Assembly (NCBI GenBank): GCA_028277845.1
Contig: JANQFL010000011.1
Span: 200,887-264,886 of the forward strand
DNA: 64,000 nucleotides
Direction: 5' to 3'
Source: Sneathiellales bacterium
Lineage (GTDB): Bacteria > Pseudomonadota > Alphaproteobacteria > JANQFL01
Part shown: positions 1 to 64,000 of the stretch, piece by piece
Layout of the letters: the number at the start of each line of letters is the position of its first letter
How positions within the stretch are numbered: the first letter of the stretch is position 1
Position numbers and translations under genes: made by a program
Notes under the pieces: model-generated
The model's input: the letters and a program-made list of their open reading frames with translations, nothing else
Databases searched by the model: none
What the model was told of the DNA's origin: nothing

Positions 1-1
1 G

Positions 2-415
2 AACGGCGACGATTACCTGGCCGGCGAGGACGGCAACGACATTCTTGAGGGCGGCAGCGGATTCGACACACTGGTTGGCGGTACCGGCGCCGACAAATTC
101 TGGTTCGGCGCCAATGCCAGTTTCGACACCGTAACCGATTTCAACCGGGGTGAGGGCGATAAGATCGTCGTCGAGGAAGGTGTGTTCAATATCGCCAGCG
201 TCGTCGATGGCGACAACTTCACGGTAATCGGCGGCACCTACAATGGGACCAACGGTTCCGGGACGGCTTGGGACGCCAAGCAGGACGCATTCATATTCGA
301 CAGCAACGGCACGCTCTATTACGATGCCAACGGCTCTGACAGCGGGTATACCGTTGTTGCGCAGGTGCAAGGGGTGACGTTGCAAGCCACCGATTTCGAA
401 GTGGATCCCGTCTAG
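2..415 (+). CDS. RTX/hemolysin-type calcium-binding repeat protein, C-terminal fragment (5' end lies outside the window)
   Basis: Translation in the frame of the 182..415 ORF, extended upstream, reads NGDDYLAGEDGNDILEGGSGFDTLVGGTGADKF..., i.e. GGxGxD nonapeptide repeats typical of T1SS substrates. It sits directly upstream of a T1SS ABC/MFP pair. Confidence 0.6.
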   Translation, partial: NGDDYLAGEDGNDILEGGSGFDTLVGGTGADKFWFGANASFDTVTDFNRGEGDKIVVEEGVFNIASVVDGDNFTVIGGTYNGTNGSGTAWDAKQDAFIFDSNGTLYYDANGSDSGYTVVAQVQGVTLQATDFEVDPV

Positions 416-462
416 GAACCTCCGGCACCATCGCCGCGCAGTAACTTTGGAATTGGGCACGA

Positions 463-2220
463 TTGACGGCGATGGACTCCATGAATCTCCAGTCAAAGCC
501 GCACAAGGGCTGGCTCAAGCCATTCCTCAAGCCGTTGCGGCCGCTGTTCACCGAGGTCCTGTTCAAGTCCCTGTTCGTTGGAATTCTCGGATTGGCGGCG
601 CCGCTGTTCGTGCTGCAGGTCTATGACCGGGTGGTGTTTCAGGCCGGGCTGAGCACCCTGCAGGGCCTGGTCATCGGCATGGGCGTGGCCATCCTGTTCG
701 ATTTCATGCTGCGCCAGGCCCGCAGCCGGGTCGTGCAGCGCATGGCGTTGCAGATCGACACCGCCGTGGCGCCGGCGCTCTTCGACCGGCTGCAGCATTT
801 ACCGCTCAGGGTGCTGGAGTCGCGGCCGGCCTCGTTCTGGCAGAGCCTGTTCCGTGACGTCGAAGTGGTGCGCAACACCCTGTCCGGCGCCACCGCCATC
901 CTGGTCGCCGACCTGCCTTTCGTGTTCATCTTCATCGGCCTCGTTTACATCATCGCCACGCCTGTGGCCTGGGTGTTCGTCGCCATCGTGCCCGTGTTCC
1001 TGCTGCTGGCCTGGCGCTCCGCCGCGTCCATCGGCGCCGCCACCTTCACCGAGCGGCAGGCCTCGCTGGCCCGTGACGCCCTGCTCGGCGAGATGATGGC
1101 CGGACGCACCACGATCAAGGCATTGGCGTTGGCGCCGGCCATGACGCCCGGTTGGGAACAGCGCCATGTGGCGACGATCCGCGAAGCACGCAGCCGCGGC
1201 GCCGTGACCGACACCTACACCAATATCGGCACCAGCCTGACCATGCTGACCACCATCGTGCTGACCTCCGTCGGCGCGCTGGCCATCCTCGAACAGGAAA
1301 TGACCATCGGCTCCCTGGTGGCGGCCAATATCCTGGCCGGGCGGTTCGTCGCGCCGCTCAATCAGTTGGTGTCCACCTGGCGCAATTTTGCCGGCTTCAA
1401 GCAGGCCTCGCAGCGTCTCGGCGAGGTGTTCGCCCTGACCGAGGAACGGCGGGAAAGCGCGCTCAGTCTGCACGACCCTCAGGGACTGGTGACGCTGGAG
1501 AAACTGCGTTTCCATTTCGGCGACGAGAACAATCCCATCATCGACAACCTCAACCTCGCCATCGGCCCCAACGGCCTGCACGGCGTCACCGGGCGCAACG
1601 GCAGCGGCAAGACCACGCTGCTGAAACTGATGCAGGGCCTGTACGCCCCGGTCGAGGGCCGCGTTCTGCTCGACGATCAGGATGTCGCCCAGTTCACCCG
1701 CCGCGAGCTGGCCCGTTGGATCGGTTACGTGCCGCAGGAGTGTTTCCTGTTCGCCGGCACCATCCGCGACAACATCGCCATCGGCGACCCGGACGCGGAG
1801 GACGATGTCATCCTCCGGGCCGCGAAACGGGCCGGCGTGCACGAGTTCGTGGTCGGCCTGCCCGACGGCTACGCCACCGATATCGGCGAGGCCGGCACCC
1901 GCCTGTCGGGTGGCCAGCGCCAACGCATCGCTATCGCCCGGGCGCTGCTGGGCGAACCCAAGGTGCTGCTGCTCGACGAACCGTCCGGCAATCTCGACCG
2001 CGCCGCCGAGGACGCCTTGAAAACCAATCTGGTCGACCTGTCGCGCGATCATACGGTCATCGCGGTGACCCACTCCCCGGCCCTGCTCGCCGCCTGCCAC
2101 ACCACGCTGGTGCTGGAGGGCGGCCGCATTGTCCTGGCCGGCAAGCCGGAAGATGTCCTGCCCCGCCTGTTCGGTACCGCGCCAGCCAAGCAGCCGGCCA
2201 AAGTGAAGACCGTGCCGTGA
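463..2220 (+). CDS. Type I secretion system ABC transporter, fused permease and ATPase (PrtD/HlyB family, no C39 peptidase domain)
   Basis: 585 aa. The N-terminal half is hydrophobic (TMD). The C-terminal half has Walker A GRNGSGKTT, ABC signature LSGGQRQR and Walker B LLLDEP. Its stop overlaps the following HlyD gene. Confidence 0.85.
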   Translation: MTAMDSMNLQSKPHKGWLKPFLKPLRPLFTEVLFKSLFVGILGLAAPLFVLQVYDRVVFQAGLSTLQGLVIGMGVAILFDFMLRQARSRVVQRMALQIDTAVAPALFDRLQHLPLRVLESRPASFWQSLFRDVEVVRNTLSGATAILVADLPFVFIFIGLVYIIATPVAWVFVAIVPVFLLLAWRSAASIGAATFTERQASLARDALLGEMMAGRTTIKALALAPAMTPGWEQRHVATIREARSRGAVTDTYTNIGTSLTMLTTIVLTSVGALAILEQEMTIGSLVAANILAGRFVAPLNQLVSTWRNFAGFKQASQRLGEVFALTEERRESALSLHDPQGLVTLEKLRFHFGDENNPIIDNLNLAIGPNGLHGVTGRNGSGKTTLLKLMQGLYAPVEGRVLLDDQDVAQFTRRELARWIGYVPQECFLFAGTIRDNIAIGDPDAEDDVILRAAKRAGVHEFVVGLPDGYATDIGEAGTRLSGGQRQRIAIARALLGEPKVLLLDEPSGNLDRAAEDALKTNLVDLSRDHTVIAVTHSPALLAACHTTLVLEGGRIVLAGKPEDVLPRLFGTAPAKQPAKVKTVP

Positions 2221-3521
2221 GCACGCCCGGCGAAAACACGCTCGAAAGCCTGCAGGCGGAATCCGGCCGCTCGGGCTGGCGTGTGTTCGGCTGGCTGGTC
2301 ATGGCGTTGCTGGTGGCCGGCATCGTGTGGGCCCAACTGACCCAAATCGACGAAGTCGCGGTCGCGCCGGGCGAAGTCGTGCCGCGCGGCCAGGTCAAGG
2401 TCATCCAGCACCTGGAGGGCGGCCTGATCCAGAACATCTTCGTGGCGGAAGGCAGCCAGGTAAAAGCCGGCGAGCCGCTGTTGCAGCTCGACCTGGCGCT
2501 GACGGCGGTCAATCCCGCGGAGTTGCAGGTGCGGCTGGATGGCCTTCTGCTCACCCGGGTGCGCTTGAGGGCGGAATCGGAGAACAAAAAGCTGGTCTTT
2601 CCGAAAGACCTCAGGGGCCGTTTGCCGGAGCTGGAGGCCGCGGAACGGGAAACCTATGCCGCCAACGTCAAGACCCTTAACGCGGCCAAGGCCGTGCTGC
2701 GCAAACAACTGCGCCAGCGTGAGTTGGACATCGACGAGTTGAAGGCCACCCGGGCCGCCGTGACCAACGACCTGAAGCTGGCGCGGCGCAACCTGACCAT
2801 GTCCGAGGAACTGCTCAAGGACGAACTGACGTCCAAGATGGAGCACCTGGAACGGGTGCGCGAGGTGGAGTCCCTGCAAGGCCGCCTGAATTCGATCGAT
2901 CCGACGATCCCGCGGGCCACGGCCGCCCTGGCCGAGACCCGCGAACGGCTGCGCGAGGAAGACCTCAAATTCCGCCGCGCCGCCCGCGACGAACTGGGCA
3001 AGACCGAGCTGTCCATCGCCCGCACCCGCGAACTGCTAAGCGAGGCCGACAAACAGGTTCGCCGCACGGAAATCCGCAGCCCCATCGATGGCACCGTCAA
3101 GAACCTGCGCTACCACACCATCGGCGGCGTGGTGCGGCCGAGCGAACCGATCATGGAAATCGTGCCGGTGAGCGAAACCCTGGTCATCGAAGCCAAGCTC
3201 AATCCGATCGACCGCGGCTATGTCCGCACCGGCCAGCAGGCACTGGCAAAAATCTCGACCTATGATTTCGTCCGCTACGGCGGGCTGGACGGCACGGTCG
3301 TGCACATCGGCGCCGATTCCAGCATCGGCGAGGACGGCGTACCGTATTACAAGGTGATCATGGAGACCGACCGCTCGCACCTCGGCGCCCGGGCCGGCGA
3401 ACTGCCCATATTGCCCGGCATGCAGGCCACGGTGGATATCCAAACCGGCAGCCGCAGCGTGTTGGACTTCATCCTCAAGCCGCTCCTGCGCCTGAAATCG
3501 GAAGCCTTCCGCGAGCGCTGA
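2217..3521 (+). CDS. HlyD-family type I secretion membrane fusion protein
   Basis: GTG start overlapping the ABC gene stop. Single N-terminal TM helix (WRVFGWLVMALLVAGIVWAQL), long coiled-coil region, C-terminal beta-barrel. The longer 1152..3521 ORF in the track is an out-of-frame extension. Confidence 0.8.
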   Translation: MSTPGENTLESLQAESGRSGWRVFGWLVMALLVAGIVWAQLTQIDEVAVAPGEVVPRGQVKVIQHLEGGLIQNIFVAEGSQVKAGEPLLQLDLALTAVNPAELQVRLDGLLLTRVRLRAESENKKLVFPKDLRGRLPELEAAERETYAANVKTLNAAKAVLRKQLRQRELDIDELKATRAAVTNDLKLARRNLTMSEELLKDELTSKMEHLERVREVESLQGRLNSIDPTIPRATAALAETRERLREEDLKFRRAARDELGKTELSIARTRELLSEADKQVRRTEIRSPIDGTVKNLRYHTIGGVVRPSEPIMEIVPVSETLVIEAKLNPIDRGYVRTGQQALAKISTYDFVRYGGLDGTVVHIGADSSIGEDGVPYYKVIMETDRSHLGARAGELPILPGMQATVDIQTGSRSVLDFILKPLLRLKSEAFRER

Positions 3522-4874
3522 TCAATCGCCCTTCAGGGTGACGAAGCGGCAGTAGGGTTTGATGGCCTTGACGCCGGCCCCCTCGCCGACCAGCGCGACC
3601 ACTTGGTCGACATCCTCGACCACCAGCCCGGACAGCACCTCGATGCCGTAGGCGTGCAGTTGCGGCGCCATCGGCGTGCCCGGCCCGACCAGGGCGAAGC
3701 GGGCCGTACCCCGGGCCCGCAGCAAGCCTTCCAGTGTGCGGTTGACCAGAGTGGACGACGTCACCGCCGCCGCCTCGCAACGGGCCATCAATCGGGGCGC
3801 GGCGACGGAGGCGAACTCGCCCTCCTTGGGAAACTGCTCGACCACCAGAGGCTGGCGCAACCGTTCCGCCAAGCCCGGAAAGCGGCCGATGACGGCCACC
3901 GGGGCATCGATGGCCGCGAAGACGTCGAGGCCGTTCTGATGCGGTGCCTGCAAATCGTAACGATTGAAGTGGGCATTGATGGCGGCAACGCCGATGGCGG
4001 TTTCCGCCGGGTTCCACGACTGCGCCAGCGACGCCAGTTCGTTCAGCGGCCGGCCCGCCAGAGTGCCGACACCGGGTATGGCGCGGCAGCCGGGATGGTC
4101 GTGGGCCGGCGACTTGGCCAGGCCGCAGCCGTCCGGTCCCTCGACCAATGTCCAGTTGCGCCCGACCACGACCCGCTTGGCAGACACGTCGGAAACGGCG
4201 CGCCGCAGTTCTTCGATCAGGGGGTCCGCGCCCCACCAGCGCCAAAGAGCGTCTTCGGTACACGGCAGCAGATCGGACAGGCCGCCGGTAAACGTGTTCC
4301 AGCGTTCGAGCACACCCGCCGGCACGGCAACCAGAACGGGGATGCCCTCCGCCGCCGCGGTGAGGATCTCTTCCGCCAGGCCCTCGCCCTCCTGCTCCCG
4401 CTCGCCGAATTTCTCGACCACGACCAGATCAACTTTGTCGGCGATGGCGCGGCGCAGCGCGGCGGTCGAAGCCGCCAGGGCGGAGCGGTCGAGGGAGCAC
4501 GTCTTGGTCTCCAGATCGTGCGCCGTCGGACGGGCAAGCGGAATGTGCGCGCCGGTATCGACCTCGACGGCATCGAGACCCAGCCGGCTGCCGTCGTCGT
4601 TCAACATGATTTCCTGCACCAGCCCGCCGACCCGCCAGCCGCGGCGCTTCAATTCGGCGGCGAACGGCGCCAGAACATGGCGTTGTTCGGTTTCCGGCGT
4701 ATACAGCACGGCGCCGATCCGGATCTGCGGCGCCACGGCGTCGATATCGGCGTCGAACCGGCTGGCAACCAGTCCGGGCTCGTCCGCCCTCGATTTCCCG
4801 TGCATGTCCGCATCCCTGGTATTCATCGCCAACTCCCGACCGTGACCGCCCAATATATAGTGCATGTTGGGCAA
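3522..4874 (-). CDS. Hypothetical protein. Putative fusion of an NTPase-like DUF2478-type N-domain with a Rossmann-like DUF364/DUF4213-type C-domain
   Basis: 450-aa ORF with coding-like composition, convergent with the T1SS operon. The domain assignment comes only from recalled similarity patterns and is weak. Confidence 0.4.
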   Translation of the reverse strand: MPNMHYILGGHGRELAMNTRDADMHGKSRADEPGLVASRFDADIDAVAPQIRIGAVLYTPETEQRHVLAPFAAELKRRGWRVGGLVQEIMLNDDGSRLGLDAVEVDTGAHIPLARPTAHDLETKTCSLDRSALAASTAALRRAIADKVDLVVVEKFGEREQEGEGLAEEILTAAAEGIPVLVAVPAGVLERWNTFTGGLSDLLPCTEDALWRWWGADPLIEELRRAVSDVSAKRVVVGRNWTLVEGPDGCGLAKSPAHDHPGCRAIPGVGTLAGRPLNELASLAQSWNPAETAIGVAAINAHFNRYDLQAPHQNGLDVFAAIDAPVAVIGRFPGLAERLRQPLVVEQFPKEGEFASVAAPRLMARCEAAAVTSSTLVNRTLEGLLRARGTARFALVGPGTPMAPQLHAYGIEVLSGLVVEDVDQVVALVGEGAGVKAIKPYCRFVTLKGD

Positions 4875-4934
4875 ATTACCGGCCCAGAGAACGATATTCC
4901 CGGCAATTCGGCATTGAGCAGGGTCAAGACGGAT

Positions 4935-5345
4935 CTATCGGCGATTCTCGACCTCAACTTGAATCCTATCGGTAATCGCTTCGAGATCGTCTTTCACCTC
5001 ATGTTCCCAGAACCGCATCACCTTCCAGCCTTCATTACTCAACTGAATGGTGATTTCCTCATCACGCTCTTTGTTCCGCTTCAGTTTTTTTGTCCAGAAC
5101 TTGGCATTACTTTTTGGTTCGACCGCATGTTGAGGGCAGCTATGCCAAAAGCAGCCATCGACAAAAACTGCAACTTTTGCTCCGGCAAATACAATGTCGG
5201 GTCGACCTGGAAGTCGTTGATTGATCCGGTAGCGTATTCCTCTTGCCCACAAAGAACGACGAAGTGCCAGCTCCGGTTTAGTGTCTTTACCCTTAATTCG
5301 GGACATGCAGCGACTGCGCTGCTCCTGCGTCATAACATCAGGCAT
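4935..5345 (-). CDS. vsr: Very short patch repair endonuclease Vsr
   Basis: 136 aa with the motif FVDGCFWHSCPQH and an overall Vsr-like sequence. It lies next to (divergent from) a C5 cytosine methyltransferase. Local GC is lower than the flanking DNA. Confidence 0.85.
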   Translation of the reverse strand: MPDVMTQEQRSRCMSRIKGKDTKPELALRRSLWARGIRYRINQRLPGRPDIVFAGAKVAVFVDGCFWHSCPQHAVEPKSNAKFWTKKLKRNKERDEEITIQLSNEGWKVMRFWEHEVKDDLEAITDRIQVEVENRR

Positions 5346-5400
5346 TTATTGTGTTCCGTCATAGTTTAGCCTGGCTTTTTGTTTACAACCTGGTAGCCTG

Positions 5401-6396
5401 GTGGCCCGATTCGCGATCAGAGTAAATGACATGTGTGCTGTACGAACACTCGACATCTTCTGCGGCGGGGGCGGGAGCAGTTACGGTGCGCAAACTGCTG
5501 GTGCCGAGATCATATGTGGCATTGATATGGATGCAGTTGCCACCGCGACTTTCAAGCACAATTTTCCAAACGCCAAGGTAAAGACCTCGCTTCTTGAAAA
5601 CATCAAGCAGAACAAACTACGTGACCAGTTAGGAGATATTGATCTTCTGCTTGCATCGCCCGAATGCACAAATCACACCTGTGCAAAAGGCTCGGCACCG
5701 CGATCCGAGGAAAGCCGCGCCACGGCTATGCAGACAATCCGTTTCGCCAGGGCTTTCGAACCACGATGGATCATTATGGAGAATGTCATTCATATGCGCC
5801 CGTGGTCACGCTATGGCGAACTGAAGGGAACTCTGGAAGATCTGGGATACAACATCCGGGAGAATATCCTTGATGCAACCGACTTCGGTGTTGGTCAAAA
5901 TCGCCGCCGCTTGTTCATCGTCGCCGACCGTGAGGATCAACCATCTGACATTAGTACACCCGAGAACGTGGAGGTTCCAACGGTTGAGAAAATTCTCGAT
6001 GAATCCGACACGTGGGATATGACGCCGCTTTACAAAGAAGGAAGAGCCAAGGCAACGATCAAACGGGCCGAAAGAGGTTTTGCCGAGCTAGGCAGAGATC
6101 AGCCGTTTCTACTGGTTTACTACGGGAGCGACGGCAGTGGTGGCTGGCAGAGAATCGATCGTCCACTCAGGACAATAACGACGGTAGACAGATTTGCGCT
6201 TGTTGAACCCGGAGAAGGTGGTCATCAGATGCGTATGCTTCAGGTACCTGAGTTACAACGGGCCATGGGCTTTAAAGAGGACTACGAACTGACAGTGGGT
6301 ACTCGTCGCGATAAAATTCGATTACTAGGAAATGGAGTATGCCCTCCTGTTATGAAGGCTGTTGTCGACGAACTTACTGTGCGGCAATGTGCGTAA
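5401..6396 (+). CDS. dcm: DNA (cytosine-5)-methyltransferase
   Basis: Motif I FCGGGG, motif VI IIMENV, motif VIII GQNRRRLFIV, motif X GNGVCPPV. The catalytic region reads ASPECTNHTCAKG (PEC instead of the canonical PCQ). The first start could alternatively be the ATG at 5431. Confidence 0.8.
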   Translation: MARFAIRVNDMCAVRTLDIFCGGGGSSYGAQTAGAEIICGIDMDAVATATFKHNFPNAKVKTSLLENIKQNKLRDQLGDIDLLLASPECTNHTCAKGSAPRSEESRATAMQTIRFARAFEPRWIIMENVIHMRPWSRYGELKGTLEDLGYNIRENILDATDFGVGQNRRRLFIVADREDQPSDISTPENVEVPTVEKILDESDTWDMTPLYKEGRAKATIKRAERGFAELGRDQPFLLVYYGSDGSGGWQRIDRPLRTITTVDRFALVEPGEGGHQMRMLQVPELQRAMGFKEDYELTVGTRRDKIRLLGNGVCPPVMKAVVDELTVRQCA

Positions 6397-7480
6397 TAAG
6401 ATCTTCAGTGCTAAGTTCGGGTTGACCAACTCTCCCCAAATAGGACGCCCATCTCTGGATTAAATTCGGAATAAACTGCGGCGTTATCGAAGCTATTCGA
6501 TGATCAATAAGTTCTTCCACTCTCTCATTCGGTACGGAGATCACATTCTTAAAGTTCACGATCCAAGGGCCTTCTTCCGCACATGGAGGCAGAAAGTGCA
6601 AGCTACTCTCAACATTTTGATTCGCCCAACCTTTTACTTTGTCTGTTATCTTTCTGCTTGGTTTTCCATCGTTCTTGACTATGGCATCCTTCAATTCTTG
6701 CCAGTTTTCTGATAAGTCTGTGCACGGCGCCAACAAAATATTATCAGGATAATCTCTTGCAATATTGCACTGTGGGGTGACGACGACGCAGACGTTACCA
6801 TCTAGTCGAGTTATGTCGCCTGTGTGAAGCCGGTCTCGAATTGGTGGTACAAAGTAAAATTCGTGAAGATGGAACTTATCTACTTCAACGCCGGGTAGAG
6901 ACAGGGTTTCAGCCAGAAACGCAACCACTTGCCGACTGACTACATGAAATAGGGCTTCTTCCTTGAGCGCATGTGTTTGACCATCTTGCCATTGAGGCCA
7001 GACCGATTTATAGAAAATACGTGCTGTCTCAATATTGAGTCGACTTCTCGTTTCTCTCATAGCATTCATTAGAGGAGCTTGCTCGGCCAGCCATTTAAAC
7101 GCCTCCTGGTGCGAGTCAGTGTCTTTCACCAATATCTTAAATGGTAAGTTATCGAACTCTTCACTGAGTTCTCTGGTGTGACCGCTATGGATCAACACAG
7201 GAACAGCGTGATTTGAAACAACTTCTCGGATCGCTGCGTTTCCATGTCGCTCGTCCCCAGTTTCGTCGCCAGTATTGGGGACACGTAAATCAAGCATCGC
7301 ACAATCGACATATTGCGAGGAAAACGTTTCTATGGCTTCTGAAGTTGACTTGACAGCTGTAATACTCAGCTTGATCGGACTGTCCGCTGACTGGTTGTAT
7401 TCCTGAACGTTCCTCTGAAGTCGTTCAATTTCGGTCTGTTCGTCTTCGAGTACAAGGAGATGAAATGTCGGACTAGGCAT
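6374..7480 (-). CDS. Response-regulator receiver domain protein with a C-terminal effector domain of unknown function (about 220 aa)
   Basis: The N-terminus reads HLLVLEDEQ...DCAMLDLRVPNTGDETG...VPVLIHSGHT...PFKILVKD, consistent with a CheY-like fold. The phospho-acceptor Asp sits in the MLDLRVP context and the conserved T/S and K are present. The C-terminal half has no motif I can recognise. The gene is 3 nt downstream of the kinase gene and lies in the low-GC islet. Confidence 0.6.
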   Translation of the reverse strand: MPSPTFHLLVLEDEQTEIERLQRNVQEYNQSADSPIKLSITAVKSTSEAIETFSSQYVDCAMLDLRVPNTGDETGDERHGNAAIREVVSNHAVPVLIHSGHTRELSEEFDNLPFKILVKDTDSHQEAFKWLAEQAPLMNAMRETRSRLNIETARIFYKSVWPQWQDGQTHALKEEALFHVVSRQVVAFLAETLSLPGVEVDKFHLHEFYFVPPIRDRLHTGDITRLDGNVCVVVTPQCNIARDYPDNILLAPCTDLSENWQELKDAIVKNDGKPSRKITDKVKGWANQNVESSLHFLPPCAEEGPWIVNFKNVISVPNERVEELIDHRIASITPQFIPNLIQRWASYLGRVGQPELSTEDLITHIAAQ

Positions 7481-7483
7481 ACT

Positions 7484-9688
7484 TTAGAATCCACTGACAG
7501 GAATCCGTATTAGAAATGCCGCACCAATCTCTCGATCAAGGTATTCAATTGTTCCCCTCGACCGTCCAATGGCCTCCCTTGCAATAGACAAACCCAACCC
7601 TGTCCCCTTTGGTTTCAATGAGAACCCAACATCAAATATCTGATCACGAAACTCTTCCGGTATGCCCTTACCGTTGTCTGAGATTTCAATTACGCAACTA
7701 TCTTGGTCTCTACTCAAATTAAATTCAACTAATGGATTTCTAATTTCGTGATGGTCGAGCCAGAAAATCGCGTTATCAAGGATATTTGTAATTGCCGTAG
7801 CCAAATCTTCTCTATATCCAAAAACACTATCGATCGCGTCATCGTTTTTATGTGAAGTATCTATCCCGGCTTCATCCAATTTGCTGCGGAATAACTGAAT
7901 AGCGTCGATAACTATCTGATTGGGATTATATTGGGTCGGTTTGCCACGTCGTCCTCCCGCTAACGGCTCCGTGGCCTTAAAGAGTAACCGCAGTTTGTCT
8001 GCGTTAATATTCATTCCCCTCAAGATACCAGGTGTTACATCCCGTTGTCTCAATGCCTCCTCAGAATCGCTGCATAATGTTGGCCAATAGCGTAACAAAC
8101 GACGAGATTCATCCTGTAAGAATGCCACAGGTGCGCGACCCTCATGGAGCACTTCTCCAAGTATCAGACCTAACGTGACTTTCATTTCCAGGATCGATTG
8201 CTTTTCTTCGAGGTCCTTTAAGTAGCCAATAAGTCGCTTTGATTCCCTGGCGATTTTTTCTCTGGCTTCAATCTGCAAATCGATTGGTAGGTCAGCGACC
8301 ATAGGTTCCGCCCATCGCATGTAGGCGCTTTCGTAAATTCTTGTAAAATCGGTCTGATTTCGTCGACCAATTCCAGCGTTATCTCGAAACGAATATCGTT
8401 TGGGCTCAACGACTTCAGAAAAGAGAGTAGAGATCAATCGCTTCAAACGGAGATAGCTGCCATTCTCCTCCAATCCTTCGCGATTGCTTTGCTCAATGAG
8501 TCCAGACCGTTGCTCACTATCGACTACCAGAACACCTGAAACCTGATTGTGCCCAATCTTGAACCCTGGCTTTTGAACACGAAGTGTATCCAATGTAAGC
8601 CAATCATTATCTGGATCACCGTAAGGACGGATTCGGAACCTGTCACGATAGATGGCAACACCAGAAATTGAATCCAAAATCTCTCTAGCCTGTTTTGCTT
8701 TCAGGTCTCCCATTCCTGCACGCTGCATAGCTGTTTTAACCGCTTCAGCTTCTCTATCGAAAATGAAAAGATGGACTAGGACTATCCCGCACGGTTTCTC
8801 GCCAAATTCTTCGATTTTAATGGGTACTGAACAATGAATTTTTTTGGGTTCCAGCCGGCCACGATGAATAGTCATCGTTCCGTCGAAGTTACCCTCCTCA
8901 TCAAACGCTCCGGCTACTTCATAGTCGCAAGACGAAAGCATCGGAAATGGTTCGACACGATGATGGTTTGACTCTTCCCTATCTGGAAACGCGCTGTTTA
9001 CGATGGCGCCGCCAGAAAAACCGCATCGTTCTTCCGTGCATTCAGAGAGATCGAGGTAGATTTTAAAGTCTGAGTCTTCGGCTATATCCAATGGTGAAAG
9101 CATTCGGCGAAGTTCTTGAAAAAGGCTACGCAACTTACTTTCAGTCCACGTATCTCGAAGTTCCCTTATCCTTAGTGTTGTTCCTGTATTAAGAGCTGGT
9201 ACCGGATGTTCATACTCGAACTCGATATCAGATAGATATTCTGTTTCGTCAAACACATCCCAATTTATGTTGGAAACGACAGTAGTCTGGCTCGTGCTCC
9301 CATCTTTGAGATAAGCTGTGGATTCCAAATCAAGCCACTTACCGAGTTTTGATGCTGCAAACCGCCCGATACCTTTGGAGCCCAATAGCTTTCTTTTTCC
9401 ACTACGGGAAGTTTCAGAATCTACTTTGTCGGTAGTGGCAGGCTCCATCCACTTTCGATCTATATCATTCAGTGTCATTCCATGACCATCGTCCTCGACA
9501 ATGATCGAACCGGAACCTGCGGTAAGAGGAGGAATAAATCGTATTCTCACCCAGTTGGCGTCTGCATCGTGACTATTTTTGACCAACTCAATAACAGCCG
9601 TTTCCGGGCCACTGATCAAACGATCACCAATTGTTCGAATGATGCGGGCTCTTGGTTTGAAGGAAAGTGTGTTCTTTGCTTCGGCCAT
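7484..9688 (-). CDS. Hybrid GHKL protein: N-terminal MORC/MutL-type HATPase_c_3 domain, central unknown region, C-terminal HisKA (H-box HEGRAPV) plus HATPase_c histidine kinase
   Basis: The N-terminus has ELVKNSHDADA (N-box), DDGHGM (G1) and GSKGIGRFAA (G2). The C-terminus has LHEGRAPVAFL (H-box), ITNILDNAIFW (N-box), DNGKGIPEEF (G1) and GTGLGLSIARE (G2). No transmembrane segments are evident. Confidence 0.6.
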   Translation of the reverse strand: MAEAKNTLSFKPRARIIRTIGDRLISGPETAVIELVKNSHDADANWVRIRFIPPLTAGSGSIIVEDDGHGMTLNDIDRKWMEPATTDKVDSETSRSGKRKLLGSKGIGRFAASKLGKWLDLESTAYLKDGSTSQTTVVSNINWDVFDETEYLSDIEFEYEHPVPALNTGTTLRIRELRDTWTESKLRSLFQELRRMLSPLDIAEDSDFKIYLDLSECTEERCGFSGGAIVNSAFPDREESNHHRVEPFPMLSSCDYEVAGAFDEEGNFDGTMTIHRGRLEPKKIHCSVPIKIEEFGEKPCGIVLVHLFIFDREAEAVKTAMQRAGMGDLKAKQAREILDSISGVAIYRDRFRIRPYGDPDNDWLTLDTLRVQKPGFKIGHNQVSGVLVVDSEQRSGLIEQSNREGLEENGSYLRLKRLISTLFSEVVEPKRYSFRDNAGIGRRNQTDFTRIYESAYMRWAEPMVADLPIDLQIEAREKIARESKRLIGYLKDLEEKQSILEMKVTLGLILGEVLHEGRAPVAFLQDESRRLLRYWPTLCSDSEEALRQRDVTPGILRGMNINADKLRLLFKATEPLAGGRRGKPTQYNPNQIVIDAIQLFRSKLDEAGIDTSHKNDDAIDSVFGYREDLATAITNILDNAIFWLDHHEIRNPLVEFNLSRDQDSCVIEISDNGKGIPEEFRDQIFDVGFSLKPKGTGLGLSIAREAIGRSRGTIEYLDREIGAAFLIRIPVSGF

Positions 9689-9921
9689 CTACCTATTACT
9701 TATGTTGGTGTTCGATAAATCGACATTCATACTTATCGCCCTCAAGTTTTTGACTGTCACAATTTATCGAATTGTGAAACAAGTAGCCTCAGCGTCTTGC
9801 AGACTTCGCTACAAAAGCCGCTGATTTTATTGTAACCCCTTAGGGCGCTTGATGTAGGTTACACCTGTATCCGCTATTAAAACATCTGTCGGTTGCAAAA
9901 CCTACGCCCATTAGATAGGCC

Positions 9922-10092
9922 ATGGCCACGGCGGCGCAGCTTGAATACGGCTGCACCTGGATCAACACCCATTTCATGCTGGTCAACGAATTGCCCCACC
10001 GCAGATTGAAACAGTCGGGTTACGGCAAGGACATGTCTCTCTACGCCCTCGAGAACTTCACGGCCGCGCGCCAAGTGATGATCGCGCACTAG
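9922..10092 (+). pseudogene. Aldehyde dehydrogenase C-terminal remnant (56 codons, 5' region deleted or replaced)
   Basis: The + frame encodes MATAAQLEYGCTWINTHFMLVNELPHRRLKQSGYGKDMSLYALENFTAARQVMIAH*, the conserved ALDH C-terminus. An in-frame TAG lies immediately upstream. It sits at the GC-content boundary of the islet. Confidence 0.65.
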
Positions 10093-10162
10093 AAAACACC
10101 CATTGTTTTGGCGCCGGAACCTTGTCTTTCGCCGGTCAGTGCCGGATGTGCCGGCAATCCGC

Positions 10163-11272
10163 TCATCCGGCGTCCCATAGGGAAAGGATTTGGCCTTCCG
10201 AGGGGCGGATATTGCCGTTCAGGGTCTTGATATAGCGGTCCAGCGTTTCCGCCGGGCCATGGCCCTGCACGACGGTAATCCAGTCGCCGGTCTTGCCGAC
10301 GAACGCGCTCCACCGTTCGTTGAGGCGGGTCTGGAAACCTTCCGCACCCCAAGCCTCCAGCCGCCGTTCGGCGTGCGTGGGGGCGAAGAAAAACCGTGAC
10401 CGGGGACCGGGCAGCCCCTCGTACTCCGTTGCCGCCGACTGCCAGTGGGTCAGGCCGACACGGCAACTGCTCTTCAATTCACCGCCAAAATGATGATGGA
10501 TGCGCGAGAGCACATCGGCGTCGCCCGCCATGTCGACGAAGGCCGCCGATGAGACGGGCAAGGTCTCCAGAGCATCATAGTTGACCACTTGGTCGTAGCA
10601 GCCCAGCGAGTCGACGAATTCGCGGTTACCCGGACTGGTCAGTCCAACGACGGAAAGCGACTCGGGTTTCTTGTTCTGCAGCAAATCAGCCAATGCCATG
10701 GACGTCTTGCTCGACGCACTGGACAGGATGACCGTTCCGGCGCCGAAATAGTCCTCGCTCCGATGGTAGTCCTCCAGCAGGAACGACGTCGCGAACAAAG
10801 GGCGGAACAGGCTGGTCAGGCTTTCGTGTTCGGGCCGGTACACCGGATCGGTCTTGGTGAACGCGTACTGATTGTAGAACGGCGCCCGTTCCTGGCGATG
10901 CGCGGCGCCGTCCGTCACCATGAACGGCGTCACCTTGGAGGGCTCGATCATCAGGTGTGTCGACATCGGCAGATAGCCGTACAGGCGATCGCCCTGTTCC
11001 AGTCCGGCGGCGTTGGAGGCGACGACGTCGGCATACCCCCACACCGGGATGCGGCCGTATCCAACGTGTCCGGTCGGGAAGAAATCCCAGTATCCGAGCT
11101 GGTCGGCCGAGACGCCGTAGGAGATGTTGTTTGCGGTCAGGGCGAAGGTGTCGACTTTCAGAAGACACCGGCCGTCATCAAGGCCATCGGCATCGGGGAA
11201 TTCCGTTTCGACGATCCTGGCGTCCGACAAATCGGACCGGTTGACGACCAAATCAATACCTGTGATGGGCAT
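10163..11272 (-). CDS. DUF2855-family hypothetical protein
   Basis: 369-aa ORF with coding-like high GC3. The family assignment is from recalled similarity and is tentative. Confidence 0.5.
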   Translation of the reverse strand: MPITGIDLVVNRSDLSDARIVETEFPDADGLDDGRCLLKVDTFALTANNISYGVSADQLGYWDFFPTGHVGYGRIPVWGYADVVASNAAGLEQGDRLYGYLPMSTHLMIEPSKVTPFMVTDGAAHRQERAPFYNQYAFTKTDPVYRPEHESLTSLFRPLFATSFLLEDYHRSEDYFGAGTVILSSASSKTSMALADLLQNKKPESLSVVGLTSPGNREFVDSLGCYDQVVNYDALETLPVSSAAFVDMAGDADVLSRIHHHFGGELKSSCRVGLTHWQSAATEYEGLPGPRSRFFFAPTHAERRLEAWGAEGFQTRLNERWSAFVGKTGDWITVVQGHGPAETLDRYIKTLNGNIRPSEGQILSLWDAG

Positions 11273-11465
11273 GTCGTTGCGCTCCCCGACGCGAACAACG
11301 GAATATGGATTCCTTTATCGGCCGGTGCGCACCCGTCGCATGATCCTACCCAGGCACATTTCCGGCCGCGGCGATCATAGCGTCGGCGCATTGCAGCGAA
11401 CAGCCGAATGTTCGATCGGAATTGCGCAGCGGCCGGGATGAAATTCCACGTCGCAATAACAGGCG

Positions 11466-12230
11466 TTAAGCCGCTTCCGCTTGCGCCTCGTCGTCCAGGG
11501 CAATACCCACGTCCAGCGCTTCCAACCAGTCGAGGAACCGGACGACATCGTCGCCCTGGAACAGACGGCCGTGTTGCGGCGCCATGATGTCGATCTCGAG
11601 GGCGCGGACCCGTTTGATCCAGGCGTTTTTGGCCTTGTTCGACGGCATCCAGCGCTGGTGGAAGTAGCGCATGTGCGCGGTGTGGGCTTCGAAATCCTCG
11701 ACGAACATGGGCACGTCGCCTTTCTCCAGCGCCGCACCGATGTCGCCGCTCATGAGGATTTTCGATTCAGGATCGTAGACGTGGAAATTGGCCGACGAAT
11801 GCAGATAGTGCGCCGGCACGAATTGCAGCGTCAGGCCATCCAGCTTCATGGTCGAGCCTTCGTCGGGGATCGGCACGAATTCCACATTGTCACAGCCGAA
11901 ATGGCGCACGAACCCTTCCCACAGCCAAGGGCAATGCAGTTTGGCCTGCGGCAAGGTACGATCCCATAACCCGAGCGACGAAATGATGTCCGGGTCCTGA
12001 TGGGACGCGAATATGTGGGTGATGTTTTCCAGCGGCGTGTGATGGATGACGGCGCTGAGCATGGCCGGAAAGATCTCGATCCCGCCCGGGTCCAGCAGCA
12101 TGGCCTGATTGCGCGTCGCGATGAGATATTGGTTGGTGTCGATGATCTTCTCCGGCTTTTCCGGGTCACGCCCGAAAACCAACCAGCGTGCGCCGCTCAC
12201 CTTGTTTTCGCTGAGAACCGTCGATTTCAT
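11466..12230 (-). CDS. MBL-fold metallo-hydrolase
   Basis: Contains the HxHxDH-like motif FASHQDPD followed by downstream His/Asp ligands. 254 aa. Confidence 0.75.
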   Translation of the reverse strand: MKSTVLSENKVSGARWLVFGRDPEKPEKIIDTNQYLIATRNQAMLLDPGGIEIFPAMLSAVIHHTPLENITHIFASHQDPDIISSLGLWDRTLPQAKLHCPWLWEGFVRHFGCDNVEFVPIPDEGSTMKLDGLTLQFVPAHYLHSSANFHVYDPESKILMSGDIGAALEKGDVPMFVEDFEAHTAHMRYFHQRWMPSNKAKNAWIKRVRALEIDIMAPQHGRLFQGDDVVRFLDWLEALDVGIALDDEAQAEAA

Positions 12231-12260
12231 TGTGTCCTCACTTCCTTCGTGCAGAAAAAT

Positions 12261-12893
12261 TCAGTTGCTGGCCGTCTGGTGCGCCCGCAACAGCGTGCGG
12301 CAGGAGGCCACCATGGACCGCACCTGCTCGGCGGAGTTGTTGAGGTCCACCGCCATGGCGTCGAATTGACCGCCGCTGGTCCCGAGCGATGCCGCTTCCG
12401 TCCGCGCCACCGTGGCGAAGCTTATGGCGGCGAGGATGCGTTGATCGATTTCATCCAGCAGCGATGTCAACGTGTACAGATATTCGCGTAGCCGGTCGCG
12501 CAGCGACTGAACCTCCCGTTCCAGCCCGGCCAGGGGTTGACGAACGGAGGCGGCGTATTCGGCCTTGCCGGCACGCTTTTGGCCTTCGGCCACCTTGTCC
12601 CTGGACTGCGCCGCCCTGACCTCGGACAGGGACGTTCGGGAAACTTCGAGGGCGACCCGGTTGACGTCGCCGGTGAGGCGGCGGACATCGTTGGCCAGTT
12701 CCTGCATGAAATCGGTGATGGGGCGGAATCCGCGCGCGCTCTGTTCCGCCCGGGCGGTAAGAGCCATGGTGTTCATGGCACCGAGCGAGATGTTTTCCGC
12801 CACCGGGATAACCTTGTCCAGCGTCGCCGCGATGGTCACGGCGGCAACGTAGAAGTCGTCGCCGGTCTTTTGTTTCGATACCGTGATCTCCAT
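12261..12893 (-). CDS. Small cytoplasmic protein with a degenerate MCP signalling-tip-like segment
   Basis: ATG at 12893 (MEITVSKQK...). The segment ISLGAMNTMALTARAEQSARGFRPITDFMQELAN aligns to the MCP hairpin-tip consensus [32 protein letters not shown], with substitutions at key positions. It is the last gene of the che/partner-switching operon. Confidence 0.45.
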   Translation of the reverse strand: MEITVSKQKTGDDFYVAAVTIAATLDKVIPVAENISLGAMNTMALTARAEQSARGFRPITDFMQELANDVRRLTGDVNRVALEVSRTSLSEVRAAQSRDKVAEGQKRAGKAEYAASVRQPLAGLEREVQSLRDRLREYLYTLTSLLDEIDQRILAAISFATVARTEAASLGTSGGQFDAMAVDLNNSAEQVRSMVASCRTLLRAHQTASN

Positions 12894-12904
12894 GGCGCAG
12901 TCTC

Positions 12905-13816
12905 CTACCGGGCCCCGTCGAAGTGCATGCGTGCCTCGACGATATTGCCGGCGCCCTCGAAGCGGACGTCGTCGAATGCCAGCTTGCGGGCGAACAGCAG
13001 GCCGCGGCCATGCAGGCCGCAATCCGAACATCCCTCGTGTTCTTCAAAACGGCGGTAGTCGAACCCCTTGCCCTGATCGGTCACCCGGATGGTGACACCG
13101 GACGGGCCATTGTCGAAGTCGACCAGAACGAACCGGTCCTTGAAGGGGGCCTGCTCCAGACGGCGCTCGATTTCCGTCTGCCAGGTGCCGTCGGCCAGCA
13201 GGACGGATTTCCGCTCGTAACCGATTTCGAGATTACCGTGCTCGATGGCGTTGACGAACAGCTCCCGTGCGCCCAGGGCGACCCGTTCCGGTTCCGGGCA
13301 CGACAGCGACAGCATCGTCGCCAGGTTCTCGGCTTCTTCCAATGTCCGTATCCTGAACTGACCGGACCGGACATGGCCGACGGCGGATGTGCGCTTGCGC
13401 ACTTCGGCCCGCAACTGCGACCGCTTCTCCTGTTCGAACACCGCCGCCCGGACGACCGCACACAGCGTCTTGTCATTGACCGGCTTGCGCAACTCATAGG
13501 CCGCCTCGCGGGCGATATGTTCGGCCACCGGGTGCGAGCCGTCTCCGGTTAACAACATCAATGGCACCTTCGATTTATCGGGTGGAAGCAGCAATTCGAG
13601 CAACGCCCCGTCGCTTTTGGAAAATCCGGTATCACCATCGAAAATGATGGCCTCAATCCCCGAAGACGAAGCACTGATCGCGGCCAGGCCATCGTCGGAA
13701 ATCTCCTGCAGGTCCTGCAATTCAAACTGCTCATCAGAAACTCTGGCCAATTTTCCAATACGTTGCGAACTTCGATCTATGATCAACACGGGAATGGGAT
13801 CTTCGGTCATATCCAT
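12905..13816 (-). CDS. Receiver-domain protein fused to an RsbW/SpoIIAB-like GHKL serine kinase (anti-sigma-factor-like)
   Basis: N-terminal receiver-like region (PVLIIDRS...IIFDGDTG...LMLLTGDG). C-terminal HATPase motifs ELFVNAIEHGN and DQGKGFD...GLHGRGLLFARK. Confidence 0.6.
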   Translation of the reverse strand: MDMTEDPIPVLIIDRSSQRIGKLARVSDEQFELQDLQEISDDGLAAISASSSGIEAIIFDGDTGFSKSDGALLELLLPPDKSKVPLMLLTGDGSHPVAEHIAREAAYELRKPVNDKTLCAVVRAAVFEQEKRSQLRAEVRKRTSAVGHVRSGQFRIRTLEEAENLATMLSLSCPEPERVALGARELFVNAIEHGNLEIGYERKSVLLADGTWQTEIERRLEQAPFKDRFVLVDFDNGPSGVTIRVTDQGKGFDYRRFEEHEGCSDCGLHGRGLLFARKLAFDDVRFEGAGNIVEARMHFDGAR

Positions 13817-13839
13817 CGCCGGAACTCAATTCGATTGTT

Positions 13840-15084
13840 TCAATAACGATGGAAACAGAGAACGGAGAGGTCATCGGGCAATGGTCCCGGCGCCCGCACG
13901 AAAAACCGGTTCAACAGGGATTCCATCATATCCTTGACGTTGGCGTGCCCGACGCTTTCCCCGGCCAGACGCAGCAGGTCGTCCTGTGTGAATACGGGGT
14001 CGGCCGGAGTCGGCGTTTCCACCAACGCATCACTGTAGAAAAAGAGCACATCGCCTTCACCGAAGGGCGTGGAATGAACCGTGTATTCGTTTTCCTTTCT
14101 GAATCCGACGGGCAGGCCGGCACTTTCGAGATAGCGAACGTCTCCGGAACGGTCGTTTGCCAAAATGGGTGGCGGGTGGGCCGCAGACGAATAGGTCAGG
14201 CGGTCGTTCTCGAGATCGAGAACGCCGATGATCATGGTCGCGAACTGCCCGGTCGGTAAAACCCGCGTGAAAAACGTATTCACCATTCCCAGATAATTGC
14301 CGGCGTCCACAATGGATTCGGACGCCATCCAATCCAGCAGGGTGTGCAGGCGAAACGTGTTCAACGCGGCGGTAACGCCATGACCGGAAAAGTCCGCCGA
14401 TACGAATCCAAGGCGGTTTTCGGTAATCGAGCGCAGGCCCCAGAAATCCCCGCCAAGCTCCTGGCAGGCTTCGTAGTGCGCCGCGATGCCCAGATTGTGA
14501 CGCGCCGAGAGCTTGTCGATGACGTCCTGACTGGGCATGAGGGCGCGTTGCATACCGTGCGCCATATCCAGTTCATAGCGCAACCGTTCCTGATAGATCG
14601 ACAGTTCCCGAATGAGAAACCGGTTTTCCAGATGGATTTTCACCCGTGCGATCAATTCGGGCGCATAGATCGGCTTCGTCACCAAATCCGTCGCGCCGAC
14701 ATCGAACGCCTTGGACCGTTCCTCCTCCGAATTGATTCCCGACTGAAACAGCACCGGTGTATCGCGCAGGAAAGGATCGGACCGGATTTTGCGGCAAACC
14801 TCGTAGCCATCCATGTCGGGCATGACGATATCGAGAAGAATCAGATCGGGCTTGATTTGCCGGGTCTTCTCGAGAGCTTCGTTGCCATCGGCGGCCTCTT
14901 CGACACAAGTGTAGCCGGCCTTCCGCAAATAGGCGGAAATCAAGGTCCGCTGCAATTTTCTGTCATCGACCACGAGGATGGACGCATCCAAGTTGTGTTG
15001 CTCGGATACCGTGGCCTCATGGGTGGCCTCGACCTCCAACGCCGGTGAGGCCGACACATTCTCCGCACGCAATGAAGCAGTCAT
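13840..15084 (-). CDS. Response regulator receiver plus PP2C-type (SpoIIE/RsbU-like) phosphatase
   Basis: ILVVDDRKLQRTL...DLILLDIVMPDMDGYEV...TKP forms the receiver. The C-terminus, with GGDFWGL and SDGL-like motifs, is PP2C. The track ORF extends to 15201, but the likely start is near MTASLRAEN. Confidence 0.75.
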   Translation of the reverse strand: MTASLRAENVSASPALEVEATHEATVSEQHNLDASILVVDDRKLQRTLISAYLRKAGYTCVEEAADGNEALEKTRQIKPDLILLDIVMPDMDGYEVCRKIRSDPFLRDTPVLFQSGINSEEERSKAFDVGATDLVTKPIYAPELIARVKIHLENRFLIRELSIYQERLRYELDMAHGMQRALMPSQDVIDKLSARHNLGIAAHYEACQELGGDFWGLRSITENRLGFVSADFSGHGVTAALNTFRLHTLLDWMASESIVDAGNYLGMVNTFFTRVLPTGQFATMIIGVLDLENDRLTYSSAAHPPPILANDRSGDVRYLESAGLPVGFRKENEYTVHSTPFGEGDVLFFYSDALVETPTPADPVFTQDDLLRLAGESVGHANVKDMMESLLNRFFVRAPGPLPDDLSVLCFHRY

Positions 15085-15110
15085 GGATATACCCAAACTC
15101 CGGCCGGCTT

Positions 15111-15419
15111 CTACATTTCCACGACGACCACATCGCCGATTTTGGCCAAATCCAGCAATTGCTTGACCTGACCGCGCGGTGATCGCAGTGCGAAATCCCA
15201 ACTGTTCTTCTGCAGTTCCTCATTGGCAATCATGAACATCCCCAGTCCCGCGGAATCGACGGAAGCCAACTGGGACAACTCGAACACGCATTTCTTTCCG
15301 CCATTTGAGATAACGTTCTTCAACACATCGCGGAATTCTCCATGGTCGGAGAACGTCAGTGCCTCGCTGAGCCGCACCACGACTTCGTTATCGGCCACAT
15401 TGACTTCGTGCTTCATCAT
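15111..15419 (-). CDS. STAS-domain anti-sigma-factor antagonist
   Basis: 102 aa with a SpoIIAA-like pattern, including the conserved phosphorylatable Ser region (...ELSQLASVDSAGLG...). Confidence 0.75.
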   Translation of the reverse strand: MMKHEVNVADNEVVVRLSEALTFSDHGEFRDVLKNVISNGGKKCVFELSQLASVDSAGLGMFMIANEELQKNSWDFALRSPRGQVKQLLDLAKIGDVVVVEM

Positions 15420-15430
15420 TCCCTCCTTTG

Positions 15431-16660
15431 CTAAAACAGTTCGACATCCCCGCCCGAGGCAGCGGCACCGGTGTCTTCTTCGTCCGGTATCGCGTCCTCT
15501 TCGTCAAACAACATGCGCCTGACGAAACGCTCCCGCATCTCGCCCAACGTGCAGCGGTTGACGACCGACAACAGCCATTCCTCGTCGACCACCGCGTCCT
15601 GATTGACATCCGAAACGGTCTCCCGCGTCTCGGCCTTCAAGTCATCGGTGGCATCACTGAGGACGGAGATGGTTCCGATGACGTTTTCCAATCTCTGTTT
15701 CGTACGGTCCTGGAATTGCGTGCCCGTGACCAGGCCGGAAACGTCTTTGGTGATGGCCTCGGCGACCTGCGCGGAATCCGACAGCGTGCTGGTGAACAGG
15801 TTGTTCTGCTCAACCAGTCCCTTCATCATTTTTTCGAGACGTTCCTTTGCAACGATCTGATCGGACATGTCGATGGCCGCGACCTTCTTTAATTCGGCGT
15901 GTCCGGACCGAACACCCTGCGTGACGGCCAGGACCTGTTCACGCATGTCGGTCGACAATCTATCGATTGTGCGGGACAGTTCCCGGACCTCTTCCGACAC
16001 CACACCGAAACCCTTGCCGGCGTCGCCGGCGCGCGCCGCCTCGATCTTGGCATTCATGGCCAGCAAGTTGGTCTGGTAGTTGATCGTTTCGATCTGGTCG
16101 ATGCAGGCCTCGACTTCTATGACGTGATTGATCACATCGTCGAGGGCATACACCATGGAGACGGCCTGCTTGGACATGAACAGGATCTTGTTGACCACGT
16201 CCATCAGCGTGCTCTCGAGAATCTGCGGAAACTCCGTCAGCCGGATGGACTCTCCATCCACTTCCACCTGCTGGGCCAGTTGGATGATCTCGAAGATACT
16301 CTCGGTCTGGCGCTGCGCATTGCCGGCCAGATTGGTAAATCGGCCGGAAAGGTCCTCCGTGCTTTCCTCGACCAGGTCGGAGGCAATTGTGATTTCGCCG
16401 CACAGGGCAGACAGGGTACGGCGTTGAATTTCCGACAGGCCGATCCAGCGGTCCAGGAACTCGACGACATCCGTGTGACTGTAATCCGGAGCGGTGTCGG
16501 CGTCCGCGGACAACCGCAGATCGTGTTCATCCACGGCCGTGCCGGATGTTTCGTGTTGGGCTTCGACGCAATCGATGGTCTCGGATTCATTGCCGGCCGT
16601 TTCGAACGGGTTTTCGGTTTCGTCCACCGCAAGGGCCGCCTTTTTCTTAAACCACAACAT
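15431..16660 (-). CDS. Soluble methyl-accepting chemotaxis protein (cytoplasmic MCP signalling domain)
   Basis: Has the highly conserved tip [39 protein letters not shown]. No TM segments. 409 aa. Confidence 0.8.
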
Positions 16661-16710
16661 CGATCCACTCGCCTCTCGCTAACCCAAACGTTCTCGACAT
16701 TCGCTCTGCA

Positions 16711-17781
16711 TCAAACCCGGACGGCCCGCACCGCGCGCGAACCGCAGCATGCAAGGATGGCCTCGCCGACCTTTCCGATGCCGACCTGCGTTTCCACGCC
16801 GCCGGCCTCGAAGGCGGCTTTCGGCATGCCGTAGACAACACAGGTGTTCTCGTCCTGCCCGATCGTGTTGGCACCGGCGTCACGCATGCATTTGAGCCCC
16901 TCGGCGCCATCACGGCCCATGCCGGTGAGAATAACCCCGACCGCATTGGCCCGCGCCACCTTGGCTACCGAAGAAAACAACACGTCGACGGACGGCCGAT
17001 GTCCACTGACGGGTGGTTGATCGTGCAATCGACAGACATAGTTGGCGCCCGAACGGGCCAGTTCGAGATGTTGATCACCCGGTGCGATGTATACGTGCCC
17101 GGGCAGCACGCGTTCGTTATGGCGTGCTTCCGACACGGATACATTGGCCATCTTGTTCAGACGTTCCGCGAAACTCGTTGTGAATTTCTCCGGCATATGT
17201 TGCGTCACCAGGATCGCCGGGCTGTCCGCGGGCAGCGGTATCACGACATCGCGAATGGCTTCCACACCGCCCGTCGACGCGCCGATCGCGACGACTTTCT
17301 CGGTTGACGAAAACCCTATGCCGGTCTTCAACGGTTTCCGGCTCGCCGCCGTTGAACGGTCGGTGCGGCGGACCCGGGCATTGGCGGCGGCTTTGACCTT
17401 GGCGATGATTTCCGCCTGTTTCTCGGACAGCCCCTGGGCCAAGTCCTGTGCCGGTTTGCCGACGAAGTCGACGGCACCGACTTCCAGCGCCTGAACGGTG
17501 GCTTCCGCGCCTTCCTGTGTCAGAGACGACACCATCACCACGGGCATCGGCCGCAACGACATGATTTTGGAGAGAAAAGACAACCCGTCCATCCTGGGCA
17601 TCTCGATATCCAGCGTCAGGACATCCGGATTGAGCTGTTTGATCTTGTCGCGGGCGACATAGGGATCGGGTGCCGCGAAAACGACTTCGATGTCGGGGTC
17701 GGCGTTGAGCATGGTTGTCAGCATTTGGCGCATCAGCGCCGAGTCGTCGACAACAATTACGCGGATGGGTTTGTCGGGCAT
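16711..17781 (-). CDS. cheB: Chemotaxis response regulator protein-glutamate methylesterase CheB
   Basis: Receiver ([13 protein letters not shown]...[12 protein letters not shown]) plus methylesterase domain (GASTGGVEA...HMP...GMGRDGAEG). Confidence 0.9.
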
Positions 17782-17790
17782 GGTGCGGCC

Positions 17791-18462
17791 TCAATCGAAC
17801 AGTTCGACATCACCGGCCACGGGCTTGCCGGCGATGGTCGCTTTGTATTTGCATTCGTTGGCGATGACAGCGCCGTCGCTGCTACGCCGCAGCAGCAGCC
17901 GCTTGACCTTGCCGGTGGCGGGAAAGTAGTGAATGCGCCGCGGCCGCTTGCCGCCGAGATCGACGGCCGTCGCCTCCAATCCCTCGTTCTTGAGATAATG
18001 CAAGGCGAAATCGGCGTTACGTTCGCCGATGAGCAATGATCCGTCCATGACGTTGCCGCCACCGAACAGCTTGATCTCCAACCGCCAGCGCGGACATCCC
18101 CGAACCAAGACGGTATTGATTAGGGTTTCCATGGCGTGGTTGCCGTATCGCATGGCGACGCCGCTGGTTTCACCCCAGTCGCCGGTGCTGCTGGCCGGCA
18201 ACATGAAATGATTCATGCCGCCGAAACCGGTTTCGGGATCACGGACACAGGCCGAAACGCAAGAGCCGAGTACCGTTACCAACATGTCTTCCGGATTCGA
18301 CGTGACATAATGTTCTCCCGGCAGCACCTTGCAGGCATAGGCGCGGAACATGGGATCGAAATAGCGTTTGATATGATGCGGCGGTTCGGGCTGACGGCGG
18401 TCCGGCGCGGTGCCACGCCGGTCACGCTTGCCGAAATCGGTCCGTGCGGCGGCAGTTGTCAT
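17791..18462 (-). CDS. cheD: Chemoreceptor glutamine deamidase CheD
   Basis: CheD-like sequence (VLGSCVSACVRDPETGFGGMNHFMLP). Overlaps the cheR stop. Confidence 0.8.
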   Translation of the reverse strand: MTTAAARTDFGKRDRRGTAPDRRQPEPPHHIKRYFDPMFRAYACKVLPGEHYVTSNPEDMLVTVLGSCVSACVRDPETGFGGMNHFMLPASSTGDWGETSGVAMRYGNHAMETLINTVLVRGCPRWRLEIKLFGGGNVMDGSLLIGERNADFALHYLKNEGLEATAVDLGGKRPRRIHYFPATGKVKRLLLRRSSDGAVIANECKYKATIAGKPVAGDVELFD

Positions 18463-19310
18463 GCCACCCTCCGGTAGACGGTCCGGCCCACAATCTTATA
18501 GCGCTGGCCGTCTTCGCGCAGGGATTCCGAATGCCCGATATAAAGCCACCCGCCCGGCTTGAGCAGAGAGGCGAATCGGTCGACCAGCCGTGCCTTGGTC
18601 GCCGCGTCGAAATAGATCATGACGTTGCGGCAGAAGATGGCATCGAACGGCCCCTTCATCGGCCAATTACCCAGCAAATTGAGCTGCTTGAATGCGATCA
18701 GTTCGCGCAGCGAGTCGGCCATGCGAACCGTGCCGGCATCGGCGGATTGGCAGAACTTGGCGTAGTAGCCGGCCGGCAGGGCTTCCTTGCAACTGGCGCC
18801 GTAGACACCGGCCCGGCCGGTGGCGACCATGTTGGTATCCAGGTCGGTGGCCAGGATGCGCGCATCCCAGGTATCCATGTTCGGCAGGGCACTGCGCGCC
18901 GTCATGGCGATCGAATAGGGTTCTTCGCCCGAAGAGCAGCCGGCCGACCAGATTCGCAGACGCTTCGACCCACCCGCCAATGCCTGAGCGTTGAGATCGC
19001 CGAGAACGGCCTCCTGCAAGTGATCGAAATGATGGGATTCGCGGAAGAATTTGGTCAGGTTGGTCGTAATGGCGTTGATGGCGTAACCGATTTCGTCACT
19101 GCCACCGTCGGCGATAAGGGCGCAATAGTCCTTGAAGGTCGACAGACCCAGTGCCCGCAACCGCCGGGCCAAACGGGCGTAGACCATGTTCTTTTTATGG
19201 TCGCCGAGGACAATGCCGGACTTTTCGTAGACGAGACGGGCCAGATAGGCGAACTCCTGTTCGGAGAACGCGAATTCCCGGTCCGCTTCCTGTTGTGCCA
19301 AAGCTTGCAT
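18459..19310 (-). CDS. cheR: Chemotaxis protein methyltransferase CheR
   Basis: CheR N-terminal plus SAM-MTase domain (RIWSAGCSSGEEPYSIAM...NVMIYF). Confidence 0.9.
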   Translation of the reverse strand: MQALAQQEADREFAFSEQEFAYLARLVYEKSGIVLGDHKKNMVYARLARRLRALGLSTFKDYCALIADGGSDEIGYAINAITTNLTKFFRESHHFDHLQEAVLGDLNAQALAGGSKRLRIWSAGCSSGEEPYSIAMTARSALPNMDTWDARILATDLDTNMVATGRAGVYGASCKEALPAGYYAKFCQSADAGTVRMADSLRELIAFKQLNLLGNWPMKGPFDAIFCRNVMIYFDAATKARLVDRFASLLKPGGWLYIGHSESLREDGQRYKIVGRTVYRRVA

Positions 19311-19385
19311 GACGCTTCCGTGCTCGAAGGGGATGGCGGGCCGCCCCGGCGGTGCCCACGCCGGGGCGGCCCACTGACGACCGGC

Positions 19386-22300
19386 CTAGAATTCGCTCCA
19401 GTCGGGGTCGTCCTCGACGGCGTCACTGATCGCCGCCTGCATTTCGGCGACGGCCACGCCGCCACCGCCACCTGCCGCGGCAACTTTCTGCATGGGAACA
19501 GGCTGACTCTTCGCTTGCGGTACCGGCGACTCGCCGCCGCCCGAAGCACCGGCGGCAACACCGTCGCTCAATCCGCCCTCAATGGAGAAGAACTCCATGC
19601 GGCTGTGCATGTTCCGCGATTGGTCTTCCAGTGTCTTGGCGGCCGCGGCGTTCTCCTCGACCAGGGCCGAGTTCTGCTGGGTCATCTCGTCCATTTGCGA
19701 TACGGCCGAATTGATCTGCTCGACACCGGTGGACTGCTCGTTGCTGGCGGCAGCGATCTCCGAGACGATATCGGTGACCCGCTTGATGGAGTCGACGATC
19801 TCGTTGAGAGACTCGCCGGCCGCGTTGACCAGCTTGACGCCGCCTTGGACCTGATTGCCGCTATCGACGATGAGCGATTTGATGTCCTTGGCCGCCTGGG
19901 ACGACCTCTGTGCCAGGGTACGAACCTCTGAGGCCACAACGGCAAAGCCCTTGCCGGCGTCGCCGGCCCTGGCGGCTTCCACCGCGGCATTGAGGGCCAG
20001 CAGGTTGGTCTGGAAGGCGATTTCGTCGATCACGCCGATGATGTCGGATATCTTCTGCGAAGAATCCTCGATCTTCGACATGGCATCGACCGCTTCACCG
20101 ACCACATTGCCGCCATTGGTGGCAATGTCGCGGGCGCTGATGGCCAACTGGTTGGCCTGCTGGGCGTTTTCGGCGTTCTGCTTGACCGTGGAGGCCATTT
20201 CCTCCATGGACGCGGCGGTTTCCTCCAGATTCGACGCCTGTTGTTCCGTGCGCTGAGACAGATCGGCGCTACCGTTGGAGATTTCCGAGGCGGCGTTGGC
20301 CACTTCGTTGGCCGCCACCATGATCTCGGTGACGATCTCGCTTAACTTGGTCGACGTGGTGTTGGCGTCGTTCTTCAGCGATTCGAACGCACCGCTGTAA
20401 TCCTTCGTAATGCGCTCGTTGAGATTACCGTCGGACAGGGCGCCCAGCACGCGGCCTACATCCTCCACCGCGTCGGCGACATTGGACGAGAGGCTGTTCA
20501 TGGCCTCGGCCAGCGTCTTCATGAAGCCGTCCTTACCGTCCAGCCCAATGCGGCGGCTGAAATCACCGGCGATGGCCGCCTGCACGACTTCGTCGACCTC
20601 GCTTTCGACCAGCTTCTCCTGGGTGATGTCCTTCCACTCGACGACGGTGCCGATGCGGTCGCCGTTATCGGGATCGATCACCGGATTACCGACCAGATTG
20701 AAGAACCGGCCCGCCGGCGAAATTTCGGCCTCGTACGTACCCGACATTTTCTCGAGCAAACCGCGCTGGTGCGCCGGGTTTTTGTGGAAGGTATCCATGT
20801 TGGTGCCGATCAGATTGGCGATGTCCAACTGGGGCAGTTCCTTCTTCAGGTCGGATTCCGCGTTGCGCAGCATGTCGACCATGGTCTTGTTCATGTAGAC
20901 GATATCGAAATTGCCGTCGGCGACCATGACGTTGGTCTTGCAGTTGTCGAGGGCGATCCGGATACGCAGATTCTCCTGGGCGGCGCGTTTTTCTTCACGC
21001 TCCCGGGCCAAACGCTCGGTCTTGTCGTCCCATTCGACGACGGTGCCGAGACGATTGCCGTTTTCGTCCAGTACCGGGTTGGCGATCAATCCGAACGTAC
21101 GTCCGGCCACTTCGATATCCGTGGCGTGGGTATCCTTCAGATTGGCGATCATCTGGCGCTGATGGGACGGATCCTTGTGGAAAACATCCACGTTGGTGCC
21201 CATTAGTTTGCCGCTGTCGAAATGGGTCAATTCCTTGGTCAGATCGGCTTCGGCGTTTCGCATCATCTCGTGCATCGTCTGGTTCATGTAGACGATGTTC
21301 ATGTCGTCGTCGGCGACCATGACGTTGGTGTTGCAGTTGTCGAGCGCAATCTTGATGCGCAGGTTATCGCGCGCCACCAACTCCTGTTCCAACTTGCGAT
21401 CCTTGAACACCTGAACGGCGCTGGCCAGGACACCGAACTCGTCACGCCGGCCCAGTCCCGGAACCGGTACGTCCTCGCCGTCGGCCAGTTGCGTCACGGC
21501 ATCGCTGATGGCCTGTACGGGTCGGGACACCGTGCGGGCCAGGAAGAAGCCGATGGTGCCGACACCCAGCACACTACCCAGGGTGATCAGCAGAATGAGA
21601 TTTCGCATATCCCGGACCGGCGCCTCGATTTCCTCCAGCTCGGCTTCCATGATCAGGGCATAGTTATGGCCATGGAACTCGAAAGGCAGATACGAGGACA
21701 GTACTTCGGTGCCGTGATAGCCGGTGATGATCCGGGTACCGGATTCACCGTTGAGGGCGGCCGTGACGGTTTCGGTGTCGACCTTCTGTTTGAGAACAGT
21801 CGATTCCTTCATCAGCCGCGAGTCGTTCCGCATAAAACGGTCTTCACCGACCAGGAACGCCTCGCCGGTTTCACCCAATCCATGCGATAGACCGAGCACT
21901 TTGTTGAACTTGTCCGTCGGCATCATGACGGCCAGTACGCCGATCGGATTGCCACCCTCATCGAGCACGATGGTCGACATGAAGCTGGCCGGGTCCCCGT
22001 GGGACGGCTCGTAGGGCTTGAAGTCGTAATAGGACTGATACTCCGGACTGGGATTATTGCGTGCCGCCCGGTAGGCATTGCCCAGGTCGGTTTCGCGCCA
22101 CCGCCCGGTCATCACGTTGGTTGCGAAGTCCGTTTCCTTGAACACCGAATAGACCAGATTGCCGTCCATATCGAACAGAAAGACGTCATGGTAGCCGTGC
22201 TCGTGCATCACGTCGCGGAACCAGGGGTGAAACCGGCGATGGATTTCGCTATAGGCGCTGCCATCGGGCGCGGCGTCGTACCTGTCTTTCTCGGCAACGG

Positions 22301-22688
22301 GATTAGGGTTCTCCTGGATATACAGTTTTTGCAGCGTCCGGGTCTGATTGCCAACCAACGCATTCCAGCCGCGGGTAAACTCGGAAACCGCCTCGCGGAC
22401 GGCCAGGTTGGTCGACATCAAGTGCAGATCGTGTTCGATGCTTTCAAGATATTCCTTGAGGTCGACGTGGCGGGTATCGAGCAGGGAACTGATGCGCAGT
22501 TCCGCTTCCTTGCGGACCTCGATCTCTGAGGACACATAGCTGCCGACGCCGACGCCCAATGCCGCCAGCAATGCAGCGCCGGCAATGATCAGCGGCAGTT
22601 TCGTGCCGACATTCATGTCAAGTTTCAGCCAGCGGCGCTTGGCCTTGGGTTCGGCGATCTCTACATCGTCGATCGTGGTGGTGGTCAT
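19386..22688 (-). CDS. Methyl-accepting chemotaxis protein with periplasmic Cache-like sensor, HAMP, two PAS domains and MCP signalling domain
   Basis: Likely start MTTTTIDD at 22688 with a GAGGAA Shine-Dalgarno sequence. The track ORF extends to 22847, overlapping cheW. It has a TM helix near the N-terminus, a second TM around residue 400, and repeated PAS-like segments. The tip reads [43 protein letters not shown]. Confidence 0.85.
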
Positions 22689-22722
22689 TGCGGGTTCCTC
22701 GAATGAAGTGTTTTTGATTACG

Positions 22723-23301
22723 TTATGCGTTAGCGATCTCGGCGGCGGCGGCAACCGTGTCGATGTCGCCGGCAAACAATTCTCCCAGGTTGAGTAACGC
22801 GACCATGCTGTCGTTGATCGATACGAGCCCGGACAGGAATTGCGCATCGTTCGTTCGTTCCATCTCGGGCACCGGCCGGATTTCTTCGCTGCCGACCGTC
22901 AGAATGTCGGATACGGCGTCAACCAACAGTCCGACGATGCGTTCGCCGATGCTGACGATGATGACGACATGCGTGGGCGTCGCTTCGGTCGATCCCATGC
23001 CGAACCGGCAGCGCATATCAAAGATCGGCACGATGACACCGCGCAGGTTCAGCACACCCCGCATGTACTCCGGTTGATTCGGCAGCGACGTCACTTCGGT
23101 CCACCCCTTGATCTCCCGCACTGAAATGATATCGACGGCGTATTCCTCGCTGCCGATGGTAAAGCTGATGAACTGACACGTTTCACCTGAGCTTTCCGCC
23201 TGTTCCTCTTCCCGCCAGCCGTCGCCGGATGCCATGGCGGCATTGGGACCTGTTGCGGTTGGGTCCTGCGATTCGATTTGGGTCTGGTCAGTCAGTTCCA
23301 T
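22723..23301 (-). CDS. cheW: Chemotaxis coupling protein CheW
   Basis: CheW fold ([22 protein letters not shown]...[16 protein letters not shown]). The start is uncertain (it may be an internal Met). It overlaps the cheA stop. Confidence 0.8.
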
Positions 23302-25508
23302 GACTGTGGCTCCGGGTTTGCGTTGTCAGAAGTGGGGACGGGCGGACGTCCGATAGCGAGCGCGGTCGCATCAGTCGGAGGGGTCAGTTCGCTACCGGAC
23401 GCCGCCCGAACCGGAGGGGAGGTAGCCTGAGTGCCCAGGCCGCCGTTGGTGCGGCATGGGCCGAGGGATGCGCTCTCCAAGGCGTCGAGGTCGAGGATCA
23501 GAGCCACCCGGCCGTTGCCGAGAATGGTGGCGCCCGAAATACCGTCGACCGGATCGTAATTGGCTTCAAGGCTCTTGATGACGACCTGCTGCTGGCCCAG
23601 CAGTTCGTCGACAAACACGCCGATACGGCTGCCGTTCTCGGTTTCGACAAGTACGACCAACCCGCTGGAGGGATCGGTGATGGCGTCCGGAACGTCGAAC
23701 TGGCGATGCAGATAGACCATGCGGATATAGTCGCCGCGGATCGACACAACCTCGCTTTGGTTGACCAGGGTGTGGATGTCATTGGGTTCCGGCCGCAGGG
23801 TCTCGACGATGCTGGTCAAAGGCAGGACGTATTTCTCGGCACCGACCGCGACGATCATTCCGTCCAGCACCGCCAGGGTCAGCGGTAGGGTCAGGGAGAA
23901 CCGGCTGCCTTTGCCGGGAACCGAATCCACCGACACGCGGCCGCCGAGATTGGCGATGTTGCGTCGGACCACGTCCATGCCGACGCCGCGGCCCGATACA
24001 TCGGTGACCTCGTCGGCCGTCGAAAAGCCGGCCTCGAAGATCAGGTTGTCGATCTCCTCGTCGGCCGGATGGGCATCGGCGGCGACGATACCGCGTTCGA
24101 CCGCCTTGGCCAGAACCTTTTCACGGTCGATGCCGCGACCGTCGTCCTCGATCTGGATCAGGATCCGACCGCCCCGATGTTCGGCGGACAGCTTGATACG
24201 GCCTTCGGCGGGTTTGCCGGCGGCCTGCCGTTCCTCGGGCGATTCCAGACCGTGGTCCAGGGAGTTACGGATCATGTGCGTCAATGGATCACCGAGTTCC
24301 TCGATCACCGTCTTGTCGATCTCCGTTTCCTCGCCGCTGGTTTCCAGAACCACCTTCTTGCCCAATTTGGACGACAGGTCGCGGACGATCCTGGGCATGC
24401 GCGAAAAAACGGATTTCACCGGCTGCATGCGGATGGCCATGACGCCTTCCTGCAGTTCCCGCGTATGAAGTGCGAGATCCTCGAGGCCTTGCATGGGTAC
24501 GCCGGCACCCTCGCCGGTGTTGTCCAGAACCTGCTGGCGCAGCATGGCCTGCGTGATGACCAGTTCGCCTACCATGTTGACGAGGCGGTCGATGCGATCG
24601 AGGTCCACCCGGATGGAATTGACCTTCGAGCGTTTACCCGAACCGCCGTCGCCGGCTTGGGCGGACGGCTGTTTGGCCTTCTGCGCCTTATCGTCCTTGG
24701 CAGCCGCGGTAACGCTCGGCTCGTCGTTGTTCCGAGAGGGTGCGTCTTCGCTGCCTGGTGTCGCCGTGATGTCCAAGTCGCAATCGTCGACGACAAACTC
24801 GAAGACCTCCTCGATGGCCTGCAAAGGCTGATCGCTGGTCAACACGAACGTCCAGCCAATATAGGCCTGCTCGGGATCGAGGGACTGCAAGGGCGGCAGC
24901 TTCGCACAGTCGGGTTTGGCGACGACATCGCCCAGCCGACGCAGTTCGCGGACCAGAAGCAGAGGTTCGTTGGCGTGACGAAACAGGTCGGCGTGTGGCC
25001 GGAATACGATGGTGTAGATCATTGTTCCGGTGTCTTGCGGCGCGCTCGGGCCGGCATCTTGCGTGTCTGCGGCGGGGCCATCATCGGCGCCGGATACGCC
25101 TTTGATGACGTCGATCTGGTTCTGGATCTGCTCCAGTGTGTCGGAACCGAAACCGTCCTCGACTGCGCGATTGTCCTGCGCCGCGTCGACCAGGTCTGCG
25201 ACGATGTCCGCGGCCTTGATCAATAGCTGGCACACCTCGTCGGTCACCTCGGCTTCGCCCGCACGAAGTAGGTCGAGCAGGTTCTCGAACGCGTGGCTGA
25301 ACTCGACCAGCTCGACAAACTTGAATGCCCCGGCGCCGGCCTTGATGGAATGAATCGCCCGGAAGATGGCATTCATGTCCTCGGAATCGATGTGCGCCGC
25401 ATCAAGCGACGTCAGCCGATTTTCGAGATCGCTGAGCAGTTCGGCGCATTCTTCGAAGAATGTCGCGGCAAACTGTGCGAGGGGATCTGCTGGGTTTTTC
25501 TCGGTCAT
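23292..25508 (-). CDS. cheA: Chemotaxis histidine kinase CheA
   Basis: Hpt domain with phospho-His (IFRAIHSIKAGAGAF), a P2 linker, the dimerisation domain, the HATPase (DDGRGIDREKV...GRGVGMDVV) and a C-terminal CheW-like domain. Confidence 0.9.
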   Translation of the reverse strand: MTEKNPADPLAQFAATFFEECAELLSDLENRLTSLDAAHIDSEDMNAIFRAIHSIKAGAGAFKFVELVEFSHAFENLLDLLRAGEAEVTDEVCQLLIKAADIVADLVDAAQDNRAVEDGFGSDTLEQIQNQIDVIKGVSGADDGPAADTQDAGPSAPQDTGTMIYTIVFRPHADLFRHANEPLLLVRELRRLGDVVAKPDCAKLPPLQSLDPEQAYIGWTFVLTSDQPLQAIEEVFEFVVDDCDLDITATPGSEDAPSRNNDEPSVTAAAKDDKAQKAKQPSAQAGDGGSGKRSKVNSIRVDLDRIDRLVNMVGELVITQAMLRQQVLDNTGEGAGVPMQGLEDLALHTRELQEGVMAIRMQPVKSVFSRMPRIVRDLSSKLGKKVVLETSGEETEIDKTVIEELGDPLTHMIRNSLDHGLESPEERQAAGKPAEGRIKLSAEHRGGRILIQIEDDGRGIDREKVLAKAVERGIVAADAHPADEEIDNLIFEAGFSTADEVTDVSGRGVGMDVVRRNIANLGGRVSVDSVPGKGSRFSLTLPLTLAVLDGMIVAVGAEKYVLPLTSIVETLRPEPNDIHTLVNQSEVVSIRGDYIRMVYLHRQFDVPDAITDPSSGLVVLVETENGSRIGVFVDELLGQQQVVIKSLEANYDPVDGISGATILGNGRVALILDLDALESASLGPCRTNGGLGTQATSPPVRAASGSELTPPTDATALAIGRPPVPTSDNANPEPQSWN

Positions 25509-25522
25509 GGCACGTTTCGAAG

Positions 25523-25888
25523 TCAGCCGCAGACCTTGCCGACGACTTGCAGCAGTTTTTCCGGTTCAAACGGTTTGACGATCCAACCGGTGGCGCCGGC
25601 GGCGCGGCCTTCGGACTTTTTCTGGTCATCCGATTCCGTGGTCAGAATCAGTATGGGTGTCGTGCGATGGCTGGGATTTTCGCGCAGCTTTTTGACCAGC
25701 GTAATGCCATCCATGTTCGGCATGTTGATGTCGGTGATCACCAGATCGACCCGTCCGTCACCCAGCGTGGACAGGGCGTTGACGCCGTCATCGGCTTCAA
25801 TGACGTCATAGCCGGCGTTCTTGAGCGTGAAACAAACCATGTCGCGCATGGTCTTGGAATCGTCGACCGTCAATACGCGTTTCGACAT
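25523..25888 (-). CDS. cheY: Chemotaxis response regulator CheY
   Basis: 121 aa. Contains DDS, DLVITDINMPNMDG and the KPF motif. Confidence 0.9.
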   Translation of the reverse strand: MSKRVLTVDDSKTMRDMVCFTLKNAGYDVIEADDGVNALSTLGDGRVDLVITDINMPNMDGITLVKKLRENPSHRTTPILILTTESDDQKKSEGRAAGATGWIVKPFEPEKLLQVVGKVCG

Positions 25889-26200
25889 TTACTCGTCCCT
25901 CCAGTCATTCAACTCGGCGGCAAATCCCAAGTCCACGAACGCCTTCTGCAGTACATCCGACGGTGTAACCATGATCAGTCTGCGATTTCCGGCGCGCAGG
26001 ATTTCTGACGCTGAGAGCAGGACCTGCAATCCGGGCGTGTCGATCCTTTCGACCGCGGCACCTTGAACGGCGACGTCACCGGTGCCGCTGACCGCATCAA
26101 GCAGGGCATCCTTTAGGGTCTCCGCCGAAACCAAGTCGATTATGGGAATCAGAGTGACCTGGGAATGGTCGTTCCGATGCTCCACCGCAAAGTCACCCAC
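25889..26200 (-). CDS. STAS-domain protein (anti-sigma-factor-antagonist-like), first gene of the che operon
   Basis: 103-aa SpoIIAA-like fold. It abuts the cheY start. Confidence 0.65.
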   Translation of the reverse strand: MGDFAVEHRNDHSQVTLIPIIDLVSAETLKDALLDAVSGTGDVAVQGAAVERIDTPGLQVLLSASEILRAGNRRLIMVTPSDVLQKAFVDLGFAAELNDWRDE

Positions 26201-26634
26201 ACCGCAACCTCATACGTCCTTTGTATTAGTTTCAATTTTGAGAAGAGCGCCGCGGTACAAATTTTTAGTTGCACTTCGGCTCCTTTCGGTGGGCAAATTT
26301 TGAAATTCGATTGGTTAAAAAATGCTTATCCATATCTATTTCTAGGGATTTTACGCGCTGTAATTGCATACTATTGATTGTAAAATTAAGCCTTATTGCG
26401 AGAATTTGAGTAGAAATAGGAACTTATGTCACGATATTCGTTACAAACACACGCAATGCTTGATTTATTAGACCATCCTCAATCCACACACCTTCCGATC
26501 GGTTTTTCTACTTTATTGATATAATTCCTTTGATTATGTCGCGTGGCGTTCATTTCATCAGTCGGCGCACGTCTCCAGTGGCGCGGCCACCGCCGGGACT
26601 GAAAGTCTGTTGACGCAGGTCACTCACATTTCGC
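26201..26634. promoter_or_regulatory. AT-rich (about 35% GC) 430-bp divergent intergenic region between the che operon and the TetR gene
   Basis: A strong compositional dip relative to about 65% GC flanks. Multiple A/T tracts. Presumed promoters for both divergent operons. Confidence 0.4.
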
Positions 26635-26679
26635 ATGATAGTCATCATACGAAACAGTCATGCAGCTCCTGAGCCGGAA

Positions 26680-27315
26680 ATGAACAACTGTGGTTCCCGC
26701 GCGCAACGCAAGGCAGAGACCCGGCAGGCCATTGTGGCATCCGCGGCACGGTTATTCCGCCAACATGGCATAGAAGGCACGTCCGTCGCCGATGTCATGT
26801 CCGATGCCGGCCTGACGCACGGCGGATTTTACAGTCATTTCGCCGACAAGAACGCCCTGGTGGCGGAGGCCTTTGCGTTTGCAGCGCGGCAACGCGACAG
26901 TTGGTTTTCCGGTTTGGAGAATTCCGATCGCCAGGGTTGGCTGGCCCGTGTGACCAAGCGGTATCTGAACAAGCGGCACCGCGATAATCCTCAGGAAGGG
27001 TGCCCTTTTCCGGCCATGTGTTACGAAATGGCGGATCTCCCCAAAGACCATCGCGCCAGCGTCGACGCAGCCATCGAAGAAGCCGTCAGGCGCATAGCGC
27101 CCAATGTGGCGGACGAACGAGACCCGTCCGGGAAACACACCGCGCTGGCCTTGCTCTCCTTATTCGCCGGCGCGACGCTGTTGTCCCGCTCCGTCAACTC
27201 CGAAGCGCTTGCGGACGCATTGCTTGAAGCGGGCCGCCGGTTCGTTCTGCCGCAAGATACCTGCGCCCCGTCACATGCCTCACCACACACGCAAGACAAC
27301 AGGGAAGCCGAATGA
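26680..27315 (+). CDS. TetR/AcrR family transcriptional regulator
   Basis: N-terminal HTH (RQAIVASAARLFRQHGIEGTSVADVMSDAGLTHGGFYSHF). The track ORF starts at 26635, but the first ATG (MNNCGS) is preferred. Confidence 0.75.
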   Translation: MNNCGSRAQRKAETRQAIVASAARLFRQHGIEGTSVADVMSDAGLTHGGFYSHFADKNALVAEAFAFAARQRDSWFSGLENSDRQGWLARVTKRYLNKRHRDNPQEGCPFPAMCYEMADLPKDHRASVDAAIEEAVRRIAPNVADERDPSGKHTALALLSLFAGATLLSRSVNSEALADALLEAGRRFVLPQDTCAPSHASPHTQDNREAE

Positions 27316-28106
27316 CCTACGAAACACTCCGATTCGAGCAAAGCGACGGTGTCGCGACCATCACGCTCAGCCGTCCGGACGACGCCAATGCCCTCGACAA
27401 GACCATGGCACGGGAACTGATGGATGCCGCGTTTCGCTGCGACGAAAGTCAAAGCGTTCGGTCCGTCCTGCTGACGGGAACCGGATCCATGTTCTGTGCC
27501 GGGGGCGATCTCAAGTATTTTCAATCTGTAGGCACCGAAAATCTCGGCACGACACTGAAAGAAGTCGCCACGTATCTGCACGTTGCCATTTCCCATTTTC
27601 AGCGCATGCGGGCGCCGCTCGTCATCGCCGTCAACGGTACGGCCGCGGGCGCCGGCATGAGTTTGGCGGTGACGGGCGACCTGGTGCTGGCCGCGGAGTC
27701 GGCCAAGTTCACCATGGCCTACACGGCCGCCGGTCTGTCGCCCGACGGCAGTTCGAGTTATTTCCTGCCCCGTTTGATCGGGTTGCGCCGTACCCAGGAA
27801 CTGATGATCACCAACCGGCGGCTCAGTGCCACCGAAGCCCTGGATTGGGGACTGGTGACACAGGTCGTCGGTGACGATGACCTTACCCAAACCGCCGGCG
27901 ATCTGGCGGCCCGCCTGGCTGCCGGGCCGACCAATTCCTACGGCGTGGTCAAATCGCTGCTCGTCGACACCTACGGCAACACCTTGGAAAGCCAGATGGA
28001 AATCGAAGGCCGCAGGATCGCCGAATCAGCCGTGACTCCGGATGGGCTGGAAGGCGTAGCGGCATTTACCGAAAAACGCAAACCCGCCTTCACCGGCGCC
28101 CGCTAG
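27312..28106 (+). CDS. Enoyl-CoA hydratase/isomerase (crotonase family)
   Basis: [13 protein letters not shown]...CAGGDLK...[15 protein letters not shown] hallmarks. Its start overlaps the TetR stop. Confidence 0.85.
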
Positions 28107-28132
28107 GCCCACAAGCATCAGGGGATCTCATC

Positions 28133-29008
28133 GTGATTTCAGCCGAAGAACACCCGAAACAATTCCGCACCGTTCTGGGTAAACGCATGGCCTATGTGGA
28201 ATTTGGCGACGGCGACCCGATCGTGTTTCTGCATGGCAATCCGACGTCGTCCTATCTTTGGCGCAACATCATGCCCTACATGAAGGATATGGGGCGGTGC
28301 CTGGCGCCAGATCTGATCGGCATGGGCGACTCCGAAAAGCTCGACGAGCCCGGTCCGGACAGCTACCGGTTCGTCGAACACCGGAAATATCTCGACGCCC
28401 TGCTGGATGATTTGGATGTCCGCGAGAACGTGACGTTCGTCATTCACGACTGGGGGTCGGCACTCGGCTTCGACTGGGCCAACCGGCACCGGGACGCGGT
28501 GCGCGGCATTGTTTACATGGAAGGCATCGTGCGGCCGGTCACCTGGGCCGACTGGCCCGATGCGGCGCGTCAGGTGTTCCAGGGCTTCCGCTCCAAGGCC
28601 GGCGAGGGCATGGTGCTGGAAAACAACGTCTTCGTGGAGCGGGTTCTGCCCGGTTCGATTCTGCGCAAAATGACCGACGCGGAGATGGCCGTATACCGGC
28701 GGCCGTTCCTGAATACGGGCGAGGACCGGCGACCCACCCTGACTTGGCCGCGCCAAATCCCCATTGAAGGGGAACCCGCCGACGTCACGGAAATCGTCCA
28801 GGCCTATTCCGATTGGATGAGCGCCAACGATTTACCCAAACTGTTCGTCAACGCCGAACCCGGCGCCATTCTGACCGGTCCGCAAAGGGAGTTTTGCCGG
28901 AGCTGGAACAATCAGACCGAGGTAACCGTCAAGGGCAGCCACTTCATTCAGGAAGACTCGCCGGATGATATCGGCCGGGCCATCGCCGAATGGCTTGCCG
29001 GCCTGTAA
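28133..29008 (+). CDS. Haloalkane dehalogenase (alpha/beta hydrolase)
   Basis: [16 protein letters not shown]...[11 protein letters not shown], with the nucleophile Asp in an HDWG context. About 290 aa, typical of the DhaA/DmbA subfamily. Confidence 0.8.
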
Positions 29009-29044
29009 TAGACGCCCATTCCCATCCAAAATTCGTATCGAGGA

Positions 29045-30022
29045 TTGATCATGCCGCTCCCCGCCTCCTTTCAGGGCACGCTCAGCGTGCCCGTCGTCGC
29101 CGCTCCCATGTTCCTCACCTCCGGTCCCGACCTGGTGGTCGAATGTTGCGTCAATGGGGTCGTCGGCACGTTCCCCGCCCTCAATCAGCGTACGACGGAG
29201 GATTTCGAGGCATGGGTGGTGGAAATCAAGGACCGGCTTGCGGCCTACGAGGCGGCGAACCCGGGCCGCAAGGCGGCTCCGTTCGGCGTCAACCTGATCG
29301 TGCACCACACCAACCCACGGGTCGAAGCCGACCTGGCCGTGTGCGTCAAACACGAAGTACCGCTGTTGATCACCTCGCTCGGCGCCGTGTCCGAGCTGGT
29401 CGACCAAGTGCATGGCTATGGCGGCGTCGTGTTCCACGACGTCACCAACGTGCGCCACGCCAGGAATGCCGCACGCGCCAATGTGGACGGCTTGATTTTG
29501 GTTTGCGCCGGAGCGGGCGGCCATGCGGGCGTGCTCAGCCCCTTCGCCCTGCTGCCGGAAATCCGGCAGTTCTTCGACGGCACGGTCCTGCTGGCCGGCG
29601 CCATTTCGGATGGCCGGCAAGTGGCCGCAGCGCAGGCCATGGGTGCCGATTTGGCCTATCTCGGAACCCGCTTCATTGCCACGCAGGAAAGCACGGTGCC
29701 GGAGGAAAACCGCTCCATGATCATCGGCAGCGCTGCCGCCGACATCATTTATACGCCCGCGATATCGGGTATTCCGGCCAATTTCCTGCGCAAGAGCATC
29801 GAGCAGGCCGGCCTCGATCCCGACAACCTACCGACGAAAAACGAGATCGACATGGGTGCCGAGCTGGACACGGAATCCCGGGCCTGGAAAAATATCTGGT
29901 CGGCGGGCCAGGGGGTCGGGTCCATCGACGATGTACCCACAACGGCCGACCTGTGCCGCAGACTGGGTGACGAGTACCGGGATGCCATCGCGGCGCTCAA
30001 CGCCAACGCCATCCGCACCTGA
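29045..30022 (+). CDS. Nitronate monooxygenase (2-nitropropane dioxygenase family)
   Basis: VVAAPMFLTSGPDLVVECCVNGVVGTF...GAGGHAG. A TIM-barrel FMN enzyme. The true start may be the ATG at 29051. Confidence 0.8.
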   Translation: MIMPLPASFQGTLSVPVVAAPMFLTSGPDLVVECCVNGVVGTFPALNQRTTEDFEAWVVEIKDRLAAYEAANPGRKAAPFGVNLIVHHTNPRVEADLAVCVKHEVPLLITSLGAVSELVDQVHGYGGVVFHDVTNVRHARNAARANVDGLILVCAGAGGHAGVLSPFALLPEIRQFFDGTVLLAGAISDGRQVAAAQAMGADLAYLGTRFIATQESTVPEENRSMIIGSAAADIIYTPAISGIPANFLRKSIEQAGLDPDNLPTKNEIDMGAELDTESRAWKNIWSAGQGVGSIDDVPTTADLCRRLGDEYRDAIAALNANAIRT

Positions 30023-30057
30023 CAGGCGCGGCCTCCCGGGCCATGCGCCGGTATGAA

Positions 30058-30657
30058 CTAACGGTTCTTGGTCTGGTTGAATTTCAGCTGTTCCTCGGTC
30101 AGCTGGAAGCCGACCAGGACGCCGACATCGGATGCTATTTCGCCCGGACCCAGGTTGAAGTCGACATCAAAAGCTTCCCTGCGGCGGGAAAGCTGGACGT
30201 TTTCCGGGAACCGTAGCAGCGTCTTGAACACCGCTTTGTCGCGGATTTCGCCGGTCCTGTCCATCTTGGCGACGAAAATGGGCAGGGCGATTTCCAGCGG
30301 CTTGGATCGCGGCGCAGCCGGGCCGCGCTTTGCCGCCACCTCGACAACGACGATCGCGCTGAGCGCGCCATCCTTGCCGTAGCGGCACTCCAGAGCGCCG
30401 CCGACGAAGTCCGCATCGAAGGTTACATCGATCAAATCACGGCCGATGCCGATCTTGAACGTGGTCATCGTATCCGTGTGTGGCGGAATGGCGATATTCG
30501 GGCAGACTTTGTCGGCACCGCCCGAGAACAACCCACCTGAGAACAGGTCTTCGGTCATCACGGCCGCGGTATCACATCCGCTCAACGCGGCGGCCCCGGC
30601 GACGGCCATGACAACACCGGCTAGCCGTGACGCCAAACTTCTTGGGGAACTGAGCAT
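30058..30657 (-). CDS. Putative lipoprotein (hypothetical)
   Basis: Signal peptide followed by the lipobox LSGC. No other recognisable motifs. Confidence 0.5.
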
Positions 30658-30678
30658 TATGATTGGCTGGCCCTGAAA

Positions 30679-30918
30679 CTACATTTTGTTGTGCGCGCCA
30701 TCGCACAGAGGTTTTTTACCGCTGTTCTTGCAGCCACAAAAATAGACCGTCTTGGCCTTTTCGGCCTGCCATTTGACCGGCGAGAACCCGGTATCCTTGT
30801 GCGAGCCATCGCAAAACGGCTGCTTCTGGCTGCGGCCGCATGCGCACCAGAAGTAGGATTTACCCTCCTCGACATCAACTGCGAAGGGTCCCTTCTGCGC
30901 AACCACTGGCTCAGCCAT
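30679..30918 (-). CDS. CDGSH iron-sulfur domain protein (two CDGSH motifs)
   Basis: [17 protein letters not shown] and [17 protein letters not shown]. Confidence 0.85.
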
Positions 30919-31065
30919 ATCCCGTCTTCCTTCTTGGCACGCTGTATATTAGGTTCGGTCGGCACCTATCGGCGGGACCGGGTGGTGGCACGGACTTTAC
31001 TGGCCAAGCGCCTGATGTACAAGGACACCTTGGTTGCGTGGATCAATCGAGCCGGCACGAATCGC

Positions 31066-32013
31066 ATGGAAGAGAAACCGAACCTGACATTACTTCTGGC
31101 CAACCCGCGCGGGTTTTGCGCCGGCGTCGACCGGGCGATCCAAATCGTTGAGATCGCGCTGCGCAAATACGGCGCGCCGGTCTATGTGCGGCACGAAATC
31201 GTGCACAACCGCTATGTGGTCGAATCCCTCGAAAGCGCAGGCGCCGTGTTCGTGGAGGACCTGGACGAGGTCCCCGACGGCGTGCCCGTCGTGTTCTCCG
31301 CCCACGGCGTGCCCAAATCCGTACCGGCCGAGGCCGAGCGCCGCGGCCTTTTCTACCTGGACGCCACCTGTCCCCTGGTCAGCAAAGTCCACCGGGAGGC
31401 GGAACGCCACCACGACAAGGACCGGCGCATTGTCATGATCGGGCATGCCGGGCACCCGGAAGTGATCGGCACCATGGGCCAACTGCCCGAAGGCGCGGTC
31501 ATCCTGGTGGAGAACGAAGAACAGGCGGCAACGGTTGCCGTCGACCATCCCGATCATTTGGCCTTCATCACCCAGACCACGCTTTCGGTGGACGAGACGG
31601 CGGGTATCATCGACATCCTCAAACGCCGCTTTCCGGCGATCCAGAGTCCACGCAAGGAGGATATTTGCTATGCCACCACCAACCGCCAGCAGGCCGTCAA
31701 AACCCTGGCGCCGCGCTGCGATGCGGTACTGGTGATCGGCGCGCCCAATTCGTCCAACTCCCTGCGGCTGGTGGAAGTGGCGCGCACTGCCGGTTGCGCC
31801 AATGCCGTTCTTGTGCAGCGGGCCGACGACATCGACTGGCCGTCGCTGGCCGGCGCCGGAACCGTGGCCATCACGGCCGGGGCATCGGCCCCTGAAATTC
31901 TGGTGGAGGAAGTGATCACCGCGTTCCGGGAACGCTACACCGTCGCCATCGAAAGTGCCGTCGAAGTGCCCGAAAACGTTCATTTCAAGCTGCCGCGCGC
32001 GCTGGCTGGCTGA
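31066..32013 (+). CDS. ispH: 4-hydroxy-3-methylbut-2-enyl diphosphate reductase IspH
   Basis: [14 protein letters not shown]...VRHEIVHN...GHAGHPEV...ITQTTLS...APNSSNS. The track ORF (30691..32013) is a spurious upstream extension that overlaps the CDGSH gene. Confidence 0.9.
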
Positions 32014-32039
32014 CTGCACGGACCGGGAGCGGACAGAGC

Positions 32040-33002
32040 ATGGCAGTTTATACGGAGGTTGGCGACGAGGAACTGGAAGCGTTTCTCGCCGAGTATGACA
32101 TCGGCACGGTGGTGTCTTGCAAGGGCATTGCCGAAGGTGTCGAGAACTCCAACTACCTGCTGCAAACGGACCGGAATACATTCATCCTCACCCTGTATGA
32201 GAAACGGGTGCGCGAGGAGGATCTGCCCTTCTTCATTGCCCTGATGGACCATTTGGCCGGCAAAGGGCTGAGTTGCCCGACACCGGTTCACGGCAAGGAC
32301 GGGGAGGCGCTGCGCCGTCTCGCCGACCGGCCCGCAGCCATCATCAGCTTTCTGCAGGGCATGTGGGTGCGCAAGCCGACGCCGCAGCATTGCCACGGCC
32401 TGGGCCAGGCGCTGGCGGAATTTCATCTGGCCGGCCAGGACTTCGCCATGCAACGGCCCAATGACCTGTCGGTCAAGGGCTGGCATACGCTGTTCGCCGA
32501 CTGTGCCGAGCGGGCCGATACGGTCGCGCCCGGCCTGCGCGACGAACTGGAAAGCGAACTGAACTATCTGACCGCACACTGGCCCGGCGACCTACCGAGT
32601 GGCGTCATCCATGCCGACCTGTTCCCCGACAACGTGTTTTTCCTCGGCAAGACACTGTCGGGGTTGATCGACTTCTATTTCGCCTGCAACGACTTCCTGG
32701 CCTACGACATCGCCGTTTGCCTCAACGCCTGGTGTTTCGAACCCGATACGTCGTTCAACGTCACCAAGGCCCGGTTGATGCTGCAGGCCTACCGCGATGT
32801 CCGGCCCATATCCTCGAACGAGCTTCAAGCCCTTCCTCTGCTGTCCCGCGGCGCGGCGCTCCGCTTTCTGCTGACCCGCCTTTATGACTGGCTCAATCAG
32901 ATCGAAGGTGCCCTGGTCAAACCCAAGGACCCGATCGAGTACCTGCGCAAGATCCGTTTTCACCGGGATGTCGGCGGCCCCGGCGCCTACGGACTGGATT
33001 GA
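32040..33002 (+). CDS. thrB: Homoserine kinase type II (ThrB, APH-like fold)
   Basis: APH/ChoK-like kinase motifs ([19 protein letters not shown]). Conserved ispH-thrB-rnhA synteny in alphaproteobacteria. Confidence 0.8.
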
Positions 33003-33005
33003 AGC

Positions 33006-33440
33006 ATGGGTGTGGTGGAGATCTATACGGACGGCGCCTGTTCGGGCAATCCCGGGCCCGGCGGCTGGGGCGCCCTGTTGCGCTACAACGGCACCGAACG
33101 GGAACTGTTCGGCGGCGAGACCGGAACCACCAACAACCGCATGGAGCTGATGGCCGCCATCGAAGCCCTGAATGCCTTGAAGCGGCCCTGCACGGTCCAT
33201 CTCTATACCGACAGCACCTATGTCAAACAGGGCATCACAGACTGGATCAACCGTTGGAAAGCCAACGGCTGGCGTACCGCCGGCAAGAAACCGGTAAAAA
33301 ATCAGGACTTGTGGCAGGCCCTGGATGACGCGTTGGTGCGCCACGATATCGAGTGGCATTGGGTCAAGGGCCACGCCGGCCACCCTGACAACGAACGCGC
33401 CGACGAACTGGCCCGGCGCGGTATTCCGGGCAGCGAATGA
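33006..33440 (+). CDS. rnhA: Ribonuclease HI
   Basis: [20 protein letters not shown]...NNRMEL...HLYTDSTYV...[18 protein letters not shown]. Confidence 0.9.
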
Positions 33441-33446
33441 CAGATA

Positions 33447-33953
33447 TCAGTTCTCCCGTACTGGTTTGAACGCGTGCACGCCTGCGGCTACTTGCCGTTG
33501 CTGGGCGGGAGTCATGTGTTCCAGCAAAACGTCGCGTCGTTTTGCTGCCCAGTCCAGCCCCTGTCGGGCGGCCAAGGACAGCCAGGTCACCGCGCGCACA
33601 AGTGAGTCTGCGTCCGTTGCATCGCGGGACAACAAGTGACCGAGTTGTTGCTGAGCGAACCCGTCACCGCGCCGTGCCGCGAAGCGGTACCAATGCTTGG
33701 CCCTGGCAAGATCCCTATCGACGCCTTCCCCGGTTTCATAGAGCCCGGCCAACGCCGCTGCCGCCCCGACATGCCCGTTCGCCGCAGCTGACGTCCATTG
33801 GCGTACGGCTTCTCCGTAATCGCCGCCGTCGTAGGCGCGTGCGCCTTCGGCCATGCCGTTCGCATAGACCGGACCGATGGCCACGACGACCACTGCGAAA
33901 ATGGCACAAAAAAGGGGAGCCATGCCCCCCTTTTCCGTCAAATTCCTCATCAC
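33447..33953 (-). CDS. Sel1/TPR-like repeat protein, secreted
   Basis: N-terminal signal peptide. Repeated A-x-x-G-x-x-x-A-x-x-x-L-G-x-x-Y-x-x-G blocks. Confidence 0.65.
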   Translation of the reverse strand: MMRNLTEKGGMAPLFCAIFAVVVVAIGPVYANGMAEGARAYDGGDYGEAVRQWTSAAANGHVGAAAALAGLYETGEGVDRDLARAKHWYRFAARRGDGFAQQQLGHLLSRDATDADSLVRAVTWLSLAARQGLDWAAKRRDVLLEHMTPAQQRQVAAGVHAFKPVREN

Positions 33954-33960
33954 TGGACCA

Positions 33961-34443
33961 TCAGAGATGCTCGAGGATGGTTTCCGCGTTGCTGACCTCG
34001 AAGGACGGCCCCTGTTCCACGTTCAGGTCGGTGACGACGCCGTCATCGACGATCATGGAATAACGCTGCGAGCGCACGCCCATGCCGCGCTCCGTCAGGT
34101 CCAGCACCAAGCCGGCGGCCTGTGTGAATTGAGCACTGCCGTCCGCCAACATGGCGACCTTGTCACCGACGTTTTGGTCCTTGCCCCACGCACCCATGAC
34201 GAAGGCATCGTTGACCGACAGGCAGGCGATGGTGTCGACGCCCTTGGCTTTGATGTCATCGGCATGATTGACGAATCCGGGCAAGTGTTGCGCCGAGCAA
34301 GTCGGGGTGAAAGCGCCGGGAAGCGCGAATACTACGACTTTCTTACCGGAAAACAGATCCGAACTCGATACGGCCTGCGGTCCGGATTCGGTCATCTGCA
34401 TGAAAGTCGCGTCGGGTACTTTATCGCCTACCTTTAGAGTCAT
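33961..34443 (-). CDS. Peroxiredoxin (Prx5-like, PRX5 subfamily)
   Basis: ALPGAFTPTCS, with the peroxidatic Cys in a TPTC context. 160 aa. Confidence 0.85.
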   Translation of the reverse strand: MTLKVGDKVPDATFMQMTESGPQAVSSSDLFSGKKVVVFALPGAFTPTCSAQHLPGFVNHADDIKAKGVDTIACLSVNDAFVMGAWGKDQNVGDKVAMLADGSAQFTQAAGLVLDLTERGMGVRSQRYSMIVDDGVVTDLNVEQGPSFEVSNAETILEHL

Positions 34444-34583
34444 TTTGCCCTCTCGTTGTACGTGGCGGCTTTTTCATGAATAACCTCCACGGTTTGTTGA
34501 CACTTCGCAATCGGAAATAGGCATTCTCGGCGGCAAGTCCAGTCCTTTGTGGAACAGCCATCGGAATACCGTTCCATTTAGCG

Positions 34584-35540
34584 TTACTTTGCCGGCAAGG
34601 AAATTCGTCTTTCGATCGCACGCCCACCGTCGATGACCGTCAATATCAACGTTTTGCCGGTGACCGACCGCATTTTGGTGTGGCTCACCGCGATGCGCGC
34701 CGTCATGTCGCGCCCGCCGCTACCCGCCGCCGAGAACTCCGGCCGGGAAAAATGATAGGGCGGCGCACCCGGCACAGCTTCCTCGACCAGGATATCCGGC
34801 ATTCCGAGCGCGGTTTCCGACCGGAGACGGACAATCAACACCTCCTGTCCCGCCGCGCCTTCGACCGCCGCGGACGCCACCGCCAGTCCGCCGGCCATGC
34901 CCCCGCCTTCGACGACCACGGGAACCCGGCGGAGATACCGTTCCAGCAGCGGTGCGAATACCGTTGGTTTCGCCGCCGCAACCGGCAATCTCAGTGACAA
35001 CTCCGCCGTATAGGGAATACAAATCTCCCGGCACAGGCCGTAATCCAGCTTCAGTTCGAGGCGCACGGGCTTGGCTGCATTGCCCGGCCGAACCCGCAAC
35101 GGATAGACCACTTCGTCGGCGTAGGCGAAGGTATCGAAACCGAAAATGGTGTAGCGTTTTGGCGCCGGCCACAACGTCGCCACATGCGCAACGTTTTCCG
35201 ACCGCGACCAATCGAAATGAGGTGGAAGTCCGGACTCGCCGGGCGAACGCCAATAGATCTTCCAGCCGGGATCGAGTTCGACCTGCAATCCAACCAACAT
35301 GGTTTCGGCCGTTGCATCCACCGCCGATACCAGGCGCATGCGTCCCTGGTCGTTGGACAACCACGACGATGCCCCTTCCAGCGCCAATGCCTGACTTTGA
35401 CAGGCGAACAATACCGACGCCATGAACGCCGGTCGGGCAAGCCAGGGAAATAATTTTGACAACGTATTCAATCTTGTACCCAGTAAACGTATCTGCTCCG
35501 CGGTGTTTTGTTGGCTGGTCCGCAACACATTGTTAGCCAT
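34584..35540 (-). CDS. Hypothetical periplasmic protein, possibly a thiol:disulfide-interchange (DsbD N-terminal-like) domain
   Basis: Signal peptide. The assignment is weak. Contains Cys in a CREICIP context. Confidence 0.4.
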   Translation of the reverse strand: MANNVLRTSQQNTAEQIRLLGTRLNTLSKLFPWLARPAFMASVLFACQSQALALEGASSWLSNDQGRMRLVSAVDATAETMLVGLQVELDPGWKIYWRSPGESGLPPHFDWSRSENVAHVATLWPAPKRYTIFGFDTFAYADEVVYPLRVRPGNAAKPVRLELKLDYGLCREICIPYTAELSLRLPVAAAKPTVFAPLLERYLRRVPVVVEGGGMAGGLAVASAAVEGAAGQEVLIVRLRSETALGMPDILVEEAVPGAPPYHFSRPEFSAAGSGGRDMTARIAVSHTKMRSVTGKTLILTVIDGGRAIERRISLPAK

Positions 35541-35628
35541 TATTCGGCGAGGAATGTTTAGGAACGAGTCACTTTATCGTGCGCATAATATCCGTGCCGA
35601 CATCTTTCCGTTTCGCTAAACTGTCCGA

Positions 35629-36204
35629 GTGATGAACGAAGCAAACGAAGAAGGTTATCTGGAAGGCCAGTTGCTGATCGCCATGCCCAGCATGACCGAT
35701 CCGCGGTTCGAGCGGACGGTGATCTATATGTGCGCCCATTCCGCCGCCGGCGCCATGGGGCTGGTCATCAACAAGGCGGCCGAAACGATCACCTTTCCCG
35801 ACCTTCTCGTCCAACTTGGGATCGAACCTGTCGACACGACGCGGAACATCACCGTGCATTTTGGCGGGCCCGTCGATTCCGGCCGGGGTTTTGTCCTGCA
35901 CTCCGCCGACTATGTGCGCGAGGGAACCTTGCTGGTCAGCGACGATGTCGCCCTGACTGCCACGCTCGATGTCTTGCGTTCCATGGCGGACGGCACGGGG
36001 CCGCAGCAATCCATGCTTGCATTGGGCTATGCCGGTTGGGCGCCGGGGCAGTTGGACGCCGAAATTCAGGCGAACGGCTGGCTGCACACCGAAGCCGATA
36101 CCGACCTGGTATTCGACGCGACCCTCGAAGACAAATGGGAACGGGCGTTCGAAACTCTGGGCATCGATCCCAGCCTGCTGTCCATGGACGCCGGCCACGC
36201 CTGA
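35629..36204 (+). CDS. YqgE/AlgH family protein (UPF0301)
   Basis: LEGQLLIAMPSMTDPRFERTVIYMCAHSAAGAMGLVINK is characteristic of the family. Confidence 0.8.
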   Translation: MMNEANEEGYLEGQLLIAMPSMTDPRFERTVIYMCAHSAAGAMGLVINKAAETITFPDLLVQLGIEPVDTTRNITVHFGGPVDSGRGFVLHSADYVREGTLLVSDDVALTATLDVLRSMADGTGPQQSMLALGYAGWAPGQLDAEIQANGWLHTEADTDLVFDATLEDKWERAFETLGIDPSLLSMDAGHA

Positions 36205-36213
36205 GAGTTGGCC

Positions 36214-36804
36214 TCAGCGCACGGGGGCGTCGTTGACCAACCCATACAAGACGTGATCCTGCCACCGGCCGTCTATCTTGAGATAAGCGCGCGCATAGCC
36301 TTCCTCGCAAAACCCGACCGAACGCAACAAGCTGCGGCTTGCCGTGTTGTTGGGTAGACAGGCGGCTTCGATGCGGTGCAGGCGCAAATCCCTGAAGCCG
36401 AACCGCACGACACGCGCCAGCGCGTCCTTCATGTAGCCCTGCCGGACAAACGATTCACCCATCCAGTATCCGACCGAACAGGCCCGCGAAACGCCATAGC
36501 GCAGATTGGACAAGGTAATACCGCCAACCAGCACCTCATCGGACGTGCGGAAAATCAGAAAACTGTATCCGGTGCCGTCGCGCGTCGCCTCGCCATGACG
36601 GCGCAGGCGGCGGCGGAACGCCGCCCGGGTCAGGCTGTCACGCGACCACTCGGGTTCCCAGGGTTTGAGAAACGTCTGGCTTCGTCCCCGCAACGCGGCC
36701 CATTCCTGCCAATCGCGATAGCGCGGTGGGCGCAGCGTCACGGCGTCCCCCGTCAGGGTAGGGCCCGGATTGGCGTAGAGAACCTTGTCGAACAGGACGT
36801 TCAC
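36214..36804 (-). CDS. GNAT family N-acetyltransferase (RimJ-like)
   Basis: Acetyl-CoA binding region (RQGYMKDALARVVRFGF...HRIEAAC). Confidence 0.7.
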   Translation of the reverse strand: MNVLFDKVLYANPGPTLTGDAVTLRPPRYRDWQEWAALRGRSQTFLKPWEPEWSRDSLTRAAFRRRLRRHGEATRDGTGYSFLIFRTSDEVLVGGITLSNLRYGVSRACSVGYWMGESFVRQGYMKDALARVVRFGFRDLRLHRIEAACLPNNTASRSLLRSVGFCEEGYARAYLKIDGRWQDHVLYGLVNDAPVR

Positions 36805-36863
36805 GGCATTCCAGATGCTGATTCCTTGGGAACGGGGACGCCAAATGCGTGCCCCGGGGAAGT

Positions 36864-38201
36864 TCAGCCAAATCTTGCCGCGATCCGCTCGTAGTTTTCA
36901 AGCCGCGTGATCGGTCCAATGGCAGCGACCGACGGCGTCCCTGCCTCGATCATGTCCCTGGCCGCCTTGCTGACCGACGCCGCATCGACGCTGTCGATGG
37001 CGTCGATGATTTCCCGGGTCGTCAGCGGCCGGCCGTAAACATGCATTTGCCGGCCCAGCTGCTCGCCGCGCGATGAAGAACTTTCCAGCGTCATCAGTAC
37101 ACTGGCCTTGAGCTGCGCCCGTGCCCGCGCGACCTCGCCCTCCTCCACCCGGTCTGCGACCTTGAGCACCTCGTCGCAAATGACGGGAACCAGTTCGGCG
37201 ATGTCGTCGGCACCGGTGCCGGCATAGATGGTGAACAGGCCGTCATCCATATATGATCCCGAGAACGAATAGACCGAATAGGCCAGCCCGCGGTTTTCCC
37301 GCACCTCCTGAAAGAGGCGCGACGACATGCCGCCACCCAGCACCGCCGACATCACCTGGGACGGGTAATATCCCTCATCGTGAAAGGCGACGCTGCGGAA
37401 CCCCAGGGTGAAATGCACCTGCTCCAACGACCGGGCATCCAGCACCGGGCCACCGGCATAACGCGCGCCTTCGGGTGCGTCGGCAACTGCGTCGGAGATG
37501 CCGGCGAAGGCCTTTTGCGCCAGTCCGACCACCGCATCGTGATCGACGCCGCCGGCGGCCGCCAATACCATGGTTCCTCCGGTGTAGTGCCTGTTCATGT
37601 AGCCCGACAGGTCGTTGCGGCCGAAGCCACGGACCCGGTCGACGGTACCGAGGATCGAGCGGCCCATGGCCTGTTCCGGATACGCCGCCATTTGCAGATT
37701 GTCGAACACGATGTCGTCGGGCGTGTCGTTGGTCTGGCCGATTTCCTGGATGATGACTTCGCGCTCGCGTTCCAGTTCGCCTTCGTCGAATACCGAATGC
37801 AACAGGATATCGCCAAGCAGGTCGACGGCCAGCGGCACGTCGCCTTTCAGCACCCGGGCAAAATACGCGGTCTGCTCACGACTGGTGTAGGCGTTGAGGT
37901 ACCCGCCCACCGCTTCGATGCATTCGGCGATTTCACGGGCGTCACGGCTTTCCGTACCCTTGAACGCCATATGTTCGAGCATGTGCGAGACGCCATTGCT
38001 CTCGGGGCTTTCGTTGCGGGCACCGACGCCGACCCAGACGCCGACGGATGCGGTCTCCAGATGCGGCATGGTGTGGGTCACGACACGCATGCCGTTGTCG
38101 AGGGTGGTTACGGAAACGTCCAAGGTCGGCGGACTCCGGTCTGTAAGTGGTCTAAAGGGTAGCCCTGTCAGAGATATAGGACTGAACGGCCAACAAGTCA
38201 T
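36864..38201 (-). CDS. M16 family zinc peptidase (insulinase-like)
   Basis: HxxEH inverted zinc motif (GVSHMLEHMAFKGT). The real start is probably internal (near VSVTTLDNGMRVV), because the ORF as drawn overlaps the thrC 3' end by 50 nt. Confidence 0.8.
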   Translation of the reverse strand: MTCWPFSPISLTGLPFRPLTDRSPPTLDVSVTTLDNGMRVVTHTMPHLETASVGVWVGVGARNESPESNGVSHMLEHMAFKGTESRDAREIAECIEAVGGYLNAYTSREQTAYFARVLKGDVPLAVDLLGDILLHSVFDEGELEREREVIIQEIGQTNDTPDDIVFDNLQMAAYPEQAMGRSILGTVDRVRGFGRNDLSGYMNRHYTGGTMVLAAAGGVDHDAVVGLAQKAFAGISDAVADAPEGARYAGGPVLDARSLEQVHFTLGFRSVAFHDEGYYPSQVMSAVLGGGMSSRLFQEVRENRGLAYSVYSFSGSYMDDGLFTIYAGTGADDIAELVPVICDEVLKVADRVEEGEVARARAQLKASVLMTLESSSSRGEQLGRQMHVYGRPLTTREIIDAIDSVDAASVSKAARDMIEAGTPSVAAIGPITRLENYERIAARFG

Positions 38202-39558
38202 GGGGCAGCACGTCGAATCGTTCCGGCTTGTCCATCAGCGCCGCCAGGCGTGCGGGCATGGCCGGCGTACGGCCGCAGGACGTCTCCACCGCCGCCGGGA
38301 ACTTGGCCGGATGGGCCGTGGACAGGGTGATCATAGGGACGTCGGCCGCCACCAGCCCCCGCCCGCGCGCCTCGGCCGCCGCGTGCAGGCCGACCGCGGT
38401 GTGCGGGTCGATCAGTTCACCGGTTTCGCTTAAGGTCCGGTCGATGGTCGCCGCGGTGTCCTCCTCGCTGCAGCGCAGGCCGGCGAATTGGCTGTTGGCC
38501 CGGGCCAGGATGTTGCCCGGCACGGTGAACGCACCGGACTGGGTGAAGCCGTCCATCAGGCCGCGCACCCGGTCGCCGTCCCGGTCGCACAGATCAAAGA
38601 GCAAGCGCTCGAAGTTGGACGACACCTGGATGTCCATGCTCGGGCTCATGGTCGGCTCGACCGTGCCGGACCGATAGCTGCCGCTCTCGAAGAACCGGGC
38701 CAGGATGTCGTTGCGGTTGGTGGCGACCAGCAGCCGATCGATGGGCAGCCCCATGAGCGATGCGCCGTAGCCGGCGAAGACATCGCCGAAATTGCCCGTC
38801 GGCACCGAGAACGCCACCGGCCGGTGCGGTCCGCCGAGCGACACGGCGGCGGTGAAGTAGTAGACGATCTGCGCCATCACCCGTGCCCAATTGATCGAGT
38901 TGACCGCCGACAGACTGAGTCGGTCCCGGAAGGCCTGGTCGTTGAACATGGCTTTCACCAACGCCTGGCAATCGTCGAATGTGCCCTCGATGGCGATGTT
39001 GTGCACGTTGGCGTCGGCGACCGTCGTCATCTGCCGGCGCTGCACATCCGACACCCGGCCGTAGGGATGCAGGATGAAGATGTCGATCGCGTCACGCCCA
39101 CGGCAGGCCTCGATGGCCGCCGAGCCGGTATCGCCCGAGGTGGCGCCGACGATGGTCACCCGCTTGCCCCGGCGGCTCAGCACGTTATCGAACAACCGGC
39201 CCAGGAGCTGCAGGGCGCAATCCTTGAAGGCGAAAGTCGGGCCGTGGAACAGCTCGAGCAGGAATTCGTTGGCGCCGACCTGCTTCAGCGGCACCACGGC
39301 GGGATGGTCGAAGCCGACATAAGCGTCTTCGACAATGGCGGCGAACTCGTCGGCCAACGGACTTGGACCGATGAACGGCAGCATGACCTCGGTGGCCACC
39401 TCGGCATAACTCTTGCCCGCCATGGCGGCGATGGTCTCGCCCGGTAGCCGCGGCCAGGTGACGGGCAGATACAAGCCGCCGTCACGGGCCAGCCCGGTCA
39501 GCAGGACATCCTCAAACTCAAGCTCGGGGGCCGCCCCCCGGGTGCTGGTATAGCGCAC
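38152..39558 (-). CDS. thrC: Threonine synthase
   Basis: The PLP-lysine context FAFKDCALQ and the typical start VRYTSTRG (GTG). The track ORF extends to 39594. Confidence 0.9.
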   Translation of the reverse strand: MRYTSTRGAAPELEFEDVLLTGLARDGGLYLPVTWPRLPGETIAAMAGKSYAEVATEVMLPFIGPSPLADEFAAIVEDAYVGFDHPAVVPLKQVGANEFLLELFHGPTFAFKDCALQLLGRLFDNVLSRRGKRVTIVGATSGDTGSAAIEACRGRDAIDIFILHPYGRVSDVQRRQMTTVADANVHNIAIEGTFDDCQALVKAMFNDQAFRDRLSLSAVNSINWARVMAQIVYYFTAAVSLGGPHRPVAFSVPTGNFGDVFAGYGASLMGLPIDRLLVATNRNDILARFFESGSYRSGTVEPTMSPSMDIQVSSNFERLLFDLCDRDGDRVRGLMDGFTQSGAFTVPGNILARANSQFAGLRCSEEDTAATIDRTLSETGELIDPHTAVGLHAAAEARGRGLVAADVPMITLSTAHPAKFPAAVETSCGRTPAMPARLAALMDKPERFDVLPHDLLAVQSYISDRATL

Positions 39559-39770
39559 ACTGCACTCCGAAGTTCCCGCGCAACGCGGGGTCAAAAAGCG
39601 GCGCGTAGCCTATAGGCGGCGGGGGTATGAGGCAAGGGCTGGGAACGACATAATCACCAAACGGCGCGCCCAAATGGACGGTTATGCCTGATCCAACGAT
39701 CTCTTTCTTTTCCGCAGCGATTGCGTCACGCTAGGACGCAAAGCAGGCAGGCAAAACGACAAGGAGCAGG

Positions 39771-41348
39771 TTGTTGGAGCAGCGTGGGATCGTCATCGGC
39801 GGCGGCGGGCCGGTGGGATTGGGGTTGGCTATCGATTTGGGCCAGCGCGGGATCGACGTGCTGGTGCTGGAGCGGTCCCTGAATTTACACAACATTCCCA
39901 AGGGCCAGAACCTGACCCAGCGCACCGGCGAGCATTTCCAGGCCTGGGGCGTGGCCGAGGCGATGACGCTGGCCCGGCCGATCCCCGCCACCTTCGGCGA
40001 CGAGGGCATGACCACCTACGGCACCATCCTCGGCGATTACCGCTATGACTGGCACCGCCGCAAGGACGTGCGGGAGTATTACAACGCCGACAATCTGCGC
40101 ATTCCGCAATACGGCGCCGAAGCGATCCTGCGCGCCCGCTGTGATGAGCTGGAGAGTATCGAAGTCCGTTACGGCGCGCGCGCCACGGAGGTAACTCAGG
40201 ATGCGGACCGGGCCGTCGTGACATACGAAGATGATGATGGCGTGACCGGCAGCGTATCCGCCACTTACGTCGTTGGCTGCGACGGCGCCCGGTCACTGGT
40301 GCGCGAACAGGCCGGCATCCAACAGGACTTCACCGACAATCGGAACCGTATGTGCCTGATCGTGTTCCGATCGACGGAACTGCACGACCTGCTGCAACGC
40401 CATCCGGGTAAATCCTATTTCAACGCAGTACGGCCCGAGCATAAGGGCTACTGGCTGTTTCTCGGCCGGGTCGATTTGGGCCGCACATGGTTCTTCCACG
40501 CTCCGGTACCGCTCGACGCCACCCGGGACAATTTCGACTTCGAGGCATTTCTGCACGACGCCGTCGGCGCCGAGTTCGCCATGGAGTTCGACTATGTCGG
40601 TTTTTGGGACCTGCGTATCTCGCACGCCCAAAGCTACCGGTCGGGCCGCCTGTTCATCGCCGGCGACGCCGCCCACAGTCACCCGCCCTATGGCGGCTAC
40701 GGCGTCAACACGGGCTTCGAGGATGCCCGCAACCTGGCCTGGAAACTGGCCGCCGACATGGACGGTTGGGCCGGCCCGGGCCTGTTGGACAGCTACGGCG
40801 CCGAGCGCCACCCTGTGTTCGCTTCGACCGCCGAGGACTTCATCCGCCGCATGATCCGCGAGGACGGTGCGTTCGTGAACGCCTTCGATCCGGCAAAAGA
40901 TAGAGCTGCGTTCGAGGCCAAATGGCGCGAACGGGCCAACAGCACCAAGAAGGACGTCGCCGGCTTCAACCCCAACTACGCCGGTTCGCCGGTGGTCGTC
41001 GGCGGCAGCGGAGAAAGCGGCGCCTTGGCCGCTCACAGCCACCGGGCGACGCCGGGATATCATCTGACGCCGCATCGGCTGGCGGACGGCGGCAATGTCT
41101 ACGACCACCTGGCCGCCGACCGCTTCACTCTGCTATCCGCCGGTGCCGATGCGGCCGATGCCGCCGCTTTTGCCGAAGCCGTCGGCCGCTCCAGTATCCC
41201 GTTGCAGATCGTCGATGCCGCGTCGGAAGACGCGGCGACCTGGCGCGCCAAGCTCATCCTGGTGCGGCCCGACAATTACGTGGCCTTCGCCGCCGACCGA
41301 CTGACCGGCGATGCCGACGACATCTTGGGGAAGGCTGCGGGTTACTGA
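39771..41348 (+). CDS. FAD-dependent aromatic-ring monooxygenase (PheA/TfdB-like)
   Basis: GGGPVGLGLAIDL dinucleotide-binding motif, the DG motif (VGCDGARS) and GD(A)AH (FIAGDAAHSHPP). Confidence 0.8.
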   Translation: MLEQRGIVIGGGGPVGLGLAIDLGQRGIDVLVLERSLNLHNIPKGQNLTQRTGEHFQAWGVAEAMTLARPIPATFGDEGMTTYGTILGDYRYDWHRRKDVREYYNADNLRIPQYGAEAILRARCDELESIEVRYGARATEVTQDADRAVVTYEDDDGVTGSVSATYVVGCDGARSLVREQAGIQQDFTDNRNRMCLIVFRSTELHDLLQRHPGKSYFNAVRPEHKGYWLFLGRVDLGRTWFFHAPVPLDATRDNFDFEAFLHDAVGAEFAMEFDYVGFWDLRISHAQSYRSGRLFIAGDAAHSHPPYGGYGVNTGFEDARNLAWKLAADMDGWAGPGLLDSYGAERHPVFASTAEDFIRRMIREDGAFVNAFDPAKDRAAFEAKWRERANSTKKDVAGFNPNYAGSPVVVGGSGESGALAAHSHRATPGYHLTPHRLADGGNVYDHLAADRFTLLSAGADAADAAAFAEAVGRSSIPLQIVDAASEDAATWRAKLILVRPDNYVAFAADRLTGDADDILGKAAGY

Positions 41349-41397
41349 GCGTCAAATGCAGCTTTATGCTATTCGCACGACAAACACTCCCCGGAGC

Positions 41398-41991
41398 CTA
41401 CTTTTTGATTTCCACTGAGCGCATGGTTGAATGGGAATAGATTTCCAATATTACCTTGATGTCGTTTGTTTTCTTGTTCTTAGCGCACTCCAGTAGCCGC
41501 CAAGAACGGTCCAAATTGTGAACTTCAACCCGCCCCAATCCGATCCCCGCATTCGGCCTGAGATGATATCGGCATGGATTGGCGGAGATCTCCAAAATCG
41601 CATTTCGAACATCGTCGAGATCGAATAAGTCTTTGCTCGTACGGAGAACCACGCAGTGTTCCAAGAAGATGTAACTTGGGCAGTGTTTTTTGGAGTCCGT
41701 GCTGTCGACAATTTTACAAGTCCGCCGTGATTCTTTGTTCTTTTCAAGCAGTTCGTCCGGTTGACAATACTTGGCACCGAGGCCAACGATTGGAACCGCC
41801 GGGACGTAGAGATCGTGAGCGTTGCGATTGGTAATGCGAGCAACGATTAATTCGGCGACTGCGGCGCTACGGTAAATGTCGACATTGTAATAGTGGTAAT
41901 GTCGATCCCACGACCGCTTAACCCAAGCTACGAGTAACAATGCCGCAACAGCGGTCGCAATGGCGATTTTTCGCTTGCTGAGGCGTGTCAT
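41398..41991 (-). CDS. Orphan hypothetical protein with an N-terminal signal-anchor and 6 Cys, in an AT-rich islet
   Basis: 197-aa ORF inside a roughly 700-bp low-GC patch (41.35-42.08 kb). No recognisable domains. Confidence 0.35.
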   Translation of the reverse strand: MTRLSKRKIAIATAVAALLLVAWVKRSWDRHYHYYNVDIYRSAAVAELIVARITNRNAHDLYVPAVPIVGLGAKYCQPDELLEKNKESRRTCKIVDSTDSKKHCPSYIFLEHCVVLRTSKDLFDLDDVRNAILEISANPCRYHLRPNAGIGLGRVEVHNLDRSWRLLECAKNKKTNDIKVILEIYSHSTMRSVEIKK

Positions 41992-42205
41992 TGGATCATT
42001 GGCTGCGGGGAAAGAATTGCGACGACAATACCATTTACCTGTCGAGCCTAACCATCCGTTGCGGAAGGAACAACTTCAGTGGAGAGCGTGAGCCCTCACG
42101 CCATATCCCTGAACCATCTGTCAGCTCTGCGATTTCTGCAAACCGCACATCGAAGCTATGCATTCACGGCGCTTGTGCGGCGTACGCGCCGTCCGGTAAG
42201 GGAGA

Positions 42206-43549
42206 ATGATGATTGCTTCGCTCGCCCCTGTCGCGGCGCTCTTGCTCAGCACCGCCTTCCTGCTCACCGGCAACGGCCTGCAGAACACGCTGGTGCCCAT
42301 ACGGGCGGATATAGAGGCGTTCTCCACCTACTCCATCGGCATCATGGGCGCCGTGTATTTTCTCGGCTTCGGTACCGGATGCGTGCTGGCGCCGCGCATC
42401 GTGCGCCGCACCGGCCATATCCGCGCCTTCGCCGCCATGTCGGCCATCGCCTCGACCACGGCTTTGGCGCATGCGCTGATCCTGCTGCCGGCCGCGTGGT
42501 GGGTGTTTCGCGGCATGACCGGTTTCTGCTTCGCCGCCCTTTACGTGGTGATCGAAAGCTGGCTCAACGAGCGCTCCTCCAACGAGAACCGGGGCGCCGT
42601 GCTCAGCGTCTACAACGTCATCAACCTGACCGTCATCACCGTCGGCCAGATGATGGTGACGCTGTACGACCCGGCGTCGTTTCCACTGTTCATCCTGGCT
42701 TCGATCCTGGTCTCATTGGCCGCCGTCCCGGTGGCCATGACCGTATCGGTGCCGCCGGCGCCGGTGCAGATCGTCGAGATCCCGTTGGTTCGGCTGTTTC
42801 GGGTGACCCCCGTTGCGGTGGTCGGTACGGCGGCGGTCGGCGCCGTCAACGGCGCCTTCTGGACCCTATCGCCCGTGTTCGCGCGGGAAAGCGGCCTCAA
42901 TGTCACCGGCGTCGCATTGTTCATGTCGATCGCCGTGCTGGGCGGCGCCGCCGGGCAGTGGCCGCTGGGCCGGCTGTCCGACCGTATCGACCGGCGCATC
43001 GTCATCATCGCCGCCAGTCTGATCGCCGCCACCGCCAGCTTGACCATGGACACCTTCGGTGTCGGCTCGGTCATGGGCCTGCTGCTGTTCTCGGCTCTGT
43101 TCGGCCTCGGCGCCTTTCCGCTCTACGCACTCTGCGTCGCCCACACCAACGACCGCCTGGAGCCCCACGAATTCGTCCAGGCCTCCAGCGCGCTGTTGTT
43201 GCTCTATGGCGCCGGCGCCGTGGTCGGGCCGTTGATCGGCTCCGTTCTGATGACCGGCATCGGGCCGATGGGCCTGTATGTCTTCACGGCGTCGGTGCAC
43301 GGCCTGACGGCGCTCTACGCCCTGGCGCGGCTCCGCTTCCGCACCGCCATCTCGGCCGAAGACAAGGAGCAGTTCCAGCCGGTGCCGCGCACATCGGCCA
43401 CGGTCTACGCCATCGACCCGCGCTCGGAGGAAAGCGACGAAGAGCGCGCCGCGGCCGATGACAACGCGCCGGCCGAACCGGCGGACACCGGCGACGAGCC
43501 CCTTGTCGTCCCCCTTGTGGAACCGGAAGTCGGACCGCCGCGCGGCTGA
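42206..43549 (+). CDS. MFS transporter
   Basis: 12 predicted TM segments and a GxxxDRxGRR-like loop (GRLSDRIDRR). Confidence 0.8.
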   Translation: MMIASLAPVAALLLSTAFLLTGNGLQNTLVPIRADIEAFSTYSIGIMGAVYFLGFGTGCVLAPRIVRRTGHIRAFAAMSAIASTTALAHALILLPAAWWVFRGMTGFCFAALYVVIESWLNERSSNENRGAVLSVYNVINLTVITVGQMMVTLYDPASFPLFILASILVSLAAVPVAMTVSVPPAPVQIVEIPLVRLFRVTPVAVVGTAAVGAVNGAFWTLSPVFARESGLNVTGVALFMSIAVLGGAAGQWPLGRLSDRIDRRIVIIAASLIAATASLTMDTFGVGSVMGLLLFSALFGLGAFPLYALCVAHTNDRLEPHEFVQASSALLLLYGAGAVVGPLIGSVLMTGIGPMGLYVFTASVHGLTALYALARLRFRTAISAEDKEQFQPVPRTSATVYAIDPRSEESDEERAAADDNAPAEPADTGDEPLVVPLVEPEVGPPRG

Positions 43550-43593
43550 GCGCGCGGACGCGTCCACCTGTATTTCCGCCACCAAACCCAGCG

Positions 43594-43636
43594 GACCCGA
43601 CCCGACCCGACCCGACCCGACCCGACCCGACCCGAC
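43594..43636. repeat. Pentanucleotide microsatellite (GACCC)8 plus a partial unit
   Basis: Seen directly: gaccc x8 followed by gac at 43594..43636. Intergenic, 48 bp upstream of the TetR gene start. Confidence 0.9.
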
Positions 43637-43650
43637 AAGGCACAAACAAA

Positions 43651-43685
43651 TCATTTGTTGACTGTCAAATTGTACCTACTAGTAT
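43651..43685. promoter_or_regulatory. Two operator-like palindromes (TTGACtGTCAA; TTGTACcTACTAGTAtGTACAA) immediately upstream of and overlapping the TetR gene start
   Basis: Seen directly in ttgactgtcaaattgtacctactagtatgtacaa. Position and symmetry are typical of TetR autoregulatory operators. Confidence 0.4.
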
Positions 43686-44427
43686 GTACAATACATACCG
43701 CCTTTCGGACGTTGATGGCCGTGAAGACCGGGTAACGGGTAACGTACGGTCCGATCCGGCCAGCGGTGGGTTGCATACTGAGGCTCGAAACGCGCCGATA
43801 CGAAGTGATTTGACCGTGCCCGCTCAATCGTCCGCCCGTACCAAACTGCTCGATGCCGCCCGGTCCCTGTTGTGGGAGCGGGGGTATGAAGCCATGAGCC
43901 CGCGCACGGTCCTGGACCGGGCCGGCGCCGGTCAGGGCAGCCTGTATCATCACTTCGACGGCAAGGGCGACCTGGCGGCGGCGGCCATGCAGCTCATCGC
44001 CGACGAAATGAAAGCCCATACCGACATGGTCTTCGACCCAGCAAAGCCGCCGTTGCAGCGCATCGACGACTACCTCGCCGCACCGCGCGACGGCACCAAG
44101 GGCTGCAAGCTGGGCCGCCTGGCCAACGAGAACGCCGTCACCGGCCCCGCCGCCGACGGCAAACTGCGGTCACCCCTGGCCGGATATTTCCGTCATGTCG
44201 AGGCCGCCGTGTTGGCGGCGCTGCGCGAGGCCCAGCGAGACGGCAACCTGCCCACGGGACTCGACTGCGGCGCCGTGGCCCAGACCCTGGTCGCCACCGT
44301 TCAGGGTGGTTTTGTATTAAGCCGCGTACACAATGACGATCACCGTTTCACCATCGCCGCCCAGGGCGCCCGCGCCATGATCGATGCCCTGTGCACCGCC
44401 ATCCCAAAAACCCCAGAGAAGGAATGA
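43684..44427 (+). CDS. TetR/AcrR family transcriptional regulator
   Basis: HTH segment RTKLLDAARSLLWERGYEAMSPRTVLDRAGAGQGSLYHHF. The start codon is uncertain. Confidence 0.7.
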   Translation: MYNTYRLSDVDGREDRVTGNVRSDPASGGLHTEARNAPIRSDLTVPAQSSARTKLLDAARSLLWERGYEAMSPRTVLDRAGAGQGSLYHHFDGKGDLAAAAMQLIADEMKAHTDMVFDPAKPPLQRIDDYLAAPRDGTKGCKLGRLANENAVTGPAADGKLRSPLAGYFRHVEAAVLAALREAQRDGNLPTGLDCGAVAQTLVATVQGGFVLSRVHNDDHRFTIAAQGARAMIDALCTAIPKTPEKE

Positions 44428-44431
44428 CCGC

Positions 44432-45034
44432 ATGCAGCTGTATTACTCGCCCACCTCCCCTTACGCCCGCAAGGTCCGGGCCGTCGCCATGGAAACCGGA
44501 CAGGCCGCGGAGATCGAGGTGGTGCCGTGCGACCCGTTCGACGGCGGCAGCCCCTTACATGCGACCAACCCCTTGGGTCGGGTCCCTGCCTTGTCGCGAC
44601 CGGATGCCGATACCCTGTTCGACAGTCCGGTGATTTGCGAATACCTCATCGCCCGGGCGAGCCGCGACGACCTGCTGCCGGCGGCCGGTGAAGCGCGTTG
44701 GACGGTGTTGCGCTGGCAGGCCCTGGCCGACGGGTTGCTCGACAGCGCCTTCACCCGCACCATGGAAATGCGCAAACCGACGGAGAAGCAATCGGAAGAT
44801 TGGCTCGAACGCTGGGCTCGACAGATCGGCACGGCGTGCGACGCCCTGGAAGCCGAGATCGGCCGCCTGCCGGAACCCATCAACCTGGCGCACATCGCCA
44901 TTGCCTGCGCGCTGGGCTATCTCGATCTGCGCCACGGCGACCTGAACTGGCGCGACGGCCGGCCAGGCCTGACCGCCTGGGAGGCCGAGATGGCGAAACG
45001 TCCGTCCATCGCCGAAACCAAGCCCGAAGCCTGA
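44432..45034 (+). CDS. Glutathione S-transferase
   Basis: N-terminal thioredoxin-like GST domain (MQLYYSPTSPYARKVR...GRVPAL). The track ORF begins 16 codons upstream. Confidence 0.85.
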   Translation: MQLYYSPTSPYARKVRAVAMETGQAAEIEVVPCDPFDGGSPLHATNPLGRVPALSRPDADTLFDSPVICEYLIARASRDDLLPAAGEARWTVLRWQALADGLLDSAFTRTMEMRKPTEKQSEDWLERWARQIGTACDALEAEIGRLPEPINLAHIAIACALGYLDLRHGDLNWRDGRPGLTAWEAEMAKRPSIAETKPEA

Positions 45035-45076
45035 ACCGCCCCACGCCCAACTGCCGCGTCCCGCAGGAGATCCGAC

Positions 45077-46063
45077 ATGCGTACACCCTTCACCGAAATG
45101 CTCGATCTGACCCACCCCGTCGCCCTCGCCCCCATGGCCATGGTGACCAACGGCGGCCTGGCGGCGGCCATGGCGGAGACCGGCGGCCTCGGGCTGCTGG
45201 GGGCCGGTTACGGCCTGCCGGCCTGGGGCGGCCATGAGTGGATGGAGCGCGAGTTCGCCGCCGCACGGCAGAAGACCAACGCGCCCTATCTCGGCGTCGG
45301 CTTCATCACCTGGCGACTGGCCGAGGAACCCGATCTGCTGCAGACAGCGCTGGCCCACAAGCCTGCAGCGGTCATGTTGTCGTTCGGCGATCCGGTGCCC
45401 TTCGCCGACGACATCAAGCAAGCCGGCGCCAAGCTGATCTGCCAGGTGCAAACGATCGTCGATGCCAAGGCTGCGGCCAAAGCCGGCGCCGACGTGATCA
45501 TCGCTCAGGGCACCGAAGCCGGCGGCCATGGCGCTACCCGCGCCACCCTGCCGTTCGTGCCCGCCGTGGTCGACGCGGTCGGGTCCATCCCCGTGCTGGC
45601 GGCGGGCGGCATCGCCGACGGGCGCGGCCTGGCGGCGGCGCTGGCCCTGGGTGCGGCCGGCGCCCTGGTCGGCACCCGCTTCTTCGCCGCAACGGAATCC
45701 GGCGGTCCGCCCAACGCACAGCCGCGCATGGTCGCCGCCAGCGGCGAGGACACGCGGCGCACCTCGGTGGTCGACATGGCCCGCGGCATGGACTGGCCCA
45801 AGCCCTATACCGGCCGGGTCATCGCCAACGATTATGTGCGGCGCTGGCACGGCAACGAGGAGGCGCTGCAGGGCGAACTGGCATCCGAGCAAGCCCGCTT
45901 CGCCGAGGCCATGACGCAAGGCGACTTCGACACAGCCGCGGTGCACGCCGGAGAGGGCCTCGATCTCATTCATGAAGTCCAGCCGGTGCGCACCATCGTC
46001 GACGACATGCTGGCCGACGCCCGCAAGGCCCTCGCCGCCGCCACTGCGGCTGCCGAAAGCTGA
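45077..46063 (+). CDS. Nitronate monooxygenase family protein (second copy)
   Basis: LAPMAMVTNGGLAAA...GTEAGGHG...AAGGIADGRG. Confidence 0.8.
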   Translation: MRTPFTEMLDLTHPVALAPMAMVTNGGLAAAMAETGGLGLLGAGYGLPAWGGHEWMEREFAAARQKTNAPYLGVGFITWRLAEEPDLLQTALAHKPAAVMLSFGDPVPFADDIKQAGAKLICQVQTIVDAKAAAKAGADVIIAQGTEAGGHGATRATLPFVPAVVDAVGSIPVLAAGGIADGRGLAAALALGAAGALVGTRFFAATESGGPPNAQPRMVAASGEDTRRTSVVDMARGMDWPKPYTGRVIANDYVRRWHGNEEALQGELASEQARFAEAMTQGDFDTAAVHAGEGLDLIHEVQPVRTIVDDMLADARKALAAATAAAES

Positions 46064-46065
46064 CC

Positions 46066-46680
46066 GTGTCCGAGCGTCCCAGCGACATCGCCTTCAGCGA
46101 TGCGGTGCGCCGCATGCAGGAGAAGCTGGGCTCGCGGGCCGACTATGCCCGGACGGAGAAGAAGGGCTTCATGCGCAACCGCCTGGACGAGGACGCCCGG
46201 ACGTACATTGCCCAGCGCGACTCCATGTATCTTGGCACGGCGTCCGCCGACGGCCGGCCCTACATCCAGCACCGGGGCGGGCCGAGGGGTTTCCTCAAGA
46301 TCATCGACGACTACACCCTGGCCATGGCCGATTTTCCCGGCAACAAGCAATACATCTCGCTCGGTAATCTGTCGGAGAACAATCAGGCCTTTCTGTTCCT
46401 GATGGACTATCCCAACCGCATGCGCATGAAAATCTGGGGTCGCATAACGCTGGTCGAGGATGACCAGGAATTGCTGAAACTGGTCGACGACCCCGCCTAC
46501 ATCGCCCGGCCGCTACGCGTCCTGGAGTTCGCCGTCGAAGCCTTCGACTTCAACTGCCCCAACCACATCACTCCGCGCTACCCGGAAGCCCAAGTCGCCG
46601 CCGCCATCGCCAAACTGGAAGGCCGCATCGAGGAATTGGAGGTGGAGTTGGCACGGGCGCGAGGCGACGGCACAAATTAA
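46066..46680 (+). CDS. Pyridoxamine 5'-phosphate oxidase-like FMN-binding protein
   Basis: Split-barrel family pattern (YLGTASADGRPYIQHRGGPRGF). Confidence 0.65.
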   Translation: MSERPSDIAFSDAVRRMQEKLGSRADYARTEKKGFMRNRLDEDARTYIAQRDSMYLGTASADGRPYIQHRGGPRGFLKIIDDYTLAMADFPGNKQYISLGNLSENNQAFLFLMDYPNRMRMKIWGRITLVEDDQELLKLVDDPAYIARPLRVLEFAVEAFDFNCPNHITPRYPEAQVAAAIAKLEGRIEELEVELARARGDGTN

Positions 46681-47594
46681 CCCACCGCCACCCGTTGCTG
46701 CAGCCGCTGCCAATCCTGATCCACCTCGGACTGAATGGCGGCGACGCCGTCGTCGGTGAGGTGGCGGTAGCGTTTCTGCAGGGACAGATAGTCGCCCACC
46801 GGGCGCGATTTGCCGTCGGTGTTCATGGTGTAGGTGACGCCGTCCTCCACTTCGAACAGCGGGAACACACCGGACTCCACGCCCATGCGGGCGGTCTTGA
46901 CGGCGGCGTTGTCGGCGACGCCCCAGCCGGGCAGGCAGGGGATCAAAACGATGATCACCTTCATGCCGCGAATGCCCTTGGCCTTCTCCACCTTGGCCGC
47001 CAGGTCGTTGACGTGGGACGGGCTGGCGGTGGCGATGTAGGGGATGCGGTGGGCCGCCAGGATTTCGATCAGGTTCTTCTTGCGGGTGTCCTTGCCGCCG
47101 GGCGTGCTGCCGGTGGCGGCGTTGAGCGGCGTCGACGAGGACTTCTGCCCGCCGGTGTTCATGTAGCCTTCGTTGTCGAAGCAGATGTAGAGGATATCCT
47201 CGTTGCGCTCGGCCGCTGAGGAGAGGGCCTGCAGGCCGATGTCGTAGGTGCCGCCGTCGCCGGCAATGCACAGCACCGTGGTGTCGTGCTTGCCCTTGGC
47301 CATCAGCGCCCGTTTGACGCCGCTGGCCGACGCCGCGCCCGATTCCAGCGTGGTATGGAACACCGGGATGTTGACCGAACTCATCGGATAGCCGCCGCAG
47401 ATCACGGCGGTGCAGGACGGCGGCACCACGGCCACGGCGTCCTTGCCGACGGTGTTGAGGATGACGCGCAGCGACAAAGCCTCGACGCAACCGCCGCAGG
47501 CCACATGGCCGGAGTTGAACAGGCCGTCGTCCTGATAGTCGATCATCTCCATCGTTCTACTCCACCCATTGCGAGGTTGCGGACGGTTCGGCAT
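46677..47594 (-). CDS. 2-oxoacid:ferredoxin oxidoreductase beta subunit (TPP-binding)
   Basis: CIAGDGGTYDIG...GYMNTGGQ TPP motif and the Cys cluster CGGC. Confidence 0.85.
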   Translation of the reverse strand: MPNRPQPRNGWSRTMEMIDYQDDGLFNSGHVACGGCVEALSLRVILNTVGKDAVAVVPPSCTAVICGGYPMSSVNIPVFHTTLESGAASASGVKRALMAKGKHDTTVLCIAGDGGTYDIGLQALSSAAERNEDILYICFDNEGYMNTGGQKSSSTPLNAATGSTPGGKDTRKKNLIEILAAHRIPYIATASPSHVNDLAAKVEKAKGIRGMKVIIVLIPCLPGWGVADNAAVKTARMGVESGVFPLFEVEDGVTYTMNTDGKSRPVGDYLSLQKRYRHLTDDGVAAIQSEVDQDWQRLQQRVAVG

Positions 47595-48738
47595 CGCGGT
47601 AGTCCGCCACCAGTTGTTTGATCTTCGAGGCCGGCACGTTGACGCCGCCGACGCCGGCCAGCAGGCCGTGCACCGCCGGCGCCTTGTCCAGGCCGTAGAG
47701 GGCGCTGGTCAGTTCCTGGTGCAGGATGCCGCCCATGCCCGGCGAATAGTTGCGATCGAGCACCATGACGCGGGGCACGCCGGCCAGGGCACTACGCAGG
47801 TCGGCGACCGGCAACGGCCGGAACAGGCGCACCTTCAGGAGCCCGACGGCTTCGCCCTGGTCGCGCAAGGCGTCGACCGCCTCGCGCACGGTGCCGCACA
47901 TGCTGCCCATGGTGACGATGACCGTCTCGGCGTCCTCGGTGCGGTAATGTTCGAGCGGGCCGTAGGACCGGCCGGTCAGGTCGCCCCAGGCCTGCCCGGC
48001 TTCGGTCACCTTGTCCTGGACCTGGGACATCGCTTCGGCCATCTCGCGCCGGCTGCGGTTCCAGGTGGCCTGGTCGATGGGGGCACCGAAGGACTGGCCC
48101 TTTTCGGTATCGAGGCGCAGTTCCGGCTCGTAGGGCGGCAGGTAGCCGTCGACCAGCGACTGGCTCGGCACCTCGACCGGTTCGACGGCGTGGGAGACGT
48201 AGAAGGCGTCGTGGCTGATCATGGTCGGGATGCGCAAACTTTCGGCGACCCGGAACGCCTGGATCACCGAGTCCAGAGATTCCTGCGGCGTTTCGCTGTA
48301 GAGCTGCACCCAGCCGGTATCGCGCTGGGCCAGGCTGTCGAGCTGGTCGGGCCAGAAGCCCCAGGGCGAGGCCGGGGTGCGGTTGACGTTGACCATGACG
48401 ATGGCGGCCCGGGCGCCGGCCGCGTAGTGCAGCAGCTCGTGCATCAGCAGCAGGCCCTGCGACGACGTGGCGGTGAACACCCGGCCGCCGGTCAGGGACG
48501 CGGCGATGCAGGCGGACATGGCCGAGTGTTCGGATTCCGGGGTCAGCAGTTCGCCGTCCAGCTCACCGTCGCGCTTGAATTCGGCGATGCGTTCGAGAAT
48601 GGGCGTCTGCGGCGTGATGGGGTAGACCGGGGCCACGTCGGGCCGGGCCAGCTTGGCGCCCCAGGAGACGGCGTGGTTACCGCTCAGCAGGAGCCGGTTG
48701 GAGTTGCCGGGCTTGTCGATATTCGGGGCTATGTTCAT
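47557..48738 (-). CDS. 2-oxoacid:ferredoxin oxidoreductase alpha subunit
   Basis: PorA/KorA pattern (GNHAVSWGAKLARPDVAPVYPITPQT...SEHSAMSACIAAS). Confidence 0.85.
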   Translation of the reverse strand: MNIAPNIDKPGNSNRLLLSGNHAVSWGAKLARPDVAPVYPITPQTPILERIAEFKRDGELDGELLTPESEHSAMSACIAASLTGGRVFTATSSQGLLLMHELLHYAAGARAAIVMVNVNRTPASPWGFWPDQLDSLAQRDTGWVQLYSETPQESLDSVIQAFRVAESLRIPTMISHDAFYVSHAVEPVEVPSQSLVDGYLPPYEPELRLDTEKGQSFGAPIDQATWNRSRREMAEAMSQVQDKVTEAGQAWGDLTGRSYGPLEHYRTEDAETVIVTMGSMCGTVREAVDALRDQGEAVGLLKVRLFRPLPVADLRSALAGVPRVMVLDRNYSPGMGGILHQELTSALYGLDKAPAVHGLLAGVGGVNVPASKIKQLVADYRDAEPSATSQWVE

Positions 48739-48742
48739 GGCC

Positions 48743-49010
48743 TAGTACCCCCTATGAGGATTAGATGCGTCATGAGACGGCCAATGCCGTCCCGTGGCTA
48801 GGAGCGAAGACGAAGGCGATGCGGCACATCGGTGAGACGGCGCGACGACGTCCACGGGACGGCATTGGCCGCCCGCTGGGTCGTTTTTCGCATCCCACCC
48901 GGGGCGTCGCTGCGCTTGCCCGATGTCCCACATCGCTCGGCGAGCAGCTCCTACCGAGTGGGGGCGAAAAAACGATCTCATGATGCATCTAATCCTCATA
49001 GGGGGTACTA
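48743..49010. repeat. 268-bp structured element with 35-bp terminal inverted repeats (34/35 identical) and an internal 19-bp-arm hairpin. MITE-like, or an intercistronic RNA structure
   Basis: Left TIR 48743-48777 TAGTACCCCCTATGAGGATTAGATGCGTCATGAGA. Right TIR 48976-49010 is its reverse complement with one mismatch. Inner hairpin arms at 48779-48797 and 48852-48870. The element fills the entire gap between two co-oriented genes. Confidence 0.7.
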
Positions 49011-50651
49011 ACCCTCCTCGTACATCATGACCGACCCGGTGGGACATTCGGCAACGCACAGGCCGCAGCCCTTGCAGTAATCCGATTTCACCTCGTAGCC
49101 GTTCTCCAGCTTGGTGATGGCCATGTCGGGGCAGTAGAGGTAACAGTTGTCGCAGAAGATGCAGGTGCCGCAGGAGAAACAGCGCTCGGCCTCGGCCAAG
49201 GCGTCGGTGTGCTCCAGCCGCTGCTGCACTTCGTTGAAATTCTCCAACCGACCGGCCACGTCGGTGTTGGCCGGAACGTGCCGGGCGACATCGGGGTAGT
49301 AGTCCGAACTGATGGCCTTGTAGGGCACGATGGTCAGCTCGGGGAACGTGTCCCGGTCCTCACCCGAACCGATGTAGCGGGCGATCTCGACCGCCGCCTG
49401 TTTGCCCATGCCGATGGCCTGGGTGACGAAGCGGTCCATGCTGGCCAGATCACCGCCGGCGAACACGCCGGGCGTGGCCGTCTGCCAGTCTGATCCCGTG
49501 CCGACCACGGGTCCGTCGTCCGCCACCACACCCTGCCAACGGGTGATGTCGGCGTCCTGGCCGATGGAGGGAATGACCGCATCGGCCGACAACGTGAATT
49601 CGCTGCCGTCAATGGGATCGATGGTGAAGACGCCCCGTTTCTCGCCAGCCTGGAAGTTCACCTTGATGCAGTTCAGCACCAGACCATCGCCGTTTGCGCC
49701 GGCCGACTGCATCATGGCACCGGTGACGAAGGTGACGTCCTCTTCCATCGCTTCGTCCACCTCGACCCGTTGCGCCGGCAACTGGTCTTCGGGCTCCAGC
49801 GACAGGACCGTCACCTCGCGGCCCAGGCGCCGGGCGGTGCGGGCCACGTCCATGGCCGCGCTGCCGCCGCCGATGACGACGATGCGCTTGCCGAGGGTGC
49901 ATTCTTCGCCGGCGTTGGTGGCGGCCAGGAAATCGGCGCTGTCCATCACCCAGGGCTGGCTATAGTCGAGGCCGGGCAAGGCCTTGGAGCGGCTGGCGCC
50001 GGTCGCCAGATAGACCGCGTCGTGTTTGTCGTGCAGGGCCTTCAAGGCGTCGGCGTCCCCGACCTCGGCGTTGAGGTGCACGTCCACGCCCAAATCGAGA
50101 ATGCGCTGGATCTCGCCGTCCAGGATGGCCTTCTCGAGCCGGTAGGCCGGAATGCCGTAGCGCAGCAGGCCGCCGAGCTGGTCCTTGGATTCATAAAGCG
50201 ATACCTGGTAGCCGCGCCGGCGCAACTGATAGGCCGCCGACAGGCCGGCCGGCCCGCCGCCGATCACCGCAACCGATTCGCTGCGTTCGGTATCAGGCTT
50301 GTCAAAGGCCCAGCCTTCCGCCAGCGCCATGTCGCCGACGAATCGCTCGAGCGAGCAGATGCCCACCGTCTCGTCCAGATATTGGCGGTTGCAGGCGCTT
50401 TCACACGGGTGGTGGCAGATACGTCCGGCAATGGCGGGGAACGGATTGTTGTCGGCCAGGGTCAGCCAGGCGCCGCGGTAGTCCTTTTCCTTGACCTGGC
50501 GCACCCATACGGCGATGCGGCCGTCGACGGGACAGGCGCCGAGGCAGGGCGACGGCAAGGTGCGGTAGTCGGGCGACGCGCTGCGCCAGGTGCCGGTCAT
50601 GCGCACGCTGGACGGCGTGTGGGTCCAGAGGGGAGAAGGCTGGCTGCTCAT
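49008..50651 (-). CDS. GltD-like NAD(P)H-dependent oxidoreductase (glutamate synthase small-subunit family) with 4Fe-4S clusters
   Basis: VAVIGGGPAGLSAAYQL and RIVVIGGGSAAMD dinucleotide folds. Cys clusters CxxCxxxCP at the C-terminus and an N-terminal Fe-S region. Likely start MSSQPSP at 50651 (the track ORF extends to 51329, overlapping porG). Confidence 0.8.
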   Translation of the reverse strand: MSSQPSPLWTHTPSSVRMTGTWRSASPDYRTLPSPCLGACPVDGRIAVWVRQVKEKDYRGAWLTLADNNPFPAIAGRICHHPCESACNRQYLDETVGICSLERFVGDMALAEGWAFDKPDTERSESVAVIGGGPAGLSAAYQLRRRGYQVSLYESKDQLGGLLRYGIPAYRLEKAILDGEIQRILDLGVDVHLNAEVGDADALKALHDKHDAVYLATGASRSKALPGLDYSQPWVMDSADFLAATNAGEECTLGKRIVVIGGGSAAMDVARTARRLGREVTVLSLEPEDQLPAQRVEVDEAMEEDVTFVTGAMMQSAGANGDGLVLNCIKVNFQAGEKRGVFTIDPIDGSEFTLSADAVIPSIGQDADITRWQGVVADDGPVVGTGSDWQTATPGVFAGGDLASMDRFVTQAIGMGKQAAVEIARYIGSGEDRDTFPELTIVPYKAISSDYYPDVARHVPANTDVAGRLENFNEVQQRLEHTDALAEAERCFSCGTCIFCDNCYLYCPDMAITKLENGYEVKSDYCKGCGLCVAECPTGSVMMYEEG

Positions 50652-50665
50652 CGGTTGGGATTCCG

Positions 50666-51205
50666 TCAGTTGGCGTCGCGGATCTGCTGGTAGGCTTCGC
50701 GGCAGGCGGCGATGTTCTGCTGCTGCTTGGCCGGCGCGGTCTGTTCGATGACCTCGCACATGGTCTCGATGCCCGGCTCGTCGAGGGCGGCGACGAAGGC
50801 GCCGAGCAGGGCCGAGTTGACCACCTTGCCCAGGTCGTTCTTCTGGGCGATGTCCAGCCCGTCCACCGGCACGAAGGTGTAGTTGCCCAAATCGGCAAAG
50901 GCTTCTTTCGGCTGGCGGGAATTGACGACGACGGTGGTGCCTTCCTCGACACCGCGCAGGAAGGTTTCGTCCAACAGGCTGTCGTCGAAACACAACATGG
51001 CCGACGCCTCCTCGATGTTGCAGCGCAGGCGGATCGGCTTTTCGTCCACGCGCAACGACGACGTCACCGGCGTGCCGCGCCGGGCGCCGCCGTAGGTGGC
51101 GAATGTCTGGACATACTGGCCTTCGTCGAAATAGGCCCGGGCCAACTGGTTGCCCGCCGTTTGCGCACCCTGGCCGCCGCGGCCGAGGATCACGATCTCG
51201 CGCAT
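50666..51205 (-). CDS. 2-oxoacid:ferredoxin oxidoreductase gamma subunit
   Basis: MREIVILGRGGQGAQTAGNQLARA is a typical PorG N-terminus. The track ORF begins 34 codons upstream. Confidence 0.8.
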   Translation of the reverse strand: MREIVILGRGGQGAQTAGNQLARAYFDEGQYVQTFATYGGARRGTPVTSSLRVDEKPIRLRCNIEEASAMLCFDDSLLDETFLRGVEEGTTVVVNSRQPKEAFADLGNYTFVPVDGLDIAQKNDLGKVVNSALLGAFVAALDEPGIETMCEVIEQTAPAKQQQNIAACREAYQQIRDAN

Positions 51206-51302
51206 GGTCTCTTCCCCCGATCGTTGTTGTCGCCCGGCGTCCACGCACACGGGTTCGCGCACGCCACGAGCCGCCCTGGGCAATACCCATCGCGTGCGTG
51301 AG

Positions 51303-51348
51303 GTCAATAATAGTTGACCCCGCCAACAATTTATTTGATCGAAATCAG
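51303..51348. promoter_or_regulatory. Candidate regulatory site upstream of the por operon: palindrome GGTCAA-N6-TTGACC and a near-consensus FNR-type box TTGATcgaaATCAg
   Basis: Seen directly at 51303-51320 and 51335-51348, about 100-140 bp upstream of the porG start. Confidence 0.3.
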
Positions 51349-51399
51349 GACGACCGCGCCAATAGGAGGATACGGTCCGTTCGAAATATCTGTTTTAGT

Positions 51400-52428
51400 T
51401 CAATGGATTGACCCGAATGACCGAGTCCGCGCATGCGACATCGCCAGCGATTTTTTCGATGCGCCCGTGATGGCCGCCAACATGTCGGACTTGAACGCCG
51501 CCGGCGGCCGGGTACACAGCGTCACCCGGCGGGCACTCACCACAAGGGGCGACGCCACCAGTTCGAGACCGACCGGATAGAGATGGAACAGCCAATTTGT
51601 TCGGACTTCGGCCGGCACCTCCCGGCAGGTAAACCCGCTCCCATCGGCGGCATAGGCGACGGCCAACGAATCGAAGGGTGAAAATCCACGGCGTTCGATA
51701 TCCTCGCGCCAATAGCGCAGCCAGCCGCGTGACCGGTCGGCGAGCCAGGCCCCAAGGGAACCCGACGCTTTCACCTTGTCCATGTCGCGGGCTGTGACCG
51801 TGACCTGGCGAGCTGTGTTGAACGGCATCAGCACCAACGGCACCAGGCTTTTCATCACCGTCTCCACCGCCGTTTCCCCAAGGCAGATGTTGAAATCGCG
51901 GAAATGCACCCAGTGATTGGGACCGGGATGGAACATCTCGCCGGGCCGCGACTTGCCGGCCACCATGACAATGCGGGTGATGTTGGCGGCCAGGTCAGGC
52001 CGGGTGCGCAGCAGCGACGCGATGTTGGTCAACGGGCCGAGGGCGATGATCTCCAGCAAACCCTCTTCGAGGGCGCGGATCAGGCCCTTGCGGGCCGGTG
52101 TGGCCCCGAAGTCCTCGGCGTCCTCGGCGCCCCGCAACGGCGGCGGTGCGCCCAGTTTGGACAGCAATGTGGTGGCGATACTGGTGGCGGTTTCGATGTC
52201 CGTGTTGCCGAACACGGTACTGACCCCGGCTATGCGCCAGTCCGTGTGGGCGAAGGCCTGTACCAGGGCCAGGCAATCGTCGACATCGGCCTTGGGTTTG
52301 CTGCCGCAGGCCGGATCGGTGTCGATCCAGACGCGCTTGGATATGGGCGCTGCGTTAGTGGCAACGGCAAACAGTAGCCCAACACAGGCCGTCAGAACGG
52401 ACATCACGCGCATCGATCCCCTCCCCAA
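51400..52428 (-). CDS. Nucleoside hydrolase (inosine-uridine preferring family), secreted
   Basis: Signal peptide, then the Asp-cluster motif VWIDTDPACG...DD. Confidence 0.8.
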   Translation of the reverse strand: MGRGSMRVMSVLTACVGLLFAVATNAAPISKRVWIDTDPACGSKPKADVDDCLALVQAFAHTDWRIAGVSTVFGNTDIETATSIATTLLSKLGAPPPLRGAEDAEDFGATPARKGLIRALEEGLLEIIALGPLTNIASLLRTRPDLAANITRIVMVAGKSRPGEMFHPGPNHWVHFRDFNICLGETAVETVMKSLVPLVLMPFNTARQVTVTARDMDKVKASGSLGAWLADRSRGWLRYWREDIERRGFSPFDSLAVAYAADGSGFTCREVPAEVRTNWLFHLYPVGLELVASPLVVSARRVTLCTRPPAAFKSDMLAAITGASKKSLAMSHARTRSFGSIH

Positions 52429-52441
52429 GGGTCGTGTGTGA

Positions 52442-53938
52442 TCAGTTCAGGTACCGTACTTTCAGATGGGCCTTGAAGGCGTCGGTTTTCAAGGGTTGGT
52501 TGGTGGCCCGCTCCAACACGGCGTCGGTGCCGTGGCGTGAGCCCCATTGGTGCACATTCTCGCGCACCCAGGCGATCAACGGCGCGAAGTCGCCGGCGGC
52601 GATGAGGTCGTCGAGGCCGTCGATGGCGGCGCGGGCGGCGGCGAACAGTTGGGCGGCGGCCAGGGCGCCCAGGGTGTAGGTGGGGAAGTATCCAAACGCG
52701 CCGTCGGGCCAGTGGATATCCTGCAGGCAGCCGTCGGCATCGTTGGGCGGCGTGATGCCGACCAGTTCGGCCATGCCGTCGTTCCAGGCAACCGGCAGGT
52801 CGGCGATGGCCAGGTCGCCGGCGATCATGGCGCGCTCGAGCCGGGTGCGCAGAATGACGTGCAGGGGATAGGTCGCCTCGTCGGCGTCGACGCGGATCAG
52901 GCCGCGCTCGACCCGCTGATAGAGCCGTTTGAGGTTTTCCACCGACCAGACCGGGCCTTCCCCGCCGAAGGCCTTTTGCATCAGCGGTGCGGCGTAGCGC
53001 AGGAACGGCTCGCCCCGGCACACCTGCATCTCCACCAACAAGGACTGGCTTTCGTGCAGAACCATGCCGCGCGCCACGCCGACCGGCTGGTGTCGCCAGT
53101 CTGCCGGCAGGCCCATCTCGTACAGCGCGTGGCCGGTTTCATGCAGGGTGCCCATCAGCGATTGGGTGAAGTCGTCCTCGGTATAGCGGGTGGTCAGGCG
53201 CACATCGTCGGGAACGCCGCCGGTGAACGGATGCAGCGAGACATCCAATCGGCCATGATTGAAGTCGAAACCAAGGGCGCGCATCAGGTCCTCGCCCAAC
53301 CGGCGCTGTGCCTCGACGGCAAACGGGCCTTGCGGCGCCTCCGGCACGCCACGGACCGCCTGCGCCTCCAAGGCCTCTCCCACAAATCCGGGCAGGAACG
53401 CCTCCAAATCGGCGAACAGCGTATCGATTTCGTCCGCCGACACGCCGGGTTCGAATTGGTCCAACAATGCGTCATAGGGCGCGCAGCCGAAGGCGTCCCC
53501 CTTGGCGGCGGCGGCCTCCTTGACCAGTTCGAGCACCGTTTCCTGGTGCGGCCGGAAGGTGGCGAAGTCGTCATCCGCCCGGGCCTGACGCCAGGCCATT
53601 TCGCAGGTGGACGCGGCCTTGGACAAGGCCTCGACCAACGAAGCATCCACCGCCGTCGCGTGACGCCAGTCACGCCGCATTTCGATCAGATTGGCGTTTT
53701 GCCAGGGATCGAGGTCCGCGCGATCCGCTTCGGCCGCATCGAGCAGGTCGGCCAGCGCGGGATCGGAAATCAACTCGTGGCCCAAAACGCTCAGCGCCGC
53801 CAGTTGCTCCGCCCGCGCACCGGCGCCGCCGGCTGGCATCAGTACCGATTTGTCCCAGCCCAGTATGGCCGCCGCCTCGCCGAGCAGCGACATGCGGCGA
53901 AACCGGGTTTCCAGTTCGCTGTAGGCGGAGGCGCTCAT
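52442..53938 (-). CDS. M32 family carboxypeptidase (Taq-type)
   Basis: HExxH in the context GTLHETGHALYEMG plus downstream motifs conserved in the family. 498 aa. Confidence 0.85.
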   Translation of the reverse strand: MSASAYSELETRFRRMSLLGEAAAILGWDKSVLMPAGGAGARAEQLAALSVLGHELISDPALADLLDAAEADRADLDPWQNANLIEMRRDWRHATAVDASLVEALSKAASTCEMAWRQARADDDFATFRPHQETVLELVKEAAAAKGDAFGCAPYDALLDQFEPGVSADEIDTLFADLEAFLPGFVGEALEAQAVRGVPEAPQGPFAVEAQRRLGEDLMRALGFDFNHGRLDVSLHPFTGGVPDDVRLTTRYTEDDFTQSLMGTLHETGHALYEMGLPADWRHQPVGVARGMVLHESQSLLVEMQVCRGEPFLRYAAPLMQKAFGGEGPVWSVENLKRLYQRVERGLIRVDADEATYPLHVILRTRLERAMIAGDLAIADLPVAWNDGMAELVGITPPNDADGCLQDIHWPDGAFGYFPTYTLGALAAAQLFAAARAAIDGLDDLIAAGDFAPLIAWVRENVHQWGSRHGTDAVLERATNQPLKTDAFKAHLKVRYLN

Positions 53939-54678
53939 GGCGCGTCGCCGTCAATCCGTTTGCGGCTGAACAGGTAAAACACCACGGCAAGTACGATGGC
54001 CAGGGCAAACCAGGTCATGGCGTATTGCAGATGGTCGTTGCGGAAGGTCACCCGGGTCTGGCCGCCGAGCGGGAGACCACCGGGATTGGCTGTGTCGTCT
54101 GCTTCGACGAACAAGTCCGGCACGGTGACCCCGGCCAGCTGCGCCATGCCGGCGGCATCGCCCCAGAACCATACGTTCTTGTCCAAGTCGTTTTCCGGCA
54201 TGAACAGGTTTTTTGTCCAAGGCAGACGCACGAGGCCGTTGACGGTAACCGGACCCGTCACCTGGCCTTCGCTGCGACTCGCCACGTCTTTGTTGTCGGT
54301 CGGCACCCAGCCCCGGTTGACCAGCACGGTGCCACCGCCGTCGGTCCGCACCAGCGGCGTAATGACGGCATAGCCGAGCCGCCCCTTGCGGTCGTGGGCC
54401 AACAGATGGGCTTCCTTGTCGTGCAGGAAATGACCGCTGACGGTCACCCGGCGATAGCGCCAGGGCGTCGTGTCGGCGATCTCCGCCGGCAGCGCCACCG
54501 CCGGCTCGTTCATCTGGGCCGTAACGGTATCGATCAGGTCCTGCTTCCAGAACAGGCGCTGGATTTGCCAGCCGCCGAGGCCGAGAAGCACGATCAAGGC
54601 GAGCGCGGCGCAGACGGTCAGCCACGGGGTGGGACGAAAGGCGTAACGGGGTCGGTCAGTCTGTGTATCGGTGTTCAC
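53935..54678 (-). CDS. SURF1 family cytochrome oxidase assembly protein
   Basis: Two TM helices flank a periplasmic domain. Has the RLFWKQDL-like N-terminus. Adjacent to the cta genes. Confidence 0.85.
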   Translation of the reverse strand: MNTDTQTDRPRYAFRPTPWLTVCAALALIVLLGLGGWQIQRLFWKQDLIDTVTAQMNEPAVALPAEIADTTPWRYRRVTVSGHFLHDKEAHLLAHDRKGRLGYAVITPLVRTDGGGTVLVNRGWVPTDNKDVASRSEGQVTGPVTVNGLVRLPWTKNLFMPENDLDKNVWFWGDAAGMAQLAGVTVPDLFVEADDTANPGGLPLGGQTRVTFRNDHLQYAMTWFALAIVLAVVFYLFSRKRIDGDAP

Positions 54679-55030
54679 GGGCCTTGTGCTTGTACTGCAG
54701 GGCGATCAGCAGCCCCTTCAACGGACGTAGGAGACCCAGGCTGACGATCAAGATGGCCGGGATCCAAATGGTCAACTGCAACCAATAGGGCGGATGGAAG
54801 GTGAACTCCACCCAAAACGCCAAGGCGACGATGACGGCGCCGGCGATGAGAATAACGAACACGGCGGGGCCGTCACCGGAATCGAATTGCTTGTAGTCCA
54901 GGCCGCAATGGCCGCACTGGTCCGGCAGGGTGAGAACACCTTGAAAAAGTTTCCCCTGCCCGCAGCGGGGACACCGGCTGGTGAATCCCGTACGGACAGG
55001 GGAGATCGGTGGAAACCGTTGGTCCGTCAT
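54656..55030 (-). CDS. DUF983 family small membrane protein
   Basis: CPRCGQGKLFQG...CGHCGLDY zinc-ribbon-like region plus TM helices. Likely start MTDQRFP (the track ORF extends further). Confidence 0.55.
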   Translation of the reverse strand: MTDQRFPPISPVRTGFTSRCPRCGQGKLFQGVLTLPDQCGHCGLDYKQFDSGDGPAVFVILIAGAVIVALAFWVEFTFHPPYWLQLTIWIPAILIVSLGLLRPLKGLLIALQYKHKAREHRYTD

Positions 55031-55049
55031 GAAACGACGGAAGAATGCA

Positions 55050-55841
55050 TCAGCTGCCCCAGATGTAGATGCAGAAGAACAGGAACAGCCAGACCACGTC
55101 GACGAAGTGCCAATACCAGGCGGCCGCCTCGAAGCCGAAATGGTGATCCGGCTTGTAGTGGCCCTTGACCGCACGCACCAGGCAGACGATCAGGAAGATG
55201 GTGCCGATGATGACATGGGCGCCGTGGAAGCCGGTGGCCATGTAGAAGGTCGAACCATAAATGCCGCCGTCGAACGTGAACGCGGCATGGCCGTATTCGT
55301 AGGCCTGCACGGCCGTAAACGTCAGTCCGAGCGCGATGGTCAGCACCAGGCCCCAGACCAGACCACTGCGGTTGCCTTCGCGCAGGGCATGGTGGGCCCA
55401 GGTCACGGTGGCGCCCGAGGTCAACAGGATCAGGGTATTGATCAGCGGCAGGTGCCAGGGATCGAATGTCTCAATGCCTTCCGGCGGCCAGACATTGCCC
55501 ATGGCCTCGGTCGGGAACAGGCTGGCATTGAAAAAGGCCCAAAACCAGGCGACGAAGAACATCACCTCGGAGGCGATGAACAGCGCCATGCCGTAGCGCA
55601 GGCCGATCTGCACGACGGGCTTGTGGAAGCCGCCGAATTCGCCCTCGTTGACCACGTCGCGCCACCAGCCGTACATGGTGTACGCCACGGCCAGGCCGCC
55701 GATGACCATGAGCCACAGGCCTCCGGTCATTTCGTGCATCCACATGACGCAGCCGCCCGTCAGGGCCAGCGCCGCCATGGAGCCGACGAGCGGCCACGGG
55801 CTGGGATCTACCAGATGATAATCGTGATTAGCGTGGGCCAT
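55050..55841 (-). CDS. ctaE: Cytochrome c oxidase subunit III
   Basis: [21 protein letters not shown] is a canonical COX3 N-terminus. Seven TM helices. Confidence 0.9.
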
Positions 55842-55862
55842 AGTTTTCTATTCTCCCAAAAC

Positions 55863-56507
55863 CTACGACTTCCCGTCCCGCCGCGCCGACATACCGGCGC
55901 CGGCGAGAATTTCCTGATCCTGACGGCCGTCAGGCCCCAACAACGCGGCACGGTCGGCCTCTCCCCGGCCGTCCTGGTCCTTCACCTTGAAGAAGGTGTA
56001 GGACAGGGTGATGGTGTGCACGTCCTTCATGTTGGGGTCGTTGACGATATCGGGATCGACAAAGAACGACACCGGCATATCGACCGTCTGGCCGGGCGCC
56101 AGTGCCTGTTCGGTAAAGCAGAAGCAATCCACTTTGTTGAAATAGATGCCCGCCTTGTGCGGGGTGACGTTATAGGTCGACGTGCCGACCAAACGGCCGT
56201 CGCTCCTGTTGGTCGCCTGATAGAACGCCAACGCGTTTTCGCCGACCTTGACCGCGATTTCGCGTTGCACAGGCTTGAAACGCCAATTCAGATCGCGCGC
56301 CTTGTCGGAATTGAAACGGACGGTGATCACCCGGTCGGACACGATCGTCTGGTCCGGAGCAACCTCCGCCGTCTGCTGGGTCGTACCGCCATAGCCGGTG
56401 ACTTGGCAGAACAGTTGATACAGCGGCACCGAGGCGTAGGCCGCGCCGACCATGGCGACGGCGATCCCCCCCAGGGCGAAAGCGGTTGTTCTGTTGCGCG
56501 CGCTCAT
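55863..56507 (-). CDS. ctaG: Cytochrome c oxidase assembly protein CtaG/Cox11
   Basis: Cox11 pattern (VPLYQLFCQVTGYGGTTQ), with the CFCF copper motif present. Confidence 0.85.
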   Translation of the reverse strand: MSARNRTTAFALGGIAVAMVGAAYASVPLYQLFCQVTGYGGTTQQTAEVAPDQTIVSDRVITVRFNSDKARDLNWRFKPVQREIAVKVGENALAFYQATNRSDGRLVGTSTYNVTPHKAGIYFNKVDCFCFTEQALAPGQTVDMPVSFFVDPDIVNDPNMKDVHTITLSYTFFKVKDQDGRGEADRAALLGPDGRQDQEILAGAGMSARRDGKS

Positions 56508-56626
56508 CCCTGACCTCCTAGGCGCACGATCGTGATGGCGAAAAACAAAACGACCAGACCGACCAGGACCAACGCCAAGGCGATGTTGCGGCCGCGCCGC
56601 TTTTTATGTTCCTCGGTGATCGGCAT
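56504..56626 (-). CDS. Small (40 aa) single-TM protein between ctaB and ctaG, absent from the ORF track. Possible CoxF-like oxidase-associated peptide
   Basis: Minus-strand translation reads MPITEEHKKRRGRNIALALVLVGLVVLFFAITIVRLGGQG*. The stop TGA overlaps the ATG of ctaG (ATGA), and the ORF is 5 nt downstream of ctaB. Confidence 0.45.
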   Translation of the reverse strand: MPITEEHKKRRGRNIALALVLVGLVVLFFAITIVRLGGQG

Positions 56627-56630
56627 GACG

Positions 56631-57554
56631 TCAGGTCCATCCCACCAGTCCTTCGGTCAACAGCACGGCAAACAGCAGGAACAGGTACAGAATGGAAAAC
56701 CCGAACAGTTGCCTGGCCGGTTTCTGCTGCTCGCTGCCGTCGTGGAAGACCCGGACGGCACCAGCCAGGAACACGACACCGAGCGCCGCCGCCATGACGC
56801 CATAAACCGCGCTGACCATGCCCATGAACCAGGGCAACAGCGTGATCGGTACCAGCAGAACACTGTAGATCAGAATTTGCAGGCGGGTTTCACGCAGGCC
56901 GGCAACCACCGGCAGCATGGGTACGCCGACCCGGGCATAATCACCGCAACGGTAGAGCGCCAGCGACCAGAAGTGCGGCGGCGTCCACATGAAGATGATG
57001 GCGAACAGGGCCAACCCGCCCAGGCTGATATCGCCGGTGACGGCGGCCCAGGCGACCATGGGCGGAAACGCGCCGGCGGCACCGCCGATGACGATGTTCT
57101 GCGGCGTCCGGCGTTTCAGCCACATGGTGTAGACGAAGACGTAGAAGCCGATGGTGAAGGCCAGCAGTGCCGCGGCCACCCAATTGACCGCCAAACCCAT
57201 CACCAGCACCGAACCGCCCGCCAGGATGGCGCCGAAGGCCAGGGCTTCGTTGGCGCCGACACGGCCGGCGGGAATCGGACGGTTTTTCGTCCGCTTCATG
57301 TCCGCGTCGATATCGGCGTCGTACCACATGTTGATCGCGCCCGACGCGCCGGCGCCGACCGCGATACACAGGATGGCGACCGCCGCCAGGACCGGATGCA
57401 GCTCTCCCGGCGCCAGCACCATGCCGGTCAGCGCGGTGAACACCACCAGCGACATCACCCTGGGCTTGAGCAGGGCGAAGTAGTCGGCCGCCCGGGCGCC
57501 GCTCTCGGCGGCGTCACGGGCGTTCGACTGAACGGCTATGGTGTTTTCACGCAC
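56631..57554 (-). CDS. ctaB: Protoheme IX farnesyltransferase (heme O synthase)
   Basis: UbiA-family pattern ([20 protein letters not shown]...[23 protein letters not shown]). Confidence 0.9.
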
Positions 57555-57578
57555 CGGGGTCTTCCCTTCCCTAACGGA

Positions 57579-59192
<1,614 letters not shown>

Positions 59193-60113
59193 TTATTTGG
59201 GTTCGTTGGCGGTGACGGCGGCCACCTGGCGGGTCGTGTCGTCGGCGGAGGCGAATTCCTCCTTCGCGAACTCGAGCCATTTCGCATAGGCCTCCTTGGT
59301 CACGACCTTCACTTCGATGGGCATGAAGCCGTGATTGACGCCGCACAGCTCCGAACATTGACCGTAGAACAACGCACCGTCATCGGTCTTCTGCGTCAGG
59401 TCGCTGAGCTTCGGCGAACGGAACCAGGTTTCATTGACCCGGCCAGGCACGGCATCCATCTTGACGCCGAAGGACGGGATGGCCCAGGCGTGAATGACGT
59501 CCGAGGCGGTAACCAGCAGGCGAATTTCCGTGTCTTCCGGCACGACGACGGCGTTGTCGGTGGACAGCAGCCGGACCTGATTGCCCTCGATGTCCTCGTC
59601 GGCCACCATGATGGAGTCGAAGGTGAAGTCGCCGTGGTCGGGATATTCGTAGGACCAGTACCACTGGTGGCCGATCGCCTTGATGGTCATCTCCGGGTTG
59701 GCCGCCTTGTCCTGGAAATAGAGCAGCTTGAAGGACGGGATGGCGATGACGACCAGGATGATCACCGGGATCACCGTCCACGCCACTTCCAGCAGCGTGT
59801 TGTGGGTCGTCTTGGAGGGCACCGGATTACGCTTCTCGCTGAAGCGGAACATGGCGTAGCCCAGCAGCACCGTCACGAACAGCGCGATCACCGTAATGAT
59901 GATCAGCAGCAGGTCGTGAAATTCCTGGATGTCATGCATCACCGGGGTCACGGCGGACTGAAAGCCCATTTGCCAATCCGTCGGCACGCCCTCTCCGGCG
60001 TGAGCGGCGAAACCCGCACTAAGTGCCATCGTCATGACCGCCAATGCGGTTAAACCTTTTTTGAACGACATGATTTCCTTCATGCTCCTCTCGGCAGGCA
60101 ACACACGGCACAA
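59193..60113 (-). CDS. ctaC: Cytochrome c oxidase subunit II
   Basis: Signal peptide, two TM helices and the CuA motif CSELCGVNHGFMP. Confidence 0.9.
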   Translation of the reverse strand: MCRVLPAERSMKEIMSFKKGLTALAVMTMALSAGFAAHAGEGVPTDWQMGFQSAVTPVMHDIQEFHDLLLIIITVIALFVTVLLGYAMFRFSEKRNPVPSKTTHNTLLEVAWTVIPVIILVVIAIPSFKLLYFQDKAANPEMTIKAIGHQWYWSYEYPDHGDFTFDSIMVADEDIEGNQVRLLSTDNAVVVPEDTEIRLLVTASDVIHAWAIPSFGVKMDAVPGRVNETWFRSPKLSDLTQKTDDGALFYGQCSELCGVNHGFMPIEVKVVTKEAYAKWLEFAKEEFASADDTTRQVAAVTANEPK

Positions 60114-60323
60114 GGCGCTGCGCCGCGGATGGTCGAACCGGTGTGTTTCCTGGATGCCCTAATCGTCTTGCCTATTATATGTCTTCGTCTGCTTATGGGT
60201 GTGCAGCGTGAAGAGAAATCTACACTACCGATTTCAGCCGCAACAACCCTGCCCCTGTCGAAGAACGTTTGTATTATTTGCGCCTTCACCTACACCCTGA
60301 AAACCGCTTCTGTCCACGAAAAA

Positions 60324-60337
60324 TTGATCTCGATCAA
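60324..60337. promoter_or_regulatory. Perfect FNR/FixK-type (Crp-Fnr family) box TTGAT-CTCG-ATCAA in the ctaC / tldD divergent promoter region
   Basis: Seen directly. It matches the TTGAT-N4-ATCAA consensus exactly. It is 211 bp from the ctaC start and 225 bp from the tldD start. Confidence 0.45.
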
Positions 60338-60561
60338 GTCGTGCGCCGCCGTCGACGCGTTGACAAATGCGACGATATGACGCACTTCGCTGACCAAGGC
60401 GATTGGAATGGCCGACCGCACATAGTTGAAACCTTGCCGGTGGACCGCCACGTTGCGGAAAAGACTTCGGCGTCAATTGGTTCTATAGTGCCTTCGCCCA
60501 ATCTCGCCAACTATGGGCAAACATTTGATTTATTTAGGTATTTCGCCGACAGGAGGCTGTC

Positions 60562-61995
60562 ATGAGCCGCAAGACATCGCCCGATGAACTGTTTTTCACC
60601 CGTACCGGCATGGACCCGGACCGGGTCCAGGCCATCACCGGCGATGCGCTACACGGTGCCGACGACGGCGAGCTGTTCCTGGAATACTGCCAGTCCGAGA
60701 GTTTCGCCTGGGATGATGGCCGATTGAAAAGCGCGAGCTTCGATACGTCCCAGGGTTTCGGCTTGCGGGCGGTGTCCGGGGAACAAACCGGCTACGCACA
60801 CGCTTCCGAGTTGAGCGAGGCGGCGATCAAGCGCGCCTCCGATACGGTCAAGGCGGTCCGTGCCGGCCATGGCGGTGTCATGGCCGAGGGCCCGGCCCGC
60901 ACCAATGCCCATTTGTATGCCGAAGACAACCCGATCAACGCCGTCGACTTCGCGGACAAGGTGAAACTGCTGTCCGATATCGATGCCTATGCCCGCGGCC
61001 TCGACGACCGGGTCCGTCAGGTCTCGGCGTCGTTGTCCGGCTCCTGGCAGGCCGTGCACATCATGCGGTCGGATGGGGAACGGGTCTCGGACATCCGTCC
61101 TCTGGTCCGGTTAAACGTTTCGGTGGTGGTCGGTGACGGCGACCGGCAGGAAGCCGGCTCCCACGGCGCCGGCGGGCGCACCGCCTATGAGCACTATCTC
61201 GACCCGGCGACCTGGCGCGACCAGGTGGACGAAGCTTTGCGCCAAGCCGTGGTCAATCTGGATTCGGTGCCGGCGCCGGCCGGCGAGATGCAGGTCGTGC
61301 TCGGACCCGGCTGGCCCGGCATCCTGTTGCACGAGGCGGTCGGGCACGGCCTGGAGGGCGACTTCAACCGCAAGCAGACCAGCGCCTTCGCCGGTCTGCT
61401 GGGCGAACGGGTGGCGTCGCCGGGCGTCACCGTCGTCGACGACGGCACGATCACCGACCGCCGTGGATCCCTGACCGTCGACGACGAAGGCACGCCGACG
61501 TCGCGCACGGTGCTGATCGAGGACGGCATACTCAAGGGCTATATGCAGGACCGGCTGAATGCCCGCCTCATGGGCGTGGCGCCGACCGGCAACGGCCGCC
61601 GCCAAGGCTACGACCACATGCCCATGCCGCGCATGACCAACACCTACATGCCGTCGGGCGACGCCGATCCGGAGGAAATGCTGCGCTCGGTCGGCAAGGG
61701 CCTTTACGCCGTCAATTTCGGCGGCGGCCAGGTCGACATCACCAGCGGCAAGTTCGTGTTCACCTGCACCGAGGCCTACATGGTGGAGGACGGCAAGGTG
61801 GGCGCCCCGGTGAAGGGCGCCACCCTGATCGGCAACGGTCCGGAAGTGCTGACCCGCGTCAAGGCGGTGGGCAACGACATGGCCCTCGACCCAGGCGTCG
61901 GCACCTGCGGCAAGAACGGCCAGGGCGTGCCGGTCGGCGTCGGCCAGCCCACATTGCTGATCGACGGCCTGACCGTCGGCGGCACGGCGGCTTAA
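60562..61995 (+). CDS. tldD: Metalloprotease TldD
   Basis: HEAVGHGLEGDF zinc motif. 477 aa PmbA/TldD family. Confidence 0.9.
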   Translation: MSRKTSPDELFFTRTGMDPDRVQAITGDALHGADDGELFLEYCQSESFAWDDGRLKSASFDTSQGFGLRAVSGEQTGYAHASELSEAAIKRASDTVKAVRAGHGGVMAEGPARTNAHLYAEDNPINAVDFADKVKLLSDIDAYARGLDDRVRQVSASLSGSWQAVHIMRSDGERVSDIRPLVRLNVSVVVGDGDRQEAGSHGAGGRTAYEHYLDPATWRDQVDEALRQAVVNLDSVPAPAGEMQVVLGPGWPGILLHEAVGHGLEGDFNRKQTSAFAGLLGERVASPGVTVVDDGTITDRRGSLTVDDEGTPTSRTVLIEDGILKGYMQDRLNARLMGVAPTGNGRRQGYDHMPMPRMTNTYMPSGDADPEEMLRSVGKGLYAVNFGGGQVDITSGKFVFTCTEAYMVEDGKVGAPVKGATLIGNGPEVLTRVKAVGNDMALDPGVGTCGKNGQGVPVGVGQPTLLIDGLTVGGTAA

Positions 61996-62014
61996 ACCGG
62001 CGCCACGCAAAAAA

Positions 62015-62040
62015 GGGCGTCCCGCGGGACGCCCTTTCTC
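62015..62040. terminator. Bidirectional rho-independent terminator between the convergent tldD and phoD genes
   Basis: GGGCGTCCC-gcg-GGGACGCCC stem with an A6 tract upstream and a T-rich tract (TTTCTCGTT) downstream. Confidence 0.6.
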
Positions 62041-62061
62041 GTTGCACCCGATGACACGCCG

Positions 62062-63672
62062 TCAGGCGACGGGCACGGGATCGAGATCGACCGTATAGAG
62101 GGATTTGTTCTCGATGTCCTTCAACGTCACGGTCATCACCTCGGTTTCGCCATTGATCCGCACGTGGCCGAAGAACTGCAGCCCTTCGGTCGGCGGCAGG
62201 TTCGGTTTGCCTTCCGGCGATTTCTGGTAGACCACCTGCGGGCCGAAGGTGTCGTCCATGTCGCCCGGGCCGAACGAGCCGGCGTTGATCGGGCCGGAGA
62301 CGAATTCCCAGAACGGATCGAAGTCGCTGAACGTGGCCTTGTTCGGGTCGTAATAATGCGCCGCCGTGTAGTGCACGTCGGCCGTGAACCAGGCGGTGTT
62401 CTTGATCTTGTTGTGCTTGATGAATCGCAACAGGTCGGCGAACTCGTGCTCTCGGCCGAGCACCGGCCCGTTGCCGTTGGCGCCGTTTTCGAAGGTATTC
62501 TTCTCGCGCCAATTGTCATAGACGATCAAACCGATCGGCATGTCGGAGGCAATGACCTTCCAGGTCGCCTTGCTAGCCAGCAACTCTTGCTTAAGCCAGC
62601 GTATCTGGTCGGCGCCCAGGAACGCGGTGTCCGGCCCGGCCAGGGGCTGACGGTTGGCGCCGTTGTCGCCGCGATAGGACCGCATGTCGAGAAAGAACAC
62701 GTCCAGAAGCGGACCGTAGTTGATCTTGCGGTAAATGCGTTCCCGGTCGGACGCATGCTGGCGGGTCGGGAAGTACTCGTGGAAGGCGCGATTGGCGCGC
62801 GCGGCCAGGGTGGCGACGCTGCGGACCTGGTAGCGATCATCATTGAGAACCTCGTTGGGATACCAATTGTTGACCGTCTCGTGATCGTCCCACTGGGCGA
62901 AGACCGGCACTTCGGCGTTGAAGGCGCGCACGTTGGCATCCAGCAGGTTGTACCGGAAGTTGCCGCGGAACTCCTTCAGCGTCTCGGCGACCTTGGACTT
63001 CTCCTCGGTGATCACGTTTTTCCACACGCCGCCGTCCGGCAGCTTTTTTTCCGCCGGAATGGGATTGTCGGCATAGATGGTGTCGCCGGAATGGATCATG
63101 AAGTCCGGCGTGTTGCGGCGCATGGTTTCGTAGCCCTTCATGCCGCCCCAGTCGGTGTTGATGCCCCAACCCTGGCCGGCGGTGTCGCCGGTCCACACGA
63201 ACGTGATGTCGCGGCGGTCGGCCGGTGCCGTGCGGAAATGCCCGACCATCGGTTCGCTGACCGCGTTGACGTTGGACAGGTCCCGGTAGCGGATGCGGTA
63301 GAAGATGTCCTGGCCCGCCGGCAGGCCGGTCAGGTCGACCTTGGTGGTGAAGTCGGAGGCCGCGATGGCCGCCGGTCCGCGCACCGTCTGCGCATTGCGG
63401 AAGCTGTCGCTGGTGGCGTATTCCAACAGCAGGCGCGACGGCCGGTCGGCCCGCGCCCAGACGATGGCCCTGTCGGTGGTGACGTCGCCGCTTTGCAGTC
63501 CGTGGGTGATGACCGGACGGTCGGACCGGGCGAAAGCGGGCATGCCGAACAGACCGGTCCCGGCGAGCCCGAGGCCGGTCGCGGCCAGGGCGCTCGTCGA
63601 GAGAAACCTGCGTCGGCTGACATGAATTGTTTTCTTGGTCGGCAGTGACATGGGTGATGGACTCCCCTCCAT
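62062..63672 (-). CDS. phoD: PhoD-family alkaline phosphatase / phosphodiesterase (Tat-secreted)
   Basis: Twin-arginine signal SRRRFLSTSALAATGLGLAG...AFA. Metallophosphatase motifs (GDTAGQGWG, HSGDTIYADN, GNHE-like). Confidence 0.85.
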   Translation of the reverse strand: MEGSPSPMSLPTKKTIHVSRRRFLSTSALAATGLGLAGTGLFGMPAFARSDRPVITHGLQSGDVTTDRAIVWARADRPSRLLLEYATSDSFRNAQTVRGPAAIAASDFTTKVDLTGLPAGQDIFYRIRYRDLSNVNAVSEPMVGHFRTAPADRRDITFVWTGDTAGQGWGINTDWGGMKGYETMRRNTPDFMIHSGDTIYADNPIPAEKKLPDGGVWKNVITEEKSKVAETLKEFRGNFRYNLLDANVRAFNAEVPVFAQWDDHETVNNWYPNEVLNDDRYQVRSVATLAARANRAFHEYFPTRQHASDRERIYRKINYGPLLDVFFLDMRSYRGDNGANRQPLAGPDTAFLGADQIRWLKQELLASKATWKVIASDMPIGLIVYDNWREKNTFENGANGNGPVLGREHEFADLLRFIKHNKIKNTAWFTADVHYTAAHYYDPNKATFSDFDPFWEFVSGPINAGSFGPGDMDDTFGPQVVYQKSPEGKPNLPPTEGLQFFGHVRINGETEVMTVTLKDIENKSLYTVDLDPVPVA

Positions 63673-63696
63673 GATTCGTTGGACGGGCGCACCCTA

Positions 63697-63723
63697 GGTC
63701 AATGCGTTGACAGTGCGGTGACC
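63697..63723. promoter_or_regulatory. Pho-box-like 11-bp-periodic direct repeats upstream of phoD
   Basis: Minus-strand reading GGTCACcgcaCTGTCAAcgcaTTGACC, 25-50 bp upstream of the phoD ATG. Resembles the CTGTCA-N5 repeats bound by PhoB. Confidence 0.35.
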
Positions 63724-63766
63724 GGTGCGTGGCCGTTCGATGACACAACCACGGGCGAACATGGAA

Positions 63767-64000
63767 CTAGCCGAAATCGGGTGGCGGCACGAAACCGCCG
63801 ACCACATCCTCAAGCGCTTCGGCGAACTGGATCGTCGTCCTGTCTTCCAGGTACGGCCCGACGATCTGCAGGCCGACGGGCAAACCATCGCTTCCCTGGC
63901 CCACCGGTGCGACAGTTGCCGGCAAGTAACACGACGTCGCCATGCCGACCCAGATGATATGCTCGAAATAGTCGCGCTGCTCGCCGTTGACCGAAAGCTT
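63767..64000 (-). CDS. Amidase family protein, C-terminal fragment (5' end lies outside the window)
   Basis: Minus-strand translation reads ...SVNGEQRDYFEHIIWVGMATSCYLPATVAPVGQGSDGLPVGLQIVGPYLEDRTTIQFAEALEDVVGGFVPPPDFG*, matching the conserved C-terminus of amidase-signature enzymes. Confidence 0.6.
   Translation of the reverse strand, partial: KLSVNGEQRDYFEHIIWVGMATSCYLPATVAPVGQGSDGLPVGLQIVGPYLEDRTTIQFAEALEDVVGGFVPPPDFG

Follow-up and report, generated by a model that had tools for sequence, protein, structure and literature searches.

A low-GC islet in the window (the whole 64,000-nt stretch of Sneathiellales bacterium DNA that was analysed) encodes a soluble histidine kinase and a receiver protein with a predicted toxin-fold output, beside a C5-cytosine DNA methyltransferase and a Vsr endonuclease. 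The best explanation, which we consider probable, is that of a mobile cassette in which a C5 methylase, here accompanied by Vsr, travels with a two-protein phosphorelay ending in a toxin. Comparison of homologous loci yielded a new result: the kinase and the receiver-toxin co-diverge tightly whereas the methylase is swapped freely.

A low-GC islet carrying four genes

The GC content is 0.44–0.52 at about 4,880–9,921, compared with 0.62–0.70 in the flanks, and the resulting islet of approximately 5 kb contains four genes: vsr, dcm and those of the 734-aa kinase and the 368-aa receiver protein (Table 1). Its two halves differ slightly, with about 50–52% GC in vsr-dcm and 44–46% in kinase-receiver. 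At the right edge, a search of PDB sequences matched the translated segment to residues 444–497 of a 498-aa aldehyde dehydrogenase (E = 6e-23), that is, only the last ~55 residues of a protein that in full measures 477–498 aa; the database gene call at this place is a 56-aa Aldedh fragment with a weak Aldedh match. This truncated gene is the right junction of an insertion, and together with the GC drop it bears out the view of the first-pass annotation that the islet was inserted. A repeat search revealed no direct repeats flanking the islet and a tRNA scan no tRNA, and no integrase was detected either. The promoter of the kinase operon presumably lies in the AT-rich stretch upstream of it, where a promoter scan gave no consensus sigma-70 match.

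The presence of Vsr and of a C5 methyltransferase was confirmed by Pfam, NCBIfam and PADLOC. The former matches Pfam Vsr (E = 4e-29), PADLOC Vsr and TIGR00632 (144.5 bits, cutoff 97.85), and the latter PF00145 (E = 2e-39), TIGR00675 (119 bits) and the PADLOC DrmMII model (E = 2e-91). Translation of dcm more likely starts at ATG 5431 (321 aa; the database call in locus L008) than at GTG 5401 (331 aa).

Table 1. Features of the islet and its right edge, in window coordinates
Feature	Position (nt)	Strand	Residues	Basis
Low-GC islet	4880..9921			composition profile, repeats, tRNA scan
vsr, very-short-patch repair endonuclease	4935..5345	-	136 aa	Pfam, TIGR00632, PADLOC
dcm, C5-cytosine DNA methyltransferase	5401 or 5431..6396	+		PF00145, TIGR00675, PADLOC DrmMII
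Receiver protein	6374..7480	-	368 aa	Pfam/NCBIfam: no family
Receiver protein: C-terminal effector domain	6374..7081	-	134-368	
Receiver protein: REC domain	7082..7480	-	1-133	
Soluble kinase	7484..9688	-	734 aa	Pfam, NCBIfam, invariant residues, PDB sequence matches, AbrB comparison
Kinase: histidine-kinase catalytic ATPase	7496-7813	-	626-731	
Kinase: H-box	8144-8146	-	H515	
Kinase: conserved middle region		-	~330-435	
Kinase: MutL/paraMORC-type GHKL ATPase	9035-9631	-	20-218	
AT-rich stretch 5′ of kinase operon	9689..9921			sequence, promoter scan
Aldehyde dehydrogenase remnant	9922..10092	+	last 56 codons	PDB sequence search, database gene call

The kinase joins a GHKL ATPase to a histidine-kinase core

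Pfam places HATPase_c_3 at residues 28–138 of the kinase and HATPase_c at its C-terminal end, and its matches among PDB sequences are to the N-terminal domain of MutL (E = 0.014) and to catalytic domains of kinases (E = 3e-12). The motifs read in the first-pass annotation are all invariant in 38 homologues, comprising E34, N38, D66-x-G68-x-G70 and G103-x-K105-G106-x-G108 in the N-terminal ATPase, the H-box histidine H515, and N635/N639, N672-G673, F685/F689 and G695-x-G697-x-G699 in the C-terminal ATPase. What had been called a bona fide HisKA plus HATPase kinase stands as regards the conserved H-box and the HATPase_c match, although the Pfam HisKA model finds no match in the protein.

The GHKL module also matches the N-terminal part of the BbrUII/HgiDII restriction enzymes (NF050001, restrict_BbrUII, E = 5e-19) and, over residues 18–218, PADLOC REase_II (E = 1e-12), so that the earlier statement that the islet has no recognisable restriction endonuclease needs qualifying. 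Could the 734-aa protein then be a GHKL-type (BbrUII/HgiDII, paraMORC) restriction ATPase subunit, and its 368-aa partner a novel DNA nuclease cutting unmethylated DNA? DefenseFinder labels the homologous kinase AbrB a Type II REase, and paraMORCs act with nucleases in R-M operons (PMC2292703). BbrUII/HgiDII enzymes and paraMORCs share with the window kinase a MutL-like GHKL ATPase, encoded in mobile operons of the R-M type in which C5 methylases and Vsr are its neighbours (Iyer, Abhiman & Aravind 2008, PMC2292703). We nevertheless judge this improbable: the match covers profile positions 13–204 of 659 only, within the GHKL domain, and scores 68 bits (cutoff 550); in contrast to those enzymes, GHKL and middle regions are followed by a histidine-kinase core with its invariant H-box, not by a nuclease, and the protein would signal to a separate partner, which has an intact receiver and an output resembling RNA-cleaving or gyrase-poisoning toxins and no known DNase fold.

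The receiver protein has a predicted toxin-fold output

No Pfam or NCBIfam family was assigned to the 368-aa protein at E ≤ 0.01, and the PADLOC search that had been proposed returned only weak PDC-M60B/C matches in the receiver part and did not assign any named defence-system family. The REC domain contains the phospho-acceptor D64, the acidic pair E12-D13, S99 and K119, of which D13, D64, S99 and K119 are conserved among homologues. In the structure model (pLDDT 93.7 for the full protein and 88.6 for the effector domain), two long helices (135–193) precede a core (~205–350) predicted to adopt the MazF/Kid/CcdB toxin fold, and, independently, the top 50 Foldseek matches of the effector domain are all MazF/CptN with a probability of ~1. 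Residues R183, E207, Y209, T220-G221-(D222), P236-x-C238, R328, R343 and R350 of this domain are invariant across phyla.

The domain differs from the MazF/Kid(PemK)/CcdB/ToxN superfamily in several respects. Sequence profiles do not connect it with MazF/PemK (Pfam at E ≤ 10, PDB profile search, hhalign probability 0.4), an alignment inspected by eye shows no conservation of the catalytic Arg and Thr canonical for MazF, and ~140 extra residues make up the two N-terminal helices and an insertion. An antitoxin gene is absent, and control would instead be exerted by the fused receiver domain. Pfam searches (to E ≤ 10) revealed in the protein neither an HTH nor any other DNA-binding family, and the structure model and Foldseek argue against an ordinary DNA-binding output for the C-terminal domain, which the first-pass annotation could not place.

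A cognate pair with an exchangeable methylase

Only 3 nt (7481–7483) separate the kinase stop codon from the receiver start, as first noted, and in every locus examined the receiver-toxin gene directly follows the kinase gene. Because of this constant adjacency and because the pairwise identities of the two proteins correlate closely (rho = 0.92, 15 loci), kinase and receiver are a cognate pair, in agreement with the initial reading. The corresponding value for methylase and kinase is 0.12, and no kinase segment was found to track the methylase type.

As a further new result, the cassette of kinase, receiver-toxin and methylase occurs in at least seven phyla (among them Pseudomonadota, Acidobacteriota, Spirochaetota, Campylobacterota, Bacillota and Cyanobacteriota), mainly on mobile elements: conjugative plasmids, an ICE and integrase- or IS-flanked islets. 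It is present on 41 conjugative Campylobacter plasmids and also on Bacillus and Acaryochloris plasmids. These neighbourhoods are mobile-element and defence contexts, not the housekeeping regulons that would have spoken against a defence module.

One might suppose that methylase and Vsr are merely independent neighbours in a defence island, with no functional tie to the pair. The low methylase-kinase correlation, the want of a methylase-specific kinase segment, three contexts with no methylase within 10 kb (L001, L005, L020) and the slightly different GC of the islet halves would fit, yet this seems to us the least probable of the alternatives. A C5 methylase lies at most three genes away in 16 of the 21 informative contexts (at least six phyla; Vsr in 10 of 21) and often touches or overlaps the receiver gene (by 23 nt here, where dcm is convergent with it, and by 4 nt in Campylobacter), and methylase/Vsr enrichment is significant against shuffled genomes (PMC8011034). 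Moreover, the three-gene unit inserts alone into housekeeping loci, as in L093, where a cassette whose Dcm is 75% identical to that of the window adjoins prs and has a duplicate of part of that gene at its far side.

The same neighbour reading is at odds with another new result, namely that longer kinases adjoining E. coli-Dcm-type methylases bear EcoRII-N-like DNA-reading N-termini (E = 1e-52 in L007 and ~4e-4 in L013 and L014, whose methylases score above the NF007772 cutoff). In these long kinases, the input might be the state of the DNA or of its methylation at the methylase target sites. We put this forward only tentatively, because of the lack of methylase-kinase correlation, of a tracking segment and of a methylase in three contexts, and it may be inapplicable to the short kinase of the window.

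Known relatives

The first-pass annotation took the pair and its coupling to Dcm/Vsr to be undescribed, which does not hold. A computational study (Bellieny-Rabelo, Pretorius & Moleleki 2021, PMC8011034) had reported a two-component-like pair, HEF_HK / Response_reg_2, tied to R-M systems and paraMORC ATPases; its linkage is 91.6%, and it is enriched in the neighbourhood of C5 methylases and Vsr. The study gives the receiver-like protein no output domain and only speculates on a regulatory role. HEF_HK and the window kinase are both soluble, with an N-terminal HATPase_c_3, an H-box His followed by Glu/Asp and a C-terminal HATPase_c; in both cases the adjacent receiver-like protein is barely seen by Pfam Response_reg, and the linkage to C5 methylase and Vsr is strong, with EcoRII-C also nearby. 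The reference protein of that study is from Pectobacterium and, unlike the window kinase, usually has HNH genes as neighbours. Since PF19191 and PF19192, in the Pfam copy searched, do not match the window proteins, these may represent a sister branch.

Novelty is further reduced by Ambrosia of Pseudomonas aeruginosa (AbrR, AbrA, AbrB, AbrC, AbrD), an experimentally validated anti-phage system whose activity requires all genes and the receiver aspartate (bioRxiv 10.1101/2025.09.30.679545). AbrB has the same architecture as the window kinase (31% identity over 400 residues, E = 9e-43), and both clusters combine methylase, kinase and receiver. In Ambrosia, however, the methylase is of the N6-adenine type, the receiver protein is short (209 aa), the HNH endonuclease is a separate protein and there is an XRE regulator; in the window, the methylase is a C5 enzyme accompanied by Vsr, HNH and XRE are both missing, and a predicted MazF-fold effector is fused to the receiver.

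The Ambrosia authors prefer transcriptional control by the two-component pair, and the pair of the window might likewise be regulatory, sensing infection or stress so that the phosphorylated receiver controls the methylase and repair genes next to the pair. In Ambrosia, infection induces reporter fusions, and a winged helix is attributed to AbrC (bioRxiv 10.1101/2025.09.30.679545); several linked methylases bear HTH domains, and a regulatory role was also suggested in 2021 (PMC8011034). We find this rather unlikely, although less so than the other alternatives, given that the window receiver protein shows no similarity to AbrC and has no detectable DNA-binding domain, its output matches only toxins in predicted structure, three contexts contain no R-M gene within 10 kb of the pair, and the methylase is exchanged independently of it.

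The proposed resemblance to Detocs (DtcA, DtcB, DtcC; Rousset et al., bioRxiv 10.1101/2023.01.24.525353) extends to the logic of a sensor kinase acting on a receiver with a C-terminal cell-arresting effector, which is modular and replaces a DNA-binding domain, as the predicted toxin fold would here. It does not extend to membership: Detocs has a TPR sensor instead of a GHKL one, a different kinase family, a PNP ATP nucleosidase effector, a stand-alone buffer receiver as third component (not an Hpt protein, as had been assumed) and no methylase linkage.

Proposed mechanism

How might the cassette work? We infer that the MutL/paraMORC-type GHKL ATPase and the conserved middle region would act as the sensor and that the activated kinase would autophosphorylate H515 through its C-terminal ATPase. 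The phosphate would then move to D64 of the partner and, probably via receiver dimerisation, turn on the predicted MazF/CcdB-fold domain, which would arrest or kill the cell, most likely through RNA cleavage. In consequence, infection by incoming DNA would be aborted, or cells losing the element would be killed.

The latter outcome could be the main one, the cassette being chiefly an addiction module in which element loss dilutes the methylase and the relay fires the toxin, with phage defence at most a side effect. Carriage on conjugative and other plasmids, an ICE and small islets is compatible with this, as are the predicted toxin fold and the selfish behaviour established for R-M systems (discussed in PMC8011034). 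The parts and biochemical steps would be identical to those of the phosphorelay cassette favoured here and only the selective role would differ; related Ambrosia does protect against phage, and some copies have no methylase. We regard addiction as the main role as unlikely, to about the same degree as regulation or slightly more so. Most likely, the cassette functions as a phosphorelay-triggered toxin in defence or element maintenance, and its predicted output suggests an R-M-like defence that would arrest the cell instead of cutting DNA.

Results

Composition and edges of the islet

The cassette occupies a segment at ~4,880-9,920 in which GC drops from 0.62-0.70 in the flanks to 0.44-0.52 (window composition profile), and the vsr, dcm, kinase and receiver genes that the first-pass annotation had placed there were all recovered. 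The kinase gene and the 368-aa gene lie on the same strand, 3 nt apart as had been noted, and the 368-aa gene is convergent with dcm, with a 23-nt overlap. The segment had also been read as an insertion with a decapitated aldehyde dehydrogenase (ALDH) gene at its right edge, and this is upheld by the remnant found at that junction, which is a 56-aa fragment in the database gene call too. The remnant reads ELPHRRLKQSGYGKD in the window and EMPHGGIKQSGYGKD in solved homologues, and this change of Gly-Gly to Arg-Arg in a conserved ALDH motif suggests that it is decaying. A search of the islet edges for an integrase, a tRNA and att-like or flanking direct repeats found none, and a promoter scan gave fewer matches than in shuffled sequence.

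Features of the low-GC islet and its right junction
Feature	Coordinates	Strand	Description
vsr	4935-5345	-	Clear Vsr family member
C5 methylase (dcm)	5401/5431-6396	+	Clear family member
368-aa receiver-toxin gene	6374-7480	-	Receiver plus C-terminal domain
734-aa kinase gene	7484-9688	-	Pfam HATPase_c_3 and HATPase_c
Aldehyde dehydrogenase remnant, right junction	9922-10092	+	Last ~55 residues of a 477-498-aa enzyme, E = 6e-23

In composition the islet has two parts, vsr-dcm at ~50-52% GC (4750-6500) and the kinase-receiver operon at 44-46% (6250-9750), which agrees with methylases being exchanged independently of the kinase-receiver pair. To the right of the islet, at ~11400-16700 (positions 3-4570, in opposite orientation, of L008, the database locus that covers the islet), lie genes for a STAS protein, a receiver-SpoIIE phosphatase and an HATPase_c_2 anti-sigma-type kinase, a set that looks like a partner-switching regulatory module; a metallo-beta-lactamase-fold gene and then a DUF2855 gene follow. 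The genes of this region are of housekeeping type and have the normal GC of the chromosome.

A soluble kinase with two ATPase modules

The 734-aa protein carries HATPase_c_3 at residues 28-138 and HATPase_c at 626-731, with no evident signal or membrane segments in its sequence. The GHKL, H-box and kinase ATPase motifs previously pointed out in it proved invariant in an alignment of 38 homologues: the Bergerat motifs E34, N38, D66-x-G-x-G70 and G103-x-K-G-x-G108 at the N-terminus, and the H-box histidine H515 (followed by E516) together with the N, G1, F and G2 boxes. A middle block from R348 to G405 is conserved in the same alignment. Among solved structures, residues 1-500 come closest, weakly, to MutL N-terminal domains (E = 0.014), and the C-terminal 234 residues hit true histidine-kinase catalytic domains with E-values as low as 3e-12.

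Might this protein be the restriction enzyme of the islet? The earlier statement that no recognisable endonuclease is present has to be qualified, as the GHKL module matches the N-terminal third of the BbrUII/HgiDII family of Type II enzymes (NCBIfam E = 5e-19). The match ends with the GHKL domain, covers only profile positions 13-204 of 659 and scores 68.2 bits against a cutoff of 550. PADLOC, run on the islet as had been proposed, likewise matched the kinase to REase_II models only (E = 1e-12, GHKL domain only).

A search with the kinase returned more than 2,000 matches, and many homologues bear N-terminal extensions of ~200 or 380-400 residues. One homologue of 888 aa (P0031), from a 2.9-kb contig, has a canonical Response_reg domain fused at its C-terminus as in hybrid kinases, a form which hints, from sequence, at multi-step relays in some members.

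The partner protein and its predicted toxin fold

In the 368-aa partner, whose gene adjoins that of the kinase, the acidic pair, the phospho-acceptor Asp, the Ser/Thr and the Lys of the receiver are all conserved. Because a full-length model compared with the PDB gave matches to receiver domains only, the C-terminal domain was modelled by itself (residues 134-368, pLDDT 88.6). The top 50 Foldseek hits of this model were solely MazF and CptN, with probability ~1 and a TM-score to target of 0.6-0.72; the domain is thus predicted to adopt the SH3-like barrel toxin fold of the MazF/Kid/CcdB/ToxN superfamily. The first-pass annotation had found this domain to match nothing recognisable, which stands for profile searches, as neither Pfam (no PemK/MazF-family match at E <= 10) nor a PDB profile search (empty) returned a match, and falls at the level of the predicted structure. 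Comparison by hhalign with a hand-entered alignment of four MazF/Kid sequences gave a probability of 0.4. Sequence methods being blank, we keep the assignment at the level of the fold.

Across a range that spans Alphaproteobacteria, Campylobacter, Bacillus and a spirochaete, R183, E207, Y209, T220-G221, P236-x-C238 and R350 are invariant in the partner and R328 and R343 nearly so. Inspection of the alignment by eye finds a short beta1-beta2 loop and variable residues at the positions matching MazF R29 and T52, so that the Arg and Thr canonical for MazF appear, on this reading, not to be conserved. A chemistry other than that of MazF, as seen in CcdB and ToxN, may be the consequence. A small neighbouring gene that could encode a cognate antitoxin was looked for in the islet and none was found.

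The partner family comprises at least 425 clusters at 50% identity (E <= 1e-30), nearly all of 350-400 aa, and a search of phage genomes for relatives of the receiver-toxin gave none. PADLOC matches to PDC-M60B/C (E ~4e-4) are confined to the receiver domain. Two homologues, P0294 (470 aa) and P0299 (466 aa), have a Lys/Glu/Gln-rich insertion of ~100 residues between strands 3 and 4 of the toxin-fold core, at the site that two extra helices occupy in the window protein. Short 'stand-alone' C-domain proteins among the homologues are possibly truncated gene calls.

Related loci and their carriers

In every locus examined the kinase gene is followed immediately by the partner gene. The association with methylase and Vsr genes, for which an inspection of other genomes had been suggested, recurs: a C5 methylase lies within three genes in 16 of 21 informative contexts and Vsr is present in 10 of the 21, with an EcoRII-C endonuclease gene in addition in three (L013, L014, L018). 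Three loci (L001, L005, L020) have no methylase within 10 kb. The receiver-only matches to 65 database loci (L023-L087) were set aside as unrelated response regulators, the GHKL half of the kinase being absent nearby in all of them.

Carriers include 41 conjugative Campylobacter plasmids, in which the receiver gene and dcm are convergent as in the window, plasmids of Bacillus and Acaryochloris, an ICE, and IS- or integrase-flanked islets. In L093 a three-gene cassette of kinase, receiver-toxin and Dcm is inserted beside prs, with the intact gene on one side and a duplicate of its 3' portion, 159 aa long, on the other (6647-7579 and 12389-12868). This duplicate on the far side of the cassette closely parallels the ALDH remnant of the window, and suggests an integration mechanism that regenerates the end of the target gene, though an integrase is absent. 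In Pseudomonas viridiflava (L005/L006, ~4800-16500) the pair, here without a methylase, is flanked on one side by a P2-like tail/lysis module (GpU, tail X, GPD, glycoside hydrolase 19) and on the other by SRAP, umuDC-like genes and an integrase, with ParE/PaaA2 and HepT-like genes close by. On the Acaryochloris plasmid pREB1 (L090), a NACHT-domain gene (12022-13128) lies ~5 kb downstream of the methylase-kinase-receiver cassette and may be a sign of a defence-gene neighbourhood.

Co-divergence of kinase and partner, and exchange of methylases

Identities of kinase and partner are tightly correlated over 15 loci (rho = 0.92), whereas methylase identity does not track that of the kinase (rho = 0.12). 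The Dcm proteins of the window and L093 are 75% identical, and that of L092 is unrelated despite an equally related kinase. A kinase segment that tracks methylase type, as a specificity region would, was sought and not found. The methylases that adjoin three kinases of ~1,100 aa are of E. coli Dcm type, and two of them exceed the NCBIfam curated cutoff for PRK10458; the kinases themselves have EcoRII-N-like N-termini (E = 1e-52 in L007; in L013 and L014 ~4e-4, which is below the gathering cutoff). CCWGG is the target of both E. coli Dcm and EcoRII, and the DNA reader identifiable in these kinases therefore fits the neighbouring methylase.

Discussion

A mobile, methylase-linked phosphorelay that ends in a predicted toxin-fold domain gated by a receiver is the reading of the cassette with the best support. 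The observation is genuine and makes biological sense, yet neither the gene pair nor its linkage to Dcm/Vsr is undescribed, as had been supposed: both were reported in 2021. Bellieny-Rabelo et al. found that soluble proteins resembling kinases (HATPase_c_3, HEF_HK, HATPase_c) are linked to a receiver-like partner in 91.6% of 644 regions and are enriched next to C5 methylase, Vsr, HNH and EcoRII-C genes, and drew a kinship to paraMORCs (PMC8011034). With that pair the window shares a soluble kinase with HATPase_c_3, an H-box His plus Glu/Asp and HATPase_c, as well as the adjacent receiver-like protein and the C5 methylase/Vsr linkage. Searches of the window proteins and of the Ambrosia receiver AbrC with PF19191 (HEF_HK) and PF19192 (Response_reg_2) gave no match at E <= 10, from a Pfam copy that may lack these models. 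The 2021 study gave the receiver-like protein no output domain and proposed a regulatory role alone (PMC8011034). What is new here is the predicted toxin-fold effector, the tight co-divergence of kinase and effector as against methylase swapping, and the EcoRII-N-like sensor forms.

Ambrosia of Pseudomonas aeruginosa, a validated anti-phage system in which the receiver aspartate is needed, consists of an XRE regulator, an N6 methylase, the AbrB kinase, the short receiver AbrC and an HNH nuclease (10.1101/2025.09.30.679545). The window kinase is homologous to AbrB, with which it aligns over residues 10-408 at 31% identity (BLASTP, E = 9e-43; AbrB's first 399 residues compared). The partner has no significant similarity to AbrC, which at 209 aa shares only its receiver nature with a 368-aa protein carrying a 235-aa predicted toxin-fold domain. 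Instead of the HNH AbrD, N6-adenine AbrA and XRE AbrR of Ambrosia, the islet has a C5 methylase gene accompanied only by vsr and the genes of the kinase and receiver-toxin, and no match to AbrA or AbrD came up by tblastn in L008 or any related locus. The effector fused to the receiver would replace the separate HNH gene of Ambrosia, in agreement with modular effector exchange.

The comparison with Detocs originally made holds in part. In its DtcC, a receiver is joined to an effector that arrests the cell and that in 80% of systems is PNP (10.1101/2023.01.24.525353); the architecture of the partner is analogous, but its effector is not PNP. The TPR sensor of DtcA is absent from the window kinase, which has a GHKL ATPase at its N-terminus instead, the stand-alone buffer receiver DtcB has no counterpart, as the operon has no third gene, and homology is undetectable beyond the receiver fold. 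The logic is common to Detocs and the cassette, the defining parts of Detocs are not. As for the paraMORC ATPases, which have a GHKL domain with intact ATP motifs, then an S5-fold domain, in R-M operons (PMC2292703), the window kinase has intact GHKL motifs and an R-M context, and its best solved relatives are MutL N-terminal domains.

How might the relay be gated, and what does it sense? We infer that receiver dimerisation on phosphorylation could build the dimer that MazF-type toxins require. On the input side, sensing of methylation state is attractive for the EcoRII-N-like kinase forms; for the short kinase of the window, the free exchange of methylases and the existence of methylase-less copies make it a weakly supported idea. 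A more far-reaching reading, which we regard as less likely than not, is that the cassette is an R-M system with its nuclease replaced by signalling: the GHKL kinase would sense methylation of the methylase's sites, and unmethylated DNA would set off the phosphorelay and, through the MazF-fold toxin, growth arrest, not DNA cutting. Long kinases would read the sites directly through their EcoRII-N-like domains, and short forms, that of the window included, would use the methylase as specificity subunit. If true, this would mean a histidine kinase that senses DNA and a toxin that is controlled by a receiver, with no need of an antitoxin.

Automated pipelines may file such loci as ordinary Type II R-M, given that the REase_II and BbrUII models match the GHKL domain alone and that the DefenseFinder label for AbrB is Type II REase (Table S1 of the Ambrosia preprint). 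Although members occur in many phyla, carried by plasmids and islands, the family has been without an assigned mechanism. With a predicted toxin fold at the output, what had been a loosely defined 'regulatory two-component system near R-M genes' becomes a model open to test, in which phosphorylation gates a toxin that is coupled to a DNA methylase. If this model holds, the cassette would represent a second family besides Detocs, and unrelated to it, whose two-component relay itself is the immune effector. It would also exemplify a MazF-fold toxin whose control lies with a fused receiver and not with an antitoxin, and may reveal a cytoplasmic histidine kinase that senses DNA.

What the first reader, a model, noticed from the sequence alone, without database searches (positions are those of the whole stretch)
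12261..26200. Chemosensory operon whose output appears to be a partner-switching (anti-sigma-factor-type) module rather than the flagellar motor
The minus-strand operon runs STAS, CheY, CheA, CheW, MCP(Cache-HAMP-PAS-PAS), CheR, CheD, CheB, soluble MCP. It continues without a break into a second STAS, a receiver-PP2C phosphatase (RsbU-like), a receiver-RsbW-like GHKL serine kinase and a small MCP-tip-like protein.
No sigma factor or flagellar gene is present in the cluster.
This architecture is that of a Che-like pathway controlling an 'alternative cellular function' through STAS phosphorylation state. The specific combination is unusual: two STAS genes, two receiver-fused Rsb-type enzymes and a PAS-rich receptor.
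Basis: partly seen in the sequence, partly recalled or inferred. Interest (0 to 1): 0.55.

Follow-up and report, generated by a model that had tools for sequence, protein, structure and literature searches.

The report
F7 chemosensory operon with partner switch
This is a real 14-gene bacterial sensing operon that joins oxygen-type receptors and a chemotaxis kinase to a phosphorylation "partner switch", but the layout is already described (ancestral F7 systems of Vibrio; Che4 of Azospirillum), so it is a new example with a few variations, not a new kind of system.

Summary
The genes are there as described. One minus-strand operon runs STAS, CheY, CheA, CheW, MCP, CheR, CheD, CheB, soluble MCP, STAS, REC-PP2C, REC-like RsbW-type kinase and a small MCP-tip protein. 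[quoted passage not shown]

The order matches, gene for gene, the published "stage 1" ancestral F7 cluster (Ortega 2020), apart from one CheW instead of two. It is colinear with a Vibrio aquimaris cluster at 39-50% identity for the Che core (19-27% for the McpA-like receptor and partner-switch proteins), and with Azospirillum brasilense che4 at 38-65%.

The main receptor is an Aer2-type double haem-PAS receptor of the 36H class with a DWSEF tail. So the system is F7-type, not ACF.

The two STAS genes are of different kinds. The first is CheS-like with no conserved Ser. The second keeps the phosphorylatable Ser56.

A partner-switch output is plausible and already proposed (Shewanella CrsR/CrsA). 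"Rather than the flagellar motor" is not supported, because A. brasilense Che4 drives swimming reversals.

Variations here:
- the kinase is split off, with a degenerate receiver;
- the Aer2 receptor carries two TM segments and a dCache domain;
- a mini-receptor plus ODP module is appended; that pairing held in 71 of 80 metagenomic loci.

Interest is modest.

The parts
25889..26200 (-). STAS-1: head-of-operon, CheS-like STAS protein (103 aa, GTG start). It has Thr55 where SpoIIAA has the phospho-Ser.
   Evidence: Pfam STAS E=1e-9. It groups with the Novosphingobium STAS upstream of cheA (E=2e-6) and with Vibrio STAS-1 (E=4e-5), and gives no hit to STAS-2-type proteins. CheS is a STAS protein that binds CheA in S. 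meliloti.
25523..25888 (-). CheY: single-domain response regulator (121 aa) with D9, D10, D53, T82 and K104.
   Evidence: Pfam E=3e-29. Alignment to E. coli CheY. 50% identical to the CheY of the Vibrio aquimaris F7 cluster.
23292..25508 (-). CheA histidine kinase (738 aa).
   Evidence: Hpt, H-kinase_dim, HATPase_c and CheW domains. Best NCBIfam model is the E. coli-type CheA, 569 bits, matched end to end. 42% identical to the CheA of the Vibrio aquimaris stage-1-type cluster, and 65% identical to A. brasilense CheA4 over its C-terminal 175 aa.
22723..23301 (-). CheW coupling protein (192 aa). There is only one copy.
   Evidence: Pfam E=7e-36. This exact product is on record in the NCBI source.
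19386..22688 (-). Aer2-type receptor with an added membrane-anchored sensor: TM, dCache, TM, HAMP, two haem-type PAS domains, HAMP_2, a 36H signalling domain and a C-terminal DWSEF pentapeptide (about 1100 aa).
   Evidence: Pfam domains. Gapless alignment to E. coli Tsr residues 232-518, E=1e-79. PAS1 is about 55-60% identical to the P. aeruginosa Aer2 PAS domain (3VOL, 4HI4; E=1e-38); PAS2 repeats the same FHK..HQR and VEW motifs but was not aligned to it in full. 42% identical to Vibrio Aer2 over residues 437-1100.
18459..19310 (-). CheR methyltransferase.
   Evidence: Pfam CheR E=5e-64 plus CheR_N.
17791..18462 (-). CheD receptor deamidase. It ends ...GDVELFD.
   Evidence: Pfam CheD E=8e-26. 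The C-terminal motif is conserved in all nine CheD sequences (eight distinct) examined.
16711..17781 (-). CheB methylesterase with a canonical receiver.
   Evidence: Pfam. Receiver alignment.
15431..16660 (-). McpA-like soluble receptor (409 aa). It ends GGDVELF, the conserved Trp-less McpA tail.
   Evidence: MCPsignal E=9e-20. 43% identical to A. brasilense Tlp4b and 27% to the Vibrio McpA-like protein. C-terminal motif; the motif is described by Ortega 2020.
15111..15419 (-). STAS-2: anti-sigma-antagonist type, with Ser56 in a DSAGLG motif.
   Evidence: Pfam STAS E=1e-13. Aligned with SpoIIAA Ser58 and RsbV Ser56. 38% identical to the Azospirillum STAS that follows Tlp4b.
13840..15084 (-). 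Receiver-PP2C phosphatase (RsbU/CrsR-N-like, about 414 aa) with D40, D41, D85 and the conserved Ser and Lys of a canonical receiver.
   Evidence: Response_reg E=5e-29 plus SpoIIE E=3e-37, full length. Receiver alignment. More than 2000 homologues; the named ones are mostly alphaproteobacterial.
12905..13816 (-). Degenerate receiver plus RsbW-type GHKL serine kinase / anti-sigma-like domain (303 aa).
   Evidence: HATPase_c_2 E=2e-12. N, G1 and G2 boxes are intact. Family members carry PF00072 plus PF13581. AlphaFold pLDDT 84, pTM 0.82, with a receiver fold at 8-141 and a GHKL fold at 151-298.
12261..12893 (-). Mini-receptor (210 aa): two MCP-tip-like hairpins, predicted to form a single-chain four-helix bundle. 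It is the partner of ODP.
   Evidence: Weak MCPsignal hit, E=0.006. 185 clusters of about 200 aa in 1.84 billion representatives. The family profile best matches T. maritima Tm14, E=7e-10. AlphaFold pLDDT 83. ODP lies directly downstream in 71 of 80 related loci.
11466..12230 (-). ODP, the oxygen-binding di-iron protein (254 aa).
   Evidence: PF19583 E=1e-75. E=7e-65 to T. denticola ODP (6QRQ) and 5e-54 to T. maritima ODP (6QNM).
26201..26634 (.). Intergenic region of 434 nt shared with a divergent TetR gene. It is the presumed promoter region.
   Evidence: Inferred from gene layout only. The sigma-70 scan found one weak plus-strand match and none for the operon.

Best explanation
This is an F7-class chemosensory pathway of the alphaproteobacterial Che4 type. 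It has the "stage-1" gene order, three receptor inputs and most likely two outputs.

Inputs:
- A membrane-anchored Aer2-type receptor. Its two haem-PAS domains would sense O2 or another gas, and its periplasmic dCache would bind an unknown ligand.
- A soluble McpA-like receptor.
- An ODP di-iron O2/Fe(II) sensor that works through its own sensor-less mini-receptor.

Core and adaptation. All three inputs set CheA activity through CheW. CheR, CheB and CheD adapt the receptors, and CheR is tethered by the DWSEF tail of Aer2. STAS-1 is a CheS-like CheA accessory.

Outputs. CheA-P is expected to phosphorylate three kinds of target:
- CheY. In Azospirillum Che4 the equivalent protein switches the flagellar motor.
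- CheB.
- The receiver of the PP2C phosphatase (D85), and possibly the degenerate receiver on the RsbW-type kinase (D60).

The partner switch. The kinase phosphorylates STAS-2 on Ser56 and the PP2C removes the phosphate. The phosphorylation state of STAS-2 then decides whether the kinase / anti-sigma-like domain holds or releases a still unknown partner.

What is shown and what is inferred. The gene content, domain integrity, homology and synteny are shown. Every phosphotransfer step, the motor link and the identity of the target are inferred.
For: - Operon structure: gaps of -10 to +75 nt across 14 genes.
- The gene order is identical to the published stage-1 F7 cluster.
- It is colinear with Vibrio aquimaris, at 39-50% identity for the Che core, 19-27% for the McpA-like receptor and the partner-switch proteins, and no significant match for STAS-1.
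- It is colinear with A. brasilense L083 at 38-65%. I read L083 as che4 from the published description: nine genes including CheS, Tlp4a and Tlp4b, classed F7 and 36H.
- The receptor is 36H and its PAS domains are Aer2-type haem PAS.
- The receivers of CheY, CheB and PP2C are canonical.
- STAS-2 keeps Ser56 and the kinase boxes are intact.
- Che4, CheA4 and CheY4 control flagellar reversals. cheA4 mutants also show broad proteome and promoter changes through "unidentified regulators".
- In Shewanella the homologous CrsR/CrsA pair, encoded in the F7 cluster, sequesters and releases sigma-S.
- ODP is strongly homologous to the solved sensors. T. denticola ODP works with a sensor-less MCP that modulates CheA.
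- The mini-receptor plus ODP pairing was seen in 71 of 80 loci. In six of those loci the pair sits directly after F7-like che genes, including the partner-switch genes in four of them.
Against: - No experiment links CheA to the Rsb-type receivers in any organism I could read about.
- Only 64 kb of the genome is visible. I cannot tell whether the organism is flagellated or has another che system.
- The host appears to be alphaproteobacterial by best named hits only. Alphaproteobacteria generally lack RpoS (background knowledge), so the Shewanella target cannot simply be transferred.
- In Paludibacterium the REC-RsbW family sits beside an ordinary histidine kinase, so these receivers can be fed by non-Che kinases.
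- Formal MiST/HMM classification of CheA was not possible.
Confidence: 0.6

Rival explanations
1. A dedicated non-motility (stress or lifestyle) pathway, as the first reader proposed and as is assumed for gammaproteobacterial stage-1/2 F7 systems. The only meaningful output is the partner switch. CheY acts as a phosphate sink or an accessory, and another che system drives the flagellum.
For: - The gene order equals stage 1. [quoted passage not shown]
- The CrsR/CrsA pair, encoded in the Shewanella F7 cluster, regulates sigma-S.
- No cheZ, cheX, cheC or flagellar gene lies in the cluster or in the scanned ORFs of the window.
Against: - The window proteins are closer to A. brasilense Che4 (38-65%) than to the Vibrio cluster (19-50%). 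Che4 is required for chemotaxis.
- A CheS-type STAS at the head of the operon is typical of alphaproteobacterial motility che operons.
- Absence of flagellar genes from 64 kb says little.
Confidence: 0.25
2. An ordinary chemotaxis operon with an unrelated partner-switch cassette and ODP module that merely sit next to it. The Rsb-type receivers would be phosphorylated by other histidine kinases.
For: - The same REC-PP2C, STAS and RsbW genes occur without che genes (L082).
- The REC-RsbW family lies next to a CHASE-PAS histidine kinase in Paludibacterium (L087).
- The mini-receptor plus ODP pair is usually found away from che clusters: 27 of the 33 loci with enough upstream sequence.
Against: - Linkage of the second STAS and the phosphatase to F7 che genes is conserved from Vibrio to Azospirillum and in low-GC metagenomic lineages, in the same position.
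- The gaps are 11-26 nt, leaving no room for independent regulation.
Confidence: 0.12

Closest known systems
Stage-1 ancestral F7 chemosensory cluster (V. cholerae cluster III, Methylomicrobium alcaliphilum; Ortega et al. 2020, PMC7184735)
   Same: - Same genes in the same order: STAS, cheY, cheA, cheW, aer2-like, cheR, cheD, cheB, mcpA-like, STAS, serine phosphatase.
- 36H Aer2 receptor with a pentapeptide.
- McpA-like receptor with the conserved Trp-less tail.
- Colinear with a Vibrio aquimaris example at 39-50% identity for the Che core and 19-27% for the McpA-like receptor and partner-switch proteins.
   Different: - One cheW instead of two.
- The Aer2 receptor has two TM segments and a periplasmic dCache, whereas the described Aer2-like receptors have no periplasmic domain.
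- The GHKL kinase is a separate gene with its own degenerate receiver. In Vibrio it is the C-terminal domain of a REC-PP2C-HATPase protein of 564 aa.
- A mini-receptor and ODP are appended.
- The host looks alphaproteobacterial, a clade that the paper placed outside its five stages.
Azospirillum brasilense Che4 (F7) operon
   Same: - Closest characterised relative.
- CheA through Tlp4b are colinear at 43-65% identity.
- One CheW, and a CheS gene at the head according to the literature.
- In L083 (read here as che4) it is followed by STAS, an RsbW-type kinase and REC-PP2C.
   Different: - Azospirillum has a kinase without a receiver and two REC-PP2C paralogues.
- Its Tlp4a has one PAS domain and no C-terminal pentapeptide.
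- It has no mini-receptor or ODP.
- Its function (swimming reversals) is demonstrated only there.
CrsR/CrsA of Shewanella oneidensis and HsbR/HsbA of P. aeruginosa (partner switches controlling RpoS, FlgM and HsbD)
   Same: - A receiver-controlled PP2C, an RsbW-type kinase / anti-sigma domain and a STAS antagonist with a phosphorylatable Ser.
- CrsR and CrsA are encoded inside the F7 che1 cluster.
   Different: - There the three domains are one polypeptide (REC-PP2C-kinase). Here they are two proteins, each with a receiver-type domain.
- The target cannot be assumed to be sigma-S in an alphaproteobacterium.
- Identity is low: 26-27% to the Vibrio three-domain protein.
ODP with its sensor-less cytoplasmic receptor (T. 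denticola TDE2498/TDE2496; T. maritima ODP)
   Same: - ODP is clearly orthologous in fold and sequence (E=7e-65).
- It is genetically coupled to a receptor without a sensor domain.
   Different: - The partner here is only 210 aa and falls below the Pfam MCPsignal threshold.
- It has two tip-like motifs and is predicted to be a single-chain four-helix bundle, not a long dimeric hairpin.
- It is attached to an F7 cluster with a partner switch, not to the F2 chemotaxis system of a spirochaete.
CheS of Sinorhizobium meliloti / Agrobacterium fabrum
   Same: A single-domain STAS protein encoded in an alphaproteobacterial che operon next to cheY and cheA. STAS-1 groups with head-of-operon STAS proteins.
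   Different: I had no S. meliloti CheS sequence to compare directly. Binding to CheA is not tested.

Membership tests
Stage-1 F7 chemosensory cluster (Ortega 2020) | Gene order STAS, cheY, cheA, cheW, aer2-like, cheR, cheD, cheB, mcpA-like, STAS, serine phosphatase. | tested here: met
   Pfam on every ORF. Colinear tblastn against the Vibrio aquimaris cluster. Definition taken.
Stage-1 F7 chemosensory cluster (Ortega 2020) | Two cheW-like genes. | tested here: not met
   Only one CheW ORF lies between cheA and the MCP. A. brasilense che4 also has one.
Stage-1 F7 chemosensory cluster (Ortega 2020) | Aer2-like receptor of heptad class 36H with a C-terminal x-[HFYW]-xx-[HFYW] tether. | tested here: met
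   Gapless 287-residue alignment to Tsr, against 28 extra residues relative to a 44H receptor. Aer2-type PAS domains. The protein ends DWSEF.
Stage-1 F7 chemosensory cluster (Ortega 2020) | Aer2-like receptor without a periplasmic domain. | tested here: not met
   A dCache_1 domain (E=3e-13) is flanked by two hydrophobic segments, N-terminal to the first HAMP.
Stage-1 F7 chemosensory cluster (Ortega 2020) | McpA-like receptor with the conserved Trp-less C-terminus. | tested here: met
   It ends GGDVELF. The same motif occurs in Tlp4b, the Vibrio McpA-like protein and metagenomic homologues. Described.
Stage-1 F7 chemosensory cluster (Ortega 2020) | CheA, CheB and CheR classify as F7 with the Wuichet-Zhulin HMMs. 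| not testable with these tools
   The HMMs are not available here. Proxies point to F7: the best NCBIfam model is E. coli-type CheA, there is 65% identity to CheA4 (che4 is published as F7), and the receptor is 36H.
Stage-1 F7 chemosensory cluster (Ortega 2020) | A separate F6 system elsewhere in the genome; a gammaproteobacterial host. | not testable with these tools
   Only a 64-kb window is available. The source contig carries no name. The best named homologues are alphaproteobacterial.
A. brasilense Che4-type F7 operon | Nine colinear genes, CheS to Tlp4b, with a 36H PAS-containing receptor. | tested here: met
   L083 is colinear at 43-65% identity from CheA to Tlp4b. The upstream CheS and CheY4 lie outside the fetched locus.
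A. brasilense Che4-type F7 operon | Controls flagellar reversal frequency. | not testable with these tools
   This needs genetics. It is known only for Azospirillum.
CrsR/CrsA-HsbR/HsbA partner switch | Receiver, PP2C and GHKL kinase / anti-sigma domains in one polypeptide. | tested here: not met
   There are two separate ORFs with a 23-nt gap. The Vibrio and metagenomic relatives are fused, at 560-569 aa.
CrsR/CrsA-HsbR/HsbA partner switch | STAS antagonist with a phosphorylatable Ser, and a catalytically competent kinase and phosphatase. | tested here: met
   STAS-2 Ser56 aligns with SpoIIAA Ser58. N box ELFVNAIEHG, G1 DQGKGF and G2 HGRGL are present. The SpoIIE domain matches positions 2-191 of 192.
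CrsR/CrsA-HsbR/HsbA partner switch | The anti-sigma domain binds RpoS (or the STAS protein binds FlgM or HsbD). | not testable with these tools
   No sigma or anti-sigma gene was found in the window ORFs scanned. The target is unknown.
ACF-class chemosensory system | CheA and the adaptation proteins group with ACF, and the receptor class is not 36H. | tested here: not met
   The receptor is 36H and Aer2-like, and the synteny is F7. Formal HMM classification was not run.
ODP plus sensor-less receptor module | ODP di-iron metallo-beta-lactamase fold. | tested here: met
   PF19583 E=1e-75. 6QRQ E=7e-65, with the HQDPD and later His/Asp positions aligned.
ODP plus sensor-less receptor module | The adjacent partner is a canonical MCP signalling hairpin. 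| tested here: inconclusive
   MCPsignal gives only E=0.006. The family profile hits Tm14 at 7e-10. The AlphaFold model is a single-chain four-helix bundle built from a shallow alignment of four sequences.
CheS-type STAS | A single STAS domain encoded beside cheY and cheA in an alphaproteobacterial che operon, with no need for the phospho-Ser. | tested here: met
   Position and domain. Thr, Ala or Gln occupies the Ser position in the three head-of-operon STAS proteins, against an invariant Ser in eight STAS-2-type proteins.

The most novel reading that the evidence does not exclude
Two readings are not excluded.

(a) The 210-aa protein may represent an unannotated family: about 185 clusters at 50% identity, no Pfam model, nearly always followed by ODP. 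Its members would be single-chain pseudo-dimers of the receptor signalling tip, made of two tandem tip hairpins in one four-helix bundle. Such a protein could insert into, or cap, an F7 array as a monomer and so plug a di-iron O2/Fe(II) sensor into a pathway that also reads haem-PAS O2 signals.

(b) The partner switch behind Che4-type F7 operons may be the missing regulator by which CheA4-type kinases change transcription in alphaproteobacteria, which lack RpoS. That would imply a new target for this anti-sigma-like kinase.
Probability: 0.3. Interest if true: 0.55.

Novelty: new member of a known kind. Interest (0 to 1): 0.3.

Why it matters
The function of ancestral F7 chemosensory systems is an acknowledged open question; Ortega 2020 writes that it "remains unclear".

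- **Age of the layout.** This operon shows the full stage-1 layout, partner switch included, in what looks like an alphaproteobacterial lineage. Its closest studied relative, Azospirillum Che4, is a true chemotaxis pathway. That suggests the Che-to-partner-switch link predates the alpha/gamma split and can coexist with motor control.
- **A handle on an open result.** The link offers a concrete candidate for the unexplained effects of cheA4 on gene expression.
- **Experimental tractability.** Here the kinase and phosphatase are separate proteins, and the sensing side is rich in O2 sensors: two haem-PAS domains plus ODP. This version would be convenient for phosphotransfer tests in vitro.

In itself, however, the operon is another example of a published architecture.

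Tried and rejected
- **Genome-collection scan.** The REC-PP2C query was swamped by generic receiver patterns such as MPDMDGYE.
- **Exact look-ups.** Taxonomy therefore rests on the names of the best hits only.
- **Other look-ups.** P0153 and P0247 were not on record.
- **Promoter and terminator scans.** These were uninformative: two weak sigma-70 matches against 5.7 expected, and only weak terminator-like stems.
- **Rfam and tRNA scans of the window.** Nothing found.
- **A. brasilense che4 in the plasmid collection.** Searched to read its 5' end; it is not there.
- **The 51-sequence mini-receptor alignment.** Too diverse for a locus scan; a 10-sequence subset worked.
- **Papers not held.** The primary CrsR paper and the ODP paper could not be read. 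What I say about the ODP paper beyond searches is from memory.

Ideas considered and rejected:
- An ACF-class system, because the receptor is 36H and the synteny is F7.
- Both STAS proteins as substrates of the partner switch, because STAS-1 belongs to a different, Ser-less subgroup.
- The kinase protein lacking a receiver, because family, profile and fold evidence all say it has a degenerate one.
- DUF2855 as part of the operon, because of the 193-nt gap and no conserved linkage in L081, L083 or L086.

Full report
**Observation**

The region 11466-26200 carries fourteen minus-strand ORFs with Pfam assignments. In transcription order they are:
- STAS-1 (25889-26200)
- CheY (25523-25888)
- CheA (23292-25508)
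- CheW (22723-23301)
- a large MCP (19386-22688)
- CheR (18459-19310)
- CheD (17791-18462)
- CheB (16711-17781)
- a soluble MCP (15431-16660)
- STAS-2 (15111-15419)
- a receiver-PP2C phosphatase (13840-15084)
- a 303-aa HATPase_c_2 protein (12905-13816)
- a 210-aa MCP-tip-like protein (12261-12893)

Successive genes are separated by -10 to +75 nt, and a 193-nt gap follows ODP. No convincing terminator lies inside. The NCBI source record has products identical to the CheY, CheW, CheR, CheB and ODP ORFs and to the 210-aa and 303-aa proteins, which supports those gene models.

**What the system is**

The gene order is, gene for gene, the "stage 1" ancestral F7 cluster defined by Ortega et al. [quoted passage not shown] I checked this against sequence in five ways.

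- **Vibrio aquimaris.** A replicon of 1.3 Mb, listed as plasmid pTHAF100_a in PLSDB, carries exactly that cluster. The window proteins hit it colinearly: CheY 50%, CheA 42%, CheW 41-43%, the MCP 42% over residues 437-1100, CheR 39%, CheD 39%, CheB 46%, soluble MCP 27%, STAS-2 19% (E=4e-4) and REC-PP2C 26%. The kinase domain is 27% identical to the C-terminal HATPase domain of the Vibrio REC-PP2C-HATPase protein.
- **Receptor class.** The signalling domain of the large MCP aligns without a gap to E. coli Tsr residues 232-518 (36H class, E=1e-79). It needs 28 extra residues against a 44H receptor.
- **PAS domains.** PAS1 is about 55-60% identical to the haem-binding PAS of P. aeruginosa Aer2. 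PAS2 repeats the same FHK..HQR and VEW motifs.
- **Receptor tails.** The large MCP ends in DWSEF. The soluble MCP ends in GGDVELF, the conserved Trp-less tail that the same paper describes for McpA-like receptors.
- **CheA.** Its best NCBIfam model is the E. coli-type CheA, matched end to end.

The class is therefore F7, not ACF. Formal HMM classification could not be run.

**The closest characterised relative**

Homologues of the REC-PP2C protein with names are mostly alphaproteobacterial: Emcibacter, Luteithermobacter, Aestuariispira, Magnetovibrio and Azospirillum.

In A. brasilense the homologue lies behind CheA-CheW-MCP(HAMP-PAS-HAMP)-CheR-CheD-CheB-soluble MCP. Those genes are followed by STAS, an RsbW-type kinase and two REC-PP2C genes, and the whole stretch is 38-65% identical to the window.

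The literature describes che4 as an F7 operon of nine proteins. They include CheS, CheA4, CheR4, CheB4, the 36H PAS-containing Aer2-like Tlp4a, and Tlp4b. I therefore read this locus as che4. Che4, CheA4 and CheY4 control the probability of swimming reversals, and the mutants are chemotaxis-null.

Ortega et al. placed all alphaproteobacterial F7 systems in a clade outside their five stages. The window and L083 show that this clade shares the stage-1 order, with one CheW.

**The partner-switch module**

- **STAS-2.** It has Ser56 in DSAGLG, aligned with SpoIIAA Ser58 and RsbV Ser56. All eight STAS-2-type proteins I aligned keep that Ser.
- **PP2C protein.** It has a canonical receiver (D40, D41, D85, Ser, Lys) and a full-length SpoIIE domain.
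- **The 303-aa protein.** It keeps the N, G1 and G2 boxes of RsbW/SpoIIAB-type kinases. Its N-terminal half is a receiver by three lines of evidence:
  - Family membership: most homologues of about 300 aa carry PF00072 plus PF13581, and the family consensus has DD, D, T and K.
  - Profile hits by NCBIfam response-regulator models.
  - The predicted (beta-alpha)5 fold.
  In the window copy the acidic pair is reduced to D14 and the MPxxDG motif is gone, while D60, T90 and K111 remain. Whether it can be phosphorylated is open.
- **Domain arrangements elsewhere.** In Vibrio and in low-GC metagenomic relatives, the phosphatase and kinase are one REC-PP2C-HATPase protein of 560-569 aa, like Shewanella CrsR. 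Some alphaproteobacterial homologues are fused in the opposite order. The split arrangement here is a variant of a known module.
- **STAS-1.** It is a different kind of STAS. It matches only head-of-operon STAS proteins (Novosphingobium E=2e-6; Vibrio E=4e-5). At the Ser position these have Thr, Gln or Ala. In alphaproteobacterial che operons such a protein is CheS, which binds CheA in S. meliloti.

**The extra input module**

ODP is clearly homologous to the solved T. denticola and T. maritima sensors (E=7e-65 and 5e-54). In T. denticola, ODP is coupled to a receptor lacking TM and sensor modules, and that receptor modulates CheA.

What I found about the 210-aa protein upstream of ODP:
- **Family.** A full HMMER pass over 1.84 billion representatives found 185 clusters. 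All of the 150 best hits listed are short proteins (about 100-260 aa, most about 200 aa) and nearly all match over almost the whole query. No ordinary long MCP appears among the best 150.
- **Sequence.** The family consensus has an MCP-tip motif...NAKAIAARAG..ARGF.PITDF..., and a second, weaker one...SR.EA.... Its profile best matches T. maritima Tm14.
- **Structure.** AlphaFold predicts four long helices with both tip-like turns at one end (pLDDT 83, pTM 0.74). Foldseek finds only designed single-chain four-helix bundles. The alignment behind the model had just four sequences, so a dimeric hairpin is not excluded.
- **Pairing with ODP.** In 80 metagenomic loci that encode relatives, an ODP gene follows within about 20-130 nt (one locus about 480 nt) in 71. 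All but one of the exceptions lack room downstream.
- **Linkage to che genes.** In 6 of the 33 loci with at least 6 kb upstream, the pair sits directly behind F7-like che genes. In four of them partner-switch genes lie in between, and three of those (L113, L145, L165) have the full run of soluble MCP, STAS and a fused REC-PP2C-HATPase.

The attachment of this module to F7 clusters is therefore recurrent, not peculiar to this genome.

**Mechanism**

The best-supported reading is a branched pathway. Three receptor inputs set CheA activity through CheW. CheR, CheB and CheD adapt the receptors. CheA-P then feeds CheY, CheB and the receiver of the PP2C phosphatase.

The phosphatase and the RsbW-type kinase set the phosphorylation state of STAS-2 Ser56. 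That state governs what the kinase / anti-sigma-like domain binds. In Shewanella the homologous domain holds sigma-S until unphosphorylated CrsA displaces it.

Alphaproteobacteria generally lack RpoS (background knowledge, not tested here), so the target in this organism is unknown. The phosphotransfer steps are inferred from linkage and from intact receivers. Nobody, in the papers I could read, has shown CheA-to-CrsR transfer; Fortier et al. write only that Che1 "could be involved".

The claim that this replaces the flagellar output, the ACF label and the claim of an unusual combination do not hold. Both the architecture and the hypothesis are published. The nearest studied relative is a motility pathway that nevertheless carries the same downstream module.

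The cheA4 mutants of Azospirillum show broad changes in proteome and promoter activity through "unidentified regulator(s)". The partner switch behind che4 is an obvious candidate for that regulator, and this is the most useful idea to come out of the locus.

**Limits**

- Only 64 kb of the genome is visible.
- CheA class rests on proxies.
- Operon status rests on gene spacing.
- The mini-receptor model rests on a shallow alignment.

Noticed in passing
window 17791-18462 (CheD) and 15431-16660 (soluble MCP); also L081, L083, L086, L088, L113, L145, L156, L165, L168: Every CheD examined (nine sequences from nine loci, eight of them distinct, since L083 and L084 are two A. brasilense assemblies) ends in G-[DE]-[VI]-E-L-F. 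The McpA-like receptors of the same clusters (7 of 7) end in a near-identical motif, G-[DE]-[IV]-[ED]-[LFM]-F. Ortega 2020 calls the McpA tail strikingly conserved and of "unclear biological role". A shared tail with CheD suggests a common docking site.
   Followed up: partly
L088-L167 (metagenomic loci), L085: The mini-receptor family of about 200 aa has no Pfam model and is followed by an ODP gene in 71 of 80 loci. ODP is far better conserved (60-69% identity) than its partner (26-39%). L130 is the one locus with room downstream but no ODP.
   Followed up: yes
L165 723-2042; L113 603-1813; L145 776-2010; L156 4034-5267: Low-GC (38-50%) metagenomic F7-like clusters carry two extra ORFs between cheW and cheR. 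In L165 and L156, where they were scanned, these are a ParA/MinD-like ATPase and a STAS-containing protein of 159-185 aa; ORFs of matching size sit at the same position in L113 and L145. This addition is not in the published stage descriptions that I read.
   Followed up: partly
window 5401-9688: A low-GC island (46% against about 60-65% around it). It holds a C5 cytosine methyltransferase (PADLOC DrmMII model, E=2e-91), an unassigned 368-aa ORF and a 734-aa GHKL-ATPase protein with weak type II restriction-enzyme hits. It is probably a horizontally acquired restriction-modification or defence cassette.
   Followed up: partly
L083 13146-15418 and 15655-17991: A. brasilense has a second STAS, RsbW and REC-PP2C triplet on the opposite strand, 2 kb beyond the che4-linked one and next to a PAS histidine kinase. 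Several partner switches may therefore converge there.
   Followed up: no
P0012, P0020, P0049 (homologues of the REC-PP2C protein): Some proteins of about 650-700 aa fuse an N-terminal RsbW-type kinase to REC-PP2C (confirmed by alignment for P0012, read from the sequences for P0020 and P0049). That is the opposite domain order to CrsR/HsbR (REC-PP2C-kinase). These fusions link the two window proteins functionally.
   Followed up: partly
L087 (Paludibacterium yongneupense) 7423-10888: A canonical REC-RsbW protein of the same family overlaps the end of a CHASE-PAS histidine kinase gene. The family is therefore a general two-component output and is not specific to Che systems.
   Followed up: no
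window 10163-11272: A DUF2855 gene follows the operon after a 193-nt gap on the same strand. It is not linked to the che cluster in L081, L083 or L086.
   Followed up: no
window 46677-51329: Genes for a 2-oxoacid:ferredoxin oxidoreductase (POR_N, PFOR_II, TPP_enzyme_C) and a large Fe-S flavoprotein lie here. They hint at a low-oxygen metabolism, which would fit an operon with three O2-type sensors.
   Followed up: no

Follow-up and report, generated by a model that had tools for sequence, protein, structure and literature searches.

Palindromic repeats of the ERIC/IRU and REP/BIME kinds in enterobacteria lie between co-transcribed genes, where they change mRNA folding or stability. The Correia elements of Neisseria (CREE/NEMIS), with the repeat consensus TATAG[CT]GGATTAAC..., insert at TA and are often co-transcribed with the flanking genes, and their terminal inverted repeats (TIRs) form a hairpin in the mRNA that is bound or cleaved by RNase III, whereby expression is altered (PMC2649163). 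The RUP elements of pneumococcus likewise have TA as their target and carry TIRs similar to those of IS630-Spn1, by which they are thought to be mobilised; RU/ERIC-type elements are covered in the same source, as are the CIR elements of Caulobacter and other Alphaproteobacteria, the RNA of which has two hairpin arms with a linker between them (PMC2229807).

Here, we describe an element of comparable build inside a four-gene operon for a 2-oxoacid:ferredoxin oxidoreductase, located in a 64-kb stretch of DNA (hereafter the window, to which all coordinates refer). An insertion of the MITE type, i.e., of a non-autonomous DNA transposon, at the TA of a stop codon is the best explanation of this element and, in our judgement, a very probable one. 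All four genes are on the minus strand. In order of transcription, they are porG, encoding the gamma subunit (50666-51205, 179 aa, POR gamma PF01558), a gene for a GltD-like NAD(P)H/FAD subunit fused to a 2x[4Fe-4S] delta-type ferredoxin domain (49008-50651, 547 aa; Pfam Fer4_20, Pyr_redox_2 and Fer4_21), porA for the alpha subunit (47557-48738, 393 aa; Pfam POR_N and PFOR_II), and porB for the beta subunit (46677-47552, 291 aa; Pfam TPP_enzyme_C). Both porA and porB are intact, with GC3 values of 0.91 and 0.89, respectively. The element lies between the fusion gene and porA; this junction is 269 nt long, the one between porG and the fusion gene 14 nt, and the one between porA and porB 4 nt. 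The last of these (47552-47560, minus strand), composed of TAG, 4 nt and ATG, is a second TA-containing coupled junction and is free of the element. As regards the extent of the fusion gene itself, the mechanically called ORF runs over 49008-51329 on the minus strand (773 aa from a TTG) and overlaps porG in another frame with its first 226 codons; judging from the 546-552-aa orthologs, which match a product of 547 aa, the true start is almost certainly the ATG at 50651.

As seen in the window, the whole element occupies 48743-49010 and measures 268 bp, including both flanking TA dinucleotides. An earlier note on this DNA had reported 35-bp TIRs at both ends with one mismatch, and they are indeed there: the arms (48743-48777 and 48976-49010) are complementary at 34 of 35 positions (97%), and the single mismatch sets G at 48769 against an A as read on the other arm. 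Without the TA, the TIRs are 33 nt each; the left one (48745-48777) reads GTACCCCCTATGAGGATTAGATGCGTCATGAGA, and the right one (48976-49008) ends with a base, 49008, that is C on the plus strand and G on the minus strand. Within the 64-kb window, there are exactly two occurrences of the 26-nt TIR core, inverted relative to each other, where none is expected (100 shuffles), and the TIR pair is by far the strongest inverted repeat of the whole window. The GC content is 46% in the 35-nt arms including TA, 68% in the interior of the element, and 61% in the window. Hairpin A (48778-48871), which the earlier note had listed with 19-bp arms, is real and slightly longer, having a perfect stem of 20 bp (48778-48797 / 48852-48871) and a loop region of 54 nt. 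The further imperfect palindromes that the note had placed between the TIRs were also found, two of them being located: hairpin B (48881-48975), which is imperfect and has 22-nt arms (48881-48902 / 48954-48975) with 73% complementarity, and a pairing of 48816-48847 with 48905-48936. When the left half of the interior was compared with the reverse complement of the right half, 65 of 110 columns were identical, a score reached by 7 of 2000 shuffles; in direct orientation, the two halves showed no significant likeness. Since the halves are alike in inverted orientation, hairpin B is a diverged inverted copy of hairpin A, and the element in its entirety forms a degenerate palindrome, the termini of which are sharply better conserved.

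No coding potential was found in the element: its ORFs have no Pfam match, and its six-frame translations have no homologs among 5.8 billion proteins. Two mirror-image ORFs of 72 aa are present (48765-48983 on the plus strand and 48770-48988 on the minus strand), each having its ATG in one TIR and its TGA stop in the other; they exist because the TIR holds a ATGCGTCATGA motif (ATG/TCA). With neither Pfam nor homology support, they were rejected as genes, and an automatic annotation could easily call them as such.

The length of 268 bp (the range for MITEs being roughly 50-600 bp), the non-coding sequence, the TIRs, the TA at both ends and the definable empty site are all those of a MITE, and the duplicated TA target is that of MITEs derived from IS630/Tc1-mariner elements, with the 3-bp CTA as an alternative reading. 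Like the Correia elements, the present one is short and non-coding, is bounded by TIRs, has TA as its target, and has ends able to give a neighbouring gene its expression signals; however, Correia elements are known to supply promoters, whereas a base of a stop codon and a Shine-Dalgarno (SD) sequence are supplied here. It is also longer (268 bp as opposed to 104-157 bp), has two internal arms in place of a simple stem, and resides in an alphaproteobacterium-like host rather than in Neisseria. Membership in the Correia family was rejected, as the termini read TAGTACCCCCTATG... in place of the consensus, and the only likeness is a gapped 10-of-14 match that is internal, not terminal. With RUP and the IS630-derived MITEs, the element shares the TA target, the TIR-bounded and non-coding structure, and a presumed mobilisation in trans (PMC2229807), yet there is no similarity in sequence, and neither a transposase nor a partner element of the IS630 family was found in the window. 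It resembles the ERIC/IRU and REP/BIME sequences in being palindromic and in lying between co-transcribed genes, but the sequence, size and host differ, and REPs have neither long TIRs nor a TA duplication. The alphaproteobacterial setting and the two hairpin arms recall the CIRs; those, however, are ~110 bp long, are defined by conserved GANTC sites and have no enclosing 5'-3' terminal stem. No GANTC occurs within 48743-49010, and CIR membership was rejected on that ground.

That the element was inserted into a formerly tight junction is indicated by a comparison with related operons. PorA homologs of 75-81% identity were located and their loci compared, which gave seven independent orthologous operons sharing the gene order porG / gltD-fusion / porA / porB where the contig was long enough; the closest named PorA relatives are alphaproteobacterial MAGs. 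Between the upstream stop and the start of porA, the seven relatives have 4, 11, 10, 5, 9, -4 and -4 nt, as compared with 269 nt here, and the element is absent from all seven junctions. The upstream protein of the window ends with ...CPTGSVMMYEEG before its stop; its C-terminus equals those of the relatives in length, hence the insertion neither truncated nor extended the protein. In five of the seven relatives, a TAG stop is found at the equivalent position, after a conserved CPTG motif. On the strength of this comparison, the element is an insertion and not a conserved spacer. The earlier note had proposed a MITE-like element lying exactly between two genes of the operon, and the TIRs, the TA flanks, the lack of coding capacity and the absence from the seven orthologous junctions all bear this out.

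The inverted symmetry ends exactly at TA on both sides, and the element ends read TA-GTACC...GGTAC-TA. One TA, proximal to porA (48743-48744), reads cc-TA-GTACC, and the other (49009-49010) supplies the T and the A of the upstream TAG stop on the minus strand. TA is the only direct repeat common to both flanks that leaves symmetric TIRs, and we regard the two copies as a putative 2-bp target-site duplication, although a palindromic duplication of 2 bp is weak evidence alone and formally indistinguishable from a TIR that is two bases longer. The 3-bp CTA likewise recurs in direct orientation at the two ends of the element and provides an alternative reading of the duplication. A 4-bp YTAR duplication of the IS5 type, with CTAG at one end and CTAA at the other, needs one mutation and leads to the same empty site; TA was preferred. 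Since the CTA and CTAG/CTAA readings give an identical empty site, the reconstruction is independent of where the TIR is separated from the duplication. On the minus strand, the occupied site is GAGGAGGGT TA-GTACCCCC...GGGGGTAC-TA GGCC ATG, and removal of the element together with one TA yields GAGGAGGGT-TAG-GCC-ATG (reconstructed empty site GAGGAGGGTTAGGCCATG), so that the net insertion amounts to 266 bp, i.e., a 264-bp element plus one duplicated TA. The empty site thus reads GGT TAG GCC ATG, with the stop, 3 nt and the start in succession and a native GGAGG 8 nt before the ATG, which is the layout seen in the relatives, e.g., GGCAGGAATAGCGCCATG in L001. It is a reconstruction, the closest relatives compared being only ~80% identical in PorA and none of them belonging to the same species.

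The most economical course of events would be that a 264-bp degenerate palindrome with 33-nt TIRs entered the TAG stop, at its TA, where the fusion gene and porA were tightly coupled. Such an insertion would have duplicated the target TA, as is typical of elements mobilised by IS630/Tc1-mariner and of MITEs of the Correia, ERIC and RUP types. No dinucleotide is rarer in the window than TA (observed/expected 0.52); consequently, a TA-specific element has few landing sites in coding DNA, and the TAA and TAG stops are among them.

The consequences for the two adjoining genes can be read from the ends of the element. The TAG stop of the fusion gene (49008-49010, minus strand) is composite: TA is target sequence, and G was contributed by the element. 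Because the TIR starts with G, TA followed by G rebuilds a stop codon in either orientation of the element, leaving the upstream protein unchanged. Each TIR also bears an outward-facing AGGGGG, 7 nt from the element end, and the copy at 48748-48753 (minus strand), an SD-like motif inside the TIR, is situated 9 nt upstream of the porA ATG (48738-48736). The native GGAGG, contained in the last codons of the upstream gene (49013-49017, minus strand), is displaced by 266 nt; with the original site so far from the ATG of porA, the only SD available would be the AGGGGG that faces outward in the other TIR. The proposal that the element donates both the stop codon and the SD sequence, though accurate as a description of the sequence, therefore needs to be amended in two respects. 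As to the stop, the element supplies the G, and the TA is duplicated target, given that the empty site already reads TAG and that five of the seven relatives have TAG at the same codon position. As to the SD, AGGGGG is truly the only SD-like motif near porA, 9 nt before its ATG, but it takes the place of a native GGAGG that has been moved away.

The sense RNA of the element is predicted to fold with an MFE of -174.3 kcal/mol (z = -12) into a Y shape, in which the TIR stem and two arms meet at a three-way junction; the TIR duplex alone accounts for approximately -57 kcal/mol. In the predicted mRNA fold, the AGGGGG is fully paired (probability of being unpaired ~0), and the AUG, 5 nt past the stem, is free. 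As the SD is buried in this fold, free-standing initiation at porA should be poor. In the fold of the empty site, GGA and AUG are largely unpaired. The UAG stop forms the first base pair of the TIR stem, and when the 9-12 nt after the stop were forced to be single-stranded, as under the footprint of a ribosome, the SD left the TIR stem and retained weak local pairing only. A scan of 48400-49400 for promoters revealed no sigma-70-like site, and the sole terminator-like site on the sense strand is weak, consisting of a 6-bp stem followed by CCTTCGTCTT. With no promoter and no convincing terminator, the element is most likely transcribed through within the operon mRNA. From these folds, a hypothesis regarding the expression of porAB may be put forward: a ribosome that terminates at the UAG, where the stem begins, would melt the first ~10 bp, precisely the part paired with AGGGGG, and free the SD, and the TIR stem, by setting the stop and the start side by side, would preserve the coupling of termination to reinitiation. 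Such termination-dependent unmasking, i.e., retained translational coupling, is according to the modelled structures the most likely route by which porAB stays expressed. By analogy with the Correia elements, we infer RNase III cleavage of the long, near-perfect 35-bp TIR duplex as an alternative or additional route, and one or both of the two may operate.

The same features could be taken to mean that the insertion has since been exapted, the hairpin now serving as an RNase III processing site, as an mRNA stabiliser, or as an uncoupler that sets a different ratio of the gamma/delta to the alpha/beta subunits. A very stable RNA structure that hides the SD would suit such a role, porA and porB are intact and have a high GC3, and Correia elements do alter expression through RNase III (PMC2649163). 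Nevertheless, the element occurs once, hence there is no conservation to indicate selection, and near-perfect TIRs (34/35) would be seen just as well in a recent insertion that is no more than tolerated; the high GC3 of the intact genes is likewise compatible with a tolerated insertion or a recent one. Moreover, the four subunits form one enzyme, for which uncoupling has no obvious benefit. We consider exaptation unlikely.

A MITE would be expected to have relatives, and other copies were sought in several collections. No second copy of the element or of its TIR was found elsewhere in the 64-kb window, and none of the ~50 window ORFs scanned encodes a transposase. The exact TIR 23-mer had no match in 185,579 species genomes or in the JGI metagenomes, nor did the exact 18-mer in the same species genomes, both scans being insensitive to diverged copies. 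The exact 17-mer gave 8 matches in metagenomes and the 16-mer 4 viral ones (IMG/VR); these were rejected as copies and attributed to chance, as none extends past the seed or has an inverted partner. BLASTN of the element and the TIR against plasmids (72,556) and phages returned nothing or chance matches (Bacillus, E = 5; an Arthrobacter phage). The six-frame translations of the element, concatenated and aimed at spurious ORFs called on other copies, found no relatives among the 5.8 billion proteins, and a string search of the literature for the TIR retrieved only unrelated primers.

These negative results lend some weight to a different origin, namely a single-copy palindromic or foldback insertion that arose without a transposase, for instance by hairpin-mediated repair or by capture of a foreign palindrome, and that belongs to no mobile family: neither another copy nor a parent IS came to light in the collections searched, and the whole element is a degenerate palindrome. 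However, termini of 35 nt that are near-perfect, next to interiors that are ~60% identical, have the look of TIRs bound by a transposase, and TA on both flanks agrees with a target preference that is well known. The searches themselves relied on exact 17-23-mers, and the source was covered by the 64-kb window only. Consequently, such an origin appears quite improbable to us.

Still less credible is the other reading offered in the earlier note, in which the sequence is not mobile DNA but a structured RNA that belongs to the por operon itself and is conserved with it, serving in processing or attenuation. An extremely stable predicted fold and a position exactly between two cistrons would be expected of such an RNA. 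The sequence is nevertheless missing from the seven orthologous operons, the intergenic distances of which are -4 to +11 nt; none of the seven carries it as a conserved spacer, the outcome by which that reading could have been upheld. No Rfam family matches it either: the region searched at E values up to 10 and the whole window searched at gathering thresholds gave only chance miRNA and snoRNA matches, those in the region with E above 3. The TIR-plus-TA architecture together with a clean empty site are, on the other hand, hallmarks of a transposon, and we regard an intrinsic RNA as very improbable. A chimeric or inverted-repeat misassembly, conceivable since the nearest relatives are metagenome-derived, the source may be so too, and palindromes can be artefacts of this kind, is hardly credible at all, as the element sits mid-contig in an otherwise colinear operon, its flanks rejoin in frame at a single TA, and its interior is not derived from neighbouring sequence.

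The surroundings of the operon in the 64 kb are of ordinary chromosomal content and include a chemotaxis cluster, ispH, rnhA, thrC and cox/cta genes. GANTC sites are strongly depleted in the window (125 as compared with 290 ± 16 expected from shuffles). Such a depletion is expected in alphaproteobacteria that bear CcrM, and the value is consistent with a CcrM-methylating alphaproteobacterium. The region 5401-9688 is of atypical composition and failed a GC3-based gene filter; it contains a gene for a C-5 cytosine DNA methylase (5401-6396, plus strand) and, on the minus strand, genes for a 368-aa protein with no Pfam match (7480-6374) and for a 734-aa protein with two GHKL ATPase domains, HATPase_c_3 and HATPase_c (9688-7484), and may be a restriction-modification or defence islet. 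A 197-aa ORF at 41398-41991 (minus strand), with a GC3 of 0.57 compared with ~0.8 in its neighbours and with no Pfam match, may be of foreign origin, or no genuine gene at all. The large chemotaxis cluster (12905-26200, minus strand) encodes CheY, CheA-CheW, a 1153-aa MCP with dCache, PAS and HAMP domains, CheR, CheD, CheB and a second MCP. It is bracketed by parts of a partner-switching system, i.e., a STAS protein (25889-26200), a response regulator-SpoIIE phosphatase (13840-15201) and a HATPase_c_2 anti-sigma-type kinase (12905-13816), which suggests a chemosensory pathway with a non-motility output.

Taken as a MITE-type insertion, the element neatly illustrates a type of event that is already known and fairly ordinary, and does not represent a new class of system. 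For annotation, it explains the odd gap of 269 nt in a tight operon and cautions that gaps of this sort should not be taken for riboswitches or attenuators. It also provides a concrete, testable construct for the question of whether a long hairpin can bridge the coupling of termination to reinitiation. The case shows cleanly that two translationally coupled genes can be separated by a mini-transposon that targets TA while both reading frames stay unbroken. It is conceivable, if distinctly unlikely, that the element belongs to an undescribed MITE family with 'operon-neutral' ends, which would combine a stop codon restored on entry into a TAA or a TAG in either orientation, an outward SD in each TIR, and a stem that joins stop and start, the SD being unmasked by the terminating ribosome so that coupling outlasts an insertion of 266 nt. 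If such ends were general, they would amount to a built-in strategy by which a selfish element colonises the scarce TA sites, often those of stop codons, of a GC-rich genome.
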